A stretch of DNA of 64,000 nt, from the NCBI GenBank assembly GCA_964606285.1, contig CAZSFP010000003.1, positions 20,967-84,966 on the forward strand, written 5' to 3'. Under the pieces are notes generated by a model, which was not told the origin of the DNA, did no database searches, and saw nothing but the letters and a program-made list of their open reading frames with translations. The DNA comes from an uncultured Candidatus Saccharibacteria bacterium (GTDB taxonomy: Bacteria > Patescibacteriota > Minisyncoccia > Phycocordibacterales > UBA9973). How positions within the stretch are numbered: position 1 is the stretch's first letter; every line of letters starts with the position of its first letter. Positions 1 through 64,000 of the stretch are shown here, piece after piece. Made by a program: the position numbers and the translations under genes.

Positions 1-1840
1 TACTTGTTTCTTCTGTTCGAGAAACAGTATGTGAAACCGTATCAACTGGTGCTTTTTTCTCAGCAAGCTTTCGGATGACGAGAATAAGTGCGAGGATGAT
101 AAGGATCAAGAGCAACCATCCAGCGAGTGTATCTGGGAAGATATCTGCACCAAAGAGTGAGAGACCGACGAGTGATGAATTGTTTTTTGAAACAGTATTC
201 AACGCGTACGCGATCGCATCTTCTTGGGCACCAGACGGAAGGACTGTAAAGACCATATGTGCGGTCGTGACGAGAAGATCTCGGTCACCAGCACTTGGGA
301 GAATATCACCCTGAAGTGAGAATGTACCATTGTCACCAGGAGCGAGTGTTCCTAGTTCTACAGTGAGTCCATTGTCTGTTGAAAATGTTCCACGTGTTGA
401 ACGATTGAATGCAATTTCTTGTGGCAAGATAACGCGGATGATCGTGTTTGAAAGCGTCTTGTTGCTGATGTTCTTGTATTCAACGAGGAAGTTGACCACA
501 CCGCGAACATTGACGATTTCATAGTCAGGTGTGATCTTCAACATAACAAGGTTTGATCCAGAACCTGAACCAGTCGTAATGATTGTTGTTGTATTTGTTG
601 TTGGGGTAATAACAACTGTTTGGTTTGCTGTTGTGAAACTCATGACCTGACCATAGTCAGTACCATACGCATTTTGTGCAACTGCACGGAAGTAATAGAC
701 AGTGTTTTGTGAAAGATTATATATTGATTGCGAGAATGAGAGAACACCAGATGAACCGACAACTTGTGTCGAAGTCGTTGATCCAAAGTTTTGCGTTGTG
801 CCGTATTCGAACCATACTGTTGTTGCAGATGATGAAGAGATAGAAACAACTCCATTCAATCGCGCAGATGATTGTCCGACTGATGTTGCGGTAACTGTTG
901 TTACGTCAGGTGCGATATTTTGCTGAACATAATTGTATTCGTCAGTATCGTATATAGATGAACAACCAAGATCGTTCATATCGATGCGACCGTCGGCATC
1001 ATTGTCATAACCATCATTACATGCGTAGACTTGTGGTTGTACGTAGTTGTATTCATCAGTGTCAAAAGATGAAGAACAGCCGAGGTCGTTCATGTCGATA
1101 CGTCCATCTCCATCGTTATCATATCCATCATTACATGCGTAGACTTGTGGTTGCACGTAGTTGTATTCATCAGTATCAGATGATGATGAACAACCTGCAT
1201 CTTGCATATCGACATATCCATCAGCATCATTGTCGATACCGTCGTTACATGCGAATGTTTGCTGTTGGACATTGTTTCCAACGACATAGTGAAAGACGAC
1301 AGAACCTTGTGATGACCAACCAGGATTGATCGTGCCGATGTTAAGACCCGCACCAAAGAGTTCAATACCAGTCTGTCCGTTTGGAAGAGATTGTCCGACA
1401 GTCGTCTGGTTTGGGAACCATCGTGCTGAACCAGGAACATACGTCAATGTCTGTGCAGATGAAATCTGAACTGTTGATGAGCCATATGCCATACCTGCGA
1501 CGTTACCAGAGATCGTGTGTGCTGTTTGTGCACCAGTACTCTGTGGTGTCGTGATACGAAGCATTGTGTTGTTCGATGCAGTCGTACCAGTATTGTGGTA
1601 ATAGATCGCAACAGAGACGATTTGTCCTGGTTGCATGATCGGACTTGAACAATTGTTGTTCGTTCCTGGGATTGCTGTTACCCAACACGCTGATGTGTTT
1701 GGATTAACAGAGTTATTGTTCACGCGAATTGTCGCGCGGTCTTGCTGACTTGTGTTGAAGCTTACCTGTGCATCAACAGTACCGGCAAAAACGCCGAAAC
1801 CGAGAACAAAGGCAAACATTGTGATAAAAATTCTTTTCAT
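1..1840 (-). CDS. Large secreted cell-surface protein (partial; C-terminal part runs off the window start). Signal peptide, three ~38-aa Cys-bounded Asp-rich repeats (ACNDGxDNDxDGxxDMxDxGCSSSxDTDEYNYVQPQVY) resembling calcium-binding thrombospondin-type-3-like repeats, an fn3-like module (YYFRAVAQNAYGTDYG) and a hydrophobic segment near the C-terminus
   Basis: Manual reverse-strand translation from ATG at 1840 is open to position 1. It is absent from the ORF track because no stop lies in the window. The N-terminus MKRIFITMFAFVLGFGVFAGTVDAQ is signal-peptide-like, and the tandem repeats are visible as DNA repeats at ~900-1260. Confidence 0.6.
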   Translation of the reverse strand, partial: MKRIFITMFAFVLGFGVFAGTVDAQVSFNTSQQDRATIRVNNNSVNPNTSACWVTAIPGTNNNCSSPIMQPGQIVSVAIYYHNTGTTASNNTMLRITTPQSTGAQTAHTISGNVAGMAYGSSTVQISSAQTLTYVPGSARWFPNQTTVGQSLPNGQTGIELFGAGLNIGTINPGWSSQGSVVFHYVVGNNVQQQTFACNDGIDNDADGYVDMQDAGCSSSSDTDEYNYVQPQVYACNDGYDNDGDGRIDMNDLGCSSSFDTDEYNYVQPQVYACNDGYDNDADGRIDMNDLGCSSIYDTDEYNYVQQNIAPDVTTVTATSVGQSSARLNGVVSISSSSATTVWFEYGTTQNFGSTTSTQVVGSSGVLSFSQSIYNLSQNTVYYFRAVAQNAYGTDYGQVMSFTTANQTVVITPTTNTTTIITTGSGSGSNLVMLKITPDYEIVNVRGVVNFLVEYKNISNKTLSNTIIRVILPQEIAFNRSTRGTFSTDNGLTVELGTLAPGDNGTFSLQGDILPSAGDRDLLVTTAHMVFTVLPSGAQEDAIAYALNTVSKNNSSLVGLSLFGADIFPDTLAGWLLLILIILALILVIRKLAEKKAPVDTVSHTVSRTEETS

Positions 1841-2046
1841 AATATATAAAATCAATTACTGTCTAGTAAGACTCCTATTATATCACGTAGATTTAAATAG
1901 TCAAGCTAGCCCGCACACTCAATTTGCTATTATTTTTTGTTGCAATAGTACCTCATTTTCATAAACAAATTATCAAAAATACAACTATTCATATAGAAAA
2001 AATAAAATATAATGCAACGATAGCAAAATGAGTGTACGGGCAAGTA

Positions 2047-2083
2047 AAAAATCCCGCATCCATCTGTGGAGTGCGGGATTTTA
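2047..2083 (-). terminator. Hairpin plus T-run downstream of the 2106..3929 gene
   Basis: aaaaaatcccgcatccatctgtggagtgcgggatttt: inverted repeat flanked by A/T runs. Confidence 0.5.
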
Positions 2084-2105
2084 TGTGAACATTATCGCAA
2101 TTTAT

Positions 2106-3929
2106 CTACCTTTTGGTCAAACCCATGTTTTGACTTCTCATCATGGGAGGTGCTTGTTGCACCCGCATATTCCCGGCACCATTTTGCATTCTTGGTGCAG
2201 GAGCAACATTTTGTCTTTGATTCTGTTGCTGATTGACATTCATCCTTGGAGCAGGGTTTTGATTCCCTGTTCTTTTTGATAAACCAAAGTTTTCACTTCG
2301 TTGGAAATTGTTTCCATTATCAACCCTGTAGTTTTGACCATTGTTCGCATTGAAGCTTTTTTGAAGCCCTTCATTACCTCGTGCGGACATGTTGTTCTGA
2401 AATGTTTGTTGTCCATTTTTCTGATTCACATCACTGCGAACAGAAGCAGTTTTAGCTGCCAAACTCATGTTCTGTTGACCATTACTCACTTGCTTGTTCT
2501 GTAATGCCATAGCACTGAATTCTTTCAACGTTTTGGACTGTGTGTCCGAACTACGTAATGTCTGATTCGCAGTTTTACTTGCTGTCTCAGTTTGGAAACT
2601 TTTTGTGTAGTTTTCCAATTGTGTTTGTTTTGCAAACACTTCATTGTTCATTCCGTTTATTTTTGAATTCATCGCGAGAGCAGATGGGCCGGTCTCAAAA
2701 CTTTTTTTACCAGAGAGCTGTTGCTGACTGGTCACTTTCTCGTTTGTATTCACTGAAAGTGATTTTGTTTCGAAACTACCTTTGAATGACTCTACATGCT
2801 GGGCAGTCGTTTCATCGGTTTTTCCTGACCCCGGATCAACGGGATCATTGCCTGAACCAGGATCTGTTCCATCACCAGTTGTTGTTCCTGGATCGATTGG
2901 ATCAACGGGATTACCATTCTCATCAAATCCTGAAGGAGGGTCAACAGGTCCTCCGTCGTCTACGACAGGAGGCTCTTTTTGATCAACGGTAGTCGTGTGA
3001 ATCCAGTTGTAGTTGTTGTTATTATTGGTATTGTTGTTGTCAATGAAGATATTGATGTCACCATCATCATCGTCACCATAGTAATTATTTGTGTAATAAT
3101 TATTTATATAACTCGATGGTGTAAAATTATTCCCACCGCAGCTACCACAATTTCCATACCCATAACTTCCAATTCCTGCATAGGCAGTGAATCCAAGTGG
3201 ACCAATACCAAACCCTGCATAGGCACCCATTCCGTATCCATAGCATGGGTCGTAATAGTAAGGGTTATAATTATAACCCCCAGTAAATCCATACATTGAA
3301 CCCACTGACTGACTGCCGTAGCCACCATTATAAGAATCATTATCTTCTGTAGGTGGTACGGTGATGTTAATGTCACCAACCGATGCAGTCGCTGTTGCAA
3401 CTGCACTGGCATTACCACCTTTTGAGGTGGCAGTATCAGTGGTTGTTTCAACTAGTGGCGTTTCATTTGGAATACCGTGCTTGCTCCAAAGCAAATTTGC
3501 GCAATCAAGTGAAGCAATTTCTATATCTTCACCACGCACTACCCTGTGGAGAATTTCTTCTCCACCAAAACGGGTTTTGGGAAGTCTTGTAAACCATTTA
3601 ACATTGCCGTCGCAATTTCTTGCGACATTCATTTCCCCAGAAGCTTTTTTAATATCACAGCCCTCTAGAAATGCTATTGCATCTTCGCGGGTAATTTCAC
3701 CCAATCCCCAGCCGCGAAAAACATTGTGCCACTGAAGCAGTGTAATTAATTCAGACATTTTAAATTCATCGTTAAGGTATTCAGTGATGAATTCTTGTTT
3801 GGTCATTTGACGGGTGTAATTTGTACCAGTACGGAAATCATTGCACATTCCGTCCTGTGCGTTTGCGGTTACAGCGGAGATACTCAACGCTATAACCATT
3901 GCGATAATGTTGTTAAAGAACTTTTTCAT
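2106..3929 (-). CDS. Secreted protein with an N-terminal globular region, a Gly/Tyr/Asn-rich low-complexity core, a Pro/Asp/Gly linker and a Gln/Asn-rich C-terminal third
   Basis: 607-aa ORF with signal peptide MKKFFNNIIAMVIALSISAVTANA. Composition-biased segments (GYGMGAYAGFGIGPLGF..., NNNTNNNNNYNW, QQNQRQN) are seen directly in the translation. Confidence 0.55.
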   Translation of the reverse strand: MKKFFNNIIAMVIALSISAVTANAQDGMCNDFRTGTNYTRQMTKQEFITEYLNDEFKMSELITLLQWHNVFRGWGLGEITREDAIAFLEGCDIKKASGEMNVARNCDGNVKWFTRLPKTRFGGEEILHRVVRGEDIEIASLDCANLLWSKHGIPNETPLVETTTDTATSKGGNASAVATATASVGDINITVPPTEDNDSYNGGYGSQSVGSMYGFTGGYNYNPYYYDPCYGYGMGAYAGFGIGPLGFTAYAGIGSYGYGNCGSCGGNNFTPSSYINNYYTNNYYGDDDDGDINIFIDNNNTNNNNNYNWIHTTTVDQKEPPVVDDGGPVDPPSGFDENGNPVDPIDPGTTTGDGTDPGSGNDPVDPGSGKTDETTAQHVESFKGSFETKSLSVNTNEKVTSQQQLSGKKSFETGPSALAMNSKINGMNNEVFAKQTQLENYTKSFQTETASKTANQTLRSSDTQSKTLKEFSAMALQNKQVSNGQQNMSLAAKTASVRSDVNQKNGQQTFQNNMSARGNEGLQKSFNANNGQNYRVDNGNNFQRSENFGLSKRTGNQNPAPRMNVNQQQNQRQNVAPAPRMQNGAGNMRVQQAPPMMRSQNMGLTKR

Positions 3930-4003
3930 TCCTGAAATTTTTTTTAGTTAATACTTAAACGTTCCCATAGAGTATAGCAAGAAAATAGCCTTTTGTCAAG
4001 GGC

Positions 4004-5743
4004 ATGAATTTGGATTTTATCCTTTATACTAAAGGGTATATGGCGACATTCCAAGAAGACGATCAAATCAAAAAACTCGAAGAGCTCCGTGAACAAGAAG
4101 AGGAAGACCTCGTTCGGATTCTCGCTGAAACCCGGTATCATCTCCCCTACGTGAATCTTGCAAGTATTATCATCGACAATGAAGCACTTTCTTATTTGAC
4201 CGAAGCCGAGGCACGGTCACTCGAAGTTGGACCATTCAAAGTATCTGGTAAACATATCTATGTCGGTGTTCGTTCACCAAATCACGAAGGTTTGCCGGCA
4301 CTTCGCGATACACTTATTCGCAAAGGGTTGATTCCAACGTTCTACATGGTCTCACAAAAAAGTTTGAACAAAGTTTGGGAACGGTACACAGAACTTTCTC
4401 ATGCGACAGAATCACGTATCGGTGGTTTCGACATCGAAGGCGATCGTATGAAAGAACTCGGCGAGAAAATTGTCCGTTTTCAAGACGTTCAGAAAAATAT
4501 TTCTGATTGTATTCGTGAAAACAAACCTCACAAGATTTCACAAATTCTCGAAATCATTCTCGCGGGCGGCATATCACTCGATGCATCTGATGTGCACATC
4601 GAACCAGAAGAAACCGATATTCGTATCCGCTATCGTCTCGACGGTGTACTCCAAGACGTCGCGAGTCTCGATATCGGACTCAACCACTTGATCAACGCTC
4701 GACTAAAACTCCTCGCAGGTATGAAGCTCACGAACAGCGCAATGGCACAGGATGGCCGCATCAGTATTTTCCTCGATGACATGGAGATCAGTCTTCGTGT
4801 CTCGACTGTCCCGGGAACATACGGCGAATCCATCGTCATGCGTATTTTGAATCCCAAAAAAATCCGTATTCAACCTGAGGAACTCGGTATTGATCCTGAA
4901 TTATTCAAAATCATCGATAAAGAAATCAGAAAACCAAATGGCATGATCCTCATCACTGGTCCGACAGGATCTGGAAAAACGACGACATTGTATGCATTCT
5001 TGCAGCGCATCTACACACCGGAAGTCAAAGTCATCACCATCGAAGACCCAATCGAATATCACTTGAAGGGCATCACCCAGACACAGACAGAAAAAGAAAA
5101 AGGATATGGATTCCTCCAAGGCTTGCGTGCAGCACTCCGTCAAGACCCTGACATCATCATGGTCGGTGAAATCCGCGATGCCGAAACCGCACAAATCGCT
5201 GTCGAATCTGCACTCACTGGTCACATTGTCTTTTCAACGCTTCACACCAACAATGCTGGTGGTGTCATCCCTCGTATGATCGATCTCGAAGTCAATCCAA
5301 AAATTCTCGTCTCTGCACTTTCGCTCTCTATGGCACAACGTACCGTTCGTCGCCTCTGTCAGCACTGCAAAGTATCATATACACCAACCGAGTACGAAGA
5401 ATCAATATTACGAAATATTTTAAGAATGGCTGATGCAAACAAGAAAGGTATTGAGCGGTACAAACTCACACCTGACATGCCGATCACACTCTACAAACCT
5501 GTCGGCTGTGACCTCTGTCATGGTATCGGATATAAAGGATTGATCGGTATCTTTGAAGCGATTCTCACCGATGAGGCAATCGAAAAAATAATCCCGACAA
5601 ATCCCTCTGAACGTGAAATCAAAAAAGTTGCCAAAGCGCAAGGGATATTTGATATGCGCGAAGACGGCGCGGTAAAAATTCTCTCCGGTATCACATCTTT
5701 TGAAGAAGTTCGAAGTGTCGTGGATCTCGAAGAGGAAATTTAG
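4004..5743 (+). CDS. pilB: Type IV pilus assembly / type II secretion ATPase (PilB/GspE family)
   Basis: Walker A GPTGSGKTTT, conserved VGEIRD, Asp/His boxes and tetracysteine (CQHC...CDLC) typical of GspE/PilB; 579 aa. An alternative start at 4040 (MATFQ..., RBS-like AAAGGG upstream) is possible. Confidence 0.85.
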   Translation: MNLDFILYTKGYMATFQEDDQIKKLEELREQEEEDLVRILAETRYHLPYVNLASIIIDNEALSYLTEAEARSLEVGPFKVSGKHIYVGVRSPNHEGLPALRDTLIRKGLIPTFYMVSQKSLNKVWERYTELSHATESRIGGFDIEGDRMKELGEKIVRFQDVQKNISDCIRENKPHKISQILEIILAGGISLDASDVHIEPEETDIRIRYRLDGVLQDVASLDIGLNHLINARLKLLAGMKLTNSAMAQDGRISIFLDDMEISLRVSTVPGTYGESIVMRILNPKKIRIQPEELGIDPELFKIIDKEIRKPNGMILITGPTGSGKTTTLYAFLQRIYTPEVKVITIEDPIEYHLKGITQTQTEKEKGYGFLQGLRAALRQDPDIIMVGEIRDAETAQIAVESALTGHIVFSTLHTNNAGGVIPRMIDLEVNPKILVSALSLSMAQRTVRRLCQHCKVSYTPTEYEESILRNILRMADANKKGIERYKLTPDMPITLYKPVGCDLCHGIGYKGLIGIFEAILTDEAIEKIIPTNPSEREIKKVAKAQGIFDMREDGAVKILSGITSFEEVRSVVDLEEEI

Positions 5744-5779
5744 ATGAATGTCTAATATCTAAAAAATACAAAAGAAAAA

Positions 5780-5810
5780 CCCTTCACATGACGTGAAGGG
5801 TTTTTCTTTT
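5780..5810 (+). terminator. Intrinsic terminator after pilB
   Basis: cccttcacatgacgtgaaggg hairpin followed by tttttctttt. Confidence 0.6.
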
Positions 5811-6086
5811 GACAACACTTTTAAGTAAAAAACAAAAATCTCTAAACAATCCTTGTCCCAATCAATGACACAAGTAACATATCCTTGAAGGATAGACCCA
5901 GTAATATAAAAATAAACCAGAACGTCCTCCGCACAGATGTAGAGGCAGTGCCTGATTGCTTAGAGATTTTTGTCTTCTCAACCCATTTGTCAAAGCGAAC
6001 TCAACAAGTGTATACTATACCATATCTGTAAAGCTCGAATTACATTATAGCAAAATTTATACATTTGTCAAGCACACCCCTCTTTT

Positions 6087-7058
6087 ATGTCTCATGATTC
6101 ACATCTCGACCTTACACTGCGTCCCAACACATGGGCAGAATACATTGGCCAAGATTCTATCAAAAAGAATCTTCATATTCTCCTGACTGCAGCAAAAGAA
6201 CGCAATCATCCGGCAGAACACATCCTCTTTTATGGTCCACCAGGTCTCGGTAAGACGACACTCGCCCATTTGATCGCCCATGAAACGGGTCGTCAGATCA
6301 AAATCACCTCAGGTCCGGCTATTGAAAAGGTCGGTGATCTCGCATCTATTCTCACGAACCTCTCACCAGGTGATATCGTCTTTATCGATGAGATACATAG
6401 ACTCAACAAAATGATCGAAGAGGTCCTCTATCCTGCGATGGAGTCCGGTGTACTTGATATCATCATCGGCAAAGGTCCATCTGCTCGCACGATTCAGCTC
6501 GAGCTCCCGCCGTTCACACTAATTGCCGCAACAACACGAGTCGCCTTACTCTCATCTCCGCTCCGTTCCCGATTTTCCGGCGGCACGTTTCGTCTCGAAT
6601 TTTATTCTGAAAAAGAAATTGAGCAAATTGTGAAACGAAGTGCAAGCATCCTCGGTATCGGCATCGATGACGAAGCGATCAGTGAGATCGCCAAACGTTC
6701 ACGCTTCACACCTCGCACCGCCAACTATTTCCTCAAGCGTTGCCGTGACTATGCGCAAGTACACAAAAAAGATCTCGACAAGAAAACGGTCTTTCTCGCC
6801 CTCTCACTCCTCGGCATCGATGAACTCGGTCTGTCTGAATCCGACCGCATGATTCTCTCGACCATCATCGAGAAATTTGATGGCGGTCCGGTTGGTCTCA
6901 ACACCATCGCCGCGGCAACCAGCGAAGAAGAAGCAACGATCGAAGAAGTCACGGAACCCTATCTCATCCAACGCGGGTTATTGGAAAGAACTCCTCGAGG
7001 AAGAACCGCTACTCAGAAAGCTTATAAACATTTAGGTTTTGATTTTCCTGAGAAATAA
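6087..7058 (+). CDS. ruvB: Holliday junction branch-migration helicase RuvB
   Basis: GPPGLGKTTLAHLIA Walker A, DEIHRL Walker B, the typical RuvB N-terminus (LRPxxxxEYIGQ) and a winged-helix C-terminus. Confidence 0.9.
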   Translation: MSHDSHLDLTLRPNTWAEYIGQDSIKKNLHILLTAAKERNHPAEHILFYGPPGLGKTTLAHLIAHETGRQIKITSGPAIEKVGDLASILTNLSPGDIVFIDEIHRLNKMIEEVLYPAMESGVLDIIIGKGPSARTIQLELPPFTLIAATTRVALLSSPLRSRFSGGTFRLEFYSEKEIEQIVKRSASILGIGIDDEAISEIAKRSRFTPRTANYFLKRCRDYAQVHKKDLDKKTVFLALSLLGIDELGLSESDRMILSTIIEKFDGGPVGLNTIAAATSEEEATIEEVTEPYLIQRGLLERTPRGRTATQKAYKHLGFDFPEK

Positions 7059-7205
7059 TTTTTAAATTATATTTTCGAGGAGTTCAGTCACGAACGACTT
7101 ACAGTCGCAGTACACCTTTTGGATATTTTGTTTCAAGTCTTCACAAAATATCTCAAAAGGTCTTGCGCCGCAGTCCCGCAAGCGGGTTCCCAATTCTGCG
7201 GCTCA

Positions 7206-7271
7206 CCACGCGGCCGCACTGCCACAAAAAAAGCGTATGAACATCTTGAATTTGAATGGAAAGAAAAATAA
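7206..7271 (+). repeat. Degenerate second copy of the ruvB 3' end (encodes PRGRTATKKAYEHLEFEWKEK* versus the genuine PRGRTATQKAYKHLGFDFPEK*), lying immediately before a strong terminator
   Basis: Manual in-frame translation of 7206-7271: 14 of 21 residues are identical to the ruvB C-terminus. It is preceded by an unusually GC-rich block at ~7160-7220. Confidence 0.6.
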
Positions 7272-7306
7272 AAAAAATCCCTCGTACATGCGAGGGATTT
7301 TACTTT
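7272..7306 (+). terminator. Intrinsic terminator
   Basis: aaaaaaaatccctcgtacatgcgagggatttt: perfect stem ccctcg/cgaggg followed by a T-run. Confidence 0.65.
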
Positions 7307-7894
7307 TTAGCTATGATGCCAAATTTTGTATTCAAGCTTTGACAGCTTGTACGGTGGCGGTATTGTATAGTTTCCTTTTTTGTCTTTTCTCCACGGCAGC
7401 TGTATTTTTACAGTCACATAAATTTGTTTGTGATTTTCAACATACGAACAGTGTCCTTTGTACATGTTTGCCTGATTCTTGTTAACAATTTTCTTGTTCT
7501 GAAACAGAAGGAACAGGTCATACACAAGAAGCTCAAGCAAAGTAACTGGTGAACTTTCATGAGTAATATATGAAGCATTTTTCTGTCTCGTTCTCATTAC
7601 CCTTTCATCTGGATCTTTGAGATATACTTCAAAAGTCTTAACTTTTTTTGCCAACATATCAAAACATTTCTGGAGAGTAATCTCTTTTGGAACAACAATA
7701 ATAATCCATCCGATGGTCGGTTCGCCAAGCTCTTTGAAATCTTCAATTTTTATATCAAGTGAAAACCATTGTTTGTAAAATGAAATCCATTTTTGAATAA
7801 CTTTTGATTTTGATAATCTATTTCTTTTTTGAGAAGTAACCAAATTATCAACATCTTGTAAAAATCTTTCAGAAAATTCATTATCTGCATGCAT
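7307..7894 (-). CDS. Hypothetical protein
   Basis: 195-aa ORF with no recognisable motif. Confidence 0.4.
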   Translation of the reverse strand: MHADNEFSERFLQDVDNLVTSQKRNRLSKSKVIQKWISFYKQWFSLDIKIEDFKELGEPTIGWIIIVVPKEITLQKCFDMLAKKVKTFEVYLKDPDERVMRTRQKNASYITHESSPVTLLELLVYDLFLLFQNKKIVNKNQANMYKGHCSYVENHKQIYVTVKIQLPWRKDKKGNYTIPPPYKLSKLEYKIWHHS

Positions 7895-7998
7895 GTTGTT
7901 TTAGTTTTTTTGTGAATGAACTTTTTACACTGTCAGACAACAAATTTATTTGCGGTCTGAATAATGTGGGCGGAACTAGATTGTCCCGCCCATTGTAT

Positions 7999-8490
7999 TT
8001 AATCTGCAAGTTTTGTTTCAATATAGGTAAATTTCTTTCTTAATTTTACATACCAGTTTTTATCTATATCATCTCCTGCATCTCCCTCACATATGGTTTT
8101 CACCATAAAAATAAAATTTTCTTCGGTTTTCGGCACTACAATAATATTCGTACACCATGCATTCTTTCCACTCACCGCATATTTTACAATCTGGTCCCTT
8201 TCATGTTCCACACTTGTTGTTGTAAACAATATAGCCGGCAACCCATATCCATGTCCTCCTACATGCGCAGTACGTATGTATTCATTATAAAAAGTATTAC
8301 CATTTTCATAAAATAAACTTCCTACAAAAGCAGGCATTTGTTCCAATATTGGTTCTCTTTCTTCACCGGGTATTTGTGCGGGTGCAGTAGTAAACAGTAT
8401 TTCATCGTACCATTCAGGTAATTCTCTTTTTGCTAAAGCTTTAAATTGTTCTAAAACATACTCATGTTTTTGTGAAAATATTATTTTCAT
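7999..8490 (-). CDS. Hypothetical protein
   Basis: 163-aa ORF with no recognisable motif. Confidence 0.45.
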   Translation of the reverse strand: MKIIFSQKHEYVLEQFKALAKRELPEWYDEILFTTAPAQIPGEEREPILEQMPAFVGSLFYENGNTFYNEYIRTAHVGGHGYGLPAILFTTTSVEHERDQIVKYAVSGKNAWCTNIIVVPKTEENFIFMVKTICEGDAGDDIDKNWYVKLRKKFTYIETKLAD

Positions 8491-9158
8491 TTCATGTCTG
8501 TTCAGTATCCCTGTTCCCGGCTTTAGTTTATGAATGAACTTTTTCTCTACAAGATTTCAATCAGAGATTAAAATCTTGATAAAGAAAGTGAGTTGTTTTT
8601 TAGACAACTCACTACTATTTGAGGCCTTTCTTATTTCCTACACCTGGTTGCTCACCGGCAACAGGCATTCTCTCTCGAGAAATTTTTTTCAAATTCAAAA
8701 ATAAGCGGTCATAACCTTTGCTTCCAGCTCACTTGCAGGAAGACTTTCCAGATAATTTTAATTTGAAAAGAACTAATGATTTTTTAGGATTTGATCCTAG
8801 GCTTTTTACCTTTCTCGGTACTTGATACGCCATGGGCATATACAAACTCACTTCATTTGAGTTCGTCTAAGGTGTCGATAGACCTCAAGAATTCGAGAAT
8901 GAAAGACTATGCTTCAAAAACTCCTACGGTGTCCGTAGTATTTCCCTTGCGGGTTTTGCGTCTCCACACATCTTTCGGGGAACGTTCGCTACCTACCGAT
9001 GGTAGTATACTTGTCCAAACTACACAGACTATGCCAAGAGATTTTCGGTTCTCTTGCCACGCGGACAACATAAGCCACTCGTATATCATCTGTATACAAA
9101 CCTTTGTTTGTTTTTATGAAGAACAAACACTCATTCTTTTTTGCCAGAGGCTCGGGTA

Positions 9159-9365
9159 CTATGCTTCACCGAGCTTTGATTGGTCTTTTTCTCTGTCTGC
9201 ATGAAGTTCATATATTGCATACATGGTCGATACTACGAAAATAAATCCGTAACATCCCAGTACTTTTTTGAATGTATCCATCGCATCAGGACGAACACCT
9301 CCAAAACAGTAACTAGCCAGTAACAATGCACAAACCATCAAAGACACTATGGACATTTTCCACAT
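9159..9365 (-). CDS. Small two-helix membrane protein (hypothetical)
   Basis: 68-aa ORF with two hydrophobic stretches. It is the only plausible protein in the 8.5-9.9 kb gap. Confidence 0.3.
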   Translation of the reverse strand: MWKMSIVSLMVCALLLASYCFGGVRPDAMDTFKKVLGCYGFIFVVSTMYAIYELHADREKDQSKLGEA

Positions 9366-10005
9366 GGTTTTTAAAAGTACATTTTTCTACAGCAGCTCGA
9401 ATAATTCAAGTTGCTGATAAAGAGGAGGAGCGTGTTGCCGAAGCAAAGGCACTCCTCCCGAACTTTCCACCATTACTGATGAGGTACTGCAACCACTTGC
9501 AATATGTTTTTACCTGCCATTTTAGTCGGTCAGTAACTCCTCTGATTGTATATCCGTCTGAGCATTGCCCATCGGAGCACAAAAGGAGCCTGCGATCTTG
9601 GGTGTGGAATTCCCAAGCTATCGAAACTTGTCAGAAACGTTTGTTGAAACAAGGAAACCCTGTTTCTTCATTCGTTACCGCTTCATCTCTTACCTGCATG
9701 CCAGATGGTCGACTGGCCCACGTCTTTTCCTTCAAAAGGAATATTCCAGATACCACCAAATGCTTGAGGATAATGATATCTGTAGTATTCCTTTCGAAGT
9801 GTTTCAAAGAACTTTTGAACGAATCAATTTCTTATTCATCGTTCTGCAAACATCATAGCATTAGAAAAGAGATAAGTCAATAGATTTGGCAAGTATTTTT
9901 ATCAGTATATTTTTAAAATATCAAATATTTATTGATTTTTATAGATATTTTATATATTTAACAAAAATATTTGTCATTTTAAGGTATCTATGCTACACTC
10001 TACCC

Positions 10006-10785
10006 ATGCTAGAAATACCCCGAGACATTAAACAATCATTAGGAGATATAGGACTTGATCGCGCGGAGATCCAGGTTTGTGTACTTCTTTTGAAAAAGAA
10101 TTTTTTGAGTATCCAAGAAATAACCAATGAAGTGAAGCTCCCCCGCTCGTCGGTGCAACTTGCCTGTGAGAACCTCCTCAATACCGGTGTCTTGAAAGTA
10201 TCAATAACCGGCAAGCGTAGAAGTTTTTATATAGAAAATGCGCACAGTATCGAACAGCACTTATCACAAAAAGAAAAAGACATTCAATCACAAAAGATTA
10301 CACTCCACAGCATTCTTCCGAAACTCTCAGCTATCCAGGCCATCGCCCAAGATGCTGAACCGATCGAAATAGAAGAACTCTCCGGTGAAGACGGCTTTGT
10401 CGAAACCTTTTATCGTTCACTCAACCAACCAAAGAACTCAGAAGTCTTGCGATTTACCGGAAATCCAGAAACATTTACTGTTGCTCGGGAAAAATTGAAA
10501 CAATACCGCGAACAACGAATGAAAAAGAAAATATACTCAAAAGTAATCCATCCTGAATCATCTCAAAAAGAAGAAGAAGCTCGTGATGCTGTAGGCAAAA
10601 TGCGCGAAGTTCGATTTTTACCGAAAGAACTCTATAATCCAAAAGTACAGATGTCGACATGGCAAGACAATGTCGCAGTGACTGTCTGGGACAAAGGACT
10701 TCATTCGATCATCATCAAAAACAAAGCATTTGCAGACAGCATGAAACAACTCTTCACGATCGCATGGAATCAAGCAAAGAATTAA
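10006..10785 (+). CDS. TrmB-like winged-helix transcriptional regulator
   Basis: The N-terminal wHTH (IGLDRAEIQVCVLLLKKNFLSIQEITNEVKLPRSSVQLACENLLNTGVLKV) matches the TrmB-family pattern. Start was moved to MLEIPRD (10006) because the upstream part of the track ORF is AT-rich promoter-like sequence. Confidence 0.6.
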   Translation: MLEIPRDIKQSLGDIGLDRAEIQVCVLLLKKNFLSIQEITNEVKLPRSSVQLACENLLNTGVLKVSITGKRRSFYIENAHSIEQHLSQKEKDIQSQKITLHSILPKLSAIQAIAQDAEPIEIEELSGEDGFVETFYRSLNQPKNSEVLRFTGNPETFTVAREKLKQYREQRMKKKIYSKVIHPESSQKEEEARDAVGKMREVRFLPKELYNPKVQMSTWQDNVAVTVWDKGLHSIIIKNKAFADSMKQLFTIAWNQAKN

Positions 10786-10841
10786 GGAAATAAAAAAAAT
10801 CCCGCAAAATATGCGGGACTTTTATTAACCTCATGTTGAAG

Positions 10842-11246
10842 TTATGCTTTAACGGGCAAATGTTTGAAGCGTTCGGCTACCGGTAATTGAAGGAATTGTT
10901 CACGGTCTTTTACTGCTTTTTTTACTTTTTGCTCGTATTCAGGGGTCATAGCAACTTGTGTTGTATTTTCCCATTTTTCGAGCGCCCAACTCCATTCTTT
11001 TTGATGGATGGGTTTTCCGTTCTGAATTTCAAACGGGTTTGTTTTGTAATTTCCATCTTTGTCTGTATAGATATAGATGCAATTTTTTTGTCCGTCACCT
11101 GACAATAAATTCAGATTATTGCCGTCTTTCGTTACAATGTAACGTGAACCGGTTACTTTTCTTCTGGTCTTTTGCTGAGTCTCAGCGGGTTTTACTTCTG
11201 CCATGAGCGGTAAGTTTTTTAAATTGTGAATACTACAATATGTCAC
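10842..11246 (-). CDS. Hypothetical protein
   Basis: 134-aa ORF; an internal start MAEVKPAE is possible. Confidence 0.4.
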   Translation of the reverse strand: MTYCSIHNLKNLPLMAEVKPAETQQKTRRKVTGSRYIVTKDGNNLNLLSGDGQKNCIYIYTDKDGNYKTNPFEIQNGKPIHQKEWSWALEKWENTTQVAMTPEYEQKVKKAVKDREQFLQLPVAERFKHLPVKA

Positions 11247-11317
11247 CTTCTATTATAGCAGATAATGGATATTTGTCAATATCAATAATTCCTTATAAAA
11301 TCACGTATAATGAGCAT

Positions 11318-11827
11318 ATGAAACTACTTGCAATCGATCCCGGATACGAAAGAATTGGCATTGCCATACTAGAAAAACCAACTGGAGCAAAAGAAACTCT
11401 CCTTTATTCTGACTGTTTCAAAACCAGTGCAAAACTCACGTTCGCTGAACGTCTCGTGCTTATCGGTGATGAAATCGAACGAGTGATAAAAAAATACAAA
11501 CCAACAGTACTCGCGATCGAAAAATTATATTTCGCAAAAAATACGACAACCGCAATGGGTGTTGCCGAAGCACGCGGTGTCATCATCTATCACGCAGCGA
11601 AATATGATTGTACTGTATATGAATACACACCGATGGAGATCAAGGTCGCAGTGACCGGCTATGGCAAAGCATCAAAAGACAATATCACCTTCATGACGCA
11701 AAAATTGATAGACACACCGAAAGATAAAAAAATGATCGACGATGAGCTCGATGCCATCGCCGTCGGACTCACGTGTTTCGCGTGTGAAAAATTTCCTACT
11801 TCGCTAAAGTTACGTAGGACTTCGTAA
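11318..11827 (+). CDS. ruvC: Crossover junction endodeoxyribonuclease RuvC
   Basis: KLLAIDPGYERIGIAIL N-terminus with catalytic Asp, an RNase-H-like fold pattern and the C-terminal acidic motif DDELDAIAVGLT. Start set at MKLLAIDPG. Confidence 0.7.
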   Translation: MKLLAIDPGYERIGIAILEKPTGAKETLLYSDCFKTSAKLTFAERLVLIGDEIERVIKKYKPTVLAIEKLYFAKNTTTAMGVAEARGVIIYHAAKYDCTVYEYTPMEIKVAVTGYGKASKDNITFMTQKLIDTPKDKKMIDDELDAIAVGLTCFACEKFPTSLKLRRTS

Positions 11828-11832
11828 ATAAT

Positions 11833-13413
11833 TTAACTAAAACTCTTTGGTCTATATTGCAATGCTTCGAGGAGATGTGGTGATTCGATCGTTTCACTGC
11901 CCGCAAGATCGGCAATCGTTCGGGCAAGCTTGATGACGCGATGATACGCACGACCGGAGAGCGCGAGTTTCTCGGCACTCTGATTGAGTAGAGCTCGTGC
12001 CGCATCAGACAGAACGATATGTGTATCGATATCTTTCACTGACATGTCACTGTTCGTTTGAATCTTTTTTGCGTGCCCTGCAAAACGATCGCGTTGTTTT
12101 GCACGAGCCGTTTCTACACGTGTGGCAATTGTTGCAGATGTTTCACCAGTCGAAAGTGTTCCCAATTTGTCATACTCAACCTCACCAACCGACACCCACA
12201 TGTCGATACGGTCCATGATCGGGCCAGAAATTTTTCGTTCATAGCGAGCGATATCGGACTGTTTACACTTACATGTTTTTGTTCGTGCGGTCCGATACCC
12301 GCATGGACACGGATTCATCGCTGCAACGAGAATAAAATGTGCAGGGAACAGCGCCGTGCCTTTGGATCGAGAAATAGAGACGACTCGATCTTCGAGTGGC
12401 TGGCGCAGACTCTCCACTACTCGTTTATCGAATTCAGGAAATTCATCGAGGAACAAAACACCACGATGCGCGAGCGTGACTTCACCCGGTTTTGGATATG
12501 TACCGCCACCAACGATCGCAACATACGATGCCGTATGATGTGGTGATCGGAATGGTGGCCAGACAATCATCGGATCTGATCCAATACTCCCGACAATAGA
12601 ATGAATTCCAGTGACCTCGAGTGCAGTATCCTGATCAAGTGTCGGAAGAAGTGCAGTGAATGCACGGGCGAGCATGGTTTTTCCTGTTCCCGGCGGACCA
12701 TAGAGCGCGATGTTGTGACCACCCGCTGCCGCAATCTCGAGTCCCCGTTTGGCAGTGTCCTGACCACGGACATCTTTGAAATCTACTGCAAAATATCGTT
12801 CTTTGATTTCTTTGTCTTTTCGTACATATGGCGAAATCAATACCCGTGGAATGATGAGGTCTCGCTGCGGCTTGCCAGAATTTTTTTCCGCATCAGTCAC
12901 GAGATGACAGATCACATCGAGCAATGTTTTTACCGGATACACCGTTATACCGTCGATGAGAGATGCTTCTTCTGCATTTTGAAATGGAACAAATACATCA
13001 GTAAAACCTTCTTCTTTTGCCGTCCGGACAATAGAGATCACACCTTTGACCGGCAATAATTCACCATTGAGTGCCAGTTCTCCGAGGAACAATTTTCCTG
13101 CCGGATCAAATGAGATAACACCATCAGAGAGCAGATATGCGAGCGCGATGCCGACATCATAGTACGAGCCTTCTTTTTTGAGATCTGCAGGTGAGAGCGA
13201 CACAACGATTTTTTGATTCTGACTTTTTGGTGAAACGAAATTACTATTCTTCAGCGCACTAGCGACACGATCACGCGCTTCATCGACTGCCTTGTCCGGC
13301 AATCCAACAAGAGAAAATGCGTGGAGAGTATTTTTTGTAATATCGACTTCAATACTGACGATATGACCAGTGAGAAGATATGGCTGTGCTGCAAAAACAC
13401 GAGCAAATGACAT
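11833..13413 (-). CDS. comM: YifB/ComM-family Mg-chelatase-like AAA+ ATPase
   Basis: GPPGTGKTMLARAF Walker A, LFLDEFPEF Walker B, CPCG zinc motif and an N-terminal Lon-like domain; 526 aa. Confidence 0.85.
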   Translation of the reverse strand: MSFARVFAAQPYLLTGHIVSIEVDITKNTLHAFSLVGLPDKAVDEARDRVASALKNSNFVSPKSQNQKIVVSLSPADLKKEGSYYDVGIALAYLLSDGVISFDPAGKLFLGELALNGELLPVKGVISIVRTAKEEGFTDVFVPFQNAEEASLIDGITVYPVKTLLDVICHLVTDAEKNSGKPQRDLIIPRVLISPYVRKDKEIKERYFAVDFKDVRGQDTAKRGLEIAAAGGHNIALYGPPGTGKTMLARAFTALLPTLDQDTALEVTGIHSIVGSIGSDPMIVWPPFRSPHHTASYVAIVGGGTYPKPGEVTLAHRGVLFLDEFPEFDKRVVESLRQPLEDRVVSISRSKGTALFPAHFILVAAMNPCPCGYRTARTKTCKCKQSDIARYERKISGPIMDRIDMWVSVGEVEYDKLGTLSTGETSATIATRVETARAKQRDRFAGHAKKIQTNSDMSVKDIDTHIVLSDAARALLNQSAEKLALSGRAYHRVIKLARTIADLAGSETIESPHLLEALQYRPKSFS

Positions 13414-13589
13414 ACAAATATTCTAGCAACTTTAAAATAAAATGCATGTGTATTTTTTCCTCCCCTGCGAAGGGGAGGTGGATTTTTGTAATCAAAAATA
13501 CGGAGGGGTGGTATTTCTTTATTCATTGTTTTTTCACCCCCTCGGCTTTACAGCCACTCCCCCTTCGCAGGGGGAGAAAATACAATTCA

Positions 13590-13632
13590 AAAAAATACAC
13601 GCGGGTCTGCGTGTATTTTTTTTGTTTTTTTC
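13590..13632 (-). terminator. Bidirectional intrinsic terminator downstream of the dksA-like gene
   Basis: atacacgcgggtctgcgtgtat hairpin flanked by A-run and T-run. Confidence 0.6.
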
Positions 13633-13659
13633 TACATACTACTCACTGGAAACTACTTA

Positions 13660-14016
13660 CTATTCATTGATATGGGTGAGGCATGTTCGTGCCGCAGGAT
13701 TCGCGTCGAGCCGAGACGGTTCGATCGGCATTTGGCAAACTTCGCAGATGCCGTATGTACCGATGTCCATTTTTGCGAGGGCTCCACTAACATCGTTCAA
13801 TCGTTTTTCCAAAATTTTCACTTCTGAGCTTTTTTCTTCGAAATCTTCGAAGCGGTCAGCATTTTCATTTGAGTCTGCTTCTCCTGATTCAGCAGGTGTT
13901 GGTGCAACATCCCACGTACCGGTTGTCGGATTGTTATATGCACCAATATTTTTCATATTAGCCAAAATGGTTTCTTTTTCTTGCTCAAGGATTTGTTTGT
14001 ATTGTTCGGTGTTCAT
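13660..14016 (-). CDS. dksA: DksA/TraR-family C4 zinc-finger protein
   Basis: Coiled-coil N-terminus and C-terminal CEVCQMPIEPSRLDANPAARTCLTH (Cx2C...Cx2H-like finger) typical of DksA/TraR. Confidence 0.7.
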   Translation of the reverse strand: MNTEQYKQILEQEKETILANMKNIGAYNNPTTGTWDVAPTPAESGEADSNENADRFEDFEEKSSEVKILEKRLNDVSGALAKMDIGTYGICEVCQMPIEPSRLDANPAARTCLTHINE

Positions 14017-14033
14017 GGGTCAATTATATCACA

Positions 14034-14906
14034 TTAGGACCGCTTGGCGAAGAATTGTGCGACCAGTGCAGAAAATCCTTCAGTACTTGTACTGATACCG
14101 ATCGTTGTATCATTGAGAAATCCGTAGACGAGAGCAACTGTTCCATCTGTTTGCTTGAGAACACGAACGTATTTATTCGCAATGACATCAGAAGAAAACC
14201 TACCAGTAAAAAGTTCTGGGTGTGCACCGGCATCGATAGAAAGAATGTTATACAGATCATCAAACAGTTTTGTTTCCCACGCAGTCATTCCTGCTGCCGC
14301 ATCTGTATATTCAGAAACTTCAAAGAGTATGTACGGTGTCTGTAAAGTTGCACCCGAGGCGATTTCGCCAATCATCCATCGTGGGATCAAGAGTTTTTTG
14401 AATGAATCTTCCACGTGTGCATCAATACGAGAAAGAAAATCTGAAGCTGGTATGACCGTTGATCCACCAAGACTATAATCGGTCAAATACAAGTACGCCG
14501 CATTTTCGGTCAATGGTTCAAGACCAGCAACCGCAAGTCCGATCTTTTGTCGCAGAACCGTTGGATCAGTATCAGTCACGATAAATTCCTTGGCGGTTTC
14601 CGCAACGATGATCGATGACACTTTCTGCGTTTGAACGACAGTAACCGTCGCTATTTTTGGCAAGCTGTATATGATTGCACCGCAAGCAATGAGAATGAGT
14701 GCGACACTACCGATGACATATGCAGTATTTTTCGGAGTTTTGATTGACACTTCGGCAACCGCTGCCTCCTGAGCAGCGTCTTCGATGATCGCCTGGCGAA
14801 CAATGCGCCCTTCACCGGAAACAACAGCTTCTCCCATATCACTCGAAAACGTTCGAAGAATACCTTTCGGCTTTTGATCAGGATTTTGTACTTCATCAGG
14901 ATTCAT
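14034..14906 (-). CDS. Hypothetical single-pass membrane protein
   Basis: 290 aa with one TM segment (VIGSVALILIACGAIIYSL). Confidence 0.45.
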   Translation of the reverse strand: MNPDEVQNPDQKPKGILRTFSSDMGEAVVSGEGRIVRQAIIEDAAQEAAVAEVSIKTPKNTAYVIGSVALILIACGAIIYSLPKIATVTVVQTQKVSSIIVAETAKEFIVTDTDPTVLRQKIGLAVAGLEPLTENAAYLYLTDYSLGGSTVIPASDFLSRIDAHVEDSFKKLLIPRWMIGEIASGATLQTPYILFEVSEYTDAAAGMTAWETKLFDDLYNILSIDAGAHPELFTGRFSSDVIANKYVRVLKQTDGTVALVYGFLNDTTIGISTSTEGFSALVAQFFAKRS

Positions 14907-15049
14907 ACTTGTATGATAACAGTCTGATGGTAATAGTAAAGAAAATATTTTGTAAATTAGTTCATATACATGCAGTAATAGGATTATTTGACAATATGTT
15001 TATAAAATGATACTGTATGAAAAAATAATTTCATTTAAAATATAGAAAA

Positions 15050-15502
15050 ATGGCAGAAGAAAAAACTCCCGTTATGCCCGCAAAACCATACAAACCATGT
15101 CAACTTGGTTCATTTGGCAAAGCTTCTTACATGTTTTTACGCCAATACAATTTTCCCAGTGAATATAATTTTCCAGATGAAAAAATTGAAACTGCCGATA
15201 GTGATCGACTTGAACACAGCTACGTAAATAATTGCTTTAAAAAATATATTTCTAATGGAGAACGTGGTTTTGAAAATTGGATTTTACAAAAATCTACCAC
15301 TGACGAAATAATTCTTTCTTTGGTAAAAGAAATGCTGAATGTTCACGGAAAATACACAGGATATCGCGTGATTGGTGGTGTTAATGGAGGAGGATATGCC
15401 ATTTGGACATTTCAACTTTTTATGAAAACCGAAATTAGTGATACAAAACTCTATACAAACAGCGGCATGTTTTCAGAGGCTCCTAATATCATAGACAAGT
15501 AA
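15050..15502 (+). CDS. Hypothetical protein
   Basis: 150-aa ORF. Confidence 0.4.
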   Translation: MAEEKTPVMPAKPYKPCQLGSFGKASYMFLRQYNFPSEYNFPDEKIETADSDRLEHSYVNNCFKKYISNGERGFENWILQKSTTDEIILSLVKEMLNVHGKYTGYRVIGGVNGGGYAIWTFQLFMKTEISDTKLYTNSGMFSEAPNIIDK

Positions 15503-15556
15503 CACTTGTGTAAATAAAATTGCCCCACAAAATGTGGGGCAATTTTTAATTTTAAT

Positions 15557-16066
15557 CTACCGCATTCCAATCAAATACTTTCGCGGATTCTCTGAGAGGT
15601 CAAGGAAATCATCAGTTGCTTCACGAAGTTTGCCAGAGGTTGATTTACCAAATGAGGCAACTTCGACTTGAACAGCATGGATCTGGAGGTATTCCACGAG
15701 TGGAATATAGTCACCATCACCCGTGACAAGCACGATCGCATCGACTTTTGGTGCGATCGTGATCGCATCAACCGCGAGACCGACGTCCCAGTCTCCTTTC
15801 TTTGCACCACCTTGGAAGACTTGCAAATCTTTTGTTTTGGTTTCAATACCGATCTTTGTGAGGGCTTCGAAGAATGCTTTTTCGTCACCGGCCTCGGACG
15901 TGATGACATATGCCACCGCGCGGACGAGCTTGCGTCCTGCGACGGCGTCTTTGACGATCTGACCGAAATTTACTTTGCGTTTATAAAGATTTTTTGCGCT
16001 GTGATACAAGTTTTGTGCATCGATGAAAACAGCAACGCGCTGTTCTTTGTGTTTAATAATAGACAT
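15557..16066 (-). CDS. NYN/LabA-like (PIN-fold) domain protein
   Basis: RVAVFIDAQNLYHSAK ... VLVTGDGDYIPLVEYLQ motifs of NYN/LabA nucleases. Start set at MSIIKHK. Confidence 0.65.
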   Translation of the reverse strand: MSIIKHKEQRVAVFIDAQNLYHSAKNLYKRKVNFGQIVKDAVAGRKLVRAVAYVITSEAGDEKAFFEALTKIGIETKTKDLQVFQGGAKKGDWDVGLAVDAITIAPKVDAIVLVTGDGDYIPLVEYLQIHAVQVEVASFGKSTSGKLREATDDFLDLSENPRKYLIGMR

Positions 16067-16275
16067 AATAGATAGTATGAAGAAAATAGCACGGAGTACA
16101 TAGTACACTCACTATATTATTCAAATAAATAGAGAAACGTAATAAAAATAGAAACAAGAGAAGAATGTATATAAAATATAAAACAGATATATTCTCTTTT
16201 CTCTGCAATACCACCTCGAGAGGCAGCACACTCATTCTAACAGAAAGTCCGCCTATCGGCGGACATATCTGTGTA

Positions 16276-16536
16276 TTACCCTTTGATGTTTTTCATCGCA
16301 GCTGCAAATGCAGTTTTGTTTGTGCGTTCGAGGTATTTCAAATGTGTTCGGCGGTCAGCAACCATCTTGATGAGACCACGACGAGAATGGTTATCTTTCT
16401 TGTGTTTTTTCAAATGTCCCGCGAGTTCATCAATACGCGCAGAGAGAAGCGCGATCTGCAAAGGAGAAGACCCCGTGTCAGTTGCATGGATCTGGTTCTT
16501 TTTGATAAGTGATTGTTTTTTCTTTGTGGTAAGCAT
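16276..16536 (-). CDS. rpsO: 30S ribosomal protein S15
   Basis: TGSSPLQIALLSARIDELAGHLKKHKKDNHSRRGLIKMVADRR matches the S15 signature. Start set at MLTTKKK (87 aa). Confidence 0.85.
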   Translation of the reverse strand: MLTTKKKQSLIKKNQIHATDTGSSPLQIALLSARIDELAGHLKKHKKDNHSRRGLIKMVADRRTHLKYLERTNKTAFAAAMKNIKG

Positions 16537-16681
16537 TGCACTTGGGATACTAACAAATAATGGTTCTTCTGGCAAGGGCCAACCTTTCTGCAGAGAATAT
16601 GTGCATAATAACAAATTTATATAAAAAAGTCAAGACCACGTACTGATGACGTGGTCGAGAGTGTAAAACAGGGACAATGAG

Positions 16682-17014
16682 CTAATTTTTTGATTTCTTT
16701 TTAATATTGTTGGCTTCATCCAATTCGCTTTGTGTAATAGTAATACCCGGAACAAACATACTAAAGAAAATCCTGAGATAGTACCCCGATCGGAAGACAT
16801 GCGTAAAGAAATTCTTCCATTCCTGATAAATAGACATCATCAATATGATATTGACACCTGTCAGTAATGCACCTATTGCATAAAAAGTACCTCCAAAAAA
16901 TGATTCTGTAGAAGATGTAGCCCAGAAGATGCTGTACACACAGAGTCCTGTAACAAGAAATACAAATAATTCACTTGCGATAAAATACTTCAATATACTA
17001 AATAGTGTTTTCAT
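16682..17014 (-). CDS. Small hypothetical membrane protein
   Basis: 110 aa with 3 hydrophobic helices. Confidence 0.35.
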   Translation of the reverse strand: MKTLFSILKYFIASELFVFLVTGLCVYSIFWATSSTESFFGGTFYAIGALLTGVNIILMMSIYQEWKNFFTHVFRSGYYLRIFFSMFVPGITITQSELDEANNIKKKSKN

Positions 17015-17077
17015 AGAGCAGAGTTTGATTTTTTCTTTAGTCTAGCACCAACCGACCCGAGACGCTATACTCTCTAT

Positions 17078-17989
17078 ATGACCGCTGTCCAAACACTCAA
17101 ACGCCAATTTCTCGAATACCTCGAAATCGAACGAGGTCTCAGTTTGAAGACCATCACCAACTATGACCGTTATCTCACCCGCTTTTTCGATCTTGCAAAA
17201 ATTACGGCTGTGGCTGATATCACAGAAGAAACAATCCGGTCATTTCGCCTGATGCTCAACCGCGCTCCGGGCATGAAAATCCGCGGACAATCTGCGACCA
17301 CACTCAAGAAGAACACACAAAATTATTATCTCATCGCATTGCGTGTCTTTCTGAAATACCTGCGAAAGAAATCCATCACCGCGCTGACACCAGACGCGAT
17401 CGAACTTGCAAAAATCCATGAGCGACACCTCGATCTCATTTCGACAGACGAACTGCAACGTCTCCTCACTGCACCAGACGGCACCGATATCCGATCATAT
17501 CGCGACAAAGCATTGCTCGCCCTCTTTTTCTCAACCGGTCTCCGTCTCTCAGAACTCTGTTCACTCAACCGTGATCTCGATCTGTCGAAAGATGAATTTT
17601 CGATTCGTGGAAAAGGTGAAAAAGTTCGCGTCGTCTTTCTCTCGCCAGCCGCCAAAGATGCCATCAAAACCTATCTCGCAAAACGCAAAGACACTGACGA
17701 ACCACTCTTCACTCAGCTCAGTCACAACAAAAACGAATCTGCACGTCTGACTCCCCGCTCCATCGAACGTATCGTGAAGCAGCACGCGATCAAAGCCGGT
17801 ATTTCAAAAAAGGTCACACCGCACGTCATCCGTCACTCGTTCGCCACCGACCTCCTCTCGAACGGCGCCGATATCCGCTCCGTCCAAATGATGCTCGGCC
17901 ACGCGAACATCGCCACGACACAAGTCTATACGCATATAACAGACAAGCAATTAAGAGACGTTCATAAGAAGTTTCACAGTAATAAATAA
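17078..17989 (+). CDS. xerC: Tyrosine site-specific recombinase XerC/XerD family
   Basis: C-terminal HVIRHSFATDLLSNGADIRSVQMMLGHANIATTQVYTH (R..H..R..Y catalytic box) and an N-terminal SAM-like core-binding domain. Confidence 0.85.
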   Translation: MTAVQTLKRQFLEYLEIERGLSLKTITNYDRYLTRFFDLAKITAVADITEETIRSFRLMLNRAPGMKIRGQSATTLKKNTQNYYLIALRVFLKYLRKKSITALTPDAIELAKIHERHLDLISTDELQRLLTAPDGTDIRSYRDKALLALFFSTGLRLSELCSLNRDLDLSKDEFSIRGKGEKVRVVFLSPAAKDAIKTYLAKRKDTDEPLFTQLSHNKNESARLTPRSIERIVKQHAIKAGISKKVTPHVIRHSFATDLLSNGADIRSVQMMLGHANIATTQVYTHITDKQLRDVHKKFHSNK

Positions 17990-18111
17990 TTCCGCGATGC
18001 CTGCCCGGCACTAAGTGTACTCGCTTTAGTGTCGGGTCCACAAAAAATTCCATAGTCAGAAATAAAAAACCGGTCGCAGTGACCGGTTTTTTTGATCTTT
18101 AAAGAAGACTG

Positions 18112-18921
18112 TTACTTCTTATAAAGTTCTGCAACTTTTCTCGGAGTAAACTTGTGATCTTCATAATATTCTTTATCGAATATCGGAACCTTCTTGAACA
18201 AAGAATACTCTTTGAATTTTTTGACTCGTTTCCTTTCCATAATTTTCTTAACAAATTGAGCAACTTCGATAGGCTGCAACCAGTACTCTGGATTCGCATC
18301 TGTCGCAGTAAATACGAACGGTCTCGTAATTAGTTCATTCGGACACAACACAGATGAAATGTTTATCAATGAAACAATTTCTGTTGCACCATTCTTTTGT
18401 CGATACACGATGCCTTCTTTCAATTTTTCAATTGATTTCCACCATGAAGTATGAGCACTAGGTTTATGTTCATCGGCAAGACCGCCAAACAATACAGCAT
18501 GAAACGGCTTTCTTGTTGCCTTTGCCAGGATTGAACAAAACTGAGTAAACAATATTTTTGTCAGATATAAACAACGATCATCAATACCATCTTTGTCATC
18601 ATCATACTGAAGAATCTTATTTCCTTTGGAATCGATTTCAAAAGGATATAGACCTACCGCATGGATATAAGAAATCTGATCAAATTTTTCACTGGCTATT
18701 GTTTCAGTAAATGCTAGTGCCATACACGCAGCGGATGTTTCTGAAGAAATAGAACAAATCAATGTTCTCACTGGAAGTTTTCCATCAACACAAAATTCTT
18801 TGAAGTCTTTTGCTTTTCTACTGATACCATACACGATTGTATCTTTTTGTGAGGCGAATAATCCAAGACATGCGGAACCAATAGCGCCTGTAACACCATG
18901 GATAATAACGAGTTTTTTCAT
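18112..18921 (-). CDS. NAD(P)-binding Rossmann-fold protein (SDR/NmrA-like)
   Basis: VIIHGVTGAIGSA glycine-rich dinucleotide-binding motif at the N-terminus. Confidence 0.45.
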   Translation of the reverse strand: MKKLVIIHGVTGAIGSACLGLFASQKDTIVYGISRKAKDFKEFCVDGKLPVRTLICSISSETSAACMALAFTETIASEKFDQISYIHAVGLYPFEIDSKGNKILQYDDDKDGIDDRCLYLTKILFTQFCSILAKATRKPFHAVLFGGLADEHKPSAHTSWWKSIEKLKEGIVYRQKNGATEIVSLINISSVLCPNELITRPFVFTATDANPEYWLQPIEVAQFVKKIMERKRVKKFKEYSLFKKVPIFDKEYYEDHKFTPRKVAELYKK

Positions 18922-19058
18922 TTTTTTAATTATTAAGGTTAATTATTTTTTAAATTAAAACATAATTTATTACTTTTGTCTAAAATATTACGTTTTATAT
19001 AAGAAAAGTAAAAAAATATTTTACTTTTAGTATAATATCTGGTATATATAAGGTAGAT

Positions 19059-19898
19059 ATGAATATCCTGAATCCCGCATCCATAGAAGAACAAGTCGCA
19101 AATCTTCTACAAAAGAATTCATTGACCGGAGCACGGTTATTGGAAGAGATAAAAAAGGACCGACCCAAAACGACGAAACAAGCCGTGTATGCGGCACTTC
19201 GCGTACTTAGGAGCGGTGAGATTGTCGTAAAGCACAAGAAACTCTTTTCCCTCTCGAGTGTTTGGATCATGAAAATGGCAGAATTTTTCCAACTGGCAAA
19301 GCATTTCTATACAAAGACTGCCACCGCAGATGAAGGGTTCCTCAGTCTCGAAGACGGCGATCGAGTATCGTATGCGTTCAAGAACCCGAACGTTGCAGAT
19401 ATATTTTGGGGACATGCATTTGATATCTTGTCTGAGATCACCCCTCTCAATGAACCGGTATATCTCTACAATCCGCATGAGTGGTTTTTACTCGCCCGTC
19501 ATGACAGTGAGAAGGCAATCTTTGATCGAATCACGAAAACCGGCAAACAAGTCTTGGTCATTGCCGGCGGAAATACTATTCTTGATAAAAACTTAACAAA
19601 AGAATTTGATGGAAAAATTTCGCAGTATTATCCGACTGACGAAATGATTTTTGAAAAGAGAAATTATTATCTCAATATCTTTGATGATTTCATTATTGAA
19701 GCATTGATAGATGAGGATGTCGCAAAAAAGATTGATGCTTTCTATCAGACAACCTCGACATGGAACAAAGAATCAGAGATTGTCTTGAAAAGAATTATTG
19801 AGACTGAAGGAAAAAACAAACTGACCATTTCACGGAACAATAAACGTGCCGAGAAACTGAAAAAGATATTCAAAAAATATTTCTATATTCAAAAATAA
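19059..19898 (+). CDS. Winged-helix DNA-binding protein, paralog of 37175..38038
   Basis: N-terminal wHTH (KQAVYAALRVLRSGEIVVKHKKLFSL) and a shared C-terminal tail ISRNNKRAEKLKKIFKKYF with the 37175 ORF. Confidence 0.45.
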   Translation: MNILNPASIEEQVANLLQKNSLTGARLLEEIKKDRPKTTKQAVYAALRVLRSGEIVVKHKKLFSLSSVWIMKMAEFFQLAKHFYTKTATADEGFLSLEDGDRVSYAFKNPNVADIFWGHAFDILSEITPLNEPVYLYNPHEWFLLARHDSEKAIFDRITKTGKQVLVIAGGNTILDKNLTKEFDGKISQYYPTDEMIFEKRNYYLNIFDDFIIEALIDEDVAKKIDAFYQTTSTWNKESEIVLKRIIETEGKNKLTISRNNKRAEKLKKIFKKYFYIQK

Positions 19899-19933
19899 AA
19901 AACCGCTTGTGGTGGGGCGGTTTTTTGTAGATC

Positions 19934-21082
19934 TTAGCCTACGTTGTCATGCAAAGCAGAAAAATGTTCTGAATACCTAAAATCTTCAGTTACTTCCTTG
20001 AGTATCGGTAAAAAATCAGGAGTAATGGTTTCTTCAATCATCGTTCCCTCGCGTTCAAGCTTAAGATAGTTCTTGGTAGTATCATTGTATTCATCGAGTG
20101 TGAATACTTGCTCATTCCAAATAAAGCTTGTGCGTGTTTTTTCAACTTTACGTCTCTCAGTATCTATGCGGAGCAATAACTGATTGTAAGTCTGCAGGTT
20201 TATGAGTTTTTCTGTTTCAATCCTTCGCTGTGGATCTGCAGTTCTTTTCTTTTTTGTATGAAAGAAAAATATTTCACCATTTTCTGTTATTTTCATTCGC
20301 ACCCGCTCTTCATCCCATTGTGGTGATGGACGAAGATACGTTTGAACAATTTTAGCAGTATAAGTTGCAATTTTTTTGTCAGCAAAAACCGTTTTCTGAA
20401 ACTTTACTTTATCAACTATCCATTTCCGTTCATTTTCTATAGGAGAAGGCACCCCAAGTGCTCCAAATACCGCGGTGACTTGTTGACGAATCTTTTTCTC
20501 AAACGATTTTGGGGCCCCGTCAGGTAAACGGTTACCAATAATTCCATAATTCTTTGCTCCGCTGTTTGATTCTTGGAGCCTTTGGTCACGCATGATGGCT
20601 TGTTTTGGTGTTTCTGGTCGATGGATATTATTTTCATTCGTATAAAATTCTGCTGCGCCATTTGCCGCTGTAACCAAGTGTGTTGTCACATCGTACCGGT
20701 TTTCAAGAATTTGATATTTTGAAAGCTTATAAAAAGCCAATAAGTTCTCAAACTCTTTTGGATCATCCACATAAGCAAGCCCATCAAGAAGTCCGCGATC
20801 AAACGTGATAAGTGTTGGTTTATTGGTTCTTTTTGTAAGAAGGGTCGCAGCGTCAGTGTAAAAGTCTTCATGTTTGAGCTGTAAATTCAAAATATTTTTC
20901 TGTAAATCTCTATCACGCTCTATACCAGATGCAAATACCATCGTAGCTGCTTCAGGACAAGCAAGAACATTGAAACCAAGGCTTTGACCATAATCAACGA
21001 TACGAGCCTGACCAGTTGATTTACCAGAGCAAGGACCTCCGCCAGAATTGTGTTTGAAAATCATTTTTTCTCTTGTGTTCAT
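19934..21082 (-). CDS. P-loop NTPase/kinase-like domain fused to a C-terminal CYTH-like (triphosphate tunnel) domain
   Basis: GGGPCSGKST Walker A near the N-terminus; the C-terminal half begins IENERKWIVDKVKF, resembling the EIERKFLV start of CYTH domains, with later acidic/basic strands. Confidence 0.4.
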   Translation of the reverse strand: MNTREKMIFKHNSGGGPCSGKSTGQARIVDYGQSLGFNVLACPEAATMVFASGIERDRDLQKNILNLQLKHEDFYTDAATLLTKRTNKPTLITFDRGLLDGLAYVDDPKEFENLLAFYKLSKYQILENRYDVTTHLVTAANGAAEFYTNENNIHRPETPKQAIMRDQRLQESNSGAKNYGIIGNRLPDGAPKSFEKKIRQQVTAVFGALGVPSPIENERKWIVDKVKFQKTVFADKKIATYTAKIVQTYLRPSPQWDEERVRMKITENGEIFFFHTKKKRTADPQRRIETEKLINLQTYNQLLLRIDTERRKVEKTRTSFIWNEQVFTLDEYNDTTKNYLKLEREGTMIEETITPDFLPILKEVTEDFRYSEHFSALHDNVG

Positions 21083-21215
21083 ATCTTTATTCTTTTTTTA
21101 AATAAGTTATTTCACCCTCACTCTACCTGATATCTGCCCGTGGTGCAAATAAAAAAAACCGCTTGTGGGAAGGCGATTTTTTGTTCATTTTTTTCTGTCT
21201 GAACGAATGAAAAAG

Positions 21216-22367
21216 TTATTCTGTGTCTGTGGTCGCTGTTTGTATCTGACACATAACGGTTTGTTGCTGTTCTACGATAGGAGAGAGAACAGCGAGTAGG
21301 TTGTCTAATTCCATATTATAGTCTGTATCAACTGCATACTTACTATCTTTTCCATCCGGTTGATATTCAATGACCAAAACTTGCAGATCTGATTGATATG
21401 CTTCATACACAGCAAGAGAGTTGATTGATTCTTTTCCGAAATCAAACTGATCGTGTACATGTGGTCCGGTTGCGTCTCCAGTTGATCCACATTTTGCGAT
21501 AGGTTCGCCTGCATGAACGTATTTTCCTTTTTTCACCAAAATTTTTGAAAAATGGAGTGACACGCTCATCAGTCCTGTTTCTTCATTGTAAATTTTTAGA
21601 TAATTTCCTGATGATTCTGAATAAGAACTTGTCACAACAAGACCATCGATCGTACTGCGAACAAGTTTCCCCGAACCCCATGGATAATCGCGTCCCTTAT
21701 GGAACTTTTTTACCTTGTGTATAGGGTGTATTCTCATTCCATATATATCAGTCGTATCAAAACCAGCGTACATCTCTTCTAGTGGTCCTCCAAATGCCGA
21801 AGCAAAGTGTGTGTTTCCTAAATAGATAAGTGTGCGGATTGAATCAATTTTGATAGGCCGATTGAATGATTGCAGTGTACGGACAAGTTCTTTTTTCTTT
21901 CTCTGGTATTCCTGTTTTGCAAATACATTTTCAAAAGACTGTATCTGTTCACACAGAGAATCTGGGATCATTGCATTATTTTCAATACATCTTTTTTCGC
22001 AAGCTTTCAGATGGTGGTATACCATTGAACGCTCTTCATCAATAACATTTTGCAAATAACGAGGAATATTTCCTGTTGGAATATTTGCAACATCTGTTAG
22101 AAAATCCAATGCAAATACAAGTGTGCTTTTGGGATCCTGGTCTTTTTCTGCAAGCAATAGGTTTACTCTATGATAGAGAAACAACGCTTTCCTGTTTATA
22201 GAGTCAGCGTTGGTAGAAGTATTTGCTGTTTTTTCAATGATAACATCAACACTTTTTTCAAGTGTTGTTTTAATGTCCAATTTTTCCTCCGGAGAGAATG
22301 TAAATCCTTTCGCTGCACCTGGCAGGAAAAGACATACGGTAAATAGTACGTAGAGTAACTTTTTCAT
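21216..22367 (-). CDS. Secreted M23-family metallopeptidase (LytM-like)
   Basis: HKGRDYP...GNYLKIYNEETGLMSVSLHFSKILVKKGKYVHAGEPIAKCGSTGDATGPHVHDQF (HxxxD ... HxH) and signal peptide MKKLLYVLFTVCLFLPGAAKG. Confidence 0.75.
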   Translation of the reverse strand: MKKLLYVLFTVCLFLPGAAKGFTFSPEEKLDIKTTLEKSVDVIIEKTANTSTNADSINRKALFLYHRVNLLLAEKDQDPKSTLVFALDFLTDVANIPTGNIPRYLQNVIDEERSMVYHHLKACEKRCIENNAMIPDSLCEQIQSFENVFAKQEYQRKKKELVRTLQSFNRPIKIDSIRTLIYLGNTHFASAFGGPLEEMYAGFDTTDIYGMRIHPIHKVKKFHKGRDYPWGSGKLVRSTIDGLVVTSSYSESSGNYLKIYNEETGLMSVSLHFSKILVKKGKYVHAGEPIAKCGSTGDATGPHVHDQFDFGKESINSLAVYEAYQSDLQVLVIEYQPDGKDSKYAVDTDYNMELDNLLAVLSPIVEQQQTVMCQIQTATTDTE

Positions 22368-22471
22368 GTTAATGTGCGTTTTAAAATTTCTCAAAAAGTC
22401 TAACACATCAAATATGTTCAGTCAATAGCCTCTATATCGTTATTTTCAAACGCTCGCTGTATACTATATCC

Positions 22472-23110
22472 ATGCATTTCAACGACGAAAAACATTATTT
22501 CGAAACAACTTACCGCACCGGCGCAGACATCTGGTCAGGACACAATCATACGTCATATCTCCACACGCTGACTGACCAGCTCTCCCCGAACGCATTCATC
22601 CTCGACATCGGTGCAGGTCGCGGACATGTCGCCTATCATCTCGGCAAACTTGGTTTCAAGGTTATCGGCCTCGAATACGTTTTTGATATCGTCAAAAAAA
22701 ACAATCTCGAAGTCAAAGATCGGAAACTTGATGGAAAAGTTGGTTTCATCGAAGGCAGTGCCCTCGATATTCCGCTCGCCGACAACAGTTTCGATGCGGT
22801 CACCGATATCGCAACACTCCATCATCTCCCACATTCAGAATGGGAAACATACGCACGCGAAGTATCACGTGTTTTGAAACCGGACGGATATCTGTTTCTC
22901 ATGGAATTGTCCCGCGACAATCTCACGTACAAATCATGGAATCCAAAAGAAAGTAGTACAGGAGATTTTCTGTTTGAAAATATTGTGCCGTATCATTTTT
23001 TTACATTCGATGAAATAACAACTCTTTTTCCAAACTTTACTGTTCTCTCATCTCACACTGACACAACAAGTGATGGCATGTATCTCTCCGTACTCCTCAA
23101 GAAAAAATAA
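22472..23110 (+). CDS. Class I SAM-dependent methyltransferase
   Basis: ILDIGAGRGHVAYHL (motif I), VIGLEY, LKPDGYLFL. Confidence 0.7.
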   Translation: MHFNDEKHYFETTYRTGADIWSGHNHTSYLHTLTDQLSPNAFILDIGAGRGHVAYHLGKLGFKVIGLEYVFDIVKKNNLEVKDRKLDGKVGFIEGSALDIPLADNSFDAVTDIATLHHLPHSEWETYAREVSRVLKPDGYLFLMELSRDNLTYKSWNPKESSTGDFLFENIVPYHFFTFDEITTLFPNFTVLSSHTDTTSDGMYLSVLLKKK

Positions 23111-23509
23111 TCCTACGTCGCTTTTTCAAAGCTCTGTGGGGTTGTCCAATTTTACTGTATTTAAAAAATAATTTTTGCGAAGTGAGATAGAACAAAAAAA
23201 ACTGCCCATAAAGAGCAGTATGAAAACAACTAAAAGAAAATTCTGCACCAGCCCTCCTGCGGAAAACCTAAAAGACCGCAGGAGACTGGGACAGATCGAC
23301 ACATTTCTTCAAACCGAGCTAAACAAATGAAAAAGAGAGAAGAAACGTATCTCTCGTGAAAACTGGTTAACCAGGCCAGTCATACTCCACGAGATTGTCA
23401 CTAACCAAACCTAAAACCCAAATAAGAGTCAGTGACTTCATTTAAAATCGTAACAAATGAGGAATCTTTGTCAAACTGCATTTTCTTTCACATGCGGTAT
23501 AATCATCTC

Positions 23510-24277
23510 ATGAAAATCATGTCTTGGAACACCAACGGTCTCCGTGCAACGGTCAAACAAGGATTTTGGCAACCATTATTTACCACGTACAATCCAGATA
23601 TTCTCTGTCTCCAAGAAACCAAATGCGAACCCGAGCAACTCCCTGATGATGTTCGCAATCATACTGGATATCATTCTTATTTTTCTCATTCCAAAGGTCG
23701 CAAGGGCTACAGTGGCGTGGCGATCTATACAAAGATCAAACCGATCGCAGTCACTGGTCTCAATATTCCCGAGTTTGATGATGAAGGTCGTATCCTCGTT
23801 CTCGAATACGCAGATTTTTTTCTCATCAATTGTTATTTTCCAAACGGTGGCGGTGGGCCTGTGCGACTCGATTACAAGCTTCGATTTTATGATGCATTTC
23901 TCTCTCATATCAAAACACTTGATCAACAAAAACCAGTTATTTTTTGTGGTGACGTCAACACCGCTCACGAAGCGATCGATCTCGCCCGACCGGAAGCCAA
24001 CGAAGAGAACACTGGGTTTCTCCCGATCGAACGCGCTTGGATCGATGAGGTCATCGCGAACGGGTTTGTCGATACGTTTCGCCGACTCCACCCAGACGCA
24101 CGCAATGTCTACACCTACTGGGATATGAAAACTGCCGCACGCGAACGCAATGTCGGCTGGCGCATCGATTATTTTTTCGTTTCAGAGCGCCTGATATCCC
24201 AGATAAAAAAGTTTGAAACACTCACAATGCAGTATGGTTCTGATCATTGCCCCATCATGATCGATCTTGCAAAATAA
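23510..24277 (+). CDS. xth: Exodeoxyribonuclease III (AP endonuclease, Xth family)
   Basis: MKIMSWNTNGLRA ... ILCLQETK ... GDVNTAHEAIDL ... SDHCPIMIDL: the full EEP-fold catalytic motif set. Confidence 0.85.
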   Translation: MKIMSWNTNGLRATVKQGFWQPLFTTYNPDILCLQETKCEPEQLPDDVRNHTGYHSYFSHSKGRKGYSGVAIYTKIKPIAVTGLNIPEFDDEGRILVLEYADFFLINCYFPNGGGGPVRLDYKLRFYDAFLSHIKTLDQQKPVIFCGDVNTAHEAIDLARPEANEENTGFLPIERAWIDEVIANGFVDTFRRLHPDARNVYTYWDMKTAARERNVGWRIDYFFVSERLISQIKKFETLTMQYGSDHCPIMIDLAK

Positions 24278-24507
24278 AGATAAGTATGGAATACTGGCGG
24301 CTAAATGTTTTTTAATTATATATGTTTCTATGGAAAAGTTTAAAACCAAAAAACGGTACGTGGTTGCTGGAGTATTCGCCATCTGTATCATCTCTTTATT
24401 TATGATTCCGTCAGATACGGTATCGATTGGAAAGAAAATTGTTAAAGCCGCAATGCGCTTGCGGACCCCTCTCAGAACATGAGAGGGTTTTGCTTTTTAG
24501 GGTCATG

Positions 24508-24996
24508 AATGGTACGCTCAAGAAAAACACACGTTCAATGAAAACCAAAGAATATCAAGACCTGGAGAAGAAACTCTCCTCGCATATCACACAAAAATTT
24601 TCCGATATTATCAATCACAAACAGTCGATATACTGGTCATGCTTTATAATGACAGCAATACTCACTGTCATATTGATACTGTATGTAATGTTTTCCTTTG
24701 AACACATAATTCAGAACAGAATGCACATGATCATGATAATCAGCGCCTTTGTTGGTTTTGTTATTATCATGGGATTTTCACTTTCTGGTCTCGACACGCC
24801 CCCTGAAAAATTTATTCAAAAACATCTAGAAGAAACCCGAGACATCGCCCAGGCAACTGGATCAAAAGACATGCTAACATTATGCAACAAAGCGCTTCAG
24901 TCATTGACCGAAGCACAGAAAACACGAATTGCATCAGATGCAGACACTATCATGTGGAATATGGATCGCTCTATTTCTGATTTTGCACTACATTGA
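24508..24996 (+). CDS. Hypothetical membrane protein
   Basis: Two strongly hydrophobic helices. Start set at MNGTLKK because a hairpin terminator overlaps the upstream part of the track ORF. Confidence 0.4.
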   Translation, partial: NGTLKKNTRSMKTKEYQDLEKKLSSHITQKFSDIINHKQSIYWSCFIMTAILTVILILYVMFSFEHIIQNRMHMIMIISAFVGFVIIMGFSLSGLDTPPEKFIQKHLEETRDIAQATGSKDMLTLCNKALQSLTEAQKTRIASDADTIMWNMDRSISDFALH

Positions 24997-25044
24997 AAAA
25001 AGTGATTAAAAAAAATCCCCGACATTTCGGGGATTTTTGTTTTG

Positions 25045-25491
25045 TTAGTGACGACAGAGAAAATCTCGGTCATTTCTACAATCGCGCATATAGCCGGCTT
25101 TACTTCTTTTTGCAAAAGAATTTTCTTTGTATAAATATCGGTAATATTTCTTTCCAGAAAAAATATAGAAGAATGCACCGTGTTCATAAATCTCAATATC
25201 GTTACTTGAAAATGATTTTATGGCAGGGCTGATTCTCGTCCACAAACCATCTTCGATATCACCGCGCAATCCATACAAATGATCTTCACAGTCACCGGGA
25301 CACTTGATGAGCGCGATTTGTGAATACTTTGTACTTCCCCTTGTTTCAAAACGAAACATTTCATAAGTACTGTTTGCCGTTTCTTCGCATGGACAAACGC
25401 GAAGCTGTTCAGGAAATGGGCCGAGATGTGATTGTCCGAAAGAAGTAAAAGAAAGAGAGAAAAGAGCAGTGAGTGTCAGAATGGTTTTCAT
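25045..25491 (-). CDS. Small secreted Cys-containing protein
   Basis: Signal peptide MKTILTLTALFSLSFTSFG and 8 Cys. Confidence 0.4.
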   Translation of the reverse strand: MKTILTLTALFSLSFTSFGQSHLGPFPEQLRVCPCEETANSTYEMFRFETRGSTKYSQIALIKCPGDCEDHLYGLRGDIEDGLWTRISPAIKSFSSNDIEIYEHGAFFYIFSGKKYYRYLYKENSFAKRSKAGYMRDCRNDRDFLCRH

Positions 25492-25594
25492 ACGATTATT
25501 TTTTTCTTTTGACTATACCACTATTTTCGAAAAAGGAAAGCCGAGTATTGACCGCACACGGTGAAACTCGCATACTCCGAGAAAACAGAAAACC

Positions 25595-25894
25595 ATGAAA
25601 CGATTCTTCTTTGTACTTATGAAACAAATCCTCACTGTCATATACAAGAAATATCACAAAATAAAATCTGGCGATAATGGCATTGCATATACGAAACTCA
25701 TTCTGGGAAAAGAGAAAGATGTGCATGGACAACCAATCTTTGTTGCTGGTGAAACAGGAATTACCTACCGTACTGAACCTCATGTAAAAAGAGCAGAAAA
25801 GAGATTAAGGCGGTTTCACGAATTCTTGAATAACAGACGGAGACTGCCTCCCCGCAATCATCCATGGTGGTTTGAGAAATTTAGCACAAAATAA
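25595..25894 (+). CDS. Hypothetical protein
   Basis: 99-aa basic ORF. Confidence 0.3.
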   Translation: MKRFFFVLMKQILTVIYKKYHKIKSGDNGIAYTKLILGKEKDVHGQPIFVAGETGITYRTEPHVKRAEKRLRRFHEFLNNRRRLPPRNHPWWFEKFSTK

Positions 25895-25965
25895 CAACAT
25901 TCAACTCCTTAACAAAATCCCGCCAAAAACGGGATTTTTTACTTGTATTTTGCATCACTGGTGCA

Positions 25966-26259
25966 TTGGTATTAACTGTTGCAGCAAATGTGGGGTTCAA
26001 AAAACTCCACAAAGAACAAAGAAAGTATCAACTAAAAGGAATTGTTTTATCAATTCCTTCACGTCATGAAATGACAACAAAAGAACTGAGGGATGATGAC
26101 CTTCTTTTTGACGGAGACACACTTGTTCGCGTGCAAACAATCGGAAGGGACACCGTAATCACTGCCGTGAATATAGTCGGAACACCTGTTCCTTCGGTTG
26201 GAGACAGTATCCTCATTTCAAATTTTTGGAACGGAGATGAATATCTTGTTCTGAAATAA
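25966..26259 (+). CDS. Hypothetical protein
   Basis: 97-aa ORF. Confidence 0.3.
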   Translation: MVLTVAANVGFKKLHKEQRKYQLKGIVLSIPSRHEMTTKELRDDDLLFDGDTLVRVQTIGRDTVITAVNIVGTPVPSVGDSILISNFWNGDEYLVLK

Positions 26260-26606
26260 ACAGAAATTTTCTACAAAAAAAACCGGACGTATATGCCGGT
26301 TTTTTTTATTTGAAAATTGTTTTTTGAGGGCACTTGTGATAATGTTGTGAACGAGAAATGTTTTATGTATAAATAAATATGAGTAAGTTAATTTTAAAAG
26401 AATTCAAAAGTGAAGTTCGCAGCAACAAATGGTACAGACTGATTGTTATCCTCGGTATGGTAATATCCACCCTCATGGCACTGTTTGCCATAGCGATACA
26501 ACAGTATTGAAAAAACTTGAAAAACCGGACATCGTGCCGGTTTTTTTATTTTTGCTATTTATCATCTCTATGCTACAGTTATGAAAATCTAAAAATTAAC
26601 ATACCT

Positions 26607-27182
26607 ATGTTTAACAATGCTCTTTTTTATTGGATATATTTCCAAGCGATCACCTGGCACAAGAAGCGCCTCAGCACCTTGCACAATGGCATATCTATCG
26701 ATTCTCTATTCTTCAATGTTCACAACCAGCTCACACCCTTCAGTCTCATGACCCTTCCCTATTTTGTTTGCAGTGCAACAAAAGACTGCAAAGGATTCAA
26801 TATGTTTGGCAAATGGAACCTCGTTTCGATAGACAAGATGAGGATAACCGTACCTGAAGGCTTTGATTCTTTTATATATTCTCAATACAACAAAAAAGAA
26901 AAAATTGGATTAAAGAACATTCATGATCTTGAATTACCAACAATTCCTGATGCGGTGATATTGGAAGAAGGTTTATCATTTGTTCGTAGTAGCGCACCCG
27001 CGCTCCTAGAGACGTCTCCTGTTGGCCTAGTGGGTCTCATGTATAGATGTTCTGCGATAAGTGTTATTGTCATGCTTTCTGATAAAAATAAATTTTCTGA
27101 TGATTTTCTGACAAGCATGCTGTGCAAAAAAGATGCCCGACATGTCTATGCAAGAAATATAGACAACAGAATTTTTTCTTAA
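26607..27182 (+). CDS. Member 1 of a tandem three-gene paralog family (unknown function)
   Basis: Shares W..QxI.W...L...H...SIDxxFFNxHNxLTPxxLxxLPYxxxSxTxxxKGFxxFGKW and a C-terminal KDxRHVY motif with 27287 and 28095. Start set at MFNNALFYW by alignment. Confidence 0.45.
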   Translation: MFNNALFYWIYFQAITWHKKRLSTLHNGISIDSLFFNVHNQLTPFSLMTLPYFVCSATKDCKGFNMFGKWNLVSIDKMRITVPEGFDSFIYSQYNKKEKIGLKNIHDLELPTIPDAVILEEGLSFVRSSAPALLETSPVGLVGLMYRCSAISVIVMLSDKNKFSDDFLTSMLCKKDARHVYARNIDNRIFS

Positions 27183-27196
27183 ACCATATACAAGCT

Positions 27197-27231
27197 CAAA
27201 AACCGGACACGTGACCGGTTTTTTTATTTGG
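27197..27231 (+). terminator. Intrinsic terminator: a conserved aaaaaccggacaNNtgNccggttttttt type that recurs at 26276-26310, 26515-26548, 27994-28027 and 38040-38078
   Basis: aaaaaccggacacgtgaccggttttttt: palindromic stem flanked by A- and T-runs. Near-identical hairpins follow each paralog. Confidence 0.6.
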
Positions 27232-27286
27232 TTGATTTTTATAATAGATAGGTATATGGTTAAAGAAAATCGAACATTTACATCGT

Positions 27287-27991
27287 ATGAAAAACACTCT
27301 ATTTGAATGGGTATTTGCCCAGATCATCCTCTGGCAGATTGAGCATCTCAAATCATCGCATAAAAAAGAATCTATTGATCTCAATTTTTTTAATGAACAC
27401 AACACACTGACACCGATTAAACTCGCAATACTACCCTATATGATTGCAAGTTCAACAGAAAAAAGAAAAGGTTTCGGGTGTTTTGGAAAATGGAAAGGGG
27501 TAGAAATTACTGGCACAATTACTGTTGTTCCAGAGGGGTGGGATGTTTTTGTTTCCAGTCTCTACAATGGTAACTTTGGCAAATATGAAGTAGAAAAAAT
27601 AGAATATTCAGATTGGGATATTGAATATATTCCAAGAACAGGATATGTTACTGTTCCTAGAACTGGAACAATCAAGAGGAGAAAGGATGGTAAAAATCTT
27701 CGACTTTCAACTCTGGATATTCCTGTTCCCGAAACTACACCGGATATGGATATATTATTAGACGGAATACAATCTTTCCGTTCGTTTAATACTGATAGAG
27801 CACTTGAGGCTAGGGACGGAGAAGTTTTGAGAGTAGTGAGGCATACATCTCCTGTACAAGTTCTTCTTATCCTCTGGGATAAATTCTGTAAAGAAAATCC
27901 ACTATCACCAGGAAGTGATTTTCTCTGTGAAGCATTTCAAACATGCAAACATCAATTTGCAAAAGATGTTGAAGATAGAATTCTTTGTTAA
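27287..27991 (+). CDS. Member 2 of the tandem paralog family
   Basis: Same conserved N-terminal block (LFEWVFAQIILWQIEHLKSSHKKESIDLNFFNEHNTLTPIKLAILPY...KGFGCFGKW). Confidence 0.5.
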   Translation: MKNTLFEWVFAQIILWQIEHLKSSHKKESIDLNFFNEHNTLTPIKLAILPYMIASSTEKRKGFGCFGKWKGVEITGTITVVPEGWDVFVSSLYNGNFGKYEVEKIEYSDWDIEYIPRTGYVTVPRTGTIKRRKDGKNLRLSTLDIPVPETTPDMDILLDGIQSFRSFNTDRALEARDGEVLRVVRHTSPVQVLLILWDKFCKENPLSPGSDFLCEAFQTCKHQFAKDVEDRILC

Positions 27992-28094
27992 TGCAAAAAA
28001 AATCGGCCATATGCTGGTTTTTTTATTTGGTTGATTTTTATCAGGAATAGTATAAGGTGGAGAAAAATCACAGAACATTTCTAAAAGAAAAAAC

Positions 28095-28709
28095 ATGACA
28101 AAAGAGAAAAAAGACTTATTTGACTGGACACTCGCACTCATCATCGCATGGCAAATAGAATGTCTCAAAAAAGAACACAAGAAAGAAAGTATTGATCTGG
28201 AATTCTTCAACACACACAACACGCTTTCTTTGACAACACTGCTGACCTTCCCCTATTTCCTCGCAAGTGCAACTCTGGAACACAAAGGATTTCACTGGTA
28301 CGGAACATGGGTTGTTATTCGATACAACCATACAAATATTCTGGTGCCGGCTGGATATCAACAATACGTTGTAAAATTGTATGCAAATTCTTCAGATGAA
28401 AAACTCCAACTGGAACATATCAATCATTCGTATGAAGACAAGATTCCTGAATATGATGGATACGCGCTTCACGAACAGAGTTCATACATGCAAATCCTTC
28501 TTGATGGATTGAAATGTATCAAATTTTACACATCAAATAAATTCTTGGAATTCACAGACGAAAAATATGTGGCACTCATGCACAAGAATTCTGCTGTTAA
28601 TTTAACATTAATATATTACCCAAAACCGAAACATCCAGAAGATATATTGAAAAAACTTTTTGATAAAAATACCCGACATGTCTATTCCAAGGAACATGCA
28701 CATATATAG
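28095..28709 (+). CDS. Member 3 of the tandem paralog family
   Basis: Same conserved block (LFDWTLALIIAWQIECLKKEHKKESIDLEFFNTHNTLS...KGFHWYGTW ... KNTRHVYSKEH). Confidence 0.5.
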   Translation: MTKEKKDLFDWTLALIIAWQIECLKKEHKKESIDLEFFNTHNTLSLTTLLTFPYFLASATLEHKGFHWYGTWVVIRYNHTNILVPAGYQQYVVKLYANSSDEKLQLEHINHSYEDKIPEYDGYALHEQSSYMQILLDGLKCIKFYTSNKFLEFTDEKYVALMHKNSAVNLTLIYYPKPKHPEDILKKLFDKNTRHVYSKEHAHI

Positions 28710-28807
28710 ATTAGAAAAAATAAAAATGACTTACAATTGTAAGTCATTTTTTGTTCGATTTTTATTAAAATAACACCTCGTGCTACAATCAAGAAAAACT
28801 CTTTACC

Positions 28808-29263
28808 ATGACAGAACCTATCCTTATTTTGATCGCCAGGCTTTTAGAAAAATGCCCTATCAATGCAAATACATACAAAGAATACGAAGGACTAATTACG
28901 TTATTTAGTCCACTGGACTCAGAAAGAATTTGCTTTCTTTTACGAAAAGAAGATGAAAATCCAAATGAAAAAAGAACAGCTCGTCTGTCGACCCTTCATC
29001 TAAGAGAAACAACGTGCGGCATCTTGGTTCATGGAGAAAAAACAGGGAGGATGAGTGCTACTCTAAATGAAAAAAACTTCAGTAAAGTTATTCTTTATTT
29101 CAAAGACAGAAACTCATTTGATGAAGTATTTCAAGGAGAAAGCAATGATCACAAAAAACAACTATTAGAAAAAAGTGTTCTTTTGGTTCTCTGGAGGCCA
29201 TCAGATGTATACACTATTGAATCCGGTCCGGCAAAAGATGACTTTCTGAAAGCAATTGCATAA
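28808..29263 (+). CDS. Hypothetical protein
   Basis: 151-aa ORF. Confidence 0.4.
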   Translation: MTEPILILIARLLEKCPINANTYKEYEGLITLFSPLDSERICFLLRKEDENPNEKRTARLSTLHLRETTCGILVHGEKTGRMSATLNEKNFSKVILYFKDRNSFDEVFQGESNDHKKQLLEKSVLLVLWRPSDVYTIESGPAKDDFLKAIA

Positions 29264-29369
29264 ATTAAAATTTGAAACAAAAATCCCCAAACATGCGGGG
29301 ATTTTTTATTTATTGACTTTTATTATTAGTCATGATATATTTTGCAAAACTTAAAAATCAAACAGTGCT

Positions 29370-30056
29370 ATGAAAAAAATCATTTTCACCTTATTTATAC
29401 TGGCTTTTGCCTGTATTGCCGCATTTTCCCAATCAAAATTTTCTGAGAAAAAAGTAAAAGACAAAATTGAAAGCATCAAAAAACAAAAACAAGACGATGC
29501 CGAAAGTATGGGTGCTTCCAATCTGGTTGATGTAACCATAGATGCTTATGTGATTCACACAGAAGAATTGACCCGCGTAGGAAATATTTATACTTCCATG
29601 TTGTCATGGAAACGCCAATCTGAAGAACACTACAAGAGTATTCTCACAGGAACAGCGACTCCAACCACGACAAGAACAATGCCCGAGGAATGGGACGGAC
29701 AACAAGAATACCAAAAAGACAAGGAGTATGTATTTGACGGCAGTGGAACAAATCCTTCGTTTTTGTTGGTAATTTCTCCTTTGGGAGAATTGCTTTCATG
29801 GACAATAAAATCAACCATGGTAACCATCAAAAATGATATGGTGTTTGTTCGCAAAGACATGGTTGTTGTCTATGAAAATTCCCTCGGTGAAATAAACGGG
29901 GATTTCATTCCAATGGTATCGCTTGAGGATTTTCCGAAATATATATACAAATACAAACAGACAGGATTCCTCTATGTTGCAAGCCAATGGAAATATAGAG
30001 AAGGGACCATGACTGACTACCGCGAAACCGATCATTACAGTCCTGTAGATTTATAA
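29370..30056 (+). CDS. Hypothetical secreted protein
   Basis: Signal peptide MKKIIFTLFILAFACIAAFSQ. Confidence 0.45.
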   Translation: MKKIIFTLFILAFACIAAFSQSKFSEKKVKDKIESIKKQKQDDAESMGASNLVDVTIDAYVIHTEELTRVGNIYTSMLSWKRQSEEHYKSILTGTATPTTTRTMPEEWDGQQEYQKDKEYVFDGSGTNPSFLLVISPLGELLSWTIKSTMVTIKNDMVFVRKDMVVVYENSLGEINGDFIPMVSLEDFPKYIYKYKQTGFLYVASQWKYREGTMTDYRETDHYSPVDL

Positions 30057-30118
30057 CAAAAAAAAAGAATAGAGAGAACAAAAAAACCATTTCTAAGCAG
30101 AATGGTTTTTTTATTTTA

Positions 30119-30898
30119 CTAAGATTCTATTGGCAACCCGAGGACAATCTTTTCTGCAAGGATCATGGAGTGGGAAGTTTTTTCTCCATCAATAATACTT
30201 TTTCCGTCGATCCCCAGCTGCTCTCCCGAGACAGCAATGTTGTGCTCCCTCAATACATTTTTCACCATAGACATAGCTCGCACGACTTCTTGTCTATTCG
30301 CACCATGGAGGACGATATTATCAAACTTTTCCTGAAGATTTTTCAATGAACTAGAAATTTTCATTTTACCATTATAGACACGAGAAAGATCTGTATTAAT
30401 ATCACGAATAATTGATTCTATATTCACCTCGAAATCAGTAAGTGATGTTTCACCCACCGTAATATATCCTTTTCTCCGTTTTCCATCCGCTTCTTTATTT
30501 TGGGGATCTTTATGTGTGAAATGCAACCATGCACCATCAAATTCACTGTTTGAAAATTTCTTTTCCAAAGATTTTACCTTATCTCTGTATTCTTTCCATC
30601 CTTCCGGCTGCGATTCCCTATCTTTCCATCCCGGCATTCGGGCAAACGTATTCATGGCATTTTTTCGCAATTCTGGACGAGCGGTCAAAACTTCATAGAG
30701 TTGATTTCGTATCAAAAACTGTGGCATATCCATATCATCCTTGAGATTTTTCTTTTGAACATCGAGAAGGTGCTTGAGATTTTTTTGCAGTATTTTCGCC
30801 CACTCTTCTTGGGACGCATTGCGAATAGTCTCCTCAATATATTCCTTTGTTTGAGGAACTTTTTCTCCACCACTTGATCCTTGTGATATCTTTTCCAT
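30119..30898 (-). CDS. Hypothetical protein
   Basis: 259-aa charged ORF. Confidence 0.45.
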   Translation of the reverse strand: MEKISQGSSGGEKVPQTKEYIEETIRNASQEEWAKILQKNLKHLLDVQKKNLKDDMDMPQFLIRNQLYEVLTARPELRKNAMNTFARMPGWKDRESQPEGWKEYRDKVKSLEKKFSNSEFDGAWLHFTHKDPQNKEADGKRRKGYITVGETSLTDFEVNIESIIRDINTDLSRVYNGKMKISSSLKNLQEKFDNIVLHGANRQEVVRAMSMVKNVLREHNIAVSGEQLGIDGKSIIDGEKTSHSMILAEKIVLGLPIES

Positions 30899-30990
30899 AT
30901 ATAAAACTATTATACACCATGCTTCTTGTGAAGTTTCTCAATTTCAGCATCATCCCCACTTCACTTGTCAGTTTCGCGGGGCAAGCCCTC

Positions 30991-32496
30991 TTATTTTCTT
31001 ATTCCATGTTTCGCATGGAGCTTAATAATTTCTTCTTCGTCCAACTGTTCCTTTGTCGTCTTTGCTTTCTCCCCTAGTGCTCGTAATTCTTTATCAGGTA
31101 ATGTTTCAAGTTCAATAACTCGAGCACTGAGGGTTTCAATAGTATTCTTTTCTGGATTTTCTAATACTTCTTCGAGGAGTGCGTTCAAAATCCAACCCAT
31201 GCGGGGACCAGGTTTCATATTCATATCCTGCATCAGATAGTTTCCATTTACTTTTAATTGTTTCACTGAGATCGGATCACGGAGACATTCTTCGATCATC
31301 GCATGATACTTACGGAGACGGTACGGTGCTTCTTTTTTCTTCATCCCTACCCTGTCGCATTCACGAACCTGCATTAATGTCCAAATATTTTCAACTCCAA
31401 CATTGGCAATCATTCGACGAACCGCTGACAAAGTAATTTGTTCAGTATCTGAGAAAAACATATGATAGCGGACAAGTTTCACAACCAGATCGGTATCAAC
31501 TTTCGAAAATTTGAGTCGATCCATGATTTTCTGCACCATTCGTGCACCAACAACTTCGTGTCCATAGAAGGTATATTCTTTCTTTTGTCCCGGTCGGCGT
31601 GTGCGAGGTTTACCAATATCATGAAACAAAGCGGCTAGTTTCACATGAAACGGATATCCTTTGTCGGCGGCGTGCTGACAAGCTTGAACCAAGTGAGTAA
31701 AGACATCATATATATGTGCACCACCTTGTTCACAGCCGATCCCTTCTTGGAGCTCGGGAATCATATATTGAAGGAGACCAGATTTTTCCAAGAGTCCGAT
31801 ACCAGTCATAGGATTCGGCGAATTTACTATTTTCACGAATTCATCACGAATACGCTCCGCTGAGATGGTTTTAAGGAGATGAGTATTGGTATTTATAGCA
31901 TGAAACGTTTCATGTGAAACAACAAAGCCTAATTGGACAGAAAAACGGATAGCCCGGAGCATTCGGAGTGCGTCTTCTTCAAAACGACATTGTGGATCCC
32001 CTACTGTTTTAAGGATTTTGTCCTTTATGTCGTTTTGACCACCATACATGTCGATGAGATGTCCTTTTGAATTCAGGGCCATTGCATTGACTGTAAAGTC
32101 ACGTCGCCTGAGGTCATCTTCAATGTTTGTACTAAATTGCACGGTATCCGGATGACGATTGTCACTATACTTCCCTTCTATACGGTATGGAGTAACCTCA
32201 ACGATATTATTAGCTTCTGGCGACTGGCGACTGGCATCTAGCTCATTCTTATTCTCAAACACCACAGCGACGGTACCGAATTTATTCTCATAGACTGTCT
32301 TTTCAAACAAGCTGATAATCTGTTCCGGAGTCGCATTTGTCGTCACATCCCAATCTTTTGGTACTTTTCCCAATATCAAATCTCGAACACACCCACCGAC
32401 AAGGTAAGCTTCAAATCCTCCATTTTCAAGAGTTTTTGTTACACGTGAAACATAATCAGGGATTAGATTCAGGTTTATAGATTGTAGTTCTTGTTT
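30991..32496 (-). CDS. cca: CCA-adding tRNA nucleotidyltransferase with HD domain
   Basis: LVGGCVRDLILGKVPKDWDVTT (pol-beta nucleotidyltransferase head), RRDFTVNAMA and an HD motif (FHDIGKP). Start set at MKQELQS because the track's longer ORF overlaps the tRNA. Confidence 0.85.
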   Translation of the reverse strand, partial: KQELQSINLNLIPDYVSRVTKTLENGGFEAYLVGGCVRDLILGKVPKDWDVTTNATPEQIISLFEKTVYENKFGTVAVVFENKNELDASRQSPEANNIVEVTPYRIEGKYSDNRHPDTVQFSTNIEDDLRRRDFTVNAMALNSKGHLIDMYGGQNDIKDKILKTVGDPQCRFEEDALRMLRAIRFSVQLGFVVSHETFHAINTNTHLLKTISAERIRDEFVKIVNSPNPMTGIGLLEKSGLLQYMIPELQEGIGCEQGGAHIYDVFTHLVQACQHAADKGYPFHVKLAALFHDIGKPRTRRPGQKKEYTFYGHEVVGARMVQKIMDRLKFSKVDTDLVVKLVRYHMFFSDTEQITLSAVRRMIANVGVENIWTLMQVRECDRVGMKKKEAPYRLRKYHAMIEECLRDPISVKQLKVNGNYLMQDMNMKPGPRMGWILNALLEEVLENPEKNTIETLSARVIELETLPDKELRALGEKAKTTKEQLDEEEIIKLHAKHGIRK

Positions 32497-32512
32497 CATA
32501 TAGAAACAGTTG

Positions 32513-32583
32513 TGCGGGTAGGGAGAATCGAACTCCCGTCTCATCCTTGGCAAGGACGTGTTCTACCACTAAACCATACCCGC
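32513..32583 (-). tRNA. tRNA-Gly(GCC), 71 nt, 3' CCA not encoded
   Basis: Manual fold: acceptor GCGGGTA/TACCCGC, T-arm GGGAG-TTCGATT-CTCCC, anticodon loop TTGCCAA; discriminator A is followed by CA.. Confidence 0.85.
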
Positions 32584-32879
32584 AACTCATAATGAATAAG
32601 ACTGATTATAACTAAATATGTCACTTATGCAAATATTTCTTTGTATTGTTTAGGTTTTATGTATAATGAATTGAGTTGGCGTGATATGCACCCGTGGTGA
32701 AACGGATATCACAACGGTCTTCGGAACCGTTATTGCAAGTTCGATTCTTGCCGGGTGCACATAAACAAAAGGCTTGGATATTCTCATATCCAAGCCTTTT
32801 GTTATTTTAATAGACTTCCCTATGTCTTTTATATCTTTATAAAGGACACATAAAAACCATATATTGTCTTTTATATAGT

Positions 32880-33165
32880 TTTTAAACCTTTATTTTCAAT
32901 GAAACTGTGGATAACTTAGTGGATATTGTGTATAAGATGTCTTTTAAAGACAGTAAAATAAAACGACAAAATATAAAATAACTATATATATCAACGTATT
33001 TTATAATGTCGTATAGAATAGGTATTTTTTCCCATATATTCACATATAAATGTTTCACGTGAAACGATTTTAAAGTATTTAGTATGAGTACATAGTACTC
33101 ATGTATAGTTTCATGTGAAACTATATTAAATACTATGTACTAAGTACTATATTCTATATACTGAG
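32880..33165. promoter_or_regulatory. oriC-associated region: reverse-orientation DnaA boxes (tgtggataa at 32906-32914; tagtggatat) and a cluster of palindromes (gtttcacgtgaaac at 33052-33065, atgagtac-ata-gtactcat at 33084-33102, tagtttcatgtgaaacta at 33106-33123) in AT-rich DNA
   Basis: The motifs are seen directly and the region lies upstream of dnaA. Confidence 0.55.
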
Positions 33166-33169
33166 TAAT

Positions 33170-33607
33170 ATGCCCAAGGTATTCACATCAAAAACCCAGA
33201 AGATAGGGGAATTAGGAGAGAAAATCGCCTGTAAGTACCTCATTTCCAAAGGTTTCAATATTCTCGATCAAAATATCACCAAGAAATATGGAGAAATAGA
33301 TATTCTCGCTCAAAAAAATAATAAAATTCATTTTATAGAAGTAAAAAGTGTTTCTGTGAGAGATTTATCTTCTGTTTCACACTTGCCCGGTGGAACTTTA
33401 GTGAAGTCGGGTGAAATAAAAGATTTTATCAACCCAGCCGAACAAATGCATTCTAAAAAACAGGAACGAATGAAGAAAATGATCAATGGATATCTCACAT
33501 CAGAAAAATATAAAGAGGAATGGGTGGTTGATCTCATTTGTGTCTATATTCATCACGACACACATCGCGCAAAAATTAAAATATATGAAAATATAATACT
33601 TTTTTAG
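33170..33607 (+). CDS. YraN-like (UPF0102) endonuclease-fold protein
   Basis: GELGEKIACKYLISKGFNILDQNITKKYGEIDILAQKNNKIHFIEVKSV matches the YraN/PD-(D/E)xK-like pattern (GE.D..A....VEVK). Confidence 0.55.
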   Translation: MPKVFTSKTQKIGELGEKIACKYLISKGFNILDQNITKKYGEIDILAQKNNKIHFIEVKSVSVRDLSSVSHLPGGTLVKSGEIKDFINPAEQMHSKKQERMKKMINGYLTSEKYKEEWVVDLICVYIHHDTHRAKIKIYENIILF

Positions 33608-33670
33608 TTATCCACAGTTATCCACCGTTTTTCAACATTTTGTTTTTGTTTTGTACACCTATCCACAGAA
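33600..33670 (+). promoter_or_regulatory. DnaA-box cluster immediately upstream of dnaA (ttatccaca 33608-33616, ttatccacc 33618-33626, ctatccaca 33658-33667)
   Basis: Perfect or near-perfect TTATCCACA consensus boxes. Confidence 0.7.
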
Positions 33671-33713
33671 AAAATTGGGAGTATAATAACTCTTACTAAT
33701 AACTTTTTTCGCT

Positions 33714-35063
33714 ATGTTTGATACAAAACAATTGTGGGATAAAACTTTGGAGTATTTACAACTAGAAGTCTCAAAGGCTAATTTCACGACATGGTTGAAA
33801 AATACTCATATAACAAAGGAAGAGGGAGGGATAGTCTACGTCGGTGTACCAAATGAATTTGTGAAGGAGTGGCTCATCACAAAATACAATAAAATCATCA
33901 CAAAAACCCTCATTGATCTCTCTGACCAGATTCGTGGTGTTGAATATGTCATCACAAAACTTGAATCGAAACCTAAAGATCAAATCTTGAGTGATAAACT
34001 CTTTAATATAAAGGAACTTCCACTTCAGGATCTCTATAACATCAATAAAGATGATAATTTGAACCCCCGATATACATTTGAAACGTTTATCGTCGGTACA
34101 TTCAATGAGTTGGCATATGCAGCAGGGAAATCTATCGTTGCAAAGCCGGGAATTTCTTATAATCCCTTCTTTGTCTATGGTGGTACCGGCCTCGGCAAGA
34201 CTCATCTCCTTCAAGCTATGGGAAATGAAGTCAAAAAGAACTTTCCAGATAAAAAAGTCCATTATATTACCTTGGAAAAGTTTGCAACTGATCTTGTTAA
34301 TTCATTTCAGACCAATAAAGCCAACTCTTTCAAAGAAAAATACCGAAAATATGACATGTTGATCATTGATGATATTCAATTTATAGGCAAAATGGAGAGA
34401 ACCCAAGAAGAACTCTTCCACACATTCAATACATTCTTCCAAAATAACAAAGCAATCATATTTTCATCTGACAAGCACCCAAACCATATTCCAGGACTCG
34501 AAGATCGTCTCCGAACACGCTTTGGACAGGGAATGATCGTTGATATTACTGAACCAGACTATGAATCCCGTCTTGCTATCCTCCAGAGAAAGATCACAGA
34601 GAACAATATTCACCTCAATACCGACGTTGTCAGCTATATTGCAGATGTCGTCGAAGGAAGTATTCGAGAACTTGAAGGTGCCCTCAATACCATCCTCTGT
34701 CACATTCAGCTCAAACAGCGTCAAATCAACCTCCAGGAAACGAAACTTCTCCTAAAGAACAGTATTAAACCAAAGAAAACCATACCTATAGAAGAAGTGG
34801 TTAATATCATCACTCAATTCTATAACCTTGAAAAAGATGCTATTTACGAGAAGACTCGACGGAAAGAAATTGTTAAAGCCCGACAAATCACCATGTTTCT
34901 CCTTCGTGAAGACTTCAGTATCTCGTATCCGATGATTGGTCAGCGTCTCGGCGGCAAAGATCACACAACTGTCATTCACTCCCATATGAAGATCAAGAAT
35001 GATGTGAAAACAAATCCAGCAATCAAAGAAGAAATAGAGCAGATTCGGATGATGTTCAAATGA
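33714..35063 (+). CDS. dnaA: Chromosomal replication initiator DnaA
   Basis: GGTGLGKTHLLQAMGNE Walker A, IIDDIQFI, sensor motifs and the C-terminal DNA-binding domain (RQITMFLLRE...GGKDHTTVIHS). Confidence 0.95.
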   Translation: MFDTKQLWDKTLEYLQLEVSKANFTTWLKNTHITKEEGGIVYVGVPNEFVKEWLITKYNKIITKTLIDLSDQIRGVEYVITKLESKPKDQILSDKLFNIKELPLQDLYNINKDDNLNPRYTFETFIVGTFNELAYAAGKSIVAKPGISYNPFFVYGGTGLGKTHLLQAMGNEVKKNFPDKKVHYITLEKFATDLVNSFQTNKANSFKEKYRKYDMLIIDDIQFIGKMERTQEELFHTFNTFFQNNKAIIFSSDKHPNHIPGLEDRLRTRFGQGMIVDITEPDYESRLAILQRKITENNIHLNTDVVSYIADVVEGSIRELEGALNTILCHIQLKQRQINLQETKLLLKNSIKPKKTIPIEEVVNIITQFYNLEKDAIYEKTRRKEIVKARQITMFLLREDFSISYPMIGQRLGGKDHTTVIHSHMKIKNDVKTNPAIKEEIEQIRMMFK

Positions 35064-35294
35064 TGGGGAAAAGATGTGAGTAAACTGGGAATAAAAAGTG
35101 GATTATACACAGAGGTTATCAAAAGATAGAAAAAGTTATCAAACGTTATCCGGAAATTAAGAGAAAAATAAACAGAGAGTGGGGAAAATAAAGATTGAAA
35201 TATATAGATATAGTGACCTTATCCACATATTAACAGCCCTAATAGTAATAATAAGTATATATATAATAAATAGATATATACTGTAGATAACATT
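35064..35294 (+). promoter_or_regulatory. dnaA-dnaN intergenic region with a DnaA box (ccttatccacat ~35216-35227), weaker boxes and an AT-rich unwinding-element-like tract. Likely the second part of a bipartite origin
   Basis: The motif and a >85% AT tract at 35225-35294 are seen directly. Confidence 0.5.
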
Positions 35295-36389
35295 ATGATA
35301 CTCGAATGCTCAACTGAAAAACTCAAACAAGCTCTCGGATATGCAGAACGCATGACTGGGAAGAACTTGTCTTTACCGATTCTTGGATCATTGTTATTTA
35401 TTGCATCAGGAAAGACACTTCGAATCCGAGCAACCAATCTTTCTCTTGGTATTGAAATAGAAGTTCCAGCAAAGATCGAACAAGAAGGGGTTATTGCTGT
35501 GAAGGCAGATACGGTCAGTGCAGCAGTTCATTCGTTTGTTTCAAATGATATGGTTACTCTCTCGCTCGACAATAGTAATCTTCTTCTGAAGACAAAACAG
35601 AATAAAGTGCTCGTGAAAGCATTCTCACATGAAGACTTCCCAACGCTTCCAGTGGTTGCAGGTCAGGAAATATACCTTTCAGCAAAAAAACTCATTGACG
35701 GGCTCAAATCAGTCGTTTACAGCGCATCTGTGTCCGATATCAAACCGGAGCTTGCGAGTGTGTATGTCTATCCATCCGATGGGCAGATCTTTTTTGTTGC
35801 AACAGATGCATTTCGATTGGCAGAAAAGAAAGTAAAGGGTGGGGAAGGGGAATGGAAAGGAATATTGATCCCGGCAAAGAATGCACTTGAAGTCATAAAA
35901 CTGTTTCAAGACTATGGTGATGATATAAAAATAATCATCAGTGACAATCAGCTCTCATTTACAACGAGTATGATGTATGTGACATCACGACTCGTCGCAA
36001 ATCCGTTTCCTGACTATACCCAGATTCTTCCAAAGGAACCAAAAACACAGGTGACTGTCCTTAAGCAGGATCTCGTAAATGCATTGAAATTGACTACTGT
36101 TTTTTCTGATAAGTTCAATCAAGTAAATATCAGTGTTGTTGGTGCTGAGAAAAAAATGGCGATCGGTGCCAAGAACGCGGATACAGGGGAACAGATTACA
36201 AAGGTTGATGCGGCAATTTCTGGGGATGATATAGAAATGAATGTGAACTATCGCCATATGATGGATTGTTTCCAGTCGATTGGACAGGATAGTATCACAC
36301 TGTCATTTACGGATACGAACCGACCAATAGTAATTCGTGGGGTGTCTGATCAATCATTCCTTTATTTAATAATGCCAATGAACAGATAA
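35295..36389 (+). CDS. dnaN: DNA polymerase III beta sliding clamp
   Basis: 364 aa, three-domain length, typical N-terminus (MILECSTEKLKQAL...), position immediately after dnaA. Confidence 0.85.
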   Translation: MILECSTEKLKQALGYAERMTGKNLSLPILGSLLFIASGKTLRIRATNLSLGIEIEVPAKIEQEGVIAVKADTVSAAVHSFVSNDMVTLSLDNSNLLLKTKQNKVLVKAFSHEDFPTLPVVAGQEIYLSAKKLIDGLKSVVYSASVSDIKPELASVYVYPSDGQIFFVATDAFRLAEKKVKGGEGEWKGILIPAKNALEVIKLFQDYGDDIKIIISDNQLSFTTSMMYVTSRLVANPFPDYTQILPKEPKTQVTVLKQDLVNALKLTTVFSDKFNQVNISVVGAEKKMAIGAKNADTGEQITKVDAAISGDDIEMNVNYRHMMDCFQSIGQDSITLSFTDTNRPIVIRGVSDQSFLYLIMPMNR

Positions 36390-36390
36390 T

Positions 36391-36654
36391 ATGGATCTGA
36401 AACAAAAAACTCTCGGTGATTTTTTTTCTTCGATTAAAAAAATCATCAATAAAAGTGGAGATCAAAAAGAACGGGTAATTACTATTGTCAAAGGATTGAC
36501 GGGGGTCGTTCTTTCATCATCACAAATCCAATGTTATGAAAATTCTGTTTCCATACATGCATCCCCGATAGAAAAAATGGAAATCCTCAATCGGAAAAAA
36601 ATGATTGAAGAAAAATTGAAATCAGAAACAGGGGAGATGTATACAATTCGGTAA
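36391..36654 (+). CDS. DUF721-like small protein (possible DciA-type helicase-loader homolog)
   Basis: 87 aa, follows dnaN at a 2-nt spacing, and has a hydrophobic/SS pattern (VVLSSSQIQCYENSVSIHASPIEKMEIL) resembling DUF721. The assignment is tentative. Confidence 0.4.
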   Translation: MDLKQKTLGDFFSSIKKIINKSGDQKERVITIVKGLTGVVLSSSQIQCYENSVSIHASPIEKMEILNRKKMIEEKLKSETGEMYTIR

Positions 36655-36709
36655 ATAAAAATCCGACTCATATGAGTCGGATTTTGTTTATATAAATTTA
36701 TTTTATAGA

Positions 36710-37099
36710 TTAATTGAATAATAATTTTATTCCTTTTTCAAACCCATATTTCGGACGTAATTCTTTGTAAAACTTACGTTCTGATTCCAAAAGGGAAGAA
36801 ATCTTATTTTCACGATATTTTTTTGATGAATCAAGAAAATCTTTACCTTCTTTTATACTTGTATTCATTGTTATAAAAAAATCTTGGGCAACAAGAGAAA
36901 GCCCCAGAAATACATCGTCCTTATTTGTTCCAGAAAGTGTTTTTATTGAAACTGCGAGTTCTGGTAATTCAACTGTTTCAATAAATTTTGGAATTGATAA
37001 AGATTCTTCATCTGCACGTTTTTGGGTTTGTTGTTCGAGTCCTTCGAGAAAAGTTGTGATTCCTTGAATCATTTTTTTGTTAAAGCCACAGAGTGCCAT
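36710..37099 (-). CDS. Hypothetical protein
   Basis: 129-aa ORF. Confidence 0.4.
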   Translation of the reverse strand: MALCGFNKKMIQGITTFLEGLEQQTQKRADEESLSIPKFIETVELPELAVSIKTLSGTNKDDVFLGLSLVAQDFFITMNTSIKEGKDFLDSSKKYRENKISSLLESERKFYKELRPKYGFEKGIKLLFN

Positions 37100-37174
37100 A
37101 GGTATATAGTTTTTTAAGTTTTATTTAAGATACCTCTCTGTTGACATTTTTACAAAAATTGCTATATTTTTCCT

Positions 37175-38038
37175 ATGGTAGTAAACTTTAAGTTTAAAAA
37201 TGGACTAGTGTCATCTGGAACACTTCGAGATAAAATCATTGTGTTACTCGGTGAAAAACCATTATCAGGGAGTGATATTGTTGTTGTCTTTTGTAATTCA
37301 AATAATGTTACTCCTCAAGCTGTTTATAAAGCACTTCGTGTCCTTGTTCATGAAGAAATAATTGTTAAAGAAAAACAATTATTTACCTTGAATGCGCTAT
37401 GGCTTTCACATATGAGAAAATTTATTGATATGAGTGAATATATTCTTGGGGTCCATCATGAGCAATCTTTTTTTGATCCACTTTCAAAATCCCGTCAAAT
37501 TACTTTACGATTCAAAAATACAGAACTCCTTGATATATATTGCGGACATTTGTTATTGACACTCTTCGATCGTTTTAAAGGAAAACCAATATTTTTCTAT
37601 AACCATCATGAGTGGTTTATATATGATAGACCGCTTTCAGAAAATTATTTATATGAAAAAGTTGCAGAATCCGGACACAGAGTTTTTTTGACACTGGGAG
37701 CAGATACATCTCTTGCTCGATCATTCAGAAAAAAATTTGAGAAAGGAAACATACAAATCACTATTGATGAATCTTTTTCTATTCCAATAACTGACTATAT
37801 TTGTATTATTGGTGAGTATATTATTACCGCCCGATATGATAGATCGACCGTACAGGCGATCGATAATCTTTTTAAAGTAGCAACATTTACTACTGAAGAT
37901 GATAGTAAAAAATTGCGAAAAATTTTAGATAATTGTACAGATGCTCGAATTATTATAAATCGAAATAATAAACGCGCACAAAAATTAAGAAAAAAATTAG
38001 CGAAGAATTTCATTATTAAAAAAGAAGAATTAGAATAA
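37175..38038 (+). CDS. Winged-helix DNA-binding protein, paralog of 19059..19898
   Basis: PQAVYKALRVLVHEEIIVKEKQLFTL wHTH and the conserved C-terminal INRNNKRAQKLRKKLAKNF. Confidence 0.45.
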   Translation: MVVNFKFKNGLVSSGTLRDKIIVLLGEKPLSGSDIVVVFCNSNNVTPQAVYKALRVLVHEEIIVKEKQLFTLNALWLSHMRKFIDMSEYILGVHHEQSFFDPLSKSRQITLRFKNTELLDIYCGHLLLTLFDRFKGKPIFFYNHHEWFIYDRPLSENYLYEKVAESGHRVFLTLGADTSLARSFRKKFEKGNIQITIDESFSIPITDYICIIGEYIITARYDRSTVQAIDNLFKVATFTTEDDSKKLRKILDNCTDARIIINRNNKRAQKLRKKLAKNFIIKKEELE

Positions 38039-38083
38039 TAAAAAATACCGGACATATGTCCGGTATTTTTTATTTATTATTTT

Positions 38084-40672
38084 TTATTCCGTAACCATTA
38101 TATTTTTTTCTATAACTGCTTTGTTGTAAACAGTATCATATCCAGTGACACGAAGCGTATGTGAGCCGACAGAGAGAGAATAATTTTGTGGAGAGATGGA
38201 TGTCGTGAATGACATGTTTTCCAGAGTGGTGATGTAGATGTCATCGATGAAGATCATCACTTTTTTCAAAGGATAGGTTCCTTGACTGGTTGTCGTCACG
38301 GACATTTGTCCATTCATTGAAACTGTTTCAAGTGGAAATGTAGTAATGGTGAGATGTGGTTGTGTTGCTGGTGTGTGAACGTCATCGTATCCAGCTGGTA
38401 AATTTGCTTCAGTGATATATGGATAATTTCCACTGTGCGATGCCCACCAATTTTGAATTGGAATATTCCAACGACTAAATTGATTATCATCATCACTTGG
38501 AGTTTTTGGTGTTCGTGGTGCAGTCTTGTTGACCCAGTAAAGAATACTTTTGACATTGGTAATCACTTTCTCTGATCGAGTTTCTGGGGGAGTAAATTCG
38601 GTTGCACGTTTACCGGAAATTGTATCAATGACGACAGATGTGCCGCCTTGCCAGAGTCCACGGACAACGGGTGGAACGGTGTAGTCGACTGGTGCTGGGA
38701 TATATTTTTCAAACGGTTCTTTTGGTAGGGTTGGGAGAACATCCGCGAGGAATCGATGAAGGATTGGACCAGCGAGCGCGGAACCCCCTTTTTTCATTGG
38801 GACATTGTCATTGTTTCCAGCCCAGACACCAACAGCGATGTTCGGTGTGTATGCCATCGTCCATGCGTCTTTGTTATCGTTGGTCGTACCAGTTTTTGCC
38901 GCGACTTGGTAGCCAGGGAAGTTGAGTGCAGAGTTCGCACCAAATGTTGGAATGCGGGCGGTGTTGTCGGACATGACGTCGGAGAGCATGAGAACAGCAT
39001 TTTTGTCGAAAACCTGAGACGCATGCGAAGTAAATGCTTCGACGATGTCTCCTTTTTGATTTTTTATTTCGAGAATACCAGTTGCGGGATTGCGGACGCC
39101 AGAGTTGGCAAAGACGCTGTAGCCACTGGTCATGTCGAGAAGCGAGACTTCGGCGCCTCCGATCACGAGTGTGAGGCCATATCGAGCAGCACCTTCAAGT
39201 GAAGTGATACCAGCATCACGTGCGGTTTTGAGAGCATTGTTGATACCAACGAGATACAACATTTTGACTGCGGGGATGTTGCGTGATTCGGCGAGTGCAG
39301 AACGAAGTGAAATCGGACCTTTGTACGCATTGTCGAAGTTGTCCGGCATATAACAATCCGTTTTCTTGTGTCCGGGAAGCGGACTGCCGTACGCATTACA
39401 TGCAGAACTGAATTCTGTGGGGAGATCAAAGACCACGGTCTCTGGTTGATAACCCATGGAGAATGCAGTTTCGTAAATGAATGGTTTGAATGCAGATCCT
39501 GGTTGACGAAGTGCAGTCGCGACGTTGAAATTACCATCGACAGTAGTATCGAAATAATCGCGCGATCCGACCATGGCGAGAATTTGTCCGGTTTTTGGAT
39601 CGATAGCAACAAGTGCAGCGTTCTTGCCGTTGAAATCTTTTTCGTTTTTGAGTGCTTGATCTTTGACGATGGTTTCAGCTTTTGCTTGCATGGTTGCATC
39701 GATTGTTGTTATGACTGAAAGTCCTCCAGACGTAACTGTTTCAATACCGTATTTTTTCTCGAGGTAATCCTTTATATAAAACACAAAGTGTGGCGCGATA
39801 ATATGTGATTTTGCGTTCAGACGGAAAGTGACCTGTTCTTGTTTTGCGGCGGTGTGTTCTTCGGTGGTGATGAAACCAACTTCTTTCATGCGATCAAGAA
39901 CGAGATTTTTTCGAGCCTCGAGACGGTCTTTATTTTTTCCAAATGGAGAATAAAACGTCGGTGCTTTTGGAATTGCCGCAAGGTATGCTGCTTCAGCAAG
40001 AGTCAGATCTTTTGCACTTTTACCAAAATAGAGTTTTGAAGCTTCTTCGATGCCATAAACGGTACCGCCATATGGAGATTCATTGAGATAGAGTTCGAGA
40101 ATCTGTTCCTTGGTTAGACTTCGTTCAAGCTTGATAGAAATAATCCATTCCTTGAGTTTGCGGGTGATGGTTTTATCTGTCGTCAGTAGTGTATTTTTGA
40201 CGATCTGTTGTGTGAGTGTGGAACCGCCCTGGGAGAATGAACCGCTGGCGAGGTTGGCAAGAACAGCACGAATGATCGATAATGGACGAATACCTTGGTG
40301 ATTCCAGAATTCAGTATCTTCGATGGCGACCGTTGCGTTCTTTATATAGACACCCATGTCAGCATACGGAATACTGGTGCGTTTGATGTCAGAATGGACA
40401 TCATAGAGGAGAATCTTGCCGGTACGATCGTAGATCTTTGTCGAATTGATGACCTGTCGTTCATCAAAGGCTTTGAAATCCGGCATACGGAGTGTGCCGA
40501 TCCAGACGAGAAGAATACTTGCGCCAATGATGCCAATGCCGACGATAGCAAGAGCGATGTTTTTCAGTGCATGTTTTATTCCGTGTTTAAAGCCGAAAAC
40601 ACTCAAAAATTTCTTTTCGATGTGTGCTGCTATTTTTTTGAAATGATGCCAAGCTTTTTTTACTATTTTCAT
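38084..40672 (-). CDS. mrcA: Class A penicillin-binding protein (bifunctional glycosyltransferase/transpeptidase) with a long C-terminal extension
   Basis: GT51 motifs (ATVAIEDTEFWNHQGI, GGSTLTQQIVKN), the transpeptidase SAFKPFIY (SxxK) and KTGTTND; N-terminal TM anchor; 862 aa. Confidence 0.85.
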   Translation of the reverse strand: MKIVKKAWHHFKKIAAHIEKKFLSVFGFKHGIKHALKNIALAIVGIGIIGASILLVWIGTLRMPDFKAFDERQVINSTKIYDRTGKILLYDVHSDIKRTSIPYADMGVYIKNATVAIEDTEFWNHQGIRPLSIIRAVLANLASGSFSQGGSTLTQQIVKNTLLTTDKTITRKLKEWIISIKLERSLTKEQILELYLNESPYGGTVYGIEEASKLYFGKSAKDLTLAEAAYLAAIPKAPTFYSPFGKNKDRLEARKNLVLDRMKEVGFITTEEHTAAKQEQVTFRLNAKSHIIAPHFVFYIKDYLEKKYGIETVTSGGLSVITTIDATMQAKAETIVKDQALKNEKDFNGKNAALVAIDPKTGQILAMVGSRDYFDTTVDGNFNVATALRQPGSAFKPFIYETAFSMGYQPETVVFDLPTEFSSACNAYGSPLPGHKKTDCYMPDNFDNAYKGPISLRSALAESRNIPAVKMLYLVGINNALKTARDAGITSLEGAARYGLTLVIGGAEVSLLDMTSGYSVFANSGVRNPATGILEIKNQKGDIVEAFTSHASQVFDKNAVLMLSDVMSDNTARIPTFGANSALNFPGYQVAAKTGTTNDNKDAWTMAYTPNIAVGVWAGNNDNVPMKKGGSALAGPILHRFLADVLPTLPKEPFEKYIPAPVDYTVPPVVRGLWQGGTSVVIDTISGKRATEFTPPETRSEKVITNVKSILYWVNKTAPRTPKTPSDDDNQFSRWNIPIQNWWASHSGNYPYITEANLPAGYDDVHTPATQPHLTITTFPLETVSMNGQMSVTTTSQGTYPLKKVMIFIDDIYITTLENMSFTTSISPQNYSLSVGSHTLRVTGYDTVYNKAVIEKNIMVTE

Positions 40673-40856
40673 TCCGTTAGAAGTAGATCACGATCATTGT
40701 TCGTGTGTCTACATATTGATTAAAAGTAATAATAGATTCTCGTTGCATATAATTGATATCCCGTTGTGATCGTGACTTCTAACGGAATTCATATTGTAAA
40801 TCATACCACATCAGGATATTTCATGAACGCGGATGCTGTGATACTATAGACGCATC

Positions 40857-42065
40857 ATGACCCATATCGTTACAGATGAAAGTGCTATAGATGCAGTTCT
40901 TGATCGAGGGATTATTTCAAGTATTTTGCCGAGTAAGGAAGAATTCAAAAAAGTGCTCATGTCCGGAAAGAAATTGAAAATCTATATCGGCTTTGATGCG
41001 ACGGCCGACACCCTCCATTTGAGTCACGCAAAAAATCTTCTCCTCCTCGAAGATTTTCGAAGACTTGGACACGAAGCAATTCTTCTCTTTGGTGACTTCA
41101 CTGCCCGCATCGGTGATCCATCTGACCAGGTCGGCACACGATCGATCCTCACTGAAGCACAAGTACTCGCCAATATTAAAAGCTGGAAACGACAGATAAA
41201 AAATCTCCTCAATTTTTCGTGGTTTGGAAACGGAACAAAAGTGAAACAAAACAGTGCATGGCTGTCCAAACTCAATTTTTCAGATGTCCTTTCACTTGCA
41301 GCAAAAGTCACAGTCCAGCAAATGATCGAGCGCGATATGTTTCAAAAACGTCTCAAAGATGGCAAACATATTTTTCTCCATGAATTCATGTACCCACTCA
41401 TGCAGGGGTATGACAGTGTTGCGATGGATGTCGACGTGGAACTCTGCGGCACCGATCAAACATTCAATGCACTCATGGGACGGACATTGCTTCGAAAAAT
41501 AAAAAACAAAGAGAAATTTGTGGTGACGGTTAATCTCATGGAGAATCCGAAAACCGGTGAACTCATGTCCAAGAGTCGCGGCACTGGAGTATTTCTCAAT
41601 ACGAGTCCATCGGAAATGTTCGGGGCAGTCATGGCACAGCCGGATGAGATGATTGAAATACTTCTCATAAACTGTACGAGAATTTCAAAAGAAGATCTAC
41701 AAAGTATTCTTGCTCTCGGTCCACTGGAAGCAAAAAAGAAAACGGCAGCGGAAATAGTCCGTGTTGTATTTGGGGACAGTGATGCAGAAAAAGCACAGGA
41801 AAATTTCACTCAGGCATTCCAGAAAAAAGAAATTCCAGATGAACTCGAACAAGTAGTAGCTGGTATGGGAGAAAAATTGATGGATGTTATCGTCCGCGCA
41901 AATATTGTCGAATCAAAAGGGGAGTTCCGTCGTCTCGTAGAAGCAGGCGCAGTTACTGATCTCGAAACAGAAGAAAAAATTACTGATGCGAACACCATTG
42001 TGTCTTCTTCTCAAAAATTGAAAATCGGCAAACGGAGATTTGTTGAAATACAAATTAAAAAGTAA
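40857..42065 (+). CDS. tyrS: Tyrosine--tRNA ligase
   Basis: Class I HIGH-like LHLSHA, KMSKS-like LMSKSRGT and a C-terminal S4-like domain; 402 aa. Confidence 0.85.
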   Translation: MTHIVTDESAIDAVLDRGIISSILPSKEEFKKVLMSGKKLKIYIGFDATADTLHLSHAKNLLLLEDFRRLGHEAILLFGDFTARIGDPSDQVGTRSILTEAQVLANIKSWKRQIKNLLNFSWFGNGTKVKQNSAWLSKLNFSDVLSLAAKVTVQQMIERDMFQKRLKDGKHIFLHEFMYPLMQGYDSVAMDVDVELCGTDQTFNALMGRTLLRKIKNKEKFVVTVNLMENPKTGELMSKSRGTGVFLNTSPSEMFGAVMAQPDEMIEILLINCTRISKEDLQSILALGPLEAKKKTAAEIVRVVFGDSDAEKAQENFTQAFQKKEIPDELEQVVAGMGEKLMDVIVRANIVESKGEFRRLVEAGAVTDLETEEKITDANTIVSSSQKLKIGKRRFVEIQIKK

Positions 42066-42121
42066 TTTTTTCTTAATTAAAATAAAAATACCGCGGCCAT
42101 CGCGGTATTTTTATTTATATA

Positions 42122-42376
42122 TTATTCTGCTTCTTCCTCTTCTTCAACTCCACCAATGATATCTGCTGGAATTTCTTCATCTTCGTCGTCCAAGAGATCA
42201 TCGCCTATGTCGCTACCAGTATCGTCTTCATCAGTGATGTCATCGTCTGACATTTTTTTCTTTCGATCATCTATTTCATCTTCTTCGACATAGCCAAATC
42301 CTGAAGCGAGATCGTTGTCTGAGACAACATCTGCCCCTTCTCCAAATTCACTCATGTGTTCGTCATAATACGACAT
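42122..42376 (-). CDS. Small highly acidic protein (hypothetical)
   Basis: Asp/Glu-rich 84 aa. Start set at MSYYDEH. Confidence 0.4.
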   Translation of the reverse strand: MSYYDEHMSEFGEGADVVSDNDLASGFGYVEEDEIDDRKKKMSDDDITDEDDTGSDIGDDLLDDEDEEIPADIIGGVEEEEEAE

Positions 42377-42512
42377 AATACAAATTAAAATTATTTTATG
42401 AAACAGTTGTATCAAATTCTCTATCGCAATGCAAGCTTTTTCTTTTCCACAGAACAACCAGACGCGAAGCCGCCTGTGGTGATATACTTTTGGTACTAAT
42501 TATCTTTACATT

Positions 42513-42812
42513 ATGTCTCAGCTTTCAACGCACAAAAAAATTCTTCTTGCACTGTTTGTCGTTCTTCTTGTTGGTCTTGCTGCGTTTGTGTATATAAAGT
42601 ATCGACAGCAACATGAAAATGGATCACGGCCGCTCACTGAAGAGCAAAAAGCCGCAATTCTTGCACAATTGGCTGAGGAAAATGACGCACCACCGTTAAC
42701 TGATACACAAAAGACTCAAATTTTGACACAAATTCAAAAAGAACAAAAAAATCCACCGCTCACTGAAGAGCAAAAAGCCGCAATTCTTCTTCAGTTGAGT
42801 CAGGGGAATTAA
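42513..42812 (+). CDS. Membrane-anchored small protein with three ~22-aa tandem repeats (PPLTEEQKAAILxQL)
   Basis: N-terminal TM helix and three internal repeats visible in the translation. Confidence 0.5.
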   Translation: MSQLSTHKKILLALFVVLLVGLAAFVYIKYRQQHENGSRPLTEEQKAAILAQLAEENDAPPLTDTQKTQILTQIQKEQKNPPLTEEQKAAILLQLSQGN

Positions 42813-42818
42813 CCGACA

Positions 42819-44012
42819 ATGTTCAAAAAACTCTTTATTTTCATAGGTTGTATCGCACTCCTCTTTAGTGTTGCCAAGGTTTCTCATGCAGCACAGGTGA
42901 CCGGCTACGCATGGTCAGGAAATATCGGATGGATCAATATGTCTGGTGTGACGATCAATGACCAAACTGGTGCATTTTCCGGTTATGCATGGTCACCGAA
43001 TATCGGATGGATCAATTTTGGATTGACTGGAGTTACTATGGCGGGAGGAACAAATCCCGGCATTCATGCAGTTACCGGTTTTGCCCGTGCATGCACACCG
43101 GCCACCACAGGTCCTGGATCAGGACAATTTTGTAACGACACAGGTAACAGTACCGGATATGGTTCACCAACCAGTGATACCAATACCAACGGGTGGGGAG
43201 GATGGATCAGTATGAGTGGTTCAAATCCAACCTATGGCGTTTCTATAAACATTAACTCATCTGGTCTCGGGACATTTTCTGGATATGCTTGGGGTGACGA
43301 TGTGATTGGTTGGATAAATTTTGCAACAGCAGCACCTATAACTGCACAATTCCCTACAAGTACTATTGGTTGTATGGATCCAATGGCAACAAACTACAAT
43401 CCAAACGCAACGACACCAGGGATGTGTGCTTATGATATTCTAGGCTGTACCAACCCTATAGCAACAAACTACAACCCACAAGCAACAGTTGATGATGGTT
43501 CATGTATCCTTCCTCAAAATTCATCAACGGTTCTTCTCGGAAATGGTCTACCGAATGCTGTAACAGTTTGTGAGGATAAGTTCAATTTTAGTCTTACATG
43601 GCAAAGCCAAAACGTCTCTTCGTGTGTTGTCGGCTCAGGAAACACAGGCCCGTGGCCACCGACGTATAGCAGTACTGTCGGATCAAATGTGACACCGACA
43701 ACAGTTCTCTCTGGTCCGTACTATACGGTCAATCCTGGTGTCTATACTTATGCGATGTCATGTGTTCCGACAGCCACAAGCGCACTCATCCTCACCGTGC
43801 TTCCAAAGACCGATCCAATGTGTGCGCCACCGATTACAGGTTGTATGGATCCAAACGCGACAAACTATAATCCACTAGCAACAATTGCGAATAATGCGCT
43901 CTGTACATATCCAAACAATGTCTGTCCCGCATCAGCACTGAATGCCGGTCAAGCGCCGCCATGTCAGTATCCACAAGGCCCTGGAGGACGTCCGATCTAT
44001 ATTGAAAACTAA
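42819..44012 (+). CDS. Secreted repeat protein: 3x GYAWSxNIGWINF repeats followed by 3x Cys-bounded CxDPxATNYNPxAT...C repeats
   Basis: Signal peptide MFKKLFIFIGCIALLFSVAKVSHA; repeats read directly in the ORF. Confidence 0.55.
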   Translation: MFKKLFIFIGCIALLFSVAKVSHAAQVTGYAWSGNIGWINMSGVTINDQTGAFSGYAWSPNIGWINFGLTGVTMAGGTNPGIHAVTGFARACTPATTGPGSGQFCNDTGNSTGYGSPTSDTNTNGWGGWISMSGSNPTYGVSININSSGLGTFSGYAWGDDVIGWINFATAAPITAQFPTSTIGCMDPMATNYNPNATTPGMCAYDILGCTNPIATNYNPQATVDDGSCILPQNSSTVLLGNGLPNAVTVCEDKFNFSLTWQSQNVSSCVVGSGNTGPWPPTYSSTVGSNVTPTTVLSGPYYTVNPGVYTYAMSCVPTATSALILTVLPKTDPMCAPPITGCMDPNATNYNPLATIANNALCTYPNNVCPASALNAGQAPPCQYPQGPGGRPIYIEN

Positions 44013-44034
44013 TTATCAGCTATACTACAAACAT

Positions 44035-45768
44035 ATGAAACACATCACATCACAATTGAAAGTCACGGTAAAAGTTCTTACGATCGCAATCGTCCTTTTG
44101 CTTGGTACACACATTGCACGTGCAGCAGTCTCTCCGCAGTTCAATCCGCCGACAGGTGCTCCATCCGCAGGAACAAATGTGTATCCTCCAATTCATGAGG
44201 GTGCACAAGCTCAGACAAAGAATGGCGACCTTACTATTGGTATCGGAAACTTTCTCGGTGGAAAAACAATCAAAGGTGACTTTGTGAAAGGTGTGTGGGC
44301 GATGCTTGCGCCAATGATTATTTCAAGTGATGCGAACGGATTTGTTTCAAGTCCAAAATATTGTCTTCCGACACCAGCGCAAACAACAGCCGCAGATTAT
44401 GCACAAAACTGTATTACTACATGGCCAACGGGAGGTAACTTGCCTGCAGGTCAAAACAACCAAACACTTCGACACAATGGTACAACATGGGTTGCAAGCG
44501 ATGCAATCAAAAATATCGTCACACCTGTTCCGTCTGTCCAAATTCTTTTGAACGGCAAAGGTATTGTCGTAAACGGTAACAATGGCGGAACACAAATCGT
44601 TGACGGTACTGCTCCTACGACACAACCACAGTTTCTAACTCGATCGTCGCTGAACGGTGGCTATGCAACATGGGGCCCTGGTTTACCTATGGGAACAATA
44701 AATCAAACAATGCGTCATGATGGAACAAATTGGCTTGCTGACTCTCTTTTGAAAAACAATGGAACAAATCTTGTGAATATTAGTGATCCAGCTTCACCAA
44801 TTCCACCAATTAACCCACCCGTTCCAACTCTTTTGGTTAGTGGTAATGTTGTTGCATTTGATGTTCCGCCGTCAAACTCAAACCCACCAATCACTGGATA
44901 TAGATATGTTAAAGAAATGACGAACACAAGTCCTGTTGTTCAAATAACTGGGTCAAATGATACTCCAGAACTCATAAATTATTGGCAAAATCTTGGTCAG
45001 GGAGGATTTTTCTTGGGAGTAACGGGTCCTGTCAATACCGCCCTTCAGGCGGCACGAATCAGTGGTCCTTGTACTGATGCAACATATGGTGAAACCATTC
45101 CTGCTGGACAAAACTATACACTTGCTCAGACACTCAACTGTAATGATGCTTCATATACTATTACAAACTCTCAGGATACTCGACCGTACGTCTATGAACT
45201 CTACTCTCAGAGAACTGTTCATTCAGGTAGTAATGGATATGTGGAATATATTTTTAAAGCAAATCGATATAAAAGGGAAGCAATATACGGCCAAACACCA
45301 ACGTCTACAGGAGGAACACTTTTTGCTGTTCATGGACAATTTAGTGATCTCAATAGTTCAGCCCCTCTTTCACAAAGTAGTAATGGTGTTTGTTCTGACG
45401 CAAACGGAAAATTGATCCGATGTGCGATTGAAATACCTCAACCAGAACCTCTTGATATCAAGTATGTTCGTCATTCCTGGAGTGATATAAGTTCAAATTC
45501 TTCCAGATATGTATTTTGTCCAAGCTCATACAAGGCAATTGCGGCAAGTTGTGACACTGAAAAAGGAACGCAAGTATGTCAGGTGTACCCTGCTGTAGAT
45601 GGAGAGTTCGGTGTCGGAAGTTGGCCGGTGACAGCAAGTAATGCGTCATTTGCTACAGGAACAGCATGGTCTTCTAGCGGGGTCTATACAGGACGATCGG
45701 GTGGAGAAGTGCAGTGTGATCAAGATAATTGCGATGTCCACATTCAAATTACCTGCGTGATGCCATAA
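44035..45768 (+). CDS. Large secreted Gly/Thr/Asn-rich protein with a Cys-rich C-terminus
   Basis: Start set at MKHITSQLKVTVKVLTIAIVLLLGTHIARA (signal peptide); 577 aa. Confidence 0.5.
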   Translation: MKHITSQLKVTVKVLTIAIVLLLGTHIARAAVSPQFNPPTGAPSAGTNVYPPIHEGAQAQTKNGDLTIGIGNFLGGKTIKGDFVKGVWAMLAPMIISSDANGFVSSPKYCLPTPAQTTAADYAQNCITTWPTGGNLPAGQNNQTLRHNGTTWVASDAIKNIVTPVPSVQILLNGKGIVVNGNNGGTQIVDGTAPTTQPQFLTRSSLNGGYATWGPGLPMGTINQTMRHDGTNWLADSLLKNNGTNLVNISDPASPIPPINPPVPTLLVSGNVVAFDVPPSNSNPPITGYRYVKEMTNTSPVVQITGSNDTPELINYWQNLGQGGFFLGVTGPVNTALQAARISGPCTDATYGETIPAGQNYTLAQTLNCNDASYTITNSQDTRPYVYELYSQRTVHSGSNGYVEYIFKANRYKREAIYGQTPTSTGGTLFAVHGQFSDLNSSAPLSQSSNGVCSDANGKLIRCAIEIPQPEPLDIKYVRHSWSDISSNSSRYVFCPSSYKAIAASCDTEKGTQVCQVYPAVDGEFGVGSWPVTASNASFATGTAWSSSGVYTGRSGGEVQCDQDNCDVHIQITCVMP

Positions 45769-45895
45769 GAAACAAGAAATATAAAATCTATAAAAATCGC
45801 CTTATTCTGTAAGGCGATTTTTAGTTTTCCACAGAAACTTGCTTTTTTATGAAAAATTGGTATAATGATAATGAAATTATTTAAAAACAAGTGCC

Positions 45896-46516
45896 ATGAA
45901 AAAGTTTCTTTTAGCAGTATGTGTGATATTCACCATCTCTTTTTTCCCTCAAAATATTTTTGCTCAAAACCAAAATCCTATTGTTGAGGATATGACTGAT
46001 TATCCCAGCAATAACGATGTATCTTTTACAGTAGTTCTTGATGAAGCTACTGAAATGCCGACAGTTGTAACGGTAAAACATGCAACTGAACAATTGCCAA
46101 GCCCACTGGAATTGGTTGATTCTGTTTTTACCATCACCTCTCCGTTTTTTAATTTTACCATTGATGGTTTAAACGCAGGTAATTATTATTGCACATCTCT
46201 TTCATTTCAAAATGCGACAGGTCAACCGCTCCCGTATCAGTATTGTTTCTGGACGACCGAATCATCTGTTGGTGTTCAGGAAAACACTGCTGTTGAATTG
46301 AATATATATCCTAATCCTGCAAACGACCTGTTGTTTGTGCAATCAGAAATTGACAGTAAGATTTCTATTGCCGATATCCTTGGAAAGAATATTTTTCACA
46401 GGCAATCAAAAGAAATTGTTGAACGTATTGATATCAGAAACCTCCCTATGGGAGCATATTTTGTTACCGTAGAAAATACTCACGGCAAAACAATAAAAAA
46501 AGTACTTGTTCAATAA
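45896..46516 (+). CDS. Secreted protein ending in a T9SS-type (Por secretion) C-terminal sorting domain
   Basis: Signal peptide; the C-terminal ~75 aa (LNIYPNPANDLLFVQSEID...ILGKNIF...IDIRNLPMGAYFVTVENTHGKTIKKVLVQ) match the conserved CTD pattern. Confidence 0.6.
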   Translation: MKKFLLAVCVIFTISFFPQNIFAQNQNPIVEDMTDYPSNNDVSFTVVLDEATEMPTVVTVKHATEQLPSPLELVDSVFTITSPFFNFTIDGLNAGNYYCTSLSFQNATGQPLPYQYCFWTTESSVGVQENTAVELNIYPNPANDLLFVQSEIDSKISIADILGKNIFHRQSKEIVERIDIRNLPMGAYFVTVENTHGKTIKKVLVQ

Positions 46517-46574
46517 TCTTATAGCCCTTTCCTAAAAAATTCCCCAATATTGTTTGGGGAATTTTTATTTGCAT

Positions 46575-47003
46575 TTATTTATCTAATACATCCAAACTCC
46601 AGGCGATGTCGCGAATGCGGGATTCGGAGAATTTCTTTTCATGCGTTTGGGCTTTTTGGATTTCCTCGACTTTTGGTTGTTCCTTGAGGGATTTGTTTTT
46701 TGGTTGTTTCCAGATAAAGAGTTTTCTTTGGAAAATATAGGTGAACCACGCTTCAACGATAAAAATAAACGGTTTTTCATTGACGCGATAGAACGTCAGG
46801 GCGATGGCAAAGGCAATGAGACCGAGCGCGAGGGGAATACCGAGAAATCCCGGCAGGATCCGATAGAGAATGTACGCGCCGCCTGCGCCGCCTGCGAGAT
46901 AGACGAATTGTCGAAACGTGAATGGTCCGAAAATCTTGTCTTCGACGTCGATGAATTGAGGAACGCGAAATTGCATATGAATAGTATAGCAGGTGAAAAA
47001 CAC
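46575..47003 (-). CDS. Small two-TM membrane protein, divergent from the VirB4 operon (possibly VirB3-like)
   Basis: 142 aa with hydrophobic hairpin GGAGGAYILYRILPGFLGIPLALGLIAFAIALTF. The assignment is by context only. Confidence 0.35.
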   Translation of the reverse strand: MFFTCYTIHMQFRVPQFIDVEDKIFGPFTFRQFVYLAGGAGGAYILYRILPGFLGIPLALGLIAFAIALTFYRVNEKPFIFIVEAWFTYIFQRKLFIWKQPKNKSLKEQPKVEEIQKAQTHEKKFSESRIRDIAWSLDVLDK

Positions 47004-47010
47004 GATACCA

Positions 47011-47090
47011 ACTAGTACAGTAGTACGAGTACGTAGTATGTAGTATAAATTCCTAATACTTTGTACTATGTACTCATACTAAGTACTATT
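47011..47090 (+). repeat. GTAC-rich conserved intergenic element, copy 1 (upstream of the VirB4 operon)
   Basis: tagtacgagtacgtagtat ... atactttgtactatgtactcatactaagtact; aligns with 50484-50550 and partly with 33080-33150. Confidence 0.6.
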
Positions 47091-47151
47091 TTTTTTGACT
47101 ATCCACTACAACCTATAACCTATTACACTATTTTTCTGTTATACTTTTTGC

Positions 47152-47793
47152 ATGGCACTCTCCGCACAACGGACGCAAGATTTCGTTCCGATCAAAGAAG
47201 TGCGTGACGGCATCGTCGTGCTCAAAGACGGCGGTCTGCGCGCCATCGTCATGGGTTCATCGGTGAATTTGTCTCTCAAATCGTACGAAGAACAAAAGGC
47301 GACCATCATGCAATTCCAAGCGTTCCTCAACACGCTTGATTTTAGTACGCAAATTGTTGTTCAGTCTCGCCGTCTCGACATCCGTCCATACCTCCTCCTC
47401 CTCGAGGGTGAAATGGCGAAACAGGCAGAACCGCTTCTCAAAGTTCAGACCCGCGAATATATGGAATTCATTAAACAATTCAATGAAGAGGTCAACATCA
47501 TGACTAAACATTTTTTTATTGTTGTTCCATACAGTGAAGAAGCACTTCAATCAAGCGGTGCAGGGTCTGGGTTTTCATTGTCGTCCATATTTGGTGGCAA
47601 GGATGAAAGCAAGAAACAAATGCAAGCGAATTTTGAAGAAAAGCGCAATCAGCTCGAGCAGCGCATCGCAGTCATTCAACAAGGTCTCGGTCGTGTCGGG
47701 GTCAAATCCGAACAATTGACTACAGAGGCGGTGATCGAACTGTTTTACAAGACATTTAATCCTGGCGACAGTCAGGCGTCGGTCGGAAAATAA
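47152..47793 (+). CDS. N-terminal ~210-aa segment of a VirB4/TrbE-family ATPase, encoded as a separate ORF
   Basis: QDFVPIKEVRDGIVVLKDGGLRAIVMGSSVNLSLKSYEEQ... resembles the first conserved block of VirB4/CagE/TrbE N-termini. The stop lies 1 nt before the next ORF's start, in a different frame. Confidence 0.55.
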   Translation: MALSAQRTQDFVPIKEVRDGIVVLKDGGLRAIVMGSSVNLSLKSYEEQKATIMQFQAFLNTLDFSTQIVVQSRRLDIRPYLLLLEGEMAKQAEPLLKVQTREYMEFIKQFNEEVNIMTKHFFIVVPYSEEALQSSGAGSGFSLSSIFGGKDESKKQMQANFEEKRNQLEQRIAVIQQGLGRVGVKSEQLTTEAVIELFYKTFNPGDSQASVGK

Positions 47794-47794
47794 T

Positions 47795-49885
47795 ATGTCA
47801 TTCATTTCAGATTTTTTTTCAAAAAAGAAAACCCCTGCGCAAACCGATACGCACGCAGTACTGCCGGTGCTGCCGGCTGAAATTTATGAGCAGGCAACGC
47901 TCGAGCTTCAGGATGTCATCGCGCCATCAGCACTTGAAATCTCTCCGAAAAATTTGCACCTCGGCGACAAGATCGCTCGGACATTTTTCGTCATCGCATA
48001 TCCGCGCTTTTTGACCGACAACTGGTTCTCACCTATCATCAATCTCGACAAGATTTTTGATGTCTCTATTTTCATTCACCCGATTGAGACGAGTGAGATT
48101 CTCCATACATTTCAAAAAAAAGTCGCAGAAGTCCAGAGTCAGATCAATGTTCGTGAGAGTAAAGGTCTCGTTCGCGATCCGATGCTCGATACCGCGTATC
48201 GTGATCTCGAATCGCTCCGCGACAATCTCATGCAGGCGCAGGAGAAAATGTTTGAAGTCGGACTCTATATCACTATCTATGCCGACAATGACATAGAACT
48301 ATTCAAGGTTGAAACAGAAGTCAAAACAATTCTCGAATCACGCATGGTCTACATCAAGCCGGCGTTGTTCCAGCAAAAAGAAGGATTCATGAGTATGATT
48401 CCGACTGGCATGGACCTCATCAATGTCCACCAGAAACTCAACTCTGAACCACTCTCGTCTATTTTCCCATTCGTGTCATTTGACCTCACGAGTGAGAAGG
48501 GGATTCTCTATGGAGTAAATCGTCACAATTCGAGTCTTGTTATCTTTGACCGCTACTCACTCGAGAACTATAACTCTGTGCTCTTTGCAACATCTGGCGC
48601 AGGTAAGTCATTTGCGACAAAATTGGAAATTCTCCGAACACTCATGTTTGGTACGAGTGTTATTGTTATTGATCCAGAAAATGAATACAAATACCTTGCC
48701 GAAGCGGTTGGTGGACGCTATTTCAATATTTCACTTTCGTCCGATCACCATATCAATCCGTTCGATTTACCGATCCCACGCGAAGACGAAACTGCTGCTG
48801 ATGTCCTTCGTTCAAATACGATCAATCTCGTCGGACTTTTCCGTGTGATGTTGGGTGGGCTGACACCGGCAGAAGACTCAATCATCGATCAGGCGATTAC
48901 GGAAACCTATGCGATCAAAGATATCAGTCCCGAATCTGATTTTTCAAACATTGAGCCGCCACTATTGTCTGACTTTGAAATGGTACTTGCGGGCATGGAC
49001 GGTACCGAATCGATTATCGCTCGGCTCACTCGCTATACCAAGGGTACATGGGCACGATTCTTGAACCAAGCGTCGAACGTCAACATCGACAAAAACATGG
49101 TGGTTTTCTCTATTCGCGACATGGAAGACGAATTGAAACCAGTGGCGATGTATATCGTGACGCATTATATCTGGAATGAAATCCGCAAGAATTTGAAAAA
49201 GCGTCTCCTTGTTGTCGATGAGGCATGGATCATGATGAAAACTGAAGATACGGCGTCATTCCTCTTTGGTATTGCAAAGCGTGGCCGAAAATACTTTCTC
49301 GGTCTCGCGACGATCACACAGAACGTCGATGACTTTATGGGATCAAAATATGGTGTGGCTATCGTGACGAATGCGTCGATCGCACTGCTCCTCAAACAAT
49401 CTCCGAGTAATATTGCCTTGGTTCAAAAAACATTCAACCTGACAGATGAAGAAAAATATCTTCTCCTCGAATCTGGTGTTGGGGAAGGTATTTTCTTTGC
49501 CGGACTCAAACACGTTGCGATCAAAGTCATCGCTTCATATACTGAACAACAAATCATTACTTCAGATCCGTCACAACTCCTCGCGATCAAGGCCGCCAAG
49601 GATGAACTTGCGCAGTCTGAACAAGGTATAAATGAAGGATCACCGCTCAATGTTGGACAAGACATCATACAACAAGAGAAAGATGCACAAAAAATAGAAA
49701 CAACGTCAACACCTGTATCACCGGCACAAGAGCAATCACCAGAAGTTCAAGAAATTCCTGTAGAAAAAGAAACACCAGTAATTCCGGAAGTGCAATCTGG
49801 GGCAATCACGATAGATGATGATGCATCTGCTCGCTTGATCGAAGAATTACGCGCGCTTGAAAGTGATTTTGGTGGTAAGATATAA
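47795..49885 (+). CDS. VirB4/TrbE/ConE-family type IV secretion ATPase (main body)
   Basis: N-proximal block ALEISPKNLHLGDKIARTFFVIAYP, Walker A LFATSGAGKSFATK, Walker B LLVVDEAW and an acidic/Pro-rich C-terminal tail. Confidence 0.8.
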   Translation: MSFISDFFSKKKTPAQTDTHAVLPVLPAEIYEQATLELQDVIAPSALEISPKNLHLGDKIARTFFVIAYPRFLTDNWFSPIINLDKIFDVSIFIHPIETSEILHTFQKKVAEVQSQINVRESKGLVRDPMLDTAYRDLESLRDNLMQAQEKMFEVGLYITIYADNDIELFKVETEVKTILESRMVYIKPALFQQKEGFMSMIPTGMDLINVHQKLNSEPLSSIFPFVSFDLTSEKGILYGVNRHNSSLVIFDRYSLENYNSVLFATSGAGKSFATKLEILRTLMFGTSVIVIDPENEYKYLAEAVGGRYFNISLSSDHHINPFDLPIPREDETAADVLRSNTINLVGLFRVMLGGLTPAEDSIIDQAITETYAIKDISPESDFSNIEPPLLSDFEMVLAGMDGTESIIARLTRYTKGTWARFLNQASNVNIDKNMVVFSIRDMEDELKPVAMYIVTHYIWNEIRKNLKKRLLVVDEAWIMMKTEDTASFLFGIAKRGRKYFLGLATITQNVDDFMGSKYGVAIVTNASIALLLKQSPSNIALVQKTFNLTDEEKYLLLESGVGEGIFFAGLKHVAIKVIASYTEQQIITSDPSQLLAIKAAKDELAQSEQGINEGSPLNVGQDIIQQEKDAQKIETTSTPVSPAQEQSPEVQEIPVEKETPVIPEVQSGAITIDDDASARLIEELRALESDFGGKI

Positions 49886-49893
49886 TTATTCAT

Positions 49894-50478
49894 ATGGATC
49901 CGATGCAATCACAAACAAATACATCATCTGATGTTCCGGCACAAACAGTACCCGCGGTGTTTGATCTTGATGCACCAATAACAAAAGTTTCTGAAACAAA
50001 ACCATCTGGTTCAATTGCGGATTATTTTTCTGCGCCAATAAAAAACCCTGCGGGACCGTCATCTGTGCCAACTTCAACCCCATCACCTGCATCAGACATT
50101 CCTGCTGTGGTGGATTCTATAGAATCGATCGAGAAGGATTTCAAAGCGGAAATTGGAAAAAACCCTGAACAGACGATCAATGGCGGTATAAAACCGAGCC
50201 GGGGAGTCTTTGAACTCGATATCGAACGACTCGATATGGTTATCGGCAGACTAACACAGACGATTGAATCACGCGAAGCAACTGTTCGTGGCAAAATGGC
50301 GACCTTGAAAGCACTTCGTACAGAGATAGAAAACGACATTGCAGGTATCAAGGGTCTTGAAAAAGAAAAATCTCTCGCGCTTGCTGACAAGAAAAAGATC
50401 ACTGATCTTCATACGCAGGAACTCGATATTGAGAAACATATTGATACGTATGAGAAAGACACAGAATCTATAGTATAA
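49894..50478 (+). CDS. Hypothetical coiled-coil protein in the VirB4 operon
   Basis: 194-aa ORF, 8 nt after the VirB4 stop; heptad-like C-terminal half. Confidence 0.45.
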   Translation: MDPMQSQTNTSSDVPAQTVPAVFDLDAPITKVSETKPSGSIADYFSAPIKNPAGPSSVPTSTPSPASDIPAVVDSIESIEKDFKAEIGKNPEQTINGGIKPSRGVFELDIERLDMVIGRLTQTIESREATVRGKMATLKALRTEIENDIAGIKGLEKEKSLALADKKKITDLHTQELDIEKHIDTYEKDTESIV

Positions 50479-50483
50479 AGGAC

Positions 50484-50550
50484 TTAGTACGAGTACATAG
50501 TATTTTTAGTTTCATACTAAATACTTTGTACTTGTACTTCATACTCATTT
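50484..50550 (+). repeat. GTAC-rich conserved intergenic element, copy 2 (upstream of the 50596-60036 operon)
   Basis: tagtacgagtacatagtat ... atactttgtacttgtacttcatactcatt. Confidence 0.6.
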
Positions 50551-50595
50551 TCTGTACACAGTAACTCCTTCTTTTTATTTTCTTGGCATTATATA

Positions 50596-51573
50596 ATGAG
50601 ATCAATGAAATATCTCTCGATTATCATACTTTCATGTGTTTGTTTTTTTGGTGTGACACATGGCGTTGCACATGCAGAACTTCGAGAAAATGACATTTCC
50701 GCTACAGTAACACCGGAAATTCCTGGTCCAAATGAAGACATTCAATTTCTCTTCTCTTCATTTTCTTTGGATATCAACCGAGTGATGTTTGTTTGGAAGG
50801 TTGACGGCAAGACAGAACTTTCTGGTATCGGCAAAACAAATTTTATGACAAAGTCCGGTCCTGTGGGATCAAAAAAAACGATCACCGTGACACTCAATTA
50901 CCAAGGCGACAGCTTGACCAAAACATTTGTCATCCAACCGACCTCACTCGATCTCCTTTGGGAGGCCGTTGATACGTATCGTCCACCGTTTTACAAAGGA
51001 AAAACACTTCCGGGATCGGAAGCAAAAATAAAAATTGTTGCTCAACCTGATATGAAAGGGGTGGCTGGCAAGCAGGTGAGTGCGAGTAATATGCTTTTTT
51101 TCTGGAAGCGGAACTATACGACTGCACAGGCGGCTTCGGGATATGCAAAAAACAGTTTCACATTCAAACATAATTATTTGAACAAAAATGAAATTGTGTC
51201 CGTCATCGGAACAGATTTCGAGTCAGGGAAGTCAGCAAGTGCAACTTTTTCACTCAAGCTTTCAAATCCAAAAATTCTTTTTTATGGTGTTACCAGTGAT
51301 CTCGGTATCTGGTTTAACAGTGCTTTGTCGAACAACCAGGCTCTTTCTTCTCTCGTAACACAGATTTTTGCTGCGCCGTACTCATTTGCACCACGTGAAG
51401 CAAAAAGTGGAGAATTTTCTTTTGCGTGGTCAATAAACGGCGTGTCTGCGACTGCTAATACTATTAGAAATATGATTACTGCTGGTTCTGGTGTTTCGTC
51501 AATCGGTTTGCGCATCGAAAGCAATCCGCGATTGTTTCAGACTGCTGAAAGCCGCATAAATTTCTCAAAATAA
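50596..51573 (+). CDS. Secreted hypothetical protein
   Basis: Signal peptide MRSMKYLSIIILSCVCFFGVTHGVAHA. Confidence 0.5.
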   Translation: MRSMKYLSIIILSCVCFFGVTHGVAHAELRENDISATVTPEIPGPNEDIQFLFSSFSLDINRVMFVWKVDGKTELSGIGKTNFMTKSGPVGSKKTITVTLNYQGDSLTKTFVIQPTSLDLLWEAVDTYRPPFYKGKTLPGSEAKIKIVAQPDMKGVAGKQVSASNMLFFWKRNYTTAQAASGYAKNSFTFKHNYLNKNEIVSVIGTDFESGKSASATFSLKLSNPKILFYGVTSDLGIWFNSALSNNQALSSLVTQIFAAPYSFAPREAKSGEFSFAWSINGVSATANTIRNMITAGSGVSSIGLRIESNPRLFQTAESRINFSK

Positions 51574-51574
51574 T

Positions 51575-53695
51575 ATGAAATATTTTTTCCTCTCACTTTG
51601 CATACTTCTCGGATCATTCTTTGTTTCATCTGAACAGGTTTTTGCTGTGATAAACCTCAATCCGGCAACAACAACGGTTAGTATGAGTATCAATTCACTC
51701 AATACTCAAAACGGAACTATTGGATTCAAGGCGCATGTCATGAATACGGGTATTATACCAAGCACACCAACGTACAGTGTTATCAATACTCTCAGTGTCA
51801 ATAATAGTGGGGTTGCGAGTACATCTTTTTCTGGTTTGGTTGCCGGTGGCTCGTATCTCGTTCAAATCAAATCATATCCTTTGTCTGATCCAACTGATTT
51901 GTCTCTTGATCAAGAAAAACCATTTCAAACACAAGCACAGTCTCCAACGTTAACATCTCTTTCTGTTACTAGTGGCAATCAAGGACAAGTAATGACCGTC
52001 AACATGACGGGAACAAATTTTGTAAACGGGGCGACAGCAAACTTTGGTGCCAATATCAGCAACACGATAACATTTGTCAGCCCAACTCTTTTGAAGGCAG
52101 ATATTATCATAGCGAACAATGCGAGTGCTGGACCAAGAAGCGTAACAGTCACGAGCGGGGGAAACACAACAGCGCCAAAAACATTTACTGTTGTAGCAAA
52201 TCAGGGGACGGCATTTTCTATCGTTGGTGCATCACCAGTTTTTACAGCAGAACCAAATGATCCCAGCTTGGCACATGTCACTATGACCGTGACATTCAAC
52301 GGTGATCCGATGTCTGCCCCAGCAGCAGGTATCACGCTCGTGACAAGTACTGACAATCCTGCGACAGTGAATACTGTATACAATGGACCTGTCACAGGAA
52401 GTGCACAAACAGTTACCGGTAACTCATATGCAGTTGAACTTTCAAACGTGCCACTCAATACGACATATTCATATATCATAAAGAATGCAACGACAGGCGC
52501 GACTATGTATGGCCCAAAGACATTTACTGCCAGCCTCAATACGACACCACCACCGACGGATGCATGTCCAAATGAACCTGGGGTGCAACCAACAGGACCG
52601 TGTAATAACATGGAAAATGATGTTTGTACCAATGAACCTGGGATTCAGCCACCAGGAACACAGTGTCAAACAGTGTTATATACACTTCTCGAGCCGATCA
52701 TGGGCGTGACGGCGATCAACACAGCATCTGACCTTGCGACATTTTTCAACTTTCTTTTTAAGATGCTCATCGGACTCTGTAGTTTGCTTGCGGTTATCAT
52801 GATTATCATCGGCGGTATCGAATATCTCACAACCGAAGCGTTCACAGGCAAGAGCAATGCTCGCGATCGCATCGAAAATGCCGTAACTGGTCTTGTGCTC
52901 CTTGCGGCAATTTATCTTATTCTCTATACGATCAACCCAAATTTGTTGCGATTGAATATCGATTTGAAGGCGATTGAAACGCATATAGATGGTGTCACTC
53001 TTTCTGATGTTCAGTTTATTTCTGACGCTCAGTTTTCTAGTATTACAGGACATAGTCCTATTGCACCTGCGGCATTGGAAGGAGTGATAAATTCAGTTGC
53101 TCAATCGTACAGTATTGATGCATGTGCGATAAAGGCGATTATTGAAAAAGAATCAAACTTTAGAGTTGGTGCAATAGGTCATGATGAAAATGCCGGTCTA
53201 TCAAATCCGGCTTCGCGAACGAAGAGTGCAAAAGCATTTGTTGCGTCGCTCAAAAAATATACCGGAACAGTATTTACAACAAGCACTATTCCCTCGAGAA
53301 ACGATGATGAAACAAATGATCACAATGTTCTCGATCCAAACAGCCCCGGACTCGGCCTTGATTGGCGTTTTAGTCATGGTATAGGTCTCATGCAGGTCAC
53401 ATTTTTTCCACCTGCATATCAAGTAGATGGTTATACGACAAATCCACCTGCGTGGAGTACGAGAAACACGCACCCAACAAGAAACGGGCAGACACCAAAA
53501 CAAATGATGACAGAAGCAACAAACATCTCAAATGGTGCGTTGATCTACAAGAATTTTTTAACAAGCGATGCTTGTGGCAATGATCCATTGAAAGCATTTT
53601 CTGCTTATAATGCAGGAACAGTCGGGTGTACGACACCGACAGCATATGGTCAGATAGTTTTTGCCAACTACACTGCCTGCATGAACGGACAATAA
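51575..53695 (+). CDS. Multi-domain envelope protein: signal peptide, Ig-like surface repeats, hydrophobic helical hairpin, and a C-terminal lytic-transglycosylase (SLT/VirB1-like) domain
   Basis: TM pair (LLAVIMIIIGGIEYLT ... GLVLLAAIYLILYTI). SLT motifs AIIEKESNF (catalytic Glu-Ser) and GLMQV in the C-terminal ~200 aa. Confidence 0.65.
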   Translation: MKYFFLSLCILLGSFFVSSEQVFAVINLNPATTTVSMSINSLNTQNGTIGFKAHVMNTGIIPSTPTYSVINTLSVNNSGVASTSFSGLVAGGSYLVQIKSYPLSDPTDLSLDQEKPFQTQAQSPTLTSLSVTSGNQGQVMTVNMTGTNFVNGATANFGANISNTITFVSPTLLKADIIIANNASAGPRSVTVTSGGNTTAPKTFTVVANQGTAFSIVGASPVFTAEPNDPSLAHVTMTVTFNGDPMSAPAAGITLVTSTDNPATVNTVYNGPVTGSAQTVTGNSYAVELSNVPLNTTYSYIIKNATTGATMYGPKTFTASLNTTPPPTDACPNEPGVQPTGPCNNMENDVCTNEPGIQPPGTQCQTVLYTLLEPIMGVTAINTASDLATFFNFLFKMLIGLCSLLAVIMIIIGGIEYLTTEAFTGKSNARDRIENAVTGLVLLAAIYLILYTINPNLLRLNIDLKAIETHIDGVTLSDVQFISDAQFSSITGHSPIAPAALEGVINSVAQSYSIDACAIKAIIEKESNFRVGAIGHDENAGLSNPASRTKSAKAFVASLKKYTGTVFTTSTIPSRNDDETNDHNVLDPNSPGLGLDWRFSHGIGLMQVTFFPPAYQVDGYTTNPPAWSTRNTHPTRNGQTPKQMMTEATNISNGALIYKNFLTSDACGNDPLKAFSAYNAGTVGCTTPTAYGQIVFANYTACMNGQ

Positions 53696-53712
53696 TTGCT
53701 ATACTATTTACA

Positions 53713-55050
53713 ATGTCACGCATAGCTAAAATTTCCATCATTACGCTTATCGTCATCATCCTCGCTATTGGTGCAGTATTTCTTTTTGCAAAAATAAAAA
53801 ATCCGACAACACCGGTGACGACATCTGTTCGCAACCTGTTTCCATTTGGCACATCTTCAAATATTCCATCGACAGATGATAGTGGTACTGATGTAGTCGT
53901 TGTTCCTCCGTCAGAAACAGGTCCGTATGTCCCACCACGACTCCGCAAGATTACTGACTTTGCTGTTGCTGGACTCATTCCTCTTTCCAAAGAGCGTATT
54001 ATTCCACAACCTGTTACCACAGAAGGCACAGCATCGTTTCCTGTAACAACTCCTGCGCCTGCGACAGGGAAGAAACCAAAAACACCAGCAGTGCCAAAGG
54101 TTCCAACCGAAACAGTTACCACTGTTCGTTTCGTTGCCCGGTCAAATGCTGCTGTATATGAAAGCGATGTCGACAAAAAAGACCTTGAACGCTTGACGGT
54201 GACGTATATCCCGCGTATTTATGAAGCATATTTTGGCAATGCCGGTGACGACGTGATCCTTCGCTATTTGTCTGATGATTATCAAACGATCCAAACATAT
54301 CTTGCCCATATCCCAAAGCGTGCAGACCTCGCAATAAACAAAGATTTGACTGGCGAATTCTTGCCGGAAAATATCACAGACGTTGCGGTATCGCCTGATA
54401 TGAAAAAATATTTTTATCTTTTTTCTTCTGGAGAGACAACAAATGGTATCATGGGTACGTTTGGTGCATCAGCAAAATCACAAATTTTTTCTCACGGATT
54501 TTCTGAATGGTTGCCGACATGGACGAGTGCGGGAACGATTGTCCTCACGACAAAACCTTCCGCTACTGCACTTGGCTATGCATACGGTCTCGATATAGTA
54601 AAAAAAACATTGACCAAATACATGAACGCAACGCCAGGTGGCTACGCAGTCCTTTCGCCAAACGCAAAAACACTTCTCTATAGTGCGGCGGGAACAAGTG
54701 TCTCTCTCAATACAAAGCCAGTTGCAACATCCGGAGAACCAACGTCACTCGGGATTCAAACTCTTGCTGATAAATGTGTCTGGAACAGTACCTCGACTGC
54801 CATTTATTGTGCGGTGCCAACATCGCTCGCTGCAACGCTCCCTGACAGCTGGTATCAGGGAACTGTTTCTTTTTCTGATTTACTTTGGAAAATTGACACT
54901 GTGACTGGTGTTTCGACTCTTCTGGCAAATCCGGAAAAAGATGTTTCAGTTCCGATCGACATGACGAATCTCGCTCTTGATCCATCTGAATCGTATCTCT
55001 TTTTCATCAACAAAAAAGACGCGACCTTGTGGAGTTACTCACTCAAATAA
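53713..55050 (+). CDS. Signal-anchored hypothetical protein
   Basis: N-terminal TM ISIITLIVIILAIGAVFLFA. Start set at MSRIAKI. Confidence 0.5.
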   Translation: MSRIAKISIITLIVIILAIGAVFLFAKIKNPTTPVTTSVRNLFPFGTSSNIPSTDDSGTDVVVVPPSETGPYVPPRLRKITDFAVAGLIPLSKERIIPQPVTTEGTASFPVTTPAPATGKKPKTPAVPKVPTETVTTVRFVARSNAAVYESDVDKKDLERLTVTYIPRIYEAYFGNAGDDVILRYLSDDYQTIQTYLAHIPKRADLAINKDLTGEFLPENITDVAVSPDMKKYFYLFSSGETTNGIMGTFGASAKSQIFSHGFSEWLPTWTSAGTIVLTTKPSATALGYAYGLDIVKKTLTKYMNATPGGYAVLSPNAKTLLYSAAGTSVSLNTKPVATSGEPTSLGIQTLADKCVWNSTSTAIYCAVPTSLAATLPDSWYQGTVSFSDLLWKIDTVTGVSTLLANPEKDVSVPIDMTNLALDPSESYLFFINKKDATLWSYSLK

Positions 55051-55224
55051 TAGGTATTTGTAAGATGCTCATCTTTCGGGCGTCTTAGTATTTATGTTAT
55101 CCCCATGGTTATTGTTAAATATCTTCAGGGGGGGGTACAATTAGAGAATGGTGGGGAAAGTAAGCATTAGAGAAGTAATCAATACATCTCTCTTTAATTT
55201 ATAACATTTTTAAACAATATTTTC

Positions 55225-57282
55225 ATGAAAAAAATCATTTTAGGATTGACTGTGGTAACCGCAATCGTTTTGTTTCTCGGAGTTCATACAGCGAAAGCTC
55301 AAACGAGCACGACTGATACGACCTCTACTATTTCTATGATAGACATGCGTCCAGTTTCTTTTTTTGAAAGAATAAAACTTCGTTTTGTCTTTAAACAAGA
55401 AAAGAAAGTAGAAATACTCAAAGAATTTTCACAGAGAGATTTTGCAGCAGCTCAAAAGAAATTGAGTGAAGGGAAAGAAGCTGAAGCAACAGCACTTCTC
55501 AAGAAATCAGACGAACATCTCCTCCATGCCACTGAATCAGTCTCTCGTATCCGTGATGCAGTAAAACAACAGAAAGCTCTCGATACTATTTCTGCAACGG
55601 TATCTACTCGTACAACTGTTTTGTCAGAAGTAAAAGATAAGATACAGAACCCTGTTGCCAAGGAAGCGATTGAACGGGCTATTATTCGTCATGCAGATGA
55701 TGCAAATGCGGTAGACATGAAGATCAAAGAGAGAATTAATGATCTCAAAACGAAAGCAAAAAACAGTGATGATAGTAAAAAGAAAGAAAAGGATATCGAT
55801 GCAAAAGATCTTTCTGCGGCAGTAGCGTCAACAACACAAACTAAAAGTACAACTTCTTCCGGATATTGCAGTGGTGGAACAAGTGCCTCAATGATAAGTG
55901 TTGTAAAAAATACTGCATATCCAAATCAAACTGTCGTTCCAAATACGACACATTTCAAAATTGCTTCATATAAAGTAAAAAACAATTGTACAGAATCTAT
56001 AGTTCTCACTGGTCTTAATATTGGAGCAGGTATTGTTGGTACAAATAGTGCAAATTTTACAAATGTAGAAGCACGCATAAACGGAGTTCTCCAGGGAGTA
56101 CATCCAACACTTTATCCTTTTGCGATAAATTATGTAATTACCTCAATGCAGACTATTACTGTTGATTTCTATGCAAATATTGGTCCTGCAACGTCTGGAT
56201 CTATCCAGACAGGTATGTGGGTTTCTGGGACAGGACTATCTTCTGGTACGAGTTACTCATCAAATACAGCTTCAGGGCAGTTGATTACGATTGGTGCATC
56301 TTCAATTATTGCAACAGTCGATGCTTCAGCACCAGTCGCATCTATTGTTCATGACAACCAAACAATTCCTTCTGCCGCATTCAAATTTGCAGCGGTGAAT
56401 TCTGCTTACAATGTGACCGATCTCACATTGACCATTCCTCAGTCAGGAGCAACAGTGGCACAATCAGTTATGATCTACGATGGTTCAACCCTTATCGCAA
56501 CACAACCAGGGGCGACAACGATTAACTTCACTGGTCTTTCATGGAATGTTCCAGCAAACGCGACCAAGGTTCTTACAGTGAAGTTACAGCTCGGCGCTGT
56601 CGGTATTGGAGCAGGTTCAACTGGAGCAAAATTGCTGACAACATTGACGAACTTTACTGCAACGAATATGTCATCAGGTGTTTCAGCTGCCGGCACAGAG
56701 AATAATCCTGCAGGTAATTTAATATATGCCTATGCCGCAATACCGACAATTACAAATATGGAACTTGCTTCTAATAATCTCATTCCAGGATCACAAATGA
56801 TTTCTAAATTCACTATTTCTCCTACAGGAGGAAATATTGGCTGGAAGAAATTATCTTGGACAATCAGTCGTTCTATGGGGGGTGTAGACACTCTTTCAAC
56901 CCCGACACTGTGGGATGTTGATAGTAATACTCAGATTCCTGGTGTTGCTACATTTACTGGTTCTGTGAATACAGACAACGACATATCTGGAGGAATTACA
57001 TTTGTTGCCACAAACGAACAACAGCTTAGTGGTACAAAAATGTATGTTTTGAAAGTTATGACCGCATTTACACCAGCAACAGGAGATTACTTGAGTACAA
57101 GCATTCAACAGCCTTCAACGTACATGTCTTCTAATACATATCCAAATATTGGAGGAACATCAACTTCATTTGTTTGGTCTGATATTTCAGCGGCAAATCA
57201 TAATATATCTACTCTTGATTGGACTGGTAGTTATCTCGTGAGAAATCTTCCAACAAGCGCGCAAACTCTTTTCGTAAACTAA
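55225..57282 (+). CDS. Large secreted Ser/Thr/Gly-rich surface protein
   Basis: Signal peptide MKKIILGLTVVTAIVLFLGVHTAKA; 685 aa. Confidence 0.5.
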   Translation: MKKIILGLTVVTAIVLFLGVHTAKAQTSTTDTTSTISMIDMRPVSFFERIKLRFVFKQEKKVEILKEFSQRDFAAAQKKLSEGKEAEATALLKKSDEHLLHATESVSRIRDAVKQQKALDTISATVSTRTTVLSEVKDKIQNPVAKEAIERAIIRHADDANAVDMKIKERINDLKTKAKNSDDSKKKEKDIDAKDLSAAVASTTQTKSTTSSGYCSGGTSASMISVVKNTAYPNQTVVPNTTHFKIASYKVKNNCTESIVLTGLNIGAGIVGTNSANFTNVEARINGVLQGVHPTLYPFAINYVITSMQTITVDFYANIGPATSGSIQTGMWVSGTGLSSGTSYSSNTASGQLITIGASSIIATVDASAPVASIVHDNQTIPSAAFKFAAVNSAYNVTDLTLTIPQSGATVAQSVMIYDGSTLIATQPGATTINFTGLSWNVPANATKVLTVKLQLGAVGIGAGSTGAKLLTTLTNFTATNMSSGVSAAGTENNPAGNLIYAYAAIPTITNMELASNNLIPGSQMISKFTISPTGGNIGWKKLSWTISRSMGGVDTLSTPTLWDVDSNTQIPGVATFTGSVNTDNDISGGITFVATNEQQLSGTKMYVLKVMTAFTPATGDYLSTSIQQPSTYMSSNTYPNIGGTSTSFVWSDISAANHNISTLDWTGSYLVRNLPTSAQTLFVN

Positions 57283-57289
57283 TACATAT

Positions 57290-58066
57290 ATGAACAATCA
57301 GAAATACATATATATCATTTTGGGGATTCTTGTTGCTACTATTGCAATCTTTGCAATAACCCAGTACAAAGCCCCATCAGATGACAGAACTGTTCTCCTA
57401 GGGCCGGATTATATTTCATACAATCAAAACAATACTCCACCAACACCAAGTGATGACCACGGATCACCTGCAGTATTCACTCAAGAATTGAAATACGGCA
57501 TGAAAGACAATGATCAAGTGACAAAGCTCCAAGTGTTCTTGATCGCCCACGGATATCTCAACGGAACACCAAATGGTGACTACTATAGTTACACACTTGC
57601 AGCAGTGAAGAAATTCCAATCTGCAAACGGTCTTCCGGTCACTGGTATTGTTGATGTACAGACGCGCGCAGCGCTCAATCGAGGAGAAGGCAATCAGTAT
57701 AGTGTTACCGAGAGTCCATGCGGTCTCAATGTCTCTCCGTATCAGGTTGTCTCATTTCCTTTGATGATCACTGGTGAATTTAACATTGGCCAGCAACAAC
57801 CAGGTGCTGTCTGCTCACTCGGACTCTTTGAAGGACAGGTTGGTGCAGTCAAAGTATATTCCTCAGCAGGGGCATACTTGAACCGCTGGGCAGCACTTAT
57901 GATCACGAACCCAAACTTTGATTATCAGCCGGGCACGTACAATTTTGCGGGGACATTGACATCTCCGAATGTTTCATCCGGCCAAACGGTCATCTTGCGA
58001 TTTGAAAAAGAAGATCCAAGTGGCGAACATCCATATCACTTTGATATTCCGGTGATTGTGGGGTAA
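57290..58066 (+). CDS. Signal-anchored protein with a peptidoglycan-binding (PG_binding_1-like) domain; first of four tandem N-terminal paralogs
   Basis: N-terminus MNNQKYIYIILGILVATIAIFAIT and VTKLQVFLIAHGYLNG...AAVKKFQSANGLPVTGIVDVQTRAAL. Confidence 0.6.
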   Translation: MNNQKYIYIILGILVATIAIFAITQYKAPSDDRTVLLGPDYISYNQNNTPPTPSDDHGSPAVFTQELKYGMKDNDQVTKLQVFLIAHGYLNGTPNGDYYSYTLAAVKKFQSANGLPVTGIVDVQTRAALNRGEGNQYSVTESPCGLNVSPYQVVSFPLMITGEFNIGQQQPGAVCSLGLFEGQVGAVKVYSSAGAYLNRWAALMITNPNFDYQPGTYNFAGTLTSPNVSSGQTVILRFEKEDPSGEHPYHFDIPVIVG

Positions 58067-58078
58067 AAAACAAATTAT

Positions 58079-64000: not shown

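Follow-up and report, generated by a model that had tools for sequence, protein, structure and literature searches.

Imported DNA displaces the 3' end of ruvB and leaves the native end as an untranslated ghost in a metagenome-assembled CPR genome

In the window analyzed here, i.e., the whole stretch of 64,000 nucleotides, the conserved end of ruvB is encoded twice in succession, which raises the question of which copy is the native gene end and how the other one came to lie beside it. As now translated, ruvB encodes a protein with RuvB_N, AAA, AAA_lid_4, and WHD_RuvB domains (Pfam) and has more than 8000 homologues, the closest of which come from metagenome-assembled genomes of Paceibacteria/Nomurabacteria. 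The organism itself falls within this group of the Candidate Phyla Radiation (CPR). The gene, its two ends (the untranslated one is hereafter called the ghost), and the terminator are arranged as follows.

6087-7058, + strand: ruvB coding sequence as now translated, 323 aa (open reading frame list, Pfam)
6975-7058, + strand: imported replacement 3' end, the last ~27 codons and stop, with its left boundary within 6963-6978 (codon comparison)
7206-7271, + strand: ghost, the native last 21 codons and stop of ruvB, now untranslated 3'-UTR (ortholog alignment)
7274-7301, bidirectional: intrinsic terminator after the ghost (terminator scan)

The original prediction described a degenerate duplicate of the ruvB 3' end that sits downstream of the stop codon and just before a terminator. 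A second copy is indeed present: translation of 7206-7271 yields PRGRTATKKAYEHLEFEWKEK followed by a stop, which matches the translated RuvB tail (PRGRTATQKAYKHLGFDFPEK and stop, encoded by 6993-7058) at 15 of 21 residues and begins 147 nt past the stop of the gene. The terminator at 7274-7301 comes right after it and is the only intrinsic one within 6800-7500. At the DNA level, the two copies share 43 of 66 nt, with identities at codon positions 1, 2, and 3 of 17/22, 19/22, and 7/22, respectively. Sixteen codons are conserved if the stop is counted, ten of them through synonymous replacement, and all nine four- or six-fold degenerate codons that specify the same residue in both copies differ in the codon used. 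Given this divergence at synonymous sites, the similarity resides at the protein level. These patterns indicate that tail and ghost evolved separately as coding DNA and reflect neither a recent duplication nor chance. ORF tails were also scanned against their downstream DNA in the window and 85 related loci (~1700 ORFs), using reversed peptides as a control; the ruvB pair scored 84, and the controls gave none at 50 or above, with five reaching 40 and one reaching 45. Furthermore, two independent Logan assemblies reproduce the region across both tail copies with 100% identity, one over 5150-8126 and the other over 5150-7538, and the layout is therefore no assembly artefact.

Alignment of the ruvB 3' regions of relatives identified the ghost-type end as ancestral. 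In the RuvB proteins most similar to that of the window (93-95% identical: P0004-P0007; also P0017 and P0021), the C-terminus is KKAYEHLGFEWK followed by [D/E]K, i.e., GFEWK[D/E]K. The ghost differs from this tail by a single residue, having Glu in place of a Gly that 116 of the 120 listed homologues share. In three relatives (L003, L004, and L005), the ruvB stop leads directly into the terminator, with no spacer and no second tail; these genomes thus show an empty site rather than the arrangement seen in the window. The ghost aligns with the ruvB tails of all three from exactly 7206, is identical to that of L004 at 55 of 60 nt, and, together with its terminator, aligns with the tail and terminator of L005 over 7206-7301. 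Among 68 Paceibacteria ruvB tails, the first 42 nt of the ghost find their best match in the nearest relative, L004 (38/42, 90%), whereas the best match of the translated tail in the same set is 33/42 (79%), in more distant species. The original polarity, with an authentic translated tail and a degenerate downstream copy, is thus reversed: the ghost is not degenerate but the better match to orthologous ruvB tails, and the translated tail is the imported one.

Consistent with this polarity, the translated tail is 62-73% identical to the three relatives, compared to 85-87% for ruvB as a whole. Upstream of the duplicated part, the window reads GGG TTA TTG GAA AGA where 3/3 relatives read GGN CTC CTC GAA CGA; the 18 nt upstream hold 5-6 synonymous differences at positions that are invariant in the three relatives, and foreign-looking synonymous changes reach at least 15 nt upstream. 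Because the tails of relatives match the ghost, and the translated tail, the upstream codons, and the spacer look foreign, the ghost and the terminator are the native ruvB 3' end. The imported part begins at about 6963-6978, a few codons before the translated tail, and comprises these codons, the tail itself, and the spacer of 147 nt. A tandem duplication followed by divergence was rejected, since it is the ghost that matches the orthologues and since the translated tail is far more diverged than the gene.

The imported stretch between the two copies, together with the repeat that links it to the gene end, contains the following elements.

7059-7205, + strand: imported non-coding spacer, 147 nt, absent from L003, L004, and L005
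6988-6998, + strand: 11-nt perfect inverted repeat, arm 1 (GAACTCCTCGA), lying across 6992/6993, the counterpart of the ghost start
7075-7085, + strand: arm 2, TCGAGGAGTTC, of the same inverted repeat (repeat search)
7114-7161, + strand: long AT-rich hairpin with a stem of 17-18 bp (repeat search, folding)
7164-7205, + strand: GC-rich hairpin with the outer stem GCCGCAG/CUGCGGC and the inner CCCG-CAAG-CGGG; its 3' foot abuts the ghost

As originally described, the region between the copies is AT-rich at first and then GC-rich (70% G+C at 7160-7225, in a window of 40% G+C), and, besides this hairpin block, the window has just one other GC-rich block that is non-coding. A derivation of this block from upstream ruvB sequence was rejected, as the alignment is no better than shuffles. 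The inverted repeat pairs GAACT/CCTCGA with TCGAGGAGTTC at 100% complementarity, with 76 nt between the arms, and folding extends the pairing in RNA to a 14-bp helix. It is the only non-terminator junction repeat among 1714 ORF tails (reversed control, 0). Folding, which had been proposed as a check on the GC-rich block, gave a divided answer: the block alone folds no better than shuffles (z = -0.7), whereas the whole spacer RNA reaches -46.3 kcal/mol (z = -6.0 versus shuffles). There is no ORF within 7059-7205, and Rfam searches around the insert returned only sub-threshold, terminator-driven matches, the gathering score being reached by tRNAs alone.

The origin of the spacer was sought in several collections. 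It has no similarity to any of 80 related loci, and other copies of the insert, which the original prediction had suggested looking for, are present neither in the window nor in these 80 loci. The spacer had 0 matches in a viral collection, and a JGI metagenome scan with the GC block returned only chance matches in high-GC coding DNA. Neither the 80 genomes nor the viral collection nor the metagenome scan yielded a donor of the imported segment.

Other genes of the window share this layout. The xer gene (17078-17989), which encodes a conserved tyrosine recombinase, ends in VHKKFHSNK and a stop, followed by a 46-nt hairpin-containing insert, a ghost reading VHKKFHSQK and a stop (18036-18065), and a terminator. 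A 97% identical xer homologue (P0121) ends in the ghost version, and its DNA (L089) consists of this tail and the terminator with no insert. The foreign tract in xer starts near 17915 (18 mismatches in 75 nt, compared to about 10% for the gene), and 10 of these differences fall within the 45 nt that precede the duplicated segment; in addition, the interior of the gene carries a mosaic patch with 29 mismatches in 135 nt. The gene for the CCA-adding enzyme (cca, 30991-32553, - strand) is followed by a 37-nt insert and a ghost ending in EIEKLHKKHGV and a stop. The recurrence that had been noted at tRNA-Gly(TCC) (62962-63033, - strand) is real: an exact 18-nt copy of the tRNA 3' end, the copy carrying CCA, lies about 145-147 nt downstream of the gene and is followed by a terminator. 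In ~1.4 Mb from other Paceibacteria (80 species), we found one protein gene (dnaA, L052) and one tRNA (tRNA-Lys, L057) with this layout, compared to three protein genes and one tRNA in the 64 kb of the window. All targets with displaced ends are highly conserved housekeeping genes or tRNAs.

The inserts fall into three long ones of 134-147 nt (ruvB, tRNA-Gly, and tRNA-Lys) and three short ones of 37-90 nt. Like ruvB, both tRNAs have a junction inverted repeat, i.e., 11 nt with 91% complementarity and 66 nt between the arms at tRNA-Gly, and 12 nt with 100% complementarity and 73 nt between the arms at tRNA-Lys; at each of these tRNAs, the first arm lies across the point in the T-loop from which the ghost starts. 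As read from the sequences, the 3' foot of a hairpin lies 0-3 nt from the ghost in all three long inserts. A junction-spanning inverted repeat was not found in the short inserts of xer (46 nt), cca (37 nt), and the L052 dnaA. In L100, where the tRNA-Gly insert is homologous to that of the window, two more degenerate ghosts come after it, and CTCGTGAC forms the end of two of the three units. A common sequence family for the ruvB and tRNA-Gly inserts was rejected because they lack significant primary sequence similarity; a conserved motif of the tRNA-Gly insert, GCCGAGTYGGGGTCG...GTGAC, is absent from the ruvB insert.

The ruvB patch was also traced in other samples. L090, which comes from another sample, has 0 mismatches to the window over 6963-7129 (167 nt), compared to 48 in the first 876 nt of ruvB (5.5%), a contrast with P about 8e-5 under uniform divergence. 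In both L090 and L091, the last mismatch lies at 6962, and none follows. Two Logan contigs from other samples stop inside the AT-rich hairpin, at 7125 and 7129, and a search for the ghost side of these strains returned the original contig alone. The mismatch-free patch beside a diverged ruvB indicates that the patch is younger than the divergence of the strains and has moved between them. A sample with the ruvB patch lacks the analogous xer patch (L089), and the patches thus segregate independently.

Beyond the ghost, the region contains a further displacement, which is bounded by an imperfect direct repeat.

7257-7300, + strand: left copy of the repeat (last ruvB codons and terminator), flanking a 3.5-kb island
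10786-10822: right copy of the repeat (orthology to the L005 terminator)

The 3.5-kb segment between the copies (7301-10785) is a window-specific island; 7043-10788 has no counterpart in L003 or L005, and the terminator at 10790-10822 corresponds by orthology to that of L005. This comparison shows that the ruvB end carries a second, larger, nested displacement. The island proteins have no Pfam, PHROG, or NCBIfam match except for a TrmB-like HTH domain. At xer, the ghost terminator is likewise followed by a window-specific segment, of about 1.9 kb. As the ruvB island and the xer segment show, gene 3' ends with terminators are recurrent entry points for new DNA in this lineage.

That the ruvB 3' end was displaced by imported DNA, with the native end retained as a ghost, is secure. 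The displacement is recent, and its course was as follows. A foreign segment of roughly 230 bp (about 6963/6975 to 7205) entered ruvB, merging on its left side inside highly conserved codons through a gene-conversion-like tract. It brought a working substitute for at least the last 22 codons and the stop, diverged at synonymous sites, and added 147 nt of strongly structured non-coding DNA that ends abruptly at 7205/7206, where the GC-rich hairpin has its foot. The native gene end, i.e., 21 codons, stop, and terminator, was shifted downstream and now acts only as 3'-UTR and transcription terminator. RuvB has remained intact, and this explains the tolerance of an insertion into its essential, conserved tail.

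As to how the segment arose, we tentatively favor, with slightly less than even confidence, a small, cargo-less, target-matched hairpin cassette acted on by trans-acting recombination on folded DNA and then spread by homologous recombination. The unit would be such a cassette rather than a random piece of a neighbor's chromosome: its inverted copy of the insertion-point sequence would form a stem whose loop holds the replacement gene end, and its other end would be a hairpin. It was probably made by hairpin- or single-strand-dependent recombination in trans, and ordinary homologous recombination anchored in ruvB may then have carried it among related strains. Such a cassette would account for the recurring inverted repeat at the junction, for junctions in the T-loop and a hairpin on the right side, and for the serial accretion at the L100 tRNA-Gly, where the right end is conserved. 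It would also explain why the cases cluster as a burst in a single lineage and why the tract on the left is co-converted. Several observations count against it: domain searches of the insert and its neighborhood revealed no recombinase, transposase, reverse transcriptase, or homing nuclease, and the only recombinase of the 64-kb window (a Phage_integrase match) is the housekeeping Xer (17078-17989); the ruvB spacer has no second copy and shares no sequence with the tRNA-Gly insert; the short xer and cca inserts have no inverted repeat across the junction; and complementarity between the two ends of the patch, as in terminal inverted repeats, did not reach significance (P = 0.18 for ruvB and 0.35 for xer). 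It is also possible, if unlikely, that the ruvB, tRNA-Gly, and tRNA-Lys inserts form a putative undescribed class of cargo-less mini-cassettes that enter conserved 3' ends and supply a replacement end. Members of this class would have a "programmable" first stem (target copy plus antisense) and a terminal hairpin, would be mobilized in trans by a host or distant enzyme on folded single strands, and could accumulate serially as at the L100 tRNA-Gly.

Mosaic patches of similar size inside xer also count against the cassette, as they show plain import of diverged DNA to be common in this lineage; such import could by itself account for the left junction, with no special element required. Homology-facilitated illegitimate recombination during natural transformation, which we consider a real but rather less than probable route, would need no mobile element at all: a linear fragment with the ruvB end and 3' flank of a distant Paceibacteria genome would have been anchored by homology inside ruvB and joined illegitimately at its far end at a Pro codon (7206), upstream of the equivalent point, so that the native tail was kept. 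In products of this route, the second junction is expected at a short microhomology of donor and recipient, usually GC-rich. In its favor, the left junction (6963-6978) falls in codons conserved across relatives with a foreign tract upstream of the duplication, mosaic patches of ~100-150 nt with ~20% divergence occur elsewhere in the same genes, the highly conserved target genes and tRNAs are all good homology anchors, no enzyme is encoded in cis, and the junctions share no identical core. For T6SS effector and Rhs loci, whose 3' ends are displaced in an analogous way, this mechanism has already been put forward (PMC5361080). Yet it predicts neither an 11-nt perfect inverted copy of the junction nor the recurrence of such a repeat at the same spacing at two tRNAs, nor the hairpin foot at every right junction, the T-loop start of both tRNA ghosts, or the repeated accretion at L100 with the same CTCGTGAC end. 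Moreover, 0 of 68 related ruvB 3' flanks resemble the spacer, and illegitimate recombination reportedly falls short of homologous recombination in frequency by orders of magnitude (PMC5361080), whereas four cases lie within 64 kb.

A decayed tyrosine-integrase island at the ruvB 3' end is quite unlikely. Its attP would have carried the replacement end, and deletion of the island body would have left attL, ~150 bp of P'/P arms, and attR. Integrase att sites in tRNA genes run from the T-loop to the 3' end, as both tRNA ghosts do, and the total sizes of 150-215 nt lie within the range of a complete attP. The order of gene end, element, and displaced native end is also that of dusA islands (PMC4482086), and the 3.5-kb island at the ruvB end is flanked by repeats made of a tail end plus terminator. 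An att scar, however, is expected to show an identical crossover core at both junctions, typically of at least 7 nt, whereas tail and ghost share no identical run longer than 6 nt (AAATAA at the stop) and, within the first 24 nt after the junction, none longer than 2 nt, and the ruvB insert has no second att-like direct repeat of at least 7 nt. Foreign sequence reaches upstream of the duplicated segment, although for an integrase element the target upstream of the crossover should be native; this holds for neither ruvB nor xer. There is no integrase gene or remnant in 7059-7205 or the flanking genes, and no full-length element at ruvB in 80 species. Finally, random deletion should leave variable, often kb-sized remnants, in contrast to the uniformly tiny inserts observed (134-147 and 37-90 nt).

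Very improbable is a functional second copy, serving as a read-through alternative C-terminus, a small protein, or a selected regulatory 3'-UTR RNA. It would fit the open frame of 7059-7271 in phase with ruvB, the ghost free of frameshifts with its stop kept, and the strongly structured 3'-UTR (z = -6 to -6.8). The in-frame property is absent, however, at xer (46-nt insert) and cca (37-nt insert), the event is young enough to explain why the ghost is still intact, and the ghost has Glu where 116 of the 120 listed homologues have Gly. A read-through product would hold the tail twice; the only promoter-like site within 6800-7500 lies at 7339-7366 and none upstream of the ghost, and no ribosome-binding site was seen by eye before the internal TTG ORF (7119-7271). 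A chimera of two ruvB-end strain variants, formed during assembly or binning, is hardly credible: the source is a metagenome-assembled CPR genome and contigs from two other samples stop in the spacer (7125 and 7129), but the two independent Logan assemblies agree across both copies, the 147-nt spacer belongs to neither variant, and the xer, cca, and tRNA-Gly layouts, each with a unique spacer, are unlike a collapsed assembly bubble.

Two further candidates were considered and rejected. RNA-guided homing, with the hairpin and ghost as guide, fits the synonymous recoding at ruvB but is contradicted by tRNA-Gly ends that are identical over 18 nt; domain searches found no TnpB-, IscB-, or Cas-like protein. 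As for a viral or plasmid attP, matches to the tRNA-Gly 3' end were complete tRNA genes in phage tRNA arrays, and the new ruvB tail had no matches.

If the hairpin-cassette reading is true, gene-end displacement would go beyond toxin loci and large integrase-borne islands, and essential housekeeping genes and tRNAs of streamlined CPR genomes would be remodelled by inserts of a few dozen to ~150 nt with protein function untouched. The 3' ends of conserved marker genes in such genomes can be xenologous, which matters for phylogeny and strain typing, and the untranslated ghosts would be a built-in record of the ancestral allele and of the recency of the event. Through the junction-spanning inverted repeat and the terminal hairpin, what may be a new route of recombination would become accessible to concrete tests in organisms that are hard to culture.

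The original prediction read the layout as the footprint of site-specific integration into a gene 3' end or of gene-conversion remodelling. The general footprint stands, given the empty site in relatives, but classical site-specific integration is not supported, as an identical core, integrase, and cargo are absent and the sequence upstream is foreign. Among known mobile systems, hairpin-dependent sites such as the CTX-phage attP(+), integron attC, and the ends of IS200/IS605 present a recombination site in the stem of a folded strand. The ruvB segment resembles them in architecture only, with an inverted target copy that could form a junction stem and a hairpin foot at the other end; it has no dif-like sites, RYYYAAC/GTTRRRY boxes, conserved tetranucleotide cleavage sites, or HUH or IntI gene, and the integron G/TT core is absent from the junctions GCTCA/CCACG, GTCGG/GTCCA, and GTGAC/CGATT. 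In fungal mitochondrial mobile endonuclease elements (atp6 of Allomyces), the gene is followed by a foreign C-terminal segment, an insert, and a native remnant, with the flanks co-converted. The order of parts is the same at ruvB, but the ruvB insert holds no homing-endonuclease ORF, or any ORF. It also lacks the traits of MITE/IS-type elements (no significant terminal inverted repeats, short target-site duplication, or second copy), and Rfam covariance models give no match at the insert to a self-splicing intron or known structured RNA. A diversity-generating retroelement is likewise not indicated: the substitutions are of all types, fall at synonymous sites, and are not confined to adenines, and the window holds no reverse transcriptase.

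The closest parallels are two. In the C-terminal displacement of Rhs/CDI/T6SS loci, as at ruvB, the new 3' end is translated and the former end lies downstream as an untranslated orphan; orphans can be stacked, as they are here at the L100 tRNA-Gly and twice at ruvB, and one proposal combines homologous anchoring in the constant 5' part with a distal join of illegitimate or unknown nature (PMC5361080). There, however, the new end is a different toxin tip with an immunity gene, selected for diversification, whereas the ruvB end is an equivalent conserved winged-helix tail without cargo, tRNAs are targets too, and the inserts measure 37-147 nt. In islands and prophages at gene ends, e.g., the dusA 5' end, a substitute segment keeps the gene functional and the native segment is found at the far junction (PMC4482086). 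The ruvB case is like these islands, at tRNA/tmRNA 3' ends and dusA, in that a replacement end is supplied and the tRNA duplications run from the T-loop to the 3' end, and unlike them in that integrase, cargo, and an identical att core are missing and foreign sequence extends beyond the duplicated part. Taken together, the ruvB case is by layout a C-terminal displacement and by logic resembles the islands that supply a replacement gene end; it departs from both in the targeting of essential housekeeping genes and tRNAs, an equivalent end without cargo or recombinase, and a stem that mimics the target.

The layout at the 3' end of ruvB (a translated imported gene tail, an insert, the native tail as an untranslated ghost, and a terminator) recurs in the window at the xer tyrosine-recombinase gene, where the imported and native tails differ at one of the last residues and an adjoining segment is specific to the window:

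17915-18098, xer tyrosine-recombinase gene, ruvB-like displaced 3' end
17960-17989, imported xer tail, last residues VHKKFHSNK, then stop
17990-18035, hairpin insert of 46 nt
18036-18065, native ghost VHKKFHSQK, then stop, followed by a terminator
18099-19935, window-specific segment of ~1.9 kb, immediately 3' of the ghost terminator
18112-18921, minus strand, ORF in this segment
19059-19898, plus strand, ORF in this segment

Comparison with the xer locus of a relative (L089) revealed the empty site in the latter. The ~1.9-kb segment, neither of whose two ORFs returned a family match, closes with a second terminator, beyond which lies the sequence found after the L089 terminator. Within xer itself, 135 nt (17348-17482) carry 29 mismatches to L089 between stretches with none, a mosaic patch which indicates that this lineage often takes in diverged DNA.

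From the window sequence alone, we found a similar arrangement at the CCA-adding enzyme gene:

30905-31040, minus strand, ruvB-like 3' end of the CCA-adding enzyme gene
30991-32553, minus strand, the gene itself

The enzyme's C-terminus (...EEEIIKLHAKHGIRK, then stop) is followed by a 37-nt insert forming a GC-rich hairpin and by a putative ghost (...DDAEIEKLHKKHGV, then stop); both sit just ahead of the next gene, which starts at 30898.

The ruvB spacer is exactly 49 codons long, stop-free in the ruvB frame and in frame with the ghost (7059-7271); if the TAA at 7056-7058 were read through, RuvB would gain 70 residues, terminating in a second RuvB tail. Unlike this spacer, the xer and cca inserts are out of frame, so the in-frame spacer is probably due to chance. 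Two contigs from other samples that carry the ruvB patch (L090 and L091) both end within the AT-rich hairpin (7114-7161), at window positions 7129 and 7125, a sign that those populations may either be heterogeneous in sequence or carry a larger variant past the contig ends. Downstream of ruvB is a nested second displacement at the same 3' end:

7301-10785, 3.5-kb segment
10786-10822, right-hand repeat

This segment has no counterpart in the relatives and contains four or five ORFs, one with a TrmB-like HTH domain; imperfect direct repeats of the end of ruvB plus terminator lie on either side of it.

The insert after tRNA-Gly(TCC) is one of a small family, absent from Rfam, with members in the window and in two other loci (L100 and L071):

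62795-62961, minus strand, window insert
L100 1238-1560, relative
L071 973-1072 and 5467-5563, relatives

The conserved blocks are AATCGAAAGAYGSAGGC ... GCCGAGTYGGGGTCG ... hairpin ... GTGAC, and the hairpins vary. Insert and ghost together are predicted to fold into a closed Y-shape with an outer stem ending ...CCGCACCA. In L100, where the tRNA unit is inverted with respect to mscL, two further degenerate tRNA 3' ghosts follow the insert; the two L071 copies stand alone and differ in the first stem (CTCAATTGC/GCAATTGAG).

The window apparently lies near the replication origin, because it includes dnaA and dnaN, and DnaA-box-like TTATCCACA motifs occur near these genes in related loci:

33714-36389 and 46575-53695, jointly dnaA, dnaN and a type-IV-secretion-like cluster

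The cluster encodes a PrgI-family protein, a TraG-type P-loop protein and a T4SS pilin/SLT protein.

Related loci also carry a MITE of ~119 bp with GC-rich terminal inverted repeats of ~22 bp (TCCCGTTAGAGGCCGCGGTCGC ... GCGACCTGCCTCTAACGGGA):

L098 110-228
L045 ~18500-18615
L030 ~4110-4250
L057 ~1411-1433

In three genomes, it is placed exactly at the start codon, and its 5-bp duplication (ATGGA at mscL, ATGAA at dnaA, ATGAC at a pilB-like gene) takes in the ATG, whereby the gene start is regenerated.

The displaced-end layout itself is found in other Paceibacteria:

L052 ~17640-17770, minus strand, dnaA
L057 267-494, tRNA-Lys(TTT)

The dnaA tail (...IGEIEQIRSQL, then stop) precedes a 90-nt insert with a terminal GC-rich hairpin and the ghost INQIEQIRSQL, then stop, and at tRNA-Lys(TTT) a 134-nt insert is followed by an exact 18-nt ghost of the tRNA 3' end.

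What the first reader, a model, noticed from the sequence alone, without database searches (positions are those of the whole stretch)
42513..46516. Cluster of secreted repeat proteins upstream of the secretion module, one ending in a T9SS-type C-terminal sorting domain
Four consecutive plus-strand genes encode envelope or secreted repeat proteins. The first is a membrane-anchored protein with 3x PPLTEEQKAAILxQL repeats. The second carries 3x GYAWSxNIGWINF repeats plus 3x Cys-bounded CxDPxATNYNPxAT..C modules. The third is a 577-aa Gly/Thr-rich protein. The fourth has a C-terminus (LNIYPNPANDLLFVQ...GAYFVTVENTHGKTIKKVLVQ) that looks like a Por/T9SS C-terminal sorting domain. No T9SS machinery genes are visible in the window, so a CTD here is unexpected. 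It may be recognised by a different sorting system, or reflect horizontal acquisition.
Basis: partly seen in the sequence, partly recalled or inferred. Interest (0 to 1): 0.6.

Follow-up and report, generated by a model that had tools for sequence, protein, structure and literature searches.

The report
T9SS sorting domain in CPR bacterium
A tiny symbiotic (CPR) bacterium, of a group thought to lack an outer membrane, keeps a conserved four-gene set of exported surface proteins, one ending in a genuine sorting tag otherwise used only by the Bacteroidota outer-membrane secretion machine, probably gained by gene transfer and now doing another job.

Summary
Four consecutive plus-strand genes (42513-46516) encode exported proteins with the stated repeats. 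The fourth ends in a real type A T9SS C-terminal domain (PF18962 56.7 bits, cutoff 27; TIGR04183 44.2, cutoff 23). The organism is a Candidatus Nomurabacteria/Paceibacteria (CPR) bacterium. The neighbouring secretion module is the monoderm-type T4SS described for this group. The four genes are a recurring cassette. A g1-g2-g3 core trio occurs on 7 contigs with all three genes and on 11 counting partial copies. The Fn3+CTD gene follows g3 on 8 contigs. All four genes are under purifying selection (dN/dS 0.08-0.19; CTD 0.20). The cassette is absent from 78 of 80 related Nomurabacteria T4SS loci. In other genomes it sits beside rpsL, so it is not an obligate T4SS part. g4 keeps the Bacteroidetes 'Q-rule' signal-peptide cleavage site. 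It has a full-length homologue next to an outer-membrane barrel gene in a diderm contig, which supports horizontal exchange. No T9SS or outer-membrane gene lies in the window, but the whole genome could not be checked. Most likely this is a host-contact surface-protein cassette in which the CTD works as a binding or assembly module, not a T9SS signal. Moderately interesting.

The parts
42513..42812 (+). g1: 99-aa single-pass membrane protein. It has an N-terminal TM segment (about residues 9-30) and three PLTEEQKAAILxQL helical repeats predicted to lie outside the cell. First gene of the core trio.
   Evidence: Homologues occupy the same position in L001, L082, L083/L084, L089 and L166 (family HMM). 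L014 has a 117-aa TM analogue there. dN/dS against L001 is 0.16.
42819..44012 (+). g2: 397-aa exported protein. Signal peptide; GxAWS/GWIN repeat region at residues 29-170 (nt 42903-43328); Cys-bounded NYNP modules at nt 43371-43427, 43446-43505 and 43842-43904, flanking a domain of about 100 aa; conserved C-terminal tail PGGRPIYIEN (nt 43980-44009).
   Evidence: The tail G-G-x-x-P-I-[YI]-x-E-x-COOH occurs only on GxAWS proteins among about 15,000 ORFs screened and again in L169. dN/dS 0.08. No Pfam, NCBIfam or PHROG hit.
44035..45768 (+). g3: 577-aa exported protein. It has an N-terminal signal or anchor segment, a conserved N-terminal region of about 165 aa (motif [WF]xxP[TS]GxP..N...P[IVL][NH].G...Q.K.G.L) and a lineage-variable C-terminal domain that is Cys-rich here.
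   Evidence: The C-terminal part differs between copies. L083 has a Gly_rich_2 / tail-fibre PHROG domain. L089 is only 322 aa. dN/dS 0.14. No PDB sequence match.
45791..45823 (.). Terminator-like hairpin that closes the g1-g2-g3 operon.
   Evidence: The stem has 14 pairs with T-runs on both sides. The g1/g2 and g2/g3 gaps are only 6 and 22 nt.
45839..45866 (+). Promoter-like site for g4: TTGCTT, 16-nt spacer, extended -10 TGgTATAAT.
   Evidence: Read directly from the sequence. The simple scan did not list it. Function is inferred.
45896..46516 (+). g4: 206-aa exported protein. Signal peptide at residues 1-23 with cleavage IFA|QNQ (nt 45896-45964); Fn3-like 7-strand sandwich at residues 30-119 (nt 45983-46252); disordered linker at 120-136; type A T9SS CTD at residues 137-206 (nt 46304-46513).
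   Evidence: Orthologues or homologues follow g3 in L001, L082, L089, L167, L168, L169 and L173. dN/dS 0.19; CTD part 0.20.
46535..46566 (.). Bidirectional terminator-like hairpin between g4 and the convergent PrgI gene.
   Evidence: The stem has 13 pairs and is followed by a T-run.
46575..55050 (.). Neighbouring module, not part of the cassette: monoderm-type (MPF_FATA-like) T4SS core. Genes are PrgI (minus strand), TrsD, VirB4, p194, p325, p706 (CoaZ repeat + T4SS pilin + SLT) and p474.
   Evidence: The core is conserved in 80 Nomurabacteria/Paceibacteria loci. It is described in preprint 10.1101/2025.01.22.634366.

Best explanation
The region is a chromosomal surface-protein cassette of a subclade of Candidatus Nomurabacteria/Paceibacteria (CPR).

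The g1-g2-g3 operon encodes three proteins:
- g1, a membrane-anchored helical-repeat protein.
- g2, a GxAWS-repeat protein with disulfide-bounded NYNP modules and a family-specific C-terminal tail.
- g3, a fibre-like protein with a conserved N-terminal part and a variable C-terminal domain.

g4 is separately transcribed and encodes a small Fn3-like domain fused to a genuine type A T9SS C-terminal domain.

All four proteins leave the cytoplasm through Sec, via N-terminal signal or anchor sequences. g4 is shared by horizontal transfer with a T9SS-bearing diderm, probably Bacteroidota. It has since been kept by selection. This lineage is taken to be monoderm and to lack a T9SS. If so, the CTD cannot act as a T9SS signal in its own cell. 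It most likely works as a stable Ig-like binding or assembly module. The cassette as a whole most likely mediates contact with a host cell or surface.

Shown: the domain identities, cassette recurrence and gene order, purifying selection, transcription-unit signals, CPR affiliation, and the Bacteroidota-type features of g4.

Inferred: absence of a T9SS and an outer membrane genome-wide, the direction of transfer, and the adhesion or host-contact role.
For: - CTD identity. The g4 model has two 7-strand sandwiches, matching the 3+4 Ig-like CTD fold described in PMC11285876.
- CPR affiliation: all 80 best VirB4 loci (75-81% identity) come from Nomurabacteria, Paceibacteria or Patescibacteria MAGs. 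Window gene content fits.
- Recurrence: the full trio is present in the window, L001, L082, L083, L089, L014 and L166. Partial copies are in L167, L168, L169 and L173. g4 follows g3 on 8 contigs.
- Selection: dN/dS is 0.08-0.19, and 0.20 for the CTD. PNP, G163, GxY and K202 are invariant or nearly so across family members of 23-81% identity.
- Export: only N-terminal hydrophobic segments are present, with no LPXTG and no C-terminal TM.
- Transfer: A|Q cleavage sites (PMC5837995). P0140's N-terminal domain scores 87.5 bits against an HMM trained on cassette members only, and it lies beside DUF5723. The g2 modules are shared with CTD-bearing proteins.
- Fibre-like modularity of g3.
- Context: the preprint reports that no PrgB-type adhesins were detected in CPR T4SS loci, so surface proteins of this kind are not yet catalogued.
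Against: - No direct evidence of adhesion exists. g1-g3 have no hits in Pfam, NCBIfam or the PDB.
- The g2 structure model failed (pLDDT 43).
- T9SS absence was tested only in 64 kb and in the short cassette contigs.
- The taxon of L171 is inferred from a single neighbouring gene.
- The tree of about 180-aa sequences is not robust, so the direction of transfer is open.
- Conservation of the CTD motifs would also fit continued recognition by some T9SS component.
Confidence: 0.55

Rival explanations
1. The cassette is a dedicated accessory of the adjacent T4SS. Its proteins would be the adhesins or substrates of the monoderm-type T4SS, playing the role that PrgA/PrgB/PrgC play upstream of prgI-prgJ in Enterococcus pCF10.
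For: - The cassette lies directly upstream of PrgI-TrsD-VirB4 in the window, L001 and L083.
- In 65-70 of 80 related loci, a different conserved set of signal-peptide or TM proteins occupies the same upstream position.
- The preprint notes that Gram-positive T4SSs rely on surface adhesins and that none has been detected in CPR.
Against: - In L082, L089 and L169 the cassette lies beside rpsL-rpsG-fusA, with no T4SS gene on the contig.
- In L014 it is separated from VirB4 by PPase and NusA.
- It is absent from 78 of 80 related T4SS loci.
- In the window, terminators separate it from the T4SS genes and PrgI is convergent.
- There is no homology to PrgA/B/C and no LPXTG motif.
Confidence: 0.2
2. 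Host-T9SS mimicry. The CPR cell exports g4, and its CTD docks onto PorV or the attachment complex on the surface of a Bacteroidota host. This would tether the epibiont, or interfere with host secretion.
For: - CTD motifs relevant to T9SS function are conserved under selection in a lineage that apparently has no T9SS: the beta3-beta4 loop DxxGK and the C-terminal K-rich strand (PMC11285876).
- g4 retains the Q-rule cleavage site.
- g4 and g2 both share modules with T9SS cargo.
- CPR bacteria are obligate epibionts (background).
Against: - The host of this lineage is unknown.
- The conserved residues are also structural core residues of the fold.
- CTDs are often not interchangeable even between Bacteroidota species (PMC11285876).
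- No experimental precedent is known to me for a CTD acting from outside the cell.
Confidence: 0.08
3. Ordinary T9SS cargo. The organism, or this contig, actually belongs to a diderm that encodes a complete T9SS elsewhere.
For: The CTD and the A|Q signal peptide are canonical. Only 64 kb of a contig of at least 152 kb is visible.
Against: - g4 is embedded in collinear CPR housekeeping genes (dnaA, dnaN, PBP1a, TyrRS, YidC) and the CPR-type T4SS. The same layout occurs in a second assembly.
- Seven other contigs place g4 homologues after g3-like genes.
- The home-made CTD profile found a CTD only in g4 and its homologues across the window and the CPR-context loci L001-L084, about 1.3 Mb.
Confidence: 0.03
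4. Decaying relic. g4 is a recently transferred gene with no function in the CPR cell.
For: g4 has a lower GC content (0.356) than its neighbours (0.40-0.47) and is missing or replaced in L014 and L083.
Against: - dN/dS is 0.19 against dS 0.64.
- Reading frames are intact in 8 cassette copies that have diverged to 24-45% identity.
- g4 has its own promoter-like and terminator-like signals.
- GC3 (0.28) matches g1 and g3 (0.29).
Confidence: 0.05

Closest known systems
Type A T9SS C-terminal domain cargo of Bacteroidota (PF18962 / TIGR04183; e.g. RgpB, and the F. johnsoniae cargo CTD chains in 8GLJ and 8GLK)
   Same: g4 has an N-terminal Sec signal peptide with an A|Q cleavage site and a passenger domain. 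A flexible linker joins it to a C-terminal 7-strand Ig-like CTD. The PNP, DxxGK, GxY and K-rich terminal motifs are present. Profile scores are about twice the curated cutoffs.
   Different: It is encoded in a CPR (Nomurabacteria-type) genome whose neighbouring T4SS is of the monoderm type. No T9SS or outer-membrane gene is in view. It is part of a conserved CPR cassette. The passenger is only a small Fn3-like domain.
Surface adhesin genes prgA/prgB/prgC upstream of the T4SS genes of Enterococcus pCF10 (MPF_FATA class)
   Same: A block of exported surface-protein genes sits directly upstream of PrgI (VirB3-like) and VirB4 in a monoderm-type T4SS locus.
   Different: There is no sequence homology and no LPXTG/sortase signal. 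The cassette is separately terminated and is found away from the T4SS in other genomes.
Phage tail-fibre / receptor-binding proteins
   Same: The g3 family has a conserved N-terminal part and swapped C-terminal domains. The L083 copy hits tail-fibre PHROGs and Gly_rich_2. The NYNP modules of g2 also occur in proteins that look phage-like to me (my impression, not tested).
   Different: Window g3 and g2 have no PHROG hit, and g2 has no match in 50,697 phage records. The genes have signal peptides and sit among chromosomal housekeeping genes.

Membership tests
T9SS type A C-terminal sorting domain (PF18962 / TIGR04183) | Profile match above the curated cutoff, located at the extreme C-terminus | tested here: met
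   PF18962 gives 56.7 bits against 27, over residues 137-205 of 206 and profile positions 1-75 of 75. TIGR04183 gives 44.2 against 23. Homologues in L082 and L089 score 43.7 and 40.6 bits.
T9SS type A C-terminal sorting domain (PF18962 / TIGR04183) | Seven-strand Ig-like 3+4 beta-sandwich fold | tested here: met
   The AlphaFold2 model has 7 strands in residues 137-205, with block pLDDT of about 79-89 from residue 141 on. This fits the architecture described in PMC11285876. Whole-model Foldseek returned only generic tandem Fn3 pairs.
T9SS type A C-terminal sorting domain (PF18962 / TIGR04183) | Conserved motifs (PNP in beta1, DxxGK loop, GxY, basic C-terminal strand) | tested here: met
   P139, N140, P141, G163, G186 and Y188 are invariant. 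K202 is nearly invariant across 10 family members.
Functional T9SS cargo | N-terminal Sec signal peptide | tested here: met
   The N-terminus reads MKKFLLAVCVIFTISFFPQNIFA|QNQ. The hydrophobic core is followed by A|Q. This is judged from the sequence alone, since no signal-peptide predictor was available.
Functional T9SS cargo | T9SS machinery (SprA/Sov, PorK/L/M/N, PorU, PorV) and an outer membrane in the same genome | tested here: not met
   No such gene is in the 64-kb window or on the cassette contigs. The rest of the genome is not available, so absence genome-wide rests on general knowledge of CPR. It also rests on the monoderm-type T4SS.
Functional T9SS cargo | CTD removed by PorU and the protein attached to A-LPS or released | not testable with these tools
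   This needs proteomics or biochemistry.
MPF_FATA T4SS surface adhesins (PrgB/PrgC type) | Homology to PrgA/B/C and an LPXTG cell-wall anchor | tested here: not met
   g1-g3 have no Pfam or NCBIfam hit. There is no LPXTG motif.
MPF_FATA T4SS surface adhesins (PrgB/PrgC type) | Consistent linkage to the T4SS genes | tested here: not met
   The cassette is adjacent to the T4SS on 3 contigs and 5 kb away in L014. It lies beside rpsL on 3 contigs. It is absent from 78 of 80 related T4SS loci.

The most novel reading that the evidence does not exclude
g4 is an epibiont-made mimic of host T9SS cargo. A CPR cell exports it through Sec. Its CTD is then captured by PorV or the PorU attachment complex exposed on a Bacteroidota host. 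This would couple the g1-g3 surface fibre to the host envelope, or jam host secretion. It would be the first case of a secretion-system sorting domain used in trans between organisms. It would also point to Bacteroidota as hosts of this Nomurabacteria clade.
Probability: 0.07. Interest if true: 0.9.

Novelty: new variant of a known kind. Interest (0 to 1): 0.5.

Why it matters
T9SS C-terminal domains are treated as diagnostic of T9SS cargo and are used to name proteins automatically. A CTD kept under selection inside a conserved CPR gene cassette shows one of two things. Either the fold has a T9SS-independent role, or it is used against T9SS-bearing neighbours. Both bear on two open questions: how CPR epibionts attach to hosts, and who those hosts are. 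No host is known for Nomurabacteria as far as I am aware, and no adhesins have been detected in CPR T4SS loci. The g1-g2-g3 trio is a concrete set of candidate surface proteins to test. So is the conserved C-terminal tail of g2 and the swapped C-terminal domains of g3. The case also documents gene exchange across the CPR/Bacteroidota boundary.

Tried and rejected
- The word-indexed homology search for g4 found only itself and one orthologue. The exhaustive HMMER search was needed to find the family.
- The listing of cluster members returned no names for 10 family members, so taxonomy had to come from gene context.
- The metagenome scan with the family alignment failed at first because no stretch was conserved enough. 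The rerun used the CTD motif and returned almost only CTD-only matches. One locus, L089, was useful.
- The g2 structure model was unusable (pLDDT 43), so the fold of the GxAWS repeats is unknown.
- Foldseek of the whole g4 model returned only generic tandem Fn3 pairs.
- g2 has no match in the phage collection. PHROGs gave nothing for window g2-g4, and only a weak spanin-like hit for g1 that I discount.
- g3 has no PDB sequence match.
- Literature searches for CTD or T9SS in Patescibacteria or Parcubacteria found nothing relevant.
- I rejected misassembly or contamination, because the layout is collinear in a second assembly and the g3-g4 pair recurs on 8 contigs.
- I rejected 'recent relic', on dN/dS and on divergence within the family.
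- The taxon of L171 could not be established beyond its DUF5723 neighbour.

Full report
**1. Observation**

The four plus-strand ORFs are present as described.

- g1 (42513-42812, 99 aa) has one N-terminal hydrophobic segment and three PLTEEQKAAILxQL-type repeats.
- g2 (42819-44012, 397 aa) has a signal peptide and three GYAW(S/G)..GWIN(F/M) repeats. It also has three Cys-bounded CxDPxATNYNPxAT..C modules.
- g3 is best read from 44035 (577 aa), which matches its orthologues. It is moderately rich in G, T and S.
- g4 (45896-46516, 206 aa) matches PF18962 Por_Secre_tail at 56.7 bits against a cutoff of 27, E 3e-15, over the full profile length at the extreme C-terminus. It matches TIGR04183 at 44.2 bits against 23. 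Its tail aligns to solved cargo CTD chains 8GLK_D and 8GLJ_D and to a lipase CTD, 7PZJ.

An AlphaFold2 model of g4 was built from a 10-sequence family alignment (mean pLDDT 78). It shows a signal helix, a 7-strand Fn3-like sandwich (residues 30-119), a disordered linker, and a second 7-strand sandwich (137-205). That second domain fits the 3+4 Ig-like CTD fold described in PMC11285876.

**2. Organism and neighbourhood**

The downstream module is PrgI (minus strand), TrsD, a CD1110-family VirB4, and a T4SS-pilin+SLT fusion. The 80 best VirB4 relatives among species-representative genomes are 75-81% identical. All come from Candidatus Nomurabacteria, Paceibacteria or Patescibacteria MAGs.

The rest of the window is CPR-style housekeeping: PilB, RuvB, RuvC, ComM, XerC/D, M23 peptidase, CCA-adding enzyme, DnaA, DnaN, PBP1a, TyrRS and YidC. 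Nothing resembles T9SS or outer-membrane biogenesis. No ORF is longer than 862 aa.

A 2025 preprint (10.1101/2025.01.22.634366) describes exactly this T4SS. It is related to the monoderm MPF_FATA class, lies near dnaA, lacks a relaxase, and has no detectable PrgB-type adhesins.

**3. The four genes are a recurring cassette**

A second assembly (GCA_054403375.1, locus L001) is collinear from dnaA to YidC and contains all four genes. Context look-ups and family HMMs then found further copies.

| Locus | Arrangement |
|---|---|
| L082 | NusA(-), g1-like, g2-like, g3-like, g4-like with CTD, Y1 transposase, rpsL |
| L089 | Full cassette, then rpsL-rpsG-fusA |
| L169 | g2-like (cut by the contig end), g3-like, g4-like with CTD, then rpsL-rpsG-fusA |
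| L083/L084 | NusA(-), g1, g2, g3-like, an unrelated 153-aa secreted protein, then PrgI-TraC-VirB4 |
| L014 | VirB4 ... PPase(-), NusA(-), TM protein, GYAW protein, g3-like, PilB; no g4 |
| L166, L167, L168, L173 | Partial copies on short contigs |

The g1-g2-g3 trio is therefore the core. All three genes are present on 7 contigs, and 11 contigs carry at least part of the cassette. The Fn3+CTD gene follows g3 on 8 contigs.

In the window the trio is packed tightly, with gaps of 6 and 22 nt, and ends in a hairpin at 45791-45823. g4 has its own extended -10 promoter-like site (TTGCTT, 16-nt spacer, TGgTATAAT; 45839-45866). It shares a bidirectional hairpin (46535-46566) with the convergent PrgI gene.

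**4. Relation to the T4SS**

The PrgI-TrsD-VirB4-p325-p706-p474 core is conserved in essentially all 80 related loci. None of them carries g4, and only L014 and L073 carry g2-like or g3-like genes.

In 65-70 of those loci, a different conserved set of signal-peptide or TM proteins lies upstream of PrgI. Its members are about 640, 270, 900 and 350 aa and have no Pfam hits. That set is absent from the window.

The position upstream of the T4SS core therefore holds alternative exported-protein sets. The cassette is also found beside rpsL with no T4SS gene in view. Linkage to the T4SS is loose, and I treat 'dedicated T4SS adhesins' as a rival rather than the main reading.

**5. Selection**

Comparing the window with L001 gives dN/dS of 0.16 (g1), 0.08 (g2), 0.14 (g3) and 0.19 (g4). 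The g4 CTD alone gives 0.20, with dS around 0.6-0.8.

Across g4-family members of 23-81% identity, the PNP, G163, GxY and K202 positions are invariant or nearly so. The CTD is being maintained, not decaying.

**6. Origin**

An exhaustive HMMER search found about 5,600 CTD-only matches. It also found a small full-length family of roughly 200 aa proteins.

- Every family member has a signal peptide ending A|Q. This is the Bacteroidetes-specific Q-rule (PMC5837995).
- One full-length homologue, P0140, lies outside any cassette. Its N-terminal domain scores 87.5 bits (E 5e-27) against an HMM trained only on cassette members.
- P0140 lies two genes downstream of a DUF5723 protein. DUF5723 is a 16-strand outer-membrane barrel family. 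It is found in P. gingivalis OMVs and is listed next to a T9SS CTD protein there.
- P0140 is 38% identical to the L082 copy. That is closer than the two CPR subclades are to each other, at 24-32%.
- P0275, a weaker relative, sits in a clear Bacteroidota-type contig with C10 and C25 peptidases bearing CTDs.
- 798 proteins match the C-terminal half of g2 (NYNP modules plus a middle domain). Of the top 120, 14 carry PF18962 and 16 carry PF13585.

Two cassette genes thus share modules with T9SS cargo. Horizontal exchange with a T9SS-bearing diderm is well supported. Its direction is inferred, not shown.

**7. Mechanism**

All four proteins have only N-terminal export or anchor signals. They have no LPXTG motif and no C-terminal TM segment.

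I infer Sec export, with g1 retained in the membrane and g2-g4 outside the cell. g3 has a conserved N-terminal region and swapped C-terminal domains. The L083 copy carries a tail-fibre-like Gly-rich domain, and the L089 copy is short. This is the pattern of receptor-binding fibres.

The lineage is assumed to be monoderm and T9SS-free. On that assumption the CTD cannot be a secretion signal in its own cell. The most economical reading is an Ig-like binding or assembly module within a host-contact surface apparatus. This step is inference.

A bolder reading, which the data do not exclude, is that the CTD engages PorV or the attachment complex of a Bacteroidota host.

**8. Unexplained**

Every GxAWS-repeat protein seen except L073's ends in G-G-x-x-P-I-[YI]-x-E-x-COOH, or in two cases a looser variant. 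Examples:

- window and L001: GGRPIYIEN
- L083: PIKPIYIEN
- L082: GGINPIIKET
- L089 and L169: GGINPIYQET
- L014: GGKPIIEEF
- P0017: PSIIEG
- P0024 and P0093: PPGYKEI

A strict tail pattern found no other protein among about 15,000 ORFs screened. This looks like a family-specific C-terminal recognition or assembly signal. I know of no matching system.

**9. Verdict**

An alternative sorting system is untested, and the whole-genome T9SS check was not possible.

The feature is a new variant of a known kind: a T9SS-type CTD protein fixed in a CPR surface-protein cassette. Interest is moderate, at 0.5.

Noticed in passing
window 43980-44009; L014:16572-18134; L082:3679-5157; L083:4535-6115; L089:952-2079; L169:2-988: GxAWS-repeat proteins almost all end in a conserved tail G-G-x-x-P-I-[YI]-x-E-x-COOH. 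A strict version of the pattern hits no other ORF among about 15,000 screened. It may be a new C-terminal sorting or assembly signal.
   Followed up: partly
window 45896-45970 and g4-family proteins P0002, P0129-P0132, P0140, P0237: All g4-family signal peptides end A|Q. This is the Bacteroidetes 'Q-rule' (PMC5837995), retained in the CPR copies. No glutaminyl cyclase is in the window; the rest of the genome was not available.
   Followed up: partly
window 46575-47003 (-): PrgI is inverted (minus strand, convergent with g4) in the window, L001 and L004. In the other related loci where it was found, it lies on the same strand as VirB4.
   Followed up: partly
L002-L081, about 1-7 kb upstream of PrgI (e.g. 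L038:4294-8844, L049:2275-8891): 65-70 of 80 Nomurabacteria T4SS loci carry a conserved upstream set of signal-peptide or TM proteins (about 640, 270, 900 and 350 aa) with no Pfam hits. The set is absent from the window. These may be alternative surface or adhesin sets for the CPR T4SS.
   Followed up: partly
L082:7553-8224 and L168:2149-2820: A Y1 (IS200/IS605-type) transposase gene, 84% identical between the two contigs, immediately follows the g4-like gene. None is present in the window.
   Followed up: partly
window 42122-42376 (-): A small, very acidic ORF (84 aa from the shorter start, D/E-rich) is divergent from g1. It is conserved in L001 (76% identity, dN/dS 0.17) and has no family hit.
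   Followed up: no
window 51575-53695 (+): A 706-aa fusion protein combines a choice-of-anchor-Z repeat (NF058597), a T4SS pilin domain (just below the Pfam cutoff) and an SLT lytic transglycosylase domain. It sits inside the T4SS core.
   Followed up: no
window 36400-38040: The region between dnaN and PBP1a is variable. The window has a 287-aa ORF (37175-38038) in a stretch of GC 0.32, with no Pfam hit. L001 has 87-aa and 200-aa genes there instead.
   Followed up: no
window 44035-44530 and g3-family N-termini (L014:18164-19414, L082:5219-6691, L083:6136-8043, L089:2140-3108): The mature N-terminus of g3-family proteins carries a conserved motif, [WF]xxP[TS]GxP..N...P[IVL][NH].G...Q.K.G.L. 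Lineage-specific C-terminal domains follow it.
   Followed up: partly

Follow-up and report, generated by a model that had tools for sequence, protein, structure and literature searches.

Opposed AGTAY word arrays, possible operators, precede two T4SS-like operons and yraN-dnaA in a Patescibacteria genome

Two described examples of operators made of tandem short repeats bear on the elements reported here, and the second of these is the metbox array of MetJ. CtrA of Caulobacter and Spo0A of Bacillus are global regulators that bind both the origin and the promoters of envelope machines; the CtrA motif is TTAA-N7-TTAA, Spo0A has a 7-bp 0A box, and both motifs are bound by response regulators. At the RNA level, the sites of HutP are UAG-N4 repeats that lie in the 5′ arm of a terminator hairpin, and those of TRAP are (G/U)AG repeats. 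The first of the tandem-repeat operators is that of the RHH protein omega of plasmid pSM19035, where contiguous 7-bp heptads, direct and inverted, are bound both as promoter operators and as parS (PMC9499535; PMC4627068).

Here we describe three elements in a 64-kb stretch of DNA, called the window throughout, that resemble the omega and MetJ operators in having runs of at least four short repeats with a 7–8 bp period, direct and inverted, near predicted promoters, and in that one array type would serve several promoters. They differ in the word, which is (t)AGTAY and not the WATCACW heptad or the metbox AGACGTCT. They differ from the omega heptads also in that the words are spaced by 6–8 bp and are not strictly contiguous 7-mers, the two orientations lie in separate blocks with a gap of 9–130 bp between them, the setting is chromosomal whereas that of omega is a plasmid, and no RHH protein was found in the window. 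The comparison is a statement on how the elements may act and not on membership; the word is different, and neither an RHH protein nor another candidate was found in the window.

Clusters of AGTAY words and of the same word in the other orientation, RTACT, are found at three sites in the window:

47013–47088, no strand: element A, with forward words at 47014, 47022, 47028, 47035 and 47042 and reverse words at 47056, 47063, 47070, 47076 and 47083
50484–50545, no strand: element B, with forward words at 50486, 50492 and 50499 and reverse words at 50514, 50521, 50528, 50534 and 50541
33074–33152, no strand: element C, with forward words at 33074, 33081, 33087 and 33094 and reverse words at 33130, 33137 and 33144

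We defined a dense cluster as at least 6 AGTAY/RTACT words per 80 nt, and in a sliding count such clusters are restricted to 33.0–33.2 kb, 46.97–47.14 kb and 50.45–50.58 kb. All three elements are intergenic, with none in coding sequence; element B has one outlying word at 50472, inside the end of the upstream gene. The left-arm motif TAGTACGAGTACRTAGTAT, allowed up to 3 mismatches, has 5 matches in the window versus 0.02 expected from shuffles, all of them inside A, B or C and with both strands represented, and the right-arm motif has 11 matches versus 0.19 expected, every one again inside the elements. The first-pass annotation had proposed a shared block at 47020–47090, 50484–50550 and 33080–33150 that precedes gene or operon starts, and we find the sequences at these positions, far above chance, with a start downstream of each. 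Many copies scattered at random, coding DNA included, were not seen; the window has the three intergenic copies only.

The design of the elements is not that of a dimeric operator with GTAC half-sites, as had been suggested, and consists instead of two opposed arrays, in which about 4–5 AGTAY words face 4–5 RTACT words at a spacing of 6–8 nt (~7 bp), the two halves of each element being mutual reverse complements. When 49 words are aligned, the first four letters are always AGTA and the fifth is C or T, with variable flanking positions, so GTAC is not required. Across the window GTAC is under-represented (172 observed vs 231 expected). We also rejected clusters of methylation sites (Dam/SeqA-like, on GTAC) as an identity for the elements, since nearly half of the words are AGTAT, which lacks GTAC, and the words of the other lineages described below are non-palindromic. 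Successive words are spaced by 8, 6, 7 and 7 nt in the forward array of A and by 7, 7, 6 and 7 nt in its reverse array, with a centre of 9 nt between the two; the spacings are 6 and 7 nt (forward) and 7, 7, 6 and 7 nt (reverse) in B, and 7, 6 and 7 nt (forward) and 7 and 7 nt (reverse) in C. The right-arm pattern is thus identical in A and B, and the centre TAGTTTCAT is common to B and C. The anatomy of the elements, their positions relative to genes and predicted promoters, the homology of the copies and the pattern of conservation given below are what the sequences themselves show.

From the homology of A, B and C over their full length, centres included, we conclude that they are copies of one lineage-specific DNA element, and since the gap sequence is shared as well as the words, they arose by duplication. 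This homology, with the TAGTTTCAT centre in B and C and the 7, 7, 6, 7 pattern in A and B, is what would be expected if the elements were a palindromic repeat family of the REP, REPIN, ERIC or MITE type that copies itself into intergenic spacers, stays there because it does no harm or is of slight use, and soon decays or is replaced; the words would then be shared within a genome because the copies descend from one another. The elements are indeed like REP/BIME/REPIN, ERIC and Correia sequences in being imperfect intergenic palindromes (60–120 nt in those families, which are often inside operons), and in that such families are genome specific with a presence that differs between relatives. Against this explanation, the 64 kb hold just three copies, and one gene cluster accounts for two of these; the copies are ~74% alike and do not point to a recent burst. 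A copy number this low and arms made of a periodic 7-nt word set the elements apart from REP-type sequences, as do the lack of a GTAG-type head, of a TA duplication and of a RAYT or transposase, and the fact that some copies are more conserved than the genes that flank them. No transposase, RAYT or Y1 domain was detected among the scanned ORFs of the window, in which the sole recombinase is of the XerC/D type (17078–17989), and a comparison of filled with altered sites showed no target-site duplication where the elements end. A scan of GTDB representative genomes, a set that does not include the source genome, with AGTAYGAGTACRTAGTAY gave 45 single matches, and those inspected were chance matches in coding sequence, among them one conserved Binatus gene and four unrelated Patescibacteria genes. 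A scan of viral contigs and a BLAST search of plasmids gave chance single matches or none. On these grounds we rejected a phage or plasmid origin of the element, and the chance single matches in all three collections also speak against a dispersed repeat.

The window is from a Patescibacteria genome that is Paceibacteria/Nomurabacteria-like, going by the names of its protein homologues. A Shine-Dalgarno sequence is almost absent at gene starts in the window, and about a fifth of them (15 of 69) have a −10-like hexamer, often TGnTATACT, placed 5–9 nt (mostly 6–7) before the ATG. Such a −10 adjacent to the ATG is seen for prgI, for the TraC-like gene and for yraN, and the gene after B fits the same arrangement if it starts at ATG 50605; these four genes therefore probably give leaderless mRNAs. 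The features on either side of element A are as follows:

46575–46976, minus strand: prgI-family gene, VirB3-like, 133 aa, divergent from the TraC-like operon
46983–47011, minus strand: predicted prgI promoter, −35 TTGGTA at 47011–47006, TGc and −10 TATACT at 46988–46983
47137–47154, plus strand: predicted promoter of the TraC-like/VirB4 operon, TGt and −10 TATACT at 47140–47145
47152–50478, plus strand: T4SS-like operon 1, with a TraC-like gene (47152–47793), a VirB4-type ATPase gene (47795–49885) and a gene for a 194-aa coiled-coil protein (49894–50478)

The start of prgI is ATG 46976 and not GTG 47003, giving the 133 aa called in relatives. Both predicted promoters are of the leaderless type, with 6 nt from the −10 to ATG 46976 and 6 nt from the −10 to ATG 47152, and the predicted prgI −35 abuts the left edge of A, where its forward array begins. 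Since A sits between two divergent predicted TGnTATACT-N6-ATG promoters, it is not expected to be transcribed, and a role in RNA is unlikely there. Element A is directly followed by a run of eight T (47089–47096). The 63 nt from A to ATG 47152 are 97% conserved in relatives.

Element B lies at the junction of the two secretion operons:

50592–50607, plus strand: predicted operon 2 promoter, −10 TATAAT at 50592–50597, then 7 nt to ATG 50605
50596–55050, plus strand: T4SS-like operon 2, encoding a 325-aa secreted protein, a 706-aa protein and a 445–474-aa protein

The first-pass annotation placed the operon starts at 47152 and 50596. For the second of these, the TATAAT followed by 7 nt makes ATG 50605 the probable true start, and the protein predicted from it begins MKYLSIIIL, which is signal-peptide-like. 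The 706-aa protein has weak matches to T4SS pilin (24.7 bits, below the Pfam cut-off of 26.6) and to SLT lytic transglycosylase. Element B is followed, at the end of operon 1, by a U-rich tail, and its centre, TAGTTTCAT, resembles half a parS.

Element C follows two tRNA genes and precedes yraN-dnaA-dnaN, with DnaA boxes on both sides:

33157–33172, plus strand: predicted yraN promoter, −10 TATACT at 33157–33162, then 7 nt to ATG 33170
32906–32935, minus strand: DnaA boxes upstream of C, a perfect TTATCCACA at 32906 and a 1-mismatch box at 32927
33608–33667 and 35103–35290: more DnaA boxes, flanking dnaA
33052–33065: parS-type site GTTTCACGTGAAAC; with flanks included it reads tGTTTCACGTGAAACg and agrees with TGTTNCACGTGAAACA at 15 of 16 positions
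33108–33121: parS-type site GTTTCATGTGAAAC, in the centre of element C
31638–31651, 31907–31920 and 32438–32451 (the last with 1 mismatch): three parS-type sites inside the gene for the CCA-adding enzyme

At C, the reverse array and the predicted −35 region of yraN overlap, and the element ends 5 nt before the −10. The distance from array to predicted promoter is thus inconsistent among the elements, as the arrays are 60–100 bp upstream at A and B; for traC and operon 2 they end 50–60 bp upstream of the −10. Around this copy the first-pass annotation had noted perfect palindromes as part of its setting. The palindromes are there, and two of the three are parS-type centromere sites (GTTTCAYRTGAAAC), which are a separate and known system. 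Chromosomal parS has as its consensus the 16-bp palindrome TGTTNCACGTGAAACA (PMC7022226), of which GTTTCAYRTGAAAC is the core. Four sites, at 31638, 31907, 33052 and 33108, match the 14-bp core in full, and the one at 32438 departs from it by 1 mismatch, so that five parS-type sites lie within 1.5 kb, at 31.6–33.1 kb, beside DnaA boxes. Chromosomal parS is bound by ParB/Spo0J, and the palindromes beside C match its core exactly or nearly; the likeness extends to the sites inside the neighbouring gene, as is often the case for parS. The parS sites beside C are therefore known biology, and the recognised cluster fixes the origin-proximal centromere of this genome.

The parS sites are conserved in relatives. 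Both L134 and L135 show five exact sites, and in either relative two of these fall within the orthologous gene for the CCA-adding enzyme, at matching positions; three were seen in L136 and one in L137/L138, and in the distant relative L138 a single copy lies directly upstream of yraN. In a relative at 93% YraN identity (L133), there is one difference in ~230 bases upstream of yraN. In those at 85% and 76% YraN identity, forward AGTAY arrays follow the first parS and reverse arrays precede the yraN −10, with two further parS copies and 60–130 nt between the arrays, and L134 has an extra forward (direct) array without an inverted partner. The arrays of C thus persist to 76% YraN identity as the array number, the gap (~30 to ~130 nt) and the interleaved parS copies change. 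Judged from these alignments, what is conserved at C is the arrays and not the stem. The site GTTTCATGTGAAAC probably arose as a hybrid through a deletion between two parS copies, which L134/L135 still have as separate sites, and this deletion seems to have given rise to the tight hairpin that C has in the window.

The interleaving of C with parS-type sites, seen in all relatives examined down to 76% identity, raises the question of whether the arrays themselves belong to the partition apparatus, as secondary binding sites of the ParB/parS complex or of another origin-proximal factor, for which box B beside box A in P1 parS is an analogy. In line with this, half a parS is kept in the centre of B, all three copies are within 18 kb of dnaA (A and B, at 14 and 17 kb, as origin-proximal satellites), and on the contig that carries L116 and L138 a similar distance, ~17 kb, separates the T4SS cluster from the yraN/parS site. 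The heptad arrays that serve as parS in pSM19035 offer a precedent (PMC9499535). The parS sites account for the embedded palindromes only and not for the AGTAY arrays, however, as A has no parS-like centre and B a half-site only. Moreover, L138 has parS upstream of yraN but no arrays, and the analogous arrays of other lineages lie between T4SS genes in loci where no parS core was found. The window offers no ParB gene for comparison (neither ParB nor ParA was found by Pfam among ~75 ORFs). We consider a role of the arrays as partition or origin sites to be very unlikely.

Each element can also be drawn as a hairpin. The predicted hairpins of A, B and C have 21–27 strict Watson-Crick pairs (27 in A), with predicted stem energies of −24 to −34 kcal/mol on the plus strand and RNA folding z-scores of −3.7 to −5.9 on either strand. 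Such strong stems are in line with the elements acting as an RNA or ssDNA hairpin, whether as a terminator or insulator, as an RNase III or mRNA-stability site, or as a device for translation coupling. The T8 after A and the U-rich tail after B at the end of operon 1 agree with such a role, as do a relative in which the B site nests a canonical GC-rich terminator hairpin within its palindrome (L051) and elements in more distant relatives that span complete intercistronic spacers of co-directional genes. With respect to the features of an intrinsic terminator, B is compatible, but A has its T8 between divergent promoters and C lacks a T run, and a scan with a terminator consensus called none of the three. 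The ordinary terminators of this genome are unlike the elements, having an A-run, a perfect GC-containing stem of 13–22 bp and a T-run.

The mismatches between the arms bear on this question as well. In 22 non-redundant elements, they comprise 36 transversions, 7 sense G.U and 15 antisense G.U pairs, most of them in the 1–2 nt spacers between words, and the antisense strand folds better in 14 of the 22. There is no sense-strand G.U excess across the 22 elements, and for this reason we dropped selection for a sense-strand RNA hairpin as the main model. In Rfam 15 no family reached its gathering score for the elements, for which there were only sub-threshold miRNA-precursor-like hairpins at A and B; in the window, four tRNAs alone reached the gathering score. 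A role in RNA is further weakened by the position of A between divergent promoters, by gaps that vary and reach 86 nt, and by arrays that are direct only; A and C lie upstream of predicted leaderless-type promoters, and no known transcript crosses A. We therefore take the hairpin potential to follow incidentally from the presence of one word in both orientations, and an RNA hairpin as the function of these elements is improbable; B, which ends an operon, may have an RNA role. HutP- or TRAP-like (UAG-N4)n sites came into consideration because many words, including those of other lineages, start with TAG and have a 7-nt period (TAGTAC, TAGGCnn, TAGCTnn, TAGTCTT). We rejected them, since A and C are not expected to be transcribed, the ATAAAGT and AATTA words found elsewhere lack TAG, and no HutP or TRAP domain was found in the window.

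We next consider the close relatives of the secretion locus. Those with a TraC-like protein identical to that of the window are L046 and L047, and the A spacer of L046 reads the same as that of the window. In L051 (96% TraC identity), A is 97.4% identical versus 89% for traC, and in L048 (92% TraC identity), B is identical at 61 of 62 positions (98.4%) versus 74% for the flanking 194-aa gene and 86% for the right flank and downstream spacer. These comparisons show signs of purifying selection on B in L048 and on A in L051. Turnover between close relatives is nonetheless fast, and conservation follows an all-or-nothing pattern. At the B site of L051 there is a different palindrome, built of TAGTCT/AGACTA words around a GC-rich terminator-like hairpin, with both flanks still alignable, and A of the same genome keeps its AGTAY words. 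In L048, the left array of A is kept and the right array is largely gone, with the promoter blocks on either side 92–97% identical; the prgI block is 92–100% conserved in L048 and L051. In the 76% relative L049, neither element is found; none lies upstream of traC, and prgI is co-directional. A search for PrgI homologues gave no match on the L135/L136 contigs, which belong to the relative at 76% YraN identity.

This decay of A in L048 and replacement of B in L051 is how a repeat family would be expected to behave. That the arrays of B and C are more conserved than the neighbouring coding DNA is evidence against it.

More distant relatives were examined in a set of 80 loci that encode TraC-like proteins at 61–67% identity and have co-directional T4SS-like genes. 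Many of the junctions in these loci are filled, from the stop codon to a few bases before the ATG that follows, by elements that share the design and use other words:

TAGGCnn: L053, L078 and L080 (two copies)
TAGCTnn: L066/L068 and L081/L088 (two copies)
TAGAACC: L072
ATAAAGT: L074, L084, L112, L116 (three copies) and L122 (two copies)
AATTA-type: L062, L110 and L117

The occupied junctions are prgI|traC, traC|virB4, virB4|next and others further upstream. Opposed arrays are 9–86 nt apart, and within one genome the copies share both words and gap sequence. Direct-only arrays occur beside a TGnTATAAT −10, upstream of it at L066:4466–4545 and downstream, in the 5′ leader, at L081:6175–6250. Which junction is occupied, and whether an element is present at all, varies between lineages. 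The association with T4SS operons is partly an effect of ascertainment, as all relatives were collected through a T4SS gene; in the window, the T4SS operons hold two of the three copies.

A repeat family would account for several of these features, namely the variable presence at prgI|traC, traC|virB4 and virB4|next, the filling of whole spacers, and a word family of its own in each genome with 2–3 copies per contig (L080, L081, L116, L122). It would not account for the direct-only arrays, which a hairpin-dependent mobile element would not make. Taking both sides together, we regard a repeat family as rather unlikely. Structured palindromes between cassette-like genes next to a T4SS also brought to mind integron attC-like or oriT-like sites. 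These we rejected, as the genes keep a conserved, core-like order, single operons carry several copies, and there is no relaxase or integron integrase.

The explanation that we tentatively prefer, as a possibility that stops short of being probable, is that the elements are protein-binding operator arrays working like the omega or MetJ repeat operators. A DNA-level role in protein binding fits best with the position of A between divergent promoters and with mismatches that fall in the spacers between words. It is supported by the keeping of words rather than of pairing (AGTA being invariant in 49 words), by arrays of the same design but other words in Paceibacteria with several same-word copies per contig, by the persistence of the C arrays to 76% YraN identity as their number and gap change, by the signs of purifying selection, and by the precedent of the omega (RHH) heptads of pSM19035. 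It is weakened by the lack of a candidate regulator, the inconsistent distance to promoters, the fast turnover and the duplicated gap sequence. Pfam detected no RHH domain among ~75 ORFs of the window and no regulator was identified, nor were convincing small ORFs found beside the elements. The first-pass annotation had named the wHTH proteins of the window as candidates; these are a TrmB-like one at 10006–10785 and a probable second at 37175–38038, the latter judged from its translation alone and with no Pfam match. In the sliding count neither gene has an AGTAY array upstream, and nothing links the wHTHs to the elements, to which the TrmB-like gene is also unrelated by position.

If the elements are operator arrays, each array would be occupied by a row of adjacent copies of a sequence-specific DNA-binding protein, in the manner of RHH repressors on tandem 7–8 bp repeats (omega of pSM19035, MetJ). 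The bound protein would set the activity of the adjacent leaderless-type promoters, which at A are those of prgI and of the TraC-like/VirB4 operon, at B that of the second secretion operon, and at C that of yraN-dnaA, beside the cluster of parS sites and DnaA boxes. Protein binding, the nature of such a protein and the direction of regulation are all inferences. There is also a functional analogy, and only that, to CtrA and Spo0A, in that the same short motif is found at the origin and upstream of operons for surface machinery. It differs in that the motifs of CtrA and Spo0A do not form opposed 5-word arrays and that no such regulator was identified here.

The link between the origin and the T4SS is seen in this genus-level lineage only. 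We rejected the presence of the same words at the origin and at the T4SS in another lineage, as ATAAAGT arrays are present in the T4SS operon of the L116/L138 contig and absent from its yraN/parS site, and a lineage of this kind means that the link is not general. A broader proposal, which we hold to be a long shot, is that Paceibacteria possess a fast-evolving class of cis-elements, opposed arrays of lineage-specific words of 5–7 nt (period 7–8 bp), and a co-evolving DNA-binding protein that controls the T4SS-like cell-surface machine through them. In this lineage the arrays would also have been recruited to the parS/oriC region, coupling expression of the secretion machine to replication or segregation of the chromosome.

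Full-text searches of a paper library, partly specific to Patescibacteria/CPR, returned no relevant report of such elements. We conclude that the elements are genuine, are not a product of chance and belong to a wider pattern among the T4SS-like operons of Paceibacteria, with their function and reader protein a matter of interpretation. Patescibacteria have tiny genomes with few recognisable regulators, and the control of their conserved T4SS-like machine is almost unstudied. If the elements are selfish repeats, this would be the first description of REP-like elements with periodic-word arms in the phylum, and they would be a useful marker of very recent genome change. If they are operators, they would give a sequence-testable handle on the reader protein and on the reason why the word differs between lineages. 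The copy amid parS sites and DnaA boxes would then also suggest cross-talk of surface-machine expression with the cell cycle, in an organism for which growth on its own has yet to be achieved.

The spacer that holds element A, an array of opposed AGTAY/RTACT words, is equivalent to the prgI|traC junction of other lineages. In the window lineage and its closest relatives, prgI (46575-46976) is inverted and divergent from the TraC-like gene, and in every more distant relative examined (L049, L053, L074, L080, L081, and others) the two genes are co-directional. The 40 nt from the T-run of element A to the traC -10 (ctatccactacaacctataacctattacactatttttctg), at 47099-47139, are identical in the relatives L048 and L051, whereas the adjoining coding DNA of these two is only 86-89% identical; this invariant stretch includes a DnaA-box-like TATCCAC.

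At the site of element B, the array between operons 1 and 2 of the T4SS-like module, a patch of ~130 bp is replaced in L051, a 96% relative, while the flanks still align (L051:6075-6190). The replaced patch spans the end of a 194-aa gene and the entire B element, and in its place we observe a TAGTCT/AGACTA-word palindrome around a canonical GC-rich terminator hairpin, a pattern that resembles either import by recombination or the exchange of one element for another. Elsewhere among the relatives, ATAAAGT-type words form direct-only arrays that directly adjoin a TGnTATAAT promoter or an ATG, on its upstream or its downstream side:

L099:4881-5004, direct-only array
L066:4466-4545, direct-only array
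L081:6175-6250, direct-only array
L116:4962-5030, direct-only array

Because L066 and L081 carry these arrays alongside TAGCT-word elements, one genome can hold two word families.

Unlike the word arrays, whose sequence is not kept across lineages, a second and distinct conserved element keeps its sequence. It consists of inverted repeats of ~20 nt (ttCCGTTAGAAG...CTTCTAACGGaa) around an AT-rich segment of 75-100 nt, with one repeat adjoining a start codon (CTTCTAACGGRATG), and in seven relatives it lies upstream of the TraC-like gene or of a nearby gene:

40671-40788, minus strand, window copy, upstream of the PBP gene
L082:1601, L084:5990, L091:1818, L099:5990, L110:891, L124:2290, and L126:906, copies in relatives

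A scan of the window against Rfam gave no match to this element at the gathering score, and it could be a 5′-leader structure or an inverton-like switch.

Divergent from the gene block leading into the T4SS-like module is a gene for a small, extremely acidic protein with runs of D and E (42122-42376, minus strand), and L135 and L136 have the same 84-aa gene in an unchanged position. The protein is implausible as a DNA binder; it could act by mimicking DNA or have a chaperone-like role.

Five parS-type palindromes cluster at the DnaA-box region, three of them inside the CCA-adding enzyme gene, and L134 and L135 have exact sites at matching positions. No ParA or ParB gene lies within the 64-kb window.

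31638-31651, 31907-31920, 32438-32451, 33052-33065, and 33108-33121, parS-type palindromes (GTTTCAYRTGAAAC)

Four ORFs of 190-235 aa, none with a Pfam match, are set apart by near-identical terminator hairpins (aaaaaccggacNNNNNgtccggttttttt, then a repeated tail, tttatttggttgatttttat) and may form a tandem paralogue array:

26247-26332, 26473-26584, 27174-27269, and 28017-28094, hairpins
26607-27182, 27287-27991, 28095-28709, and 29370-30056, ORFs

At 15 of the window's 69 gene starts, 5-9 nt (6-7 nt in most cases) separate the ATG from the end of a -10 hexamer, which often reads TGnTATACT, for example:

11833-13413 (minus), 17078, 22472, 33170, 37175, 46976 (minus), 47152, 49894, 53713, and 63108

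Since Shine-Dalgarno sequences are also nearly missing from the window's gene starts, this arrangement suggests that leaderless transcription is widespread in the source organism.

Follow-up and report, generated by a model that had tools for sequence, protein, structure and literature searches.

Does this locus hold one virB4 gene that has been broken, or two genes that together encode what is elsewhere a single protein? The question arises in a window of 64,000 nucleotides (the whole stretch of DNA that was analysed), where a reading frame of 213 aa (ORF1) ends one nucleotide before the start of a reading frame of 696 aa (ORF2). A preliminary description had read the two as a VirB4 homologue split at a 1-nt junction and had left four options for the split, namely a genuine split gene, a frameshift pseudogene, a programmed frameshift or an assembly error. 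The lengths and coordinates in that description were exact, and the two frames do differ. The features of the junction are as follows:

47152-47793, + strand: ORF1, 213 aa, stop TAA at 47791-47793; TrsD-like, detached VirB4 N-terminal module
47791-47797, + strand: junction TAA-T-ATG, composed of the ORF1 stop, a 1-nt spacer (T at 47794) and the ORF2 start ATG at 47795
47795-49885, + strand: ORF2, 696 aa; VirB4 body, in which the rest of the N-terminal domain is joined to the RecA-like ATPase at the C-terminus

The junction between ORF1 and ORF2

ORF2 lies in the +1 frame relative to ORF1. Its frame is open only from 47735, and the 60 nt that precede the ATG (47735-47794) overlap the end of ORF1. 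The purine run GGAAAA (47785-47790) may act as a weak ribosome-binding site. Between the ORFs, a scan for promoters and terminators found no terminator, and its one promoter-like match (9/12, at 47765-47794) is not above chance. Two independent assemblies, which derive from different sequencing runs, agree exactly on the junction, with identity over 101 nt. The same configuration of a stop, one base and an ATG with a +1 offset is also present in 8 orthologous loci.

ORF1 and ORF2 align to consecutive regions of VirB4

The gene products were divided into the following segments:

47152-47532, + strand: ORF1 conserved block 1, residues 1-127, from the alignment of ORF1 homologues
47533-47631, + strand: ORF1 variable, low-confidence linker, residues 128-160; sequence and length vary in the homologue alignment
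47632-47766, + strand: ORF1 conserved block 2, residues 161-205 (FEEKRNQLEQR...ELFYKTFNPG), from the homologue alignment
47795-47830, + strand: ORF2 conserved N-terminal motif MSFISDFFSKKK; family pattern M-[GS]-[IFL]-[FL]-D-x-[LI]-[FL]-G-K-K
48587-48613, + strand: Walker A, ATSGAGKSF, with GAGKS at ORF2 residues 268-272; aligned to the P-loop of 4AG5
49205-49228, + strand: Walker B, LLVVDEAW, ORF2 residues 471-478; aligned to 4AG5
49589-49882, + strand: ORF2 C-terminal tail, residues 599-696, E/Q/P-rich and of low complexity; missing in most orthologues

ORF1 residues 9-132 matched positions 2-126 of the 752 positions of the CD1110-type VirB4 profile (NCBIfam, E 1.2e-5), and residues 6-129 matched positions 102-236 of the 894 positions of the Mbov_0397 VirB4 profile (VirB4_plasma, NCBIfam, E 1.4e-9). 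In these alignments, ORF1 corresponds to approximately the first 180-290 positions of full-length VirB4 profiles. A match was also obtained to the NCBIfam TrsD/TraD family NF041427 (positions 15-142 of 201, 28.4 bits, E 1.3e-6), far below the curated cut-off of 200 bits; ORF1 is a remote relative of this family and falls outside that narrowly defined subfamily. Precomputed annotations for a protein identical to ORF1 record the TraC-like family PF26593; a local Pfam scan of ORF1 returned no family, and searching the ORF1 profile against the PDB by sequence returned chance matches only (E ~1). When the AF2 model of ORF1 (pLDDT <50 at residues 130-149) was searched against the PDB with Foldseek, the best match was TrwK, the VirB4 of R388, which accounted for 12 of the 16 top matches, and the structural match was weak (E 0.04-0.2, TM-score 0.35-0.42, none at E <= 0.001). 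ORF1 is the TrsD-like protein described by Quinonero-Coronel et al. 2025 (Microb Genom, PMC12102498); according to that paper, TrsD is remotely homologous to the VirB4 N-terminus, and no other T4SS component is as abundant in Patescibacteria.

ORF2 displayed a much longer match to VirB4. Its residues 32-575 align to positions 181-733 of the CD1110 family profile NF045971 (365.8 bits, E 4.5e-109, curated cut-off 325), and it also matched the Pfam families P-loop_TraG, AAA_10 and DUF87. Among PDB entries, matches were found to the VirB4 C-terminal domain 4AG5 (E 4e-41) and to TrwK 7O41 (E 1e-4). NF045971 is covered jointly, with positions 2-126 supplied by ORF1 and ORF2 supplying only positions 181-733, and no single polypeptide spans the profile. 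The concatenated ORF1 and ORF2 scored 381.2 bits against NF045971. Residues 162-801 of the concatenated sequence align to Mbov_0397 positions 235-893 straight across the junction, so that the VirB4 profile alignment runs on from block 2 of ORF1 into ORF2 without a break.

Profile alignment of both ORFs, a check proposed in the preliminary description, thus placed them in order on consecutive regions of VirB4 and without overlap. This agrees with its assignment of the N-terminal VirB4 block to ORF1 and of the following block, together with the Walker A/B ATPase, to ORF2. In these alignments, ORF2 is a VirB4 that starts where ORF1 ends and carries the ATPase. The combined length of about 909 aa was added up correctly, but its reading as a canonical VirB4 length needs a caveat, since the sum includes the low-complexity ORF2 tail of ~98 aa that most orthologues lack. 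ORF2 homologues are typically 603-628 aa long, and a natural fusion of the two parts, described below, measures 797 aa.

Conservation of the two-gene arrangement

ORF1 has more than 7,800 homologues, and each of the top 120 is a separate protein, 210-229 aa long, that carries PF26593 TraC-like. After clustering at 50% identity, 149 of the top 150 representatives were 116-443 aa long. Relatives are encoded in at least 553 species-level genomes, and the nearest homologues belong to Nomurabacteria, Paceibacterota and Minisyncoccia. In the alignment of ORF1 homologues, most sequences stop 8-12 aa past the FNPG motif, and a few have longer tails.

We examined 80 orthologous loci, of which 75-78 were informative depending on the analysis (75 in the stricter one). 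In 78 of the 80, the first gene ends in a stop and the second begins at an ATG of its own, and the remaining 2 are cut by contig ends; the comparison of related loci proposed in the preliminary description therefore gave the same arrangement in every informative locus. The spacers between trsD and virB4 range from 1 to 146 nt (median 7) and measure <=13 nt in 46 of 75 loci, while the relative frames 0, +1 and +2 occur in 17, 30 and 28 of these 75. Spacers among the orthologues contain stops and hairpins. Considering all trsD-virB4 spacers, lineage-specific hairpins were observed in about one third.

Each gene has its own conserved end, the stop in the ORF1 homologue and the start in the ORF2 homologue. 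In most of the 75 orthologous loci, the ORF2 N-terminal motif starts directly at the first ATG. There are a few variants, such as one locus (L064) in which it starts 4 residues past the first ATG. Because the motif occupies this position in most orthologues, we regard 47795 as the genuine start of ORF2.

Fusions and the same split in other genomes

A Patescibacteria-like genome encodes an in-frame fusion of the ORF1 and ORF2 types (P0226), 797 aa long. Its residues 1-210 resemble ORF1 (37% identity) and its residues 230-791 resemble ORF2 residues 38-598 (54% identity). The ORF2 N-terminal motif is missing from the fusion, and its linker differs. A reading of this fusion as an artefact of TGA translated as glycine was rejected, as the DNA reads CAA GGG ATG and the junction contains no stop.

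The same split point was found outside Patescibacteria. A Bacillota plasmid of Pontibacillus encodes a 274-aa protein followed by a 621-aa VirB4 of the CD1110 family, and the two align to residues 8-207 of ORF1 and residues 29-609 of ORF2, respectively. Further plasmids display the order PrgI, small protein, ATPase. Embleya has PrgI and the TrsD-like block joined in a single 349-aa protein, to residues 136-249 of which ORF1 block 1 aligns, and another gene lies between it and the ATPase. In Haloplanus, the TrsD-like block is fused to DUF7139. Across these systems, the VirB4 N-terminal block is a free protein in Patescibacteria and on Bacillota plasmids; Actinomycetota have it joined to PrgI/VirB3 and haloarchaea to other domains. 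In canonical systems and in rare Patescibacteria, it is part of the same chain as VirB4.

Among known systems, the pairs TrsD/TraD and TrsE/TraE of the staphylococcal plasmids pGO1/pSK41 (MPF_FATA subclass) and the pairs of Bacillota plasmids share with this locus the split point and the gene order (PrgI-like, TrsD-like, VirB4-like ATPase). However, identity is only 25-32%, and these systems belong to plasmid conjugation machines, whereas the present locus is chromosomal. Single-chain VirB4 proteins (TrwK of R388, PDB 7O41/7O42; the CD1110 family; TraC of F) have the domain order of ORF1 plus ORF2 and a homologous ATPase domain. Here, in contrast, the chain is divided ~10-30 residues past FNPG, giving two genes and two products with no covalent link. 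The VirB3-VirB4 fusions of some conjugative systems, as cited in PMC12102498, contain the modules VirB3, VirB4 N-terminal block and VirB4 body in the same order with variable break points, and relative to them the Embleya protein is an intermediate form. Unlike in those fusions, the three modules are separate genes in this locus, with PrgI on the opposite strand.

Genomic context of the T4SS locus

The surroundings of the pair contain further genes with matches to T4SS families, as well as dnaA and dnaN:

33714-35063, + strand: dnaA, ~12 kb upstream of the T4SS cluster
35295-36389, + strand: dnaN, likewise upstream of the T4SS cluster
46575-47003, - strand: small membrane protein of the PrgI family (VirB3-like), Pfam PF12666, E 4.7e-12, 46.7 bits (cut-off 27)
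51575-53695, + strand: 706-aa protein with a T4SS-pilin-like segment (PF18895, 24.7 bits, cut-off 26.6) plus a lytic transglycosylase domain of the SLT (VirB1-like) type (PF01464, 21.8 bits, cut-off 21.3)

The true start of PrgI is probably the ATG at 46976 (MQFRVPQF...). This gene is divergent from ORF1 and not in the same operon, while in related loci PrgI is directly upstream of the TrsD-like and VirB4 genes. Since dnaA and dnaN are ~12 kb upstream, the T4SS cluster is close to the replication origin; it is flanked by tyrS, a PBP gene and yidC.

A PrgI/VirB3 gene adjoining virB4 and a chromosomal site near dnaA fit the Patescibacteria-type T4SS locus, for which a location near dnaA is the published pattern (PMC12102498). 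In that survey of Patescibacteria, 1,664 of 2,272 TrsD homologues adjoin virB4, and relaxases are reported mostly missing from the clusters. This locus shares with the published ones a small, remote homologue of the VirB4 N-terminus beside virB4, with PrgI/VirB3 close by. The pilin-like and VirB1-like genes of the published loci may have a counterpart here in the 706-aa protein, whose pilin-like match is below the cut-off. Nothing essential differs, although PrgI is divergent here and ORF2 has an extra tail of ~98 aa. A separate trsD-like gene next to virB4 is the normal, already published state of the Patescibacteria T4SS (PMC12102498); the main text of Guglielmini et al. 2014 makes no mention of TrsD. 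PMC12102498 is not explicit that the Patescibacteria VirB4 is without the matching block, whose absence is displayed by the profile alignments reported here.

Alternative explanations and proposed mechanism

Collectively, these findings make it very probable that ORF1 and ORF2 are a genuine, ancient and conserved two-gene arrangement with no lesion. Their products would most likely reassemble as one VirB4 ATPase, in which ORF1 would dock on PrgI/VirB3. A once continuous virB4 of ~900 aa, turned into a pseudogene by a recent frameshift or broken only by an error in sequencing or assembly, would be in line with two ORFs 1 nt apart in different frames, with the homopolymer runs A4, T8 and A6 close to their junction and with the continuous 797-aa gene of one relative. 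Nevertheless, we assign such a lesion a probability close to nil: the split is present in 78 of 78 informative orthologous loci with varying spacers and frames, free-standing ORF1 homologues number in the thousands, the ORF2 start motif is conserved, both independent assemblies give the same junction, and the fused relative itself has a different linker and no ORF2 N-terminal motif. Among orthologues, neither a slippery site nor the frame relation is conserved, and all three frames are represented, which argues against a programmed +1 ribosomal frameshift or readthrough that would yield a single fused VirB4 of 909 aa. The open ORF2 frame ahead of its ATG and an A-rich stretch 5' of the ORF1 stop speak for such an event, but spacers of up to 146 nt with stops and hairpins, and an ATG and N-terminal motif conserved as a true ORF2 start, render it very improbable. 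Out of the four options of the preliminary description, the homologues, the orthologous loci and the two assemblies lead us to retain the genuine split gene and to reject the other three.

It is also unlikely that ORF1 merely descends from a VirB4 N-terminal domain and works independently in an accessory or regulatory role (as an assembly factor, an inhibitor or an adaptor for another partner), without being a structural part of the ATPase. ORF2 lacks its own copy of the block, which makes the pair complementary and not duplicated; a natural single-chain version exists, the genes are tightly adjacent in most loci (spacers <=13 nt in 46 of 75), and the split point is common to Bacillota plasmids. 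An accessory role would nonetheless suit a protein such as TrsD, which has no assigned function and whose Gracilibacteria homologues are reported away from virB4 (PMC12102498). It would likewise suit the many homologues with extra C-terminal extensions (up to ~440 aa), the fusion of the block to PrgI in Embleya with another gene before the ATPase, and its fusion to DUF7139 in Haloplanus.

Based on the two-gene reading, we postulate that ORF1 and ORF2 would be co-transcribed, with translation coupled via TAA-T-ATG, and that the two polypeptides would associate non-covalently, rebuilding a complete VirB4 ATPase. The TrsD-like piece would be the membrane-proximal part, docking on PrgI/VirB3, and this docking would anchor the chromosomal, origin-proximal T4SS needed for the epibiotic life of Patescibacteria and provide it with energy. 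For Southlakia epibionticum, the literature as covered in PMC12102498 reports that the T4SS is needed for epibiotic growth and, citing Wang et al. 2023, that the TrsD gene is essential.

A more tentative idea, which we consider rather doubtful, is that the VirB4 N-terminal block is an evolutionarily mobile, dissociable adaptor and not a fixed part of the ATPase. If so, a separate block might allow control of the timing and ratio of ATPase recruitment to the membrane, and the hairpins in the spacers could tune that ratio.

Implications for Patescibacteria VirB4

These findings have a practical implication for genome annotation, in that annotators should not mark an adjacent pair of trsD-like and virB4 genes as a pseudogene or as a virB4 that has been disrupted. 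Our analysis makes modest additions to the published description, namely that the Patescibacteria VirB4 is without exactly the block that TrsD supplies, that the split point is common to Bacillota plasmids, and that a natural VirB4 fusion and a PrgI-TrsD fusion both exist. The missing block, the common split point and the two fusions lead to a testable idea on the function of TrsD, which may be the VirB3-docking part of VirB4.

Junction of the TrsD-like and VirB4 genes

ORF1 encodes a TrsD-like protein, a detached N-terminal module of VirB4, and ORF2 encodes the VirB4 body with its ATPase. Their coordinates, and the differing frames of the ORF1 stop and ORF2 ATG, proved to be exactly as in the preliminary description:

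47152-47793, + strand: ORF1, 213 aa, stop TAA at 47791-47793
47795-49885, + strand: ORF2, 696 aa, start ATG at 47795

A single T (47794) lies between the stop and the ATG, ORF2 is in frame +1 relative to ORF1, and the open stretch of its frame begins only at 47735. As a substitute for inspecting reads at the junction, two independent assemblies from different sequencing runs were compared with the window. Both carry the same 213-aa gene, and the junction region is reproduced at 100% identity over 101 nt, homopolymer runs included.

Consecutive regions of VirB4

The alignments confirmed that the two ORFs represent consecutive regions of VirB4, as had been proposed. Among the NCBIfam VirB4 profiles, CD1110 (positions 2-126 of 752) aligned with ORF1 residues 9-132 and Mbov_0397 (positions 102-236 of 894) with residues 6-129; ORF1 also matched the TrsD/TraD family weakly. 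ORF2 residues 32-575 aligned with CD1110 positions 181-733 at 365.8 bits, exceeding the curated cut-off of 325 bits. When both ORFs were joined, the Mbov_0397 alignment crossed the junction (residues 162-801, profile positions 235-893), indicating that ORF1's second conserved block borders on the ORF2 start in a full-length VirB4. The ATPase was rightly placed in ORF2, which contains both Walker A and Walker B motifs and matched both TrwK, the VirB4 of R388, and structure 4AG5 of the VirB4 C-terminal domain (E 4e-41).

ORF1 (47152-47793) had no match in the local Pfam library, a null that does not amount to absence of the family; an identical protein carries PF26593 (TraC-like) in precomputed annotation. 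TrwK/VirB4 chains made up 12 of the 16 best Foldseek PDB matches of its AlphaFold2 model (mean pLDDT 73.5), at weak scores (E 0.04-0.2, TM-score 0.35-0.42). The last 98 aa or so of ORF2 (49589-49882) form an E/Q/P-rich tail absent from most orthologues, which are typically 603-628 aa and in a few cases 682-723 aa long.

Conservation of the split

The protein search returned more than 7,800 ORF1 homologues; each of the best 120 is a free-standing patescibacterial protein (Nomurabacteria, Paceibacterota, Wolfebacteria, Minisyncoccia) with a length of 210-229 aa. When 1.8 billion cluster representatives were searched with a profile, 3,164 clusters matched, and 149 of the 150 best representatives measure 116-443 aa. 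Scanning one genome per species revealed relatives in at least 553 genomes, from which 80 loci were fetched. An ORF1 homologue with its own stop and an ORF2 homologue with its own ATG were present in 78 of these, the other two being cut by contig ends. In a stricter analysis of 75 loci, the spacer ranged from 1 to 146 nt (median 7; 13 nt or less in 46 loci), and relative frames 0, +1 and +2 occurred in 17, 30 and 28 loci. The junction seen in the window (stop, one base, ATG, +1 offset) recurred in eight loci. Most ORF1 family members stop 8-12 residues beyond a conserved FNPG motif, a few having longer tails, and the ORF2 family starts, at the first ATG in most loci, with M-[GS]-[IFL]-[FL]-D-x-[LI]-[FL]-G-K-K (MSFISDFFSKKK in the window).

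In about one third of the orthologous loci, 34-146 nt separate the trsD-like stop from the virB4 ATG, around locus positions 4640-4760 (L023, L058, L024, L060, L026, L031, L051, L077, L009, L055, L019, L045). These spacers contain lineage-specific hairpins or long inverted repeats, such as ctaggcaagacctgacatgtcaggtcttgcctag or the 22-nt terminal inverted repeats tcccgttagaagcc.../...gcttctaacggg, which could represent either regulatory stem-loops between the two cistrons or short palindromic insertions. The window's own ORF1-ORF2 spacer holds no hairpin or inverted repeat.

At two loci, L030 and L071, no single long ORF encodes the ORF2 homologue that follows the trsD-like gene: either the tblastn match is interrupted or ORFs above 400 aa are missing. 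Unlike the window, these loci may be genuinely disrupted or wrongly assembled.

Split and fused forms elsewhere

The break falls at the same point as in the window on a Pontibacillus plasmid, where ORF1 residues 8-207 align with a 274-aa protein and ORF2 residues 29-609 with the adjacent 621-aa CD1110-family VirB4. Plasmids of Peribacillus and Clostridium perfringens show a small upstream protein, a second small protein and a DUF87 ATPase; the first gene is of the PrgI family (VirB3-like small membrane proteins) in C. perfringens and unannotated in Peribacillus. On an Embleya plasmid (Actinomycetota), a single 349-aa protein combines a PrgI domain (residues 14-101) with a TrsD-like block (residues 136-249; 31% identity to ORF1), followed by a 643-aa ATPase. 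A haloarchaeal plasmid has the block at the N-terminal end of a 552-aa protein that is followed by a DUF87 ATPase.

Of the 150 best cluster representatives, P0226 (797 aa; L086:544-2937, GCA_964615945.1, CAZTUR010000004.1) alone is long; it is a true in-frame natural fusion of TrsD-like protein and VirB4. Its residues 1-210 correspond to ORF1 (37% identity) and residues 230-791 to ORF2 residues 38-598 (54% identity), with no stop codon in the DNA at the junction. PrgI lies upstream in this MAG, and yidC, rnpA and dnaA are nearby.

Genomic neighbourhood

The following features accompany the two genes:

33714-36389: dnaA and dnaN, about 12 kb upstream of the T4SS cluster
42819-45768, + strand: large proteins of 397 and 608 aa, both predicted to be secreted, flanked by tyrS and the T4SS genes
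45896-46516, + strand: 206-aa secreted protein with a clear Por_Secre_tail domain (T9SS C-terminal sorting domain, E 3e-15)
46575-47003, - strand: PrgI/VirB3-like gene, directly upstream of ORF1 and divergent
51575-53695, + strand: 706-aa protein with a T4SS-pilin-like hydrophobic segment (residues 387-452) and an SLT lytic transglycosylase domain (residues 505-544), both borderline matches

The 397- and 608-aa proteins, the first with repeated GYAWS-NIGWINF motifs, had no Pfam match and may be surface or pilus-associated. The Por_Secre_tail domain is unexpected in a Patescibacteria genome, since this sorting signal is typical of Bacteroidota. In L086 and on the C. perfringens plasmid (L085), PrgI immediately precedes the trsD-like/virB4 genes on the same strand, whereas in the window it is divergent. 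Promoters for both directions probably lie in the 148 nt that separate it from ORF1 here (47004-47151).

The position of dnaA and dnaN makes the cluster origin-proximal, as published for Patescibacteria, whose T4SS clusters are often near dnaA (PMC12102498). Together with PrgI and the downstream candidate pilin-like/SLT protein, this marks the locus as a typical example of the described T4SS. The arrangement is already known: TrsD, described as remotely homologous to the VirB4 N-terminus, outnumbered every other T4SS component detected in Patescibacteria (2,272 homologues, of which 1,664 adjoin virB4), and the Southlakia epibionticum homologue is classed as essential (Quinonero-Coronel et al. 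2025, PMC12102498).

A two-gene VirB4 as the normal state

Of the origins offered in the preliminary description, the genuine split gene is correct, given the separate stops and starts across loci and the thousands of free-standing homologues. A recent frameshift, and with it a pseudogene, is excluded by these same observations, the conserved protein ends and the identical junction in two assemblies; the latter, with the split conserved among relatives, likewise excludes an assembly error. A conserved programmed frameshift is incompatible with the occurrence of all three frames, the variable spacers and the conserved ORF2 start motif. The two-gene trsD-like and virB4 arrangement is thus the normal state, not a lesion.

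The two genes complement each other, are collinear with VirB4 and are conserved as a pair, each with its own start and stop. TrsD-like proteins could instead be independent accessory factors, a reading we disfavour because the complementarity of ORF1 and ORF2 and the natural TrsD-like/VirB4 fusion both speak against it. The two genes are probably co-transcribed, since scanning the ORF1-ORF2 interval revealed no terminator and no above-chance promoter. The short spacer may couple translation of the two genes, and their products would probably assemble into one VirB4. VirB3 is the inner-membrane anchor of VirB4, and VirB3-VirB4 fusions have been published (PMC12102498); with the Embleya PrgI-TrsD fusion, this suggests that the TrsD-like piece contacts PrgI/VirB3.
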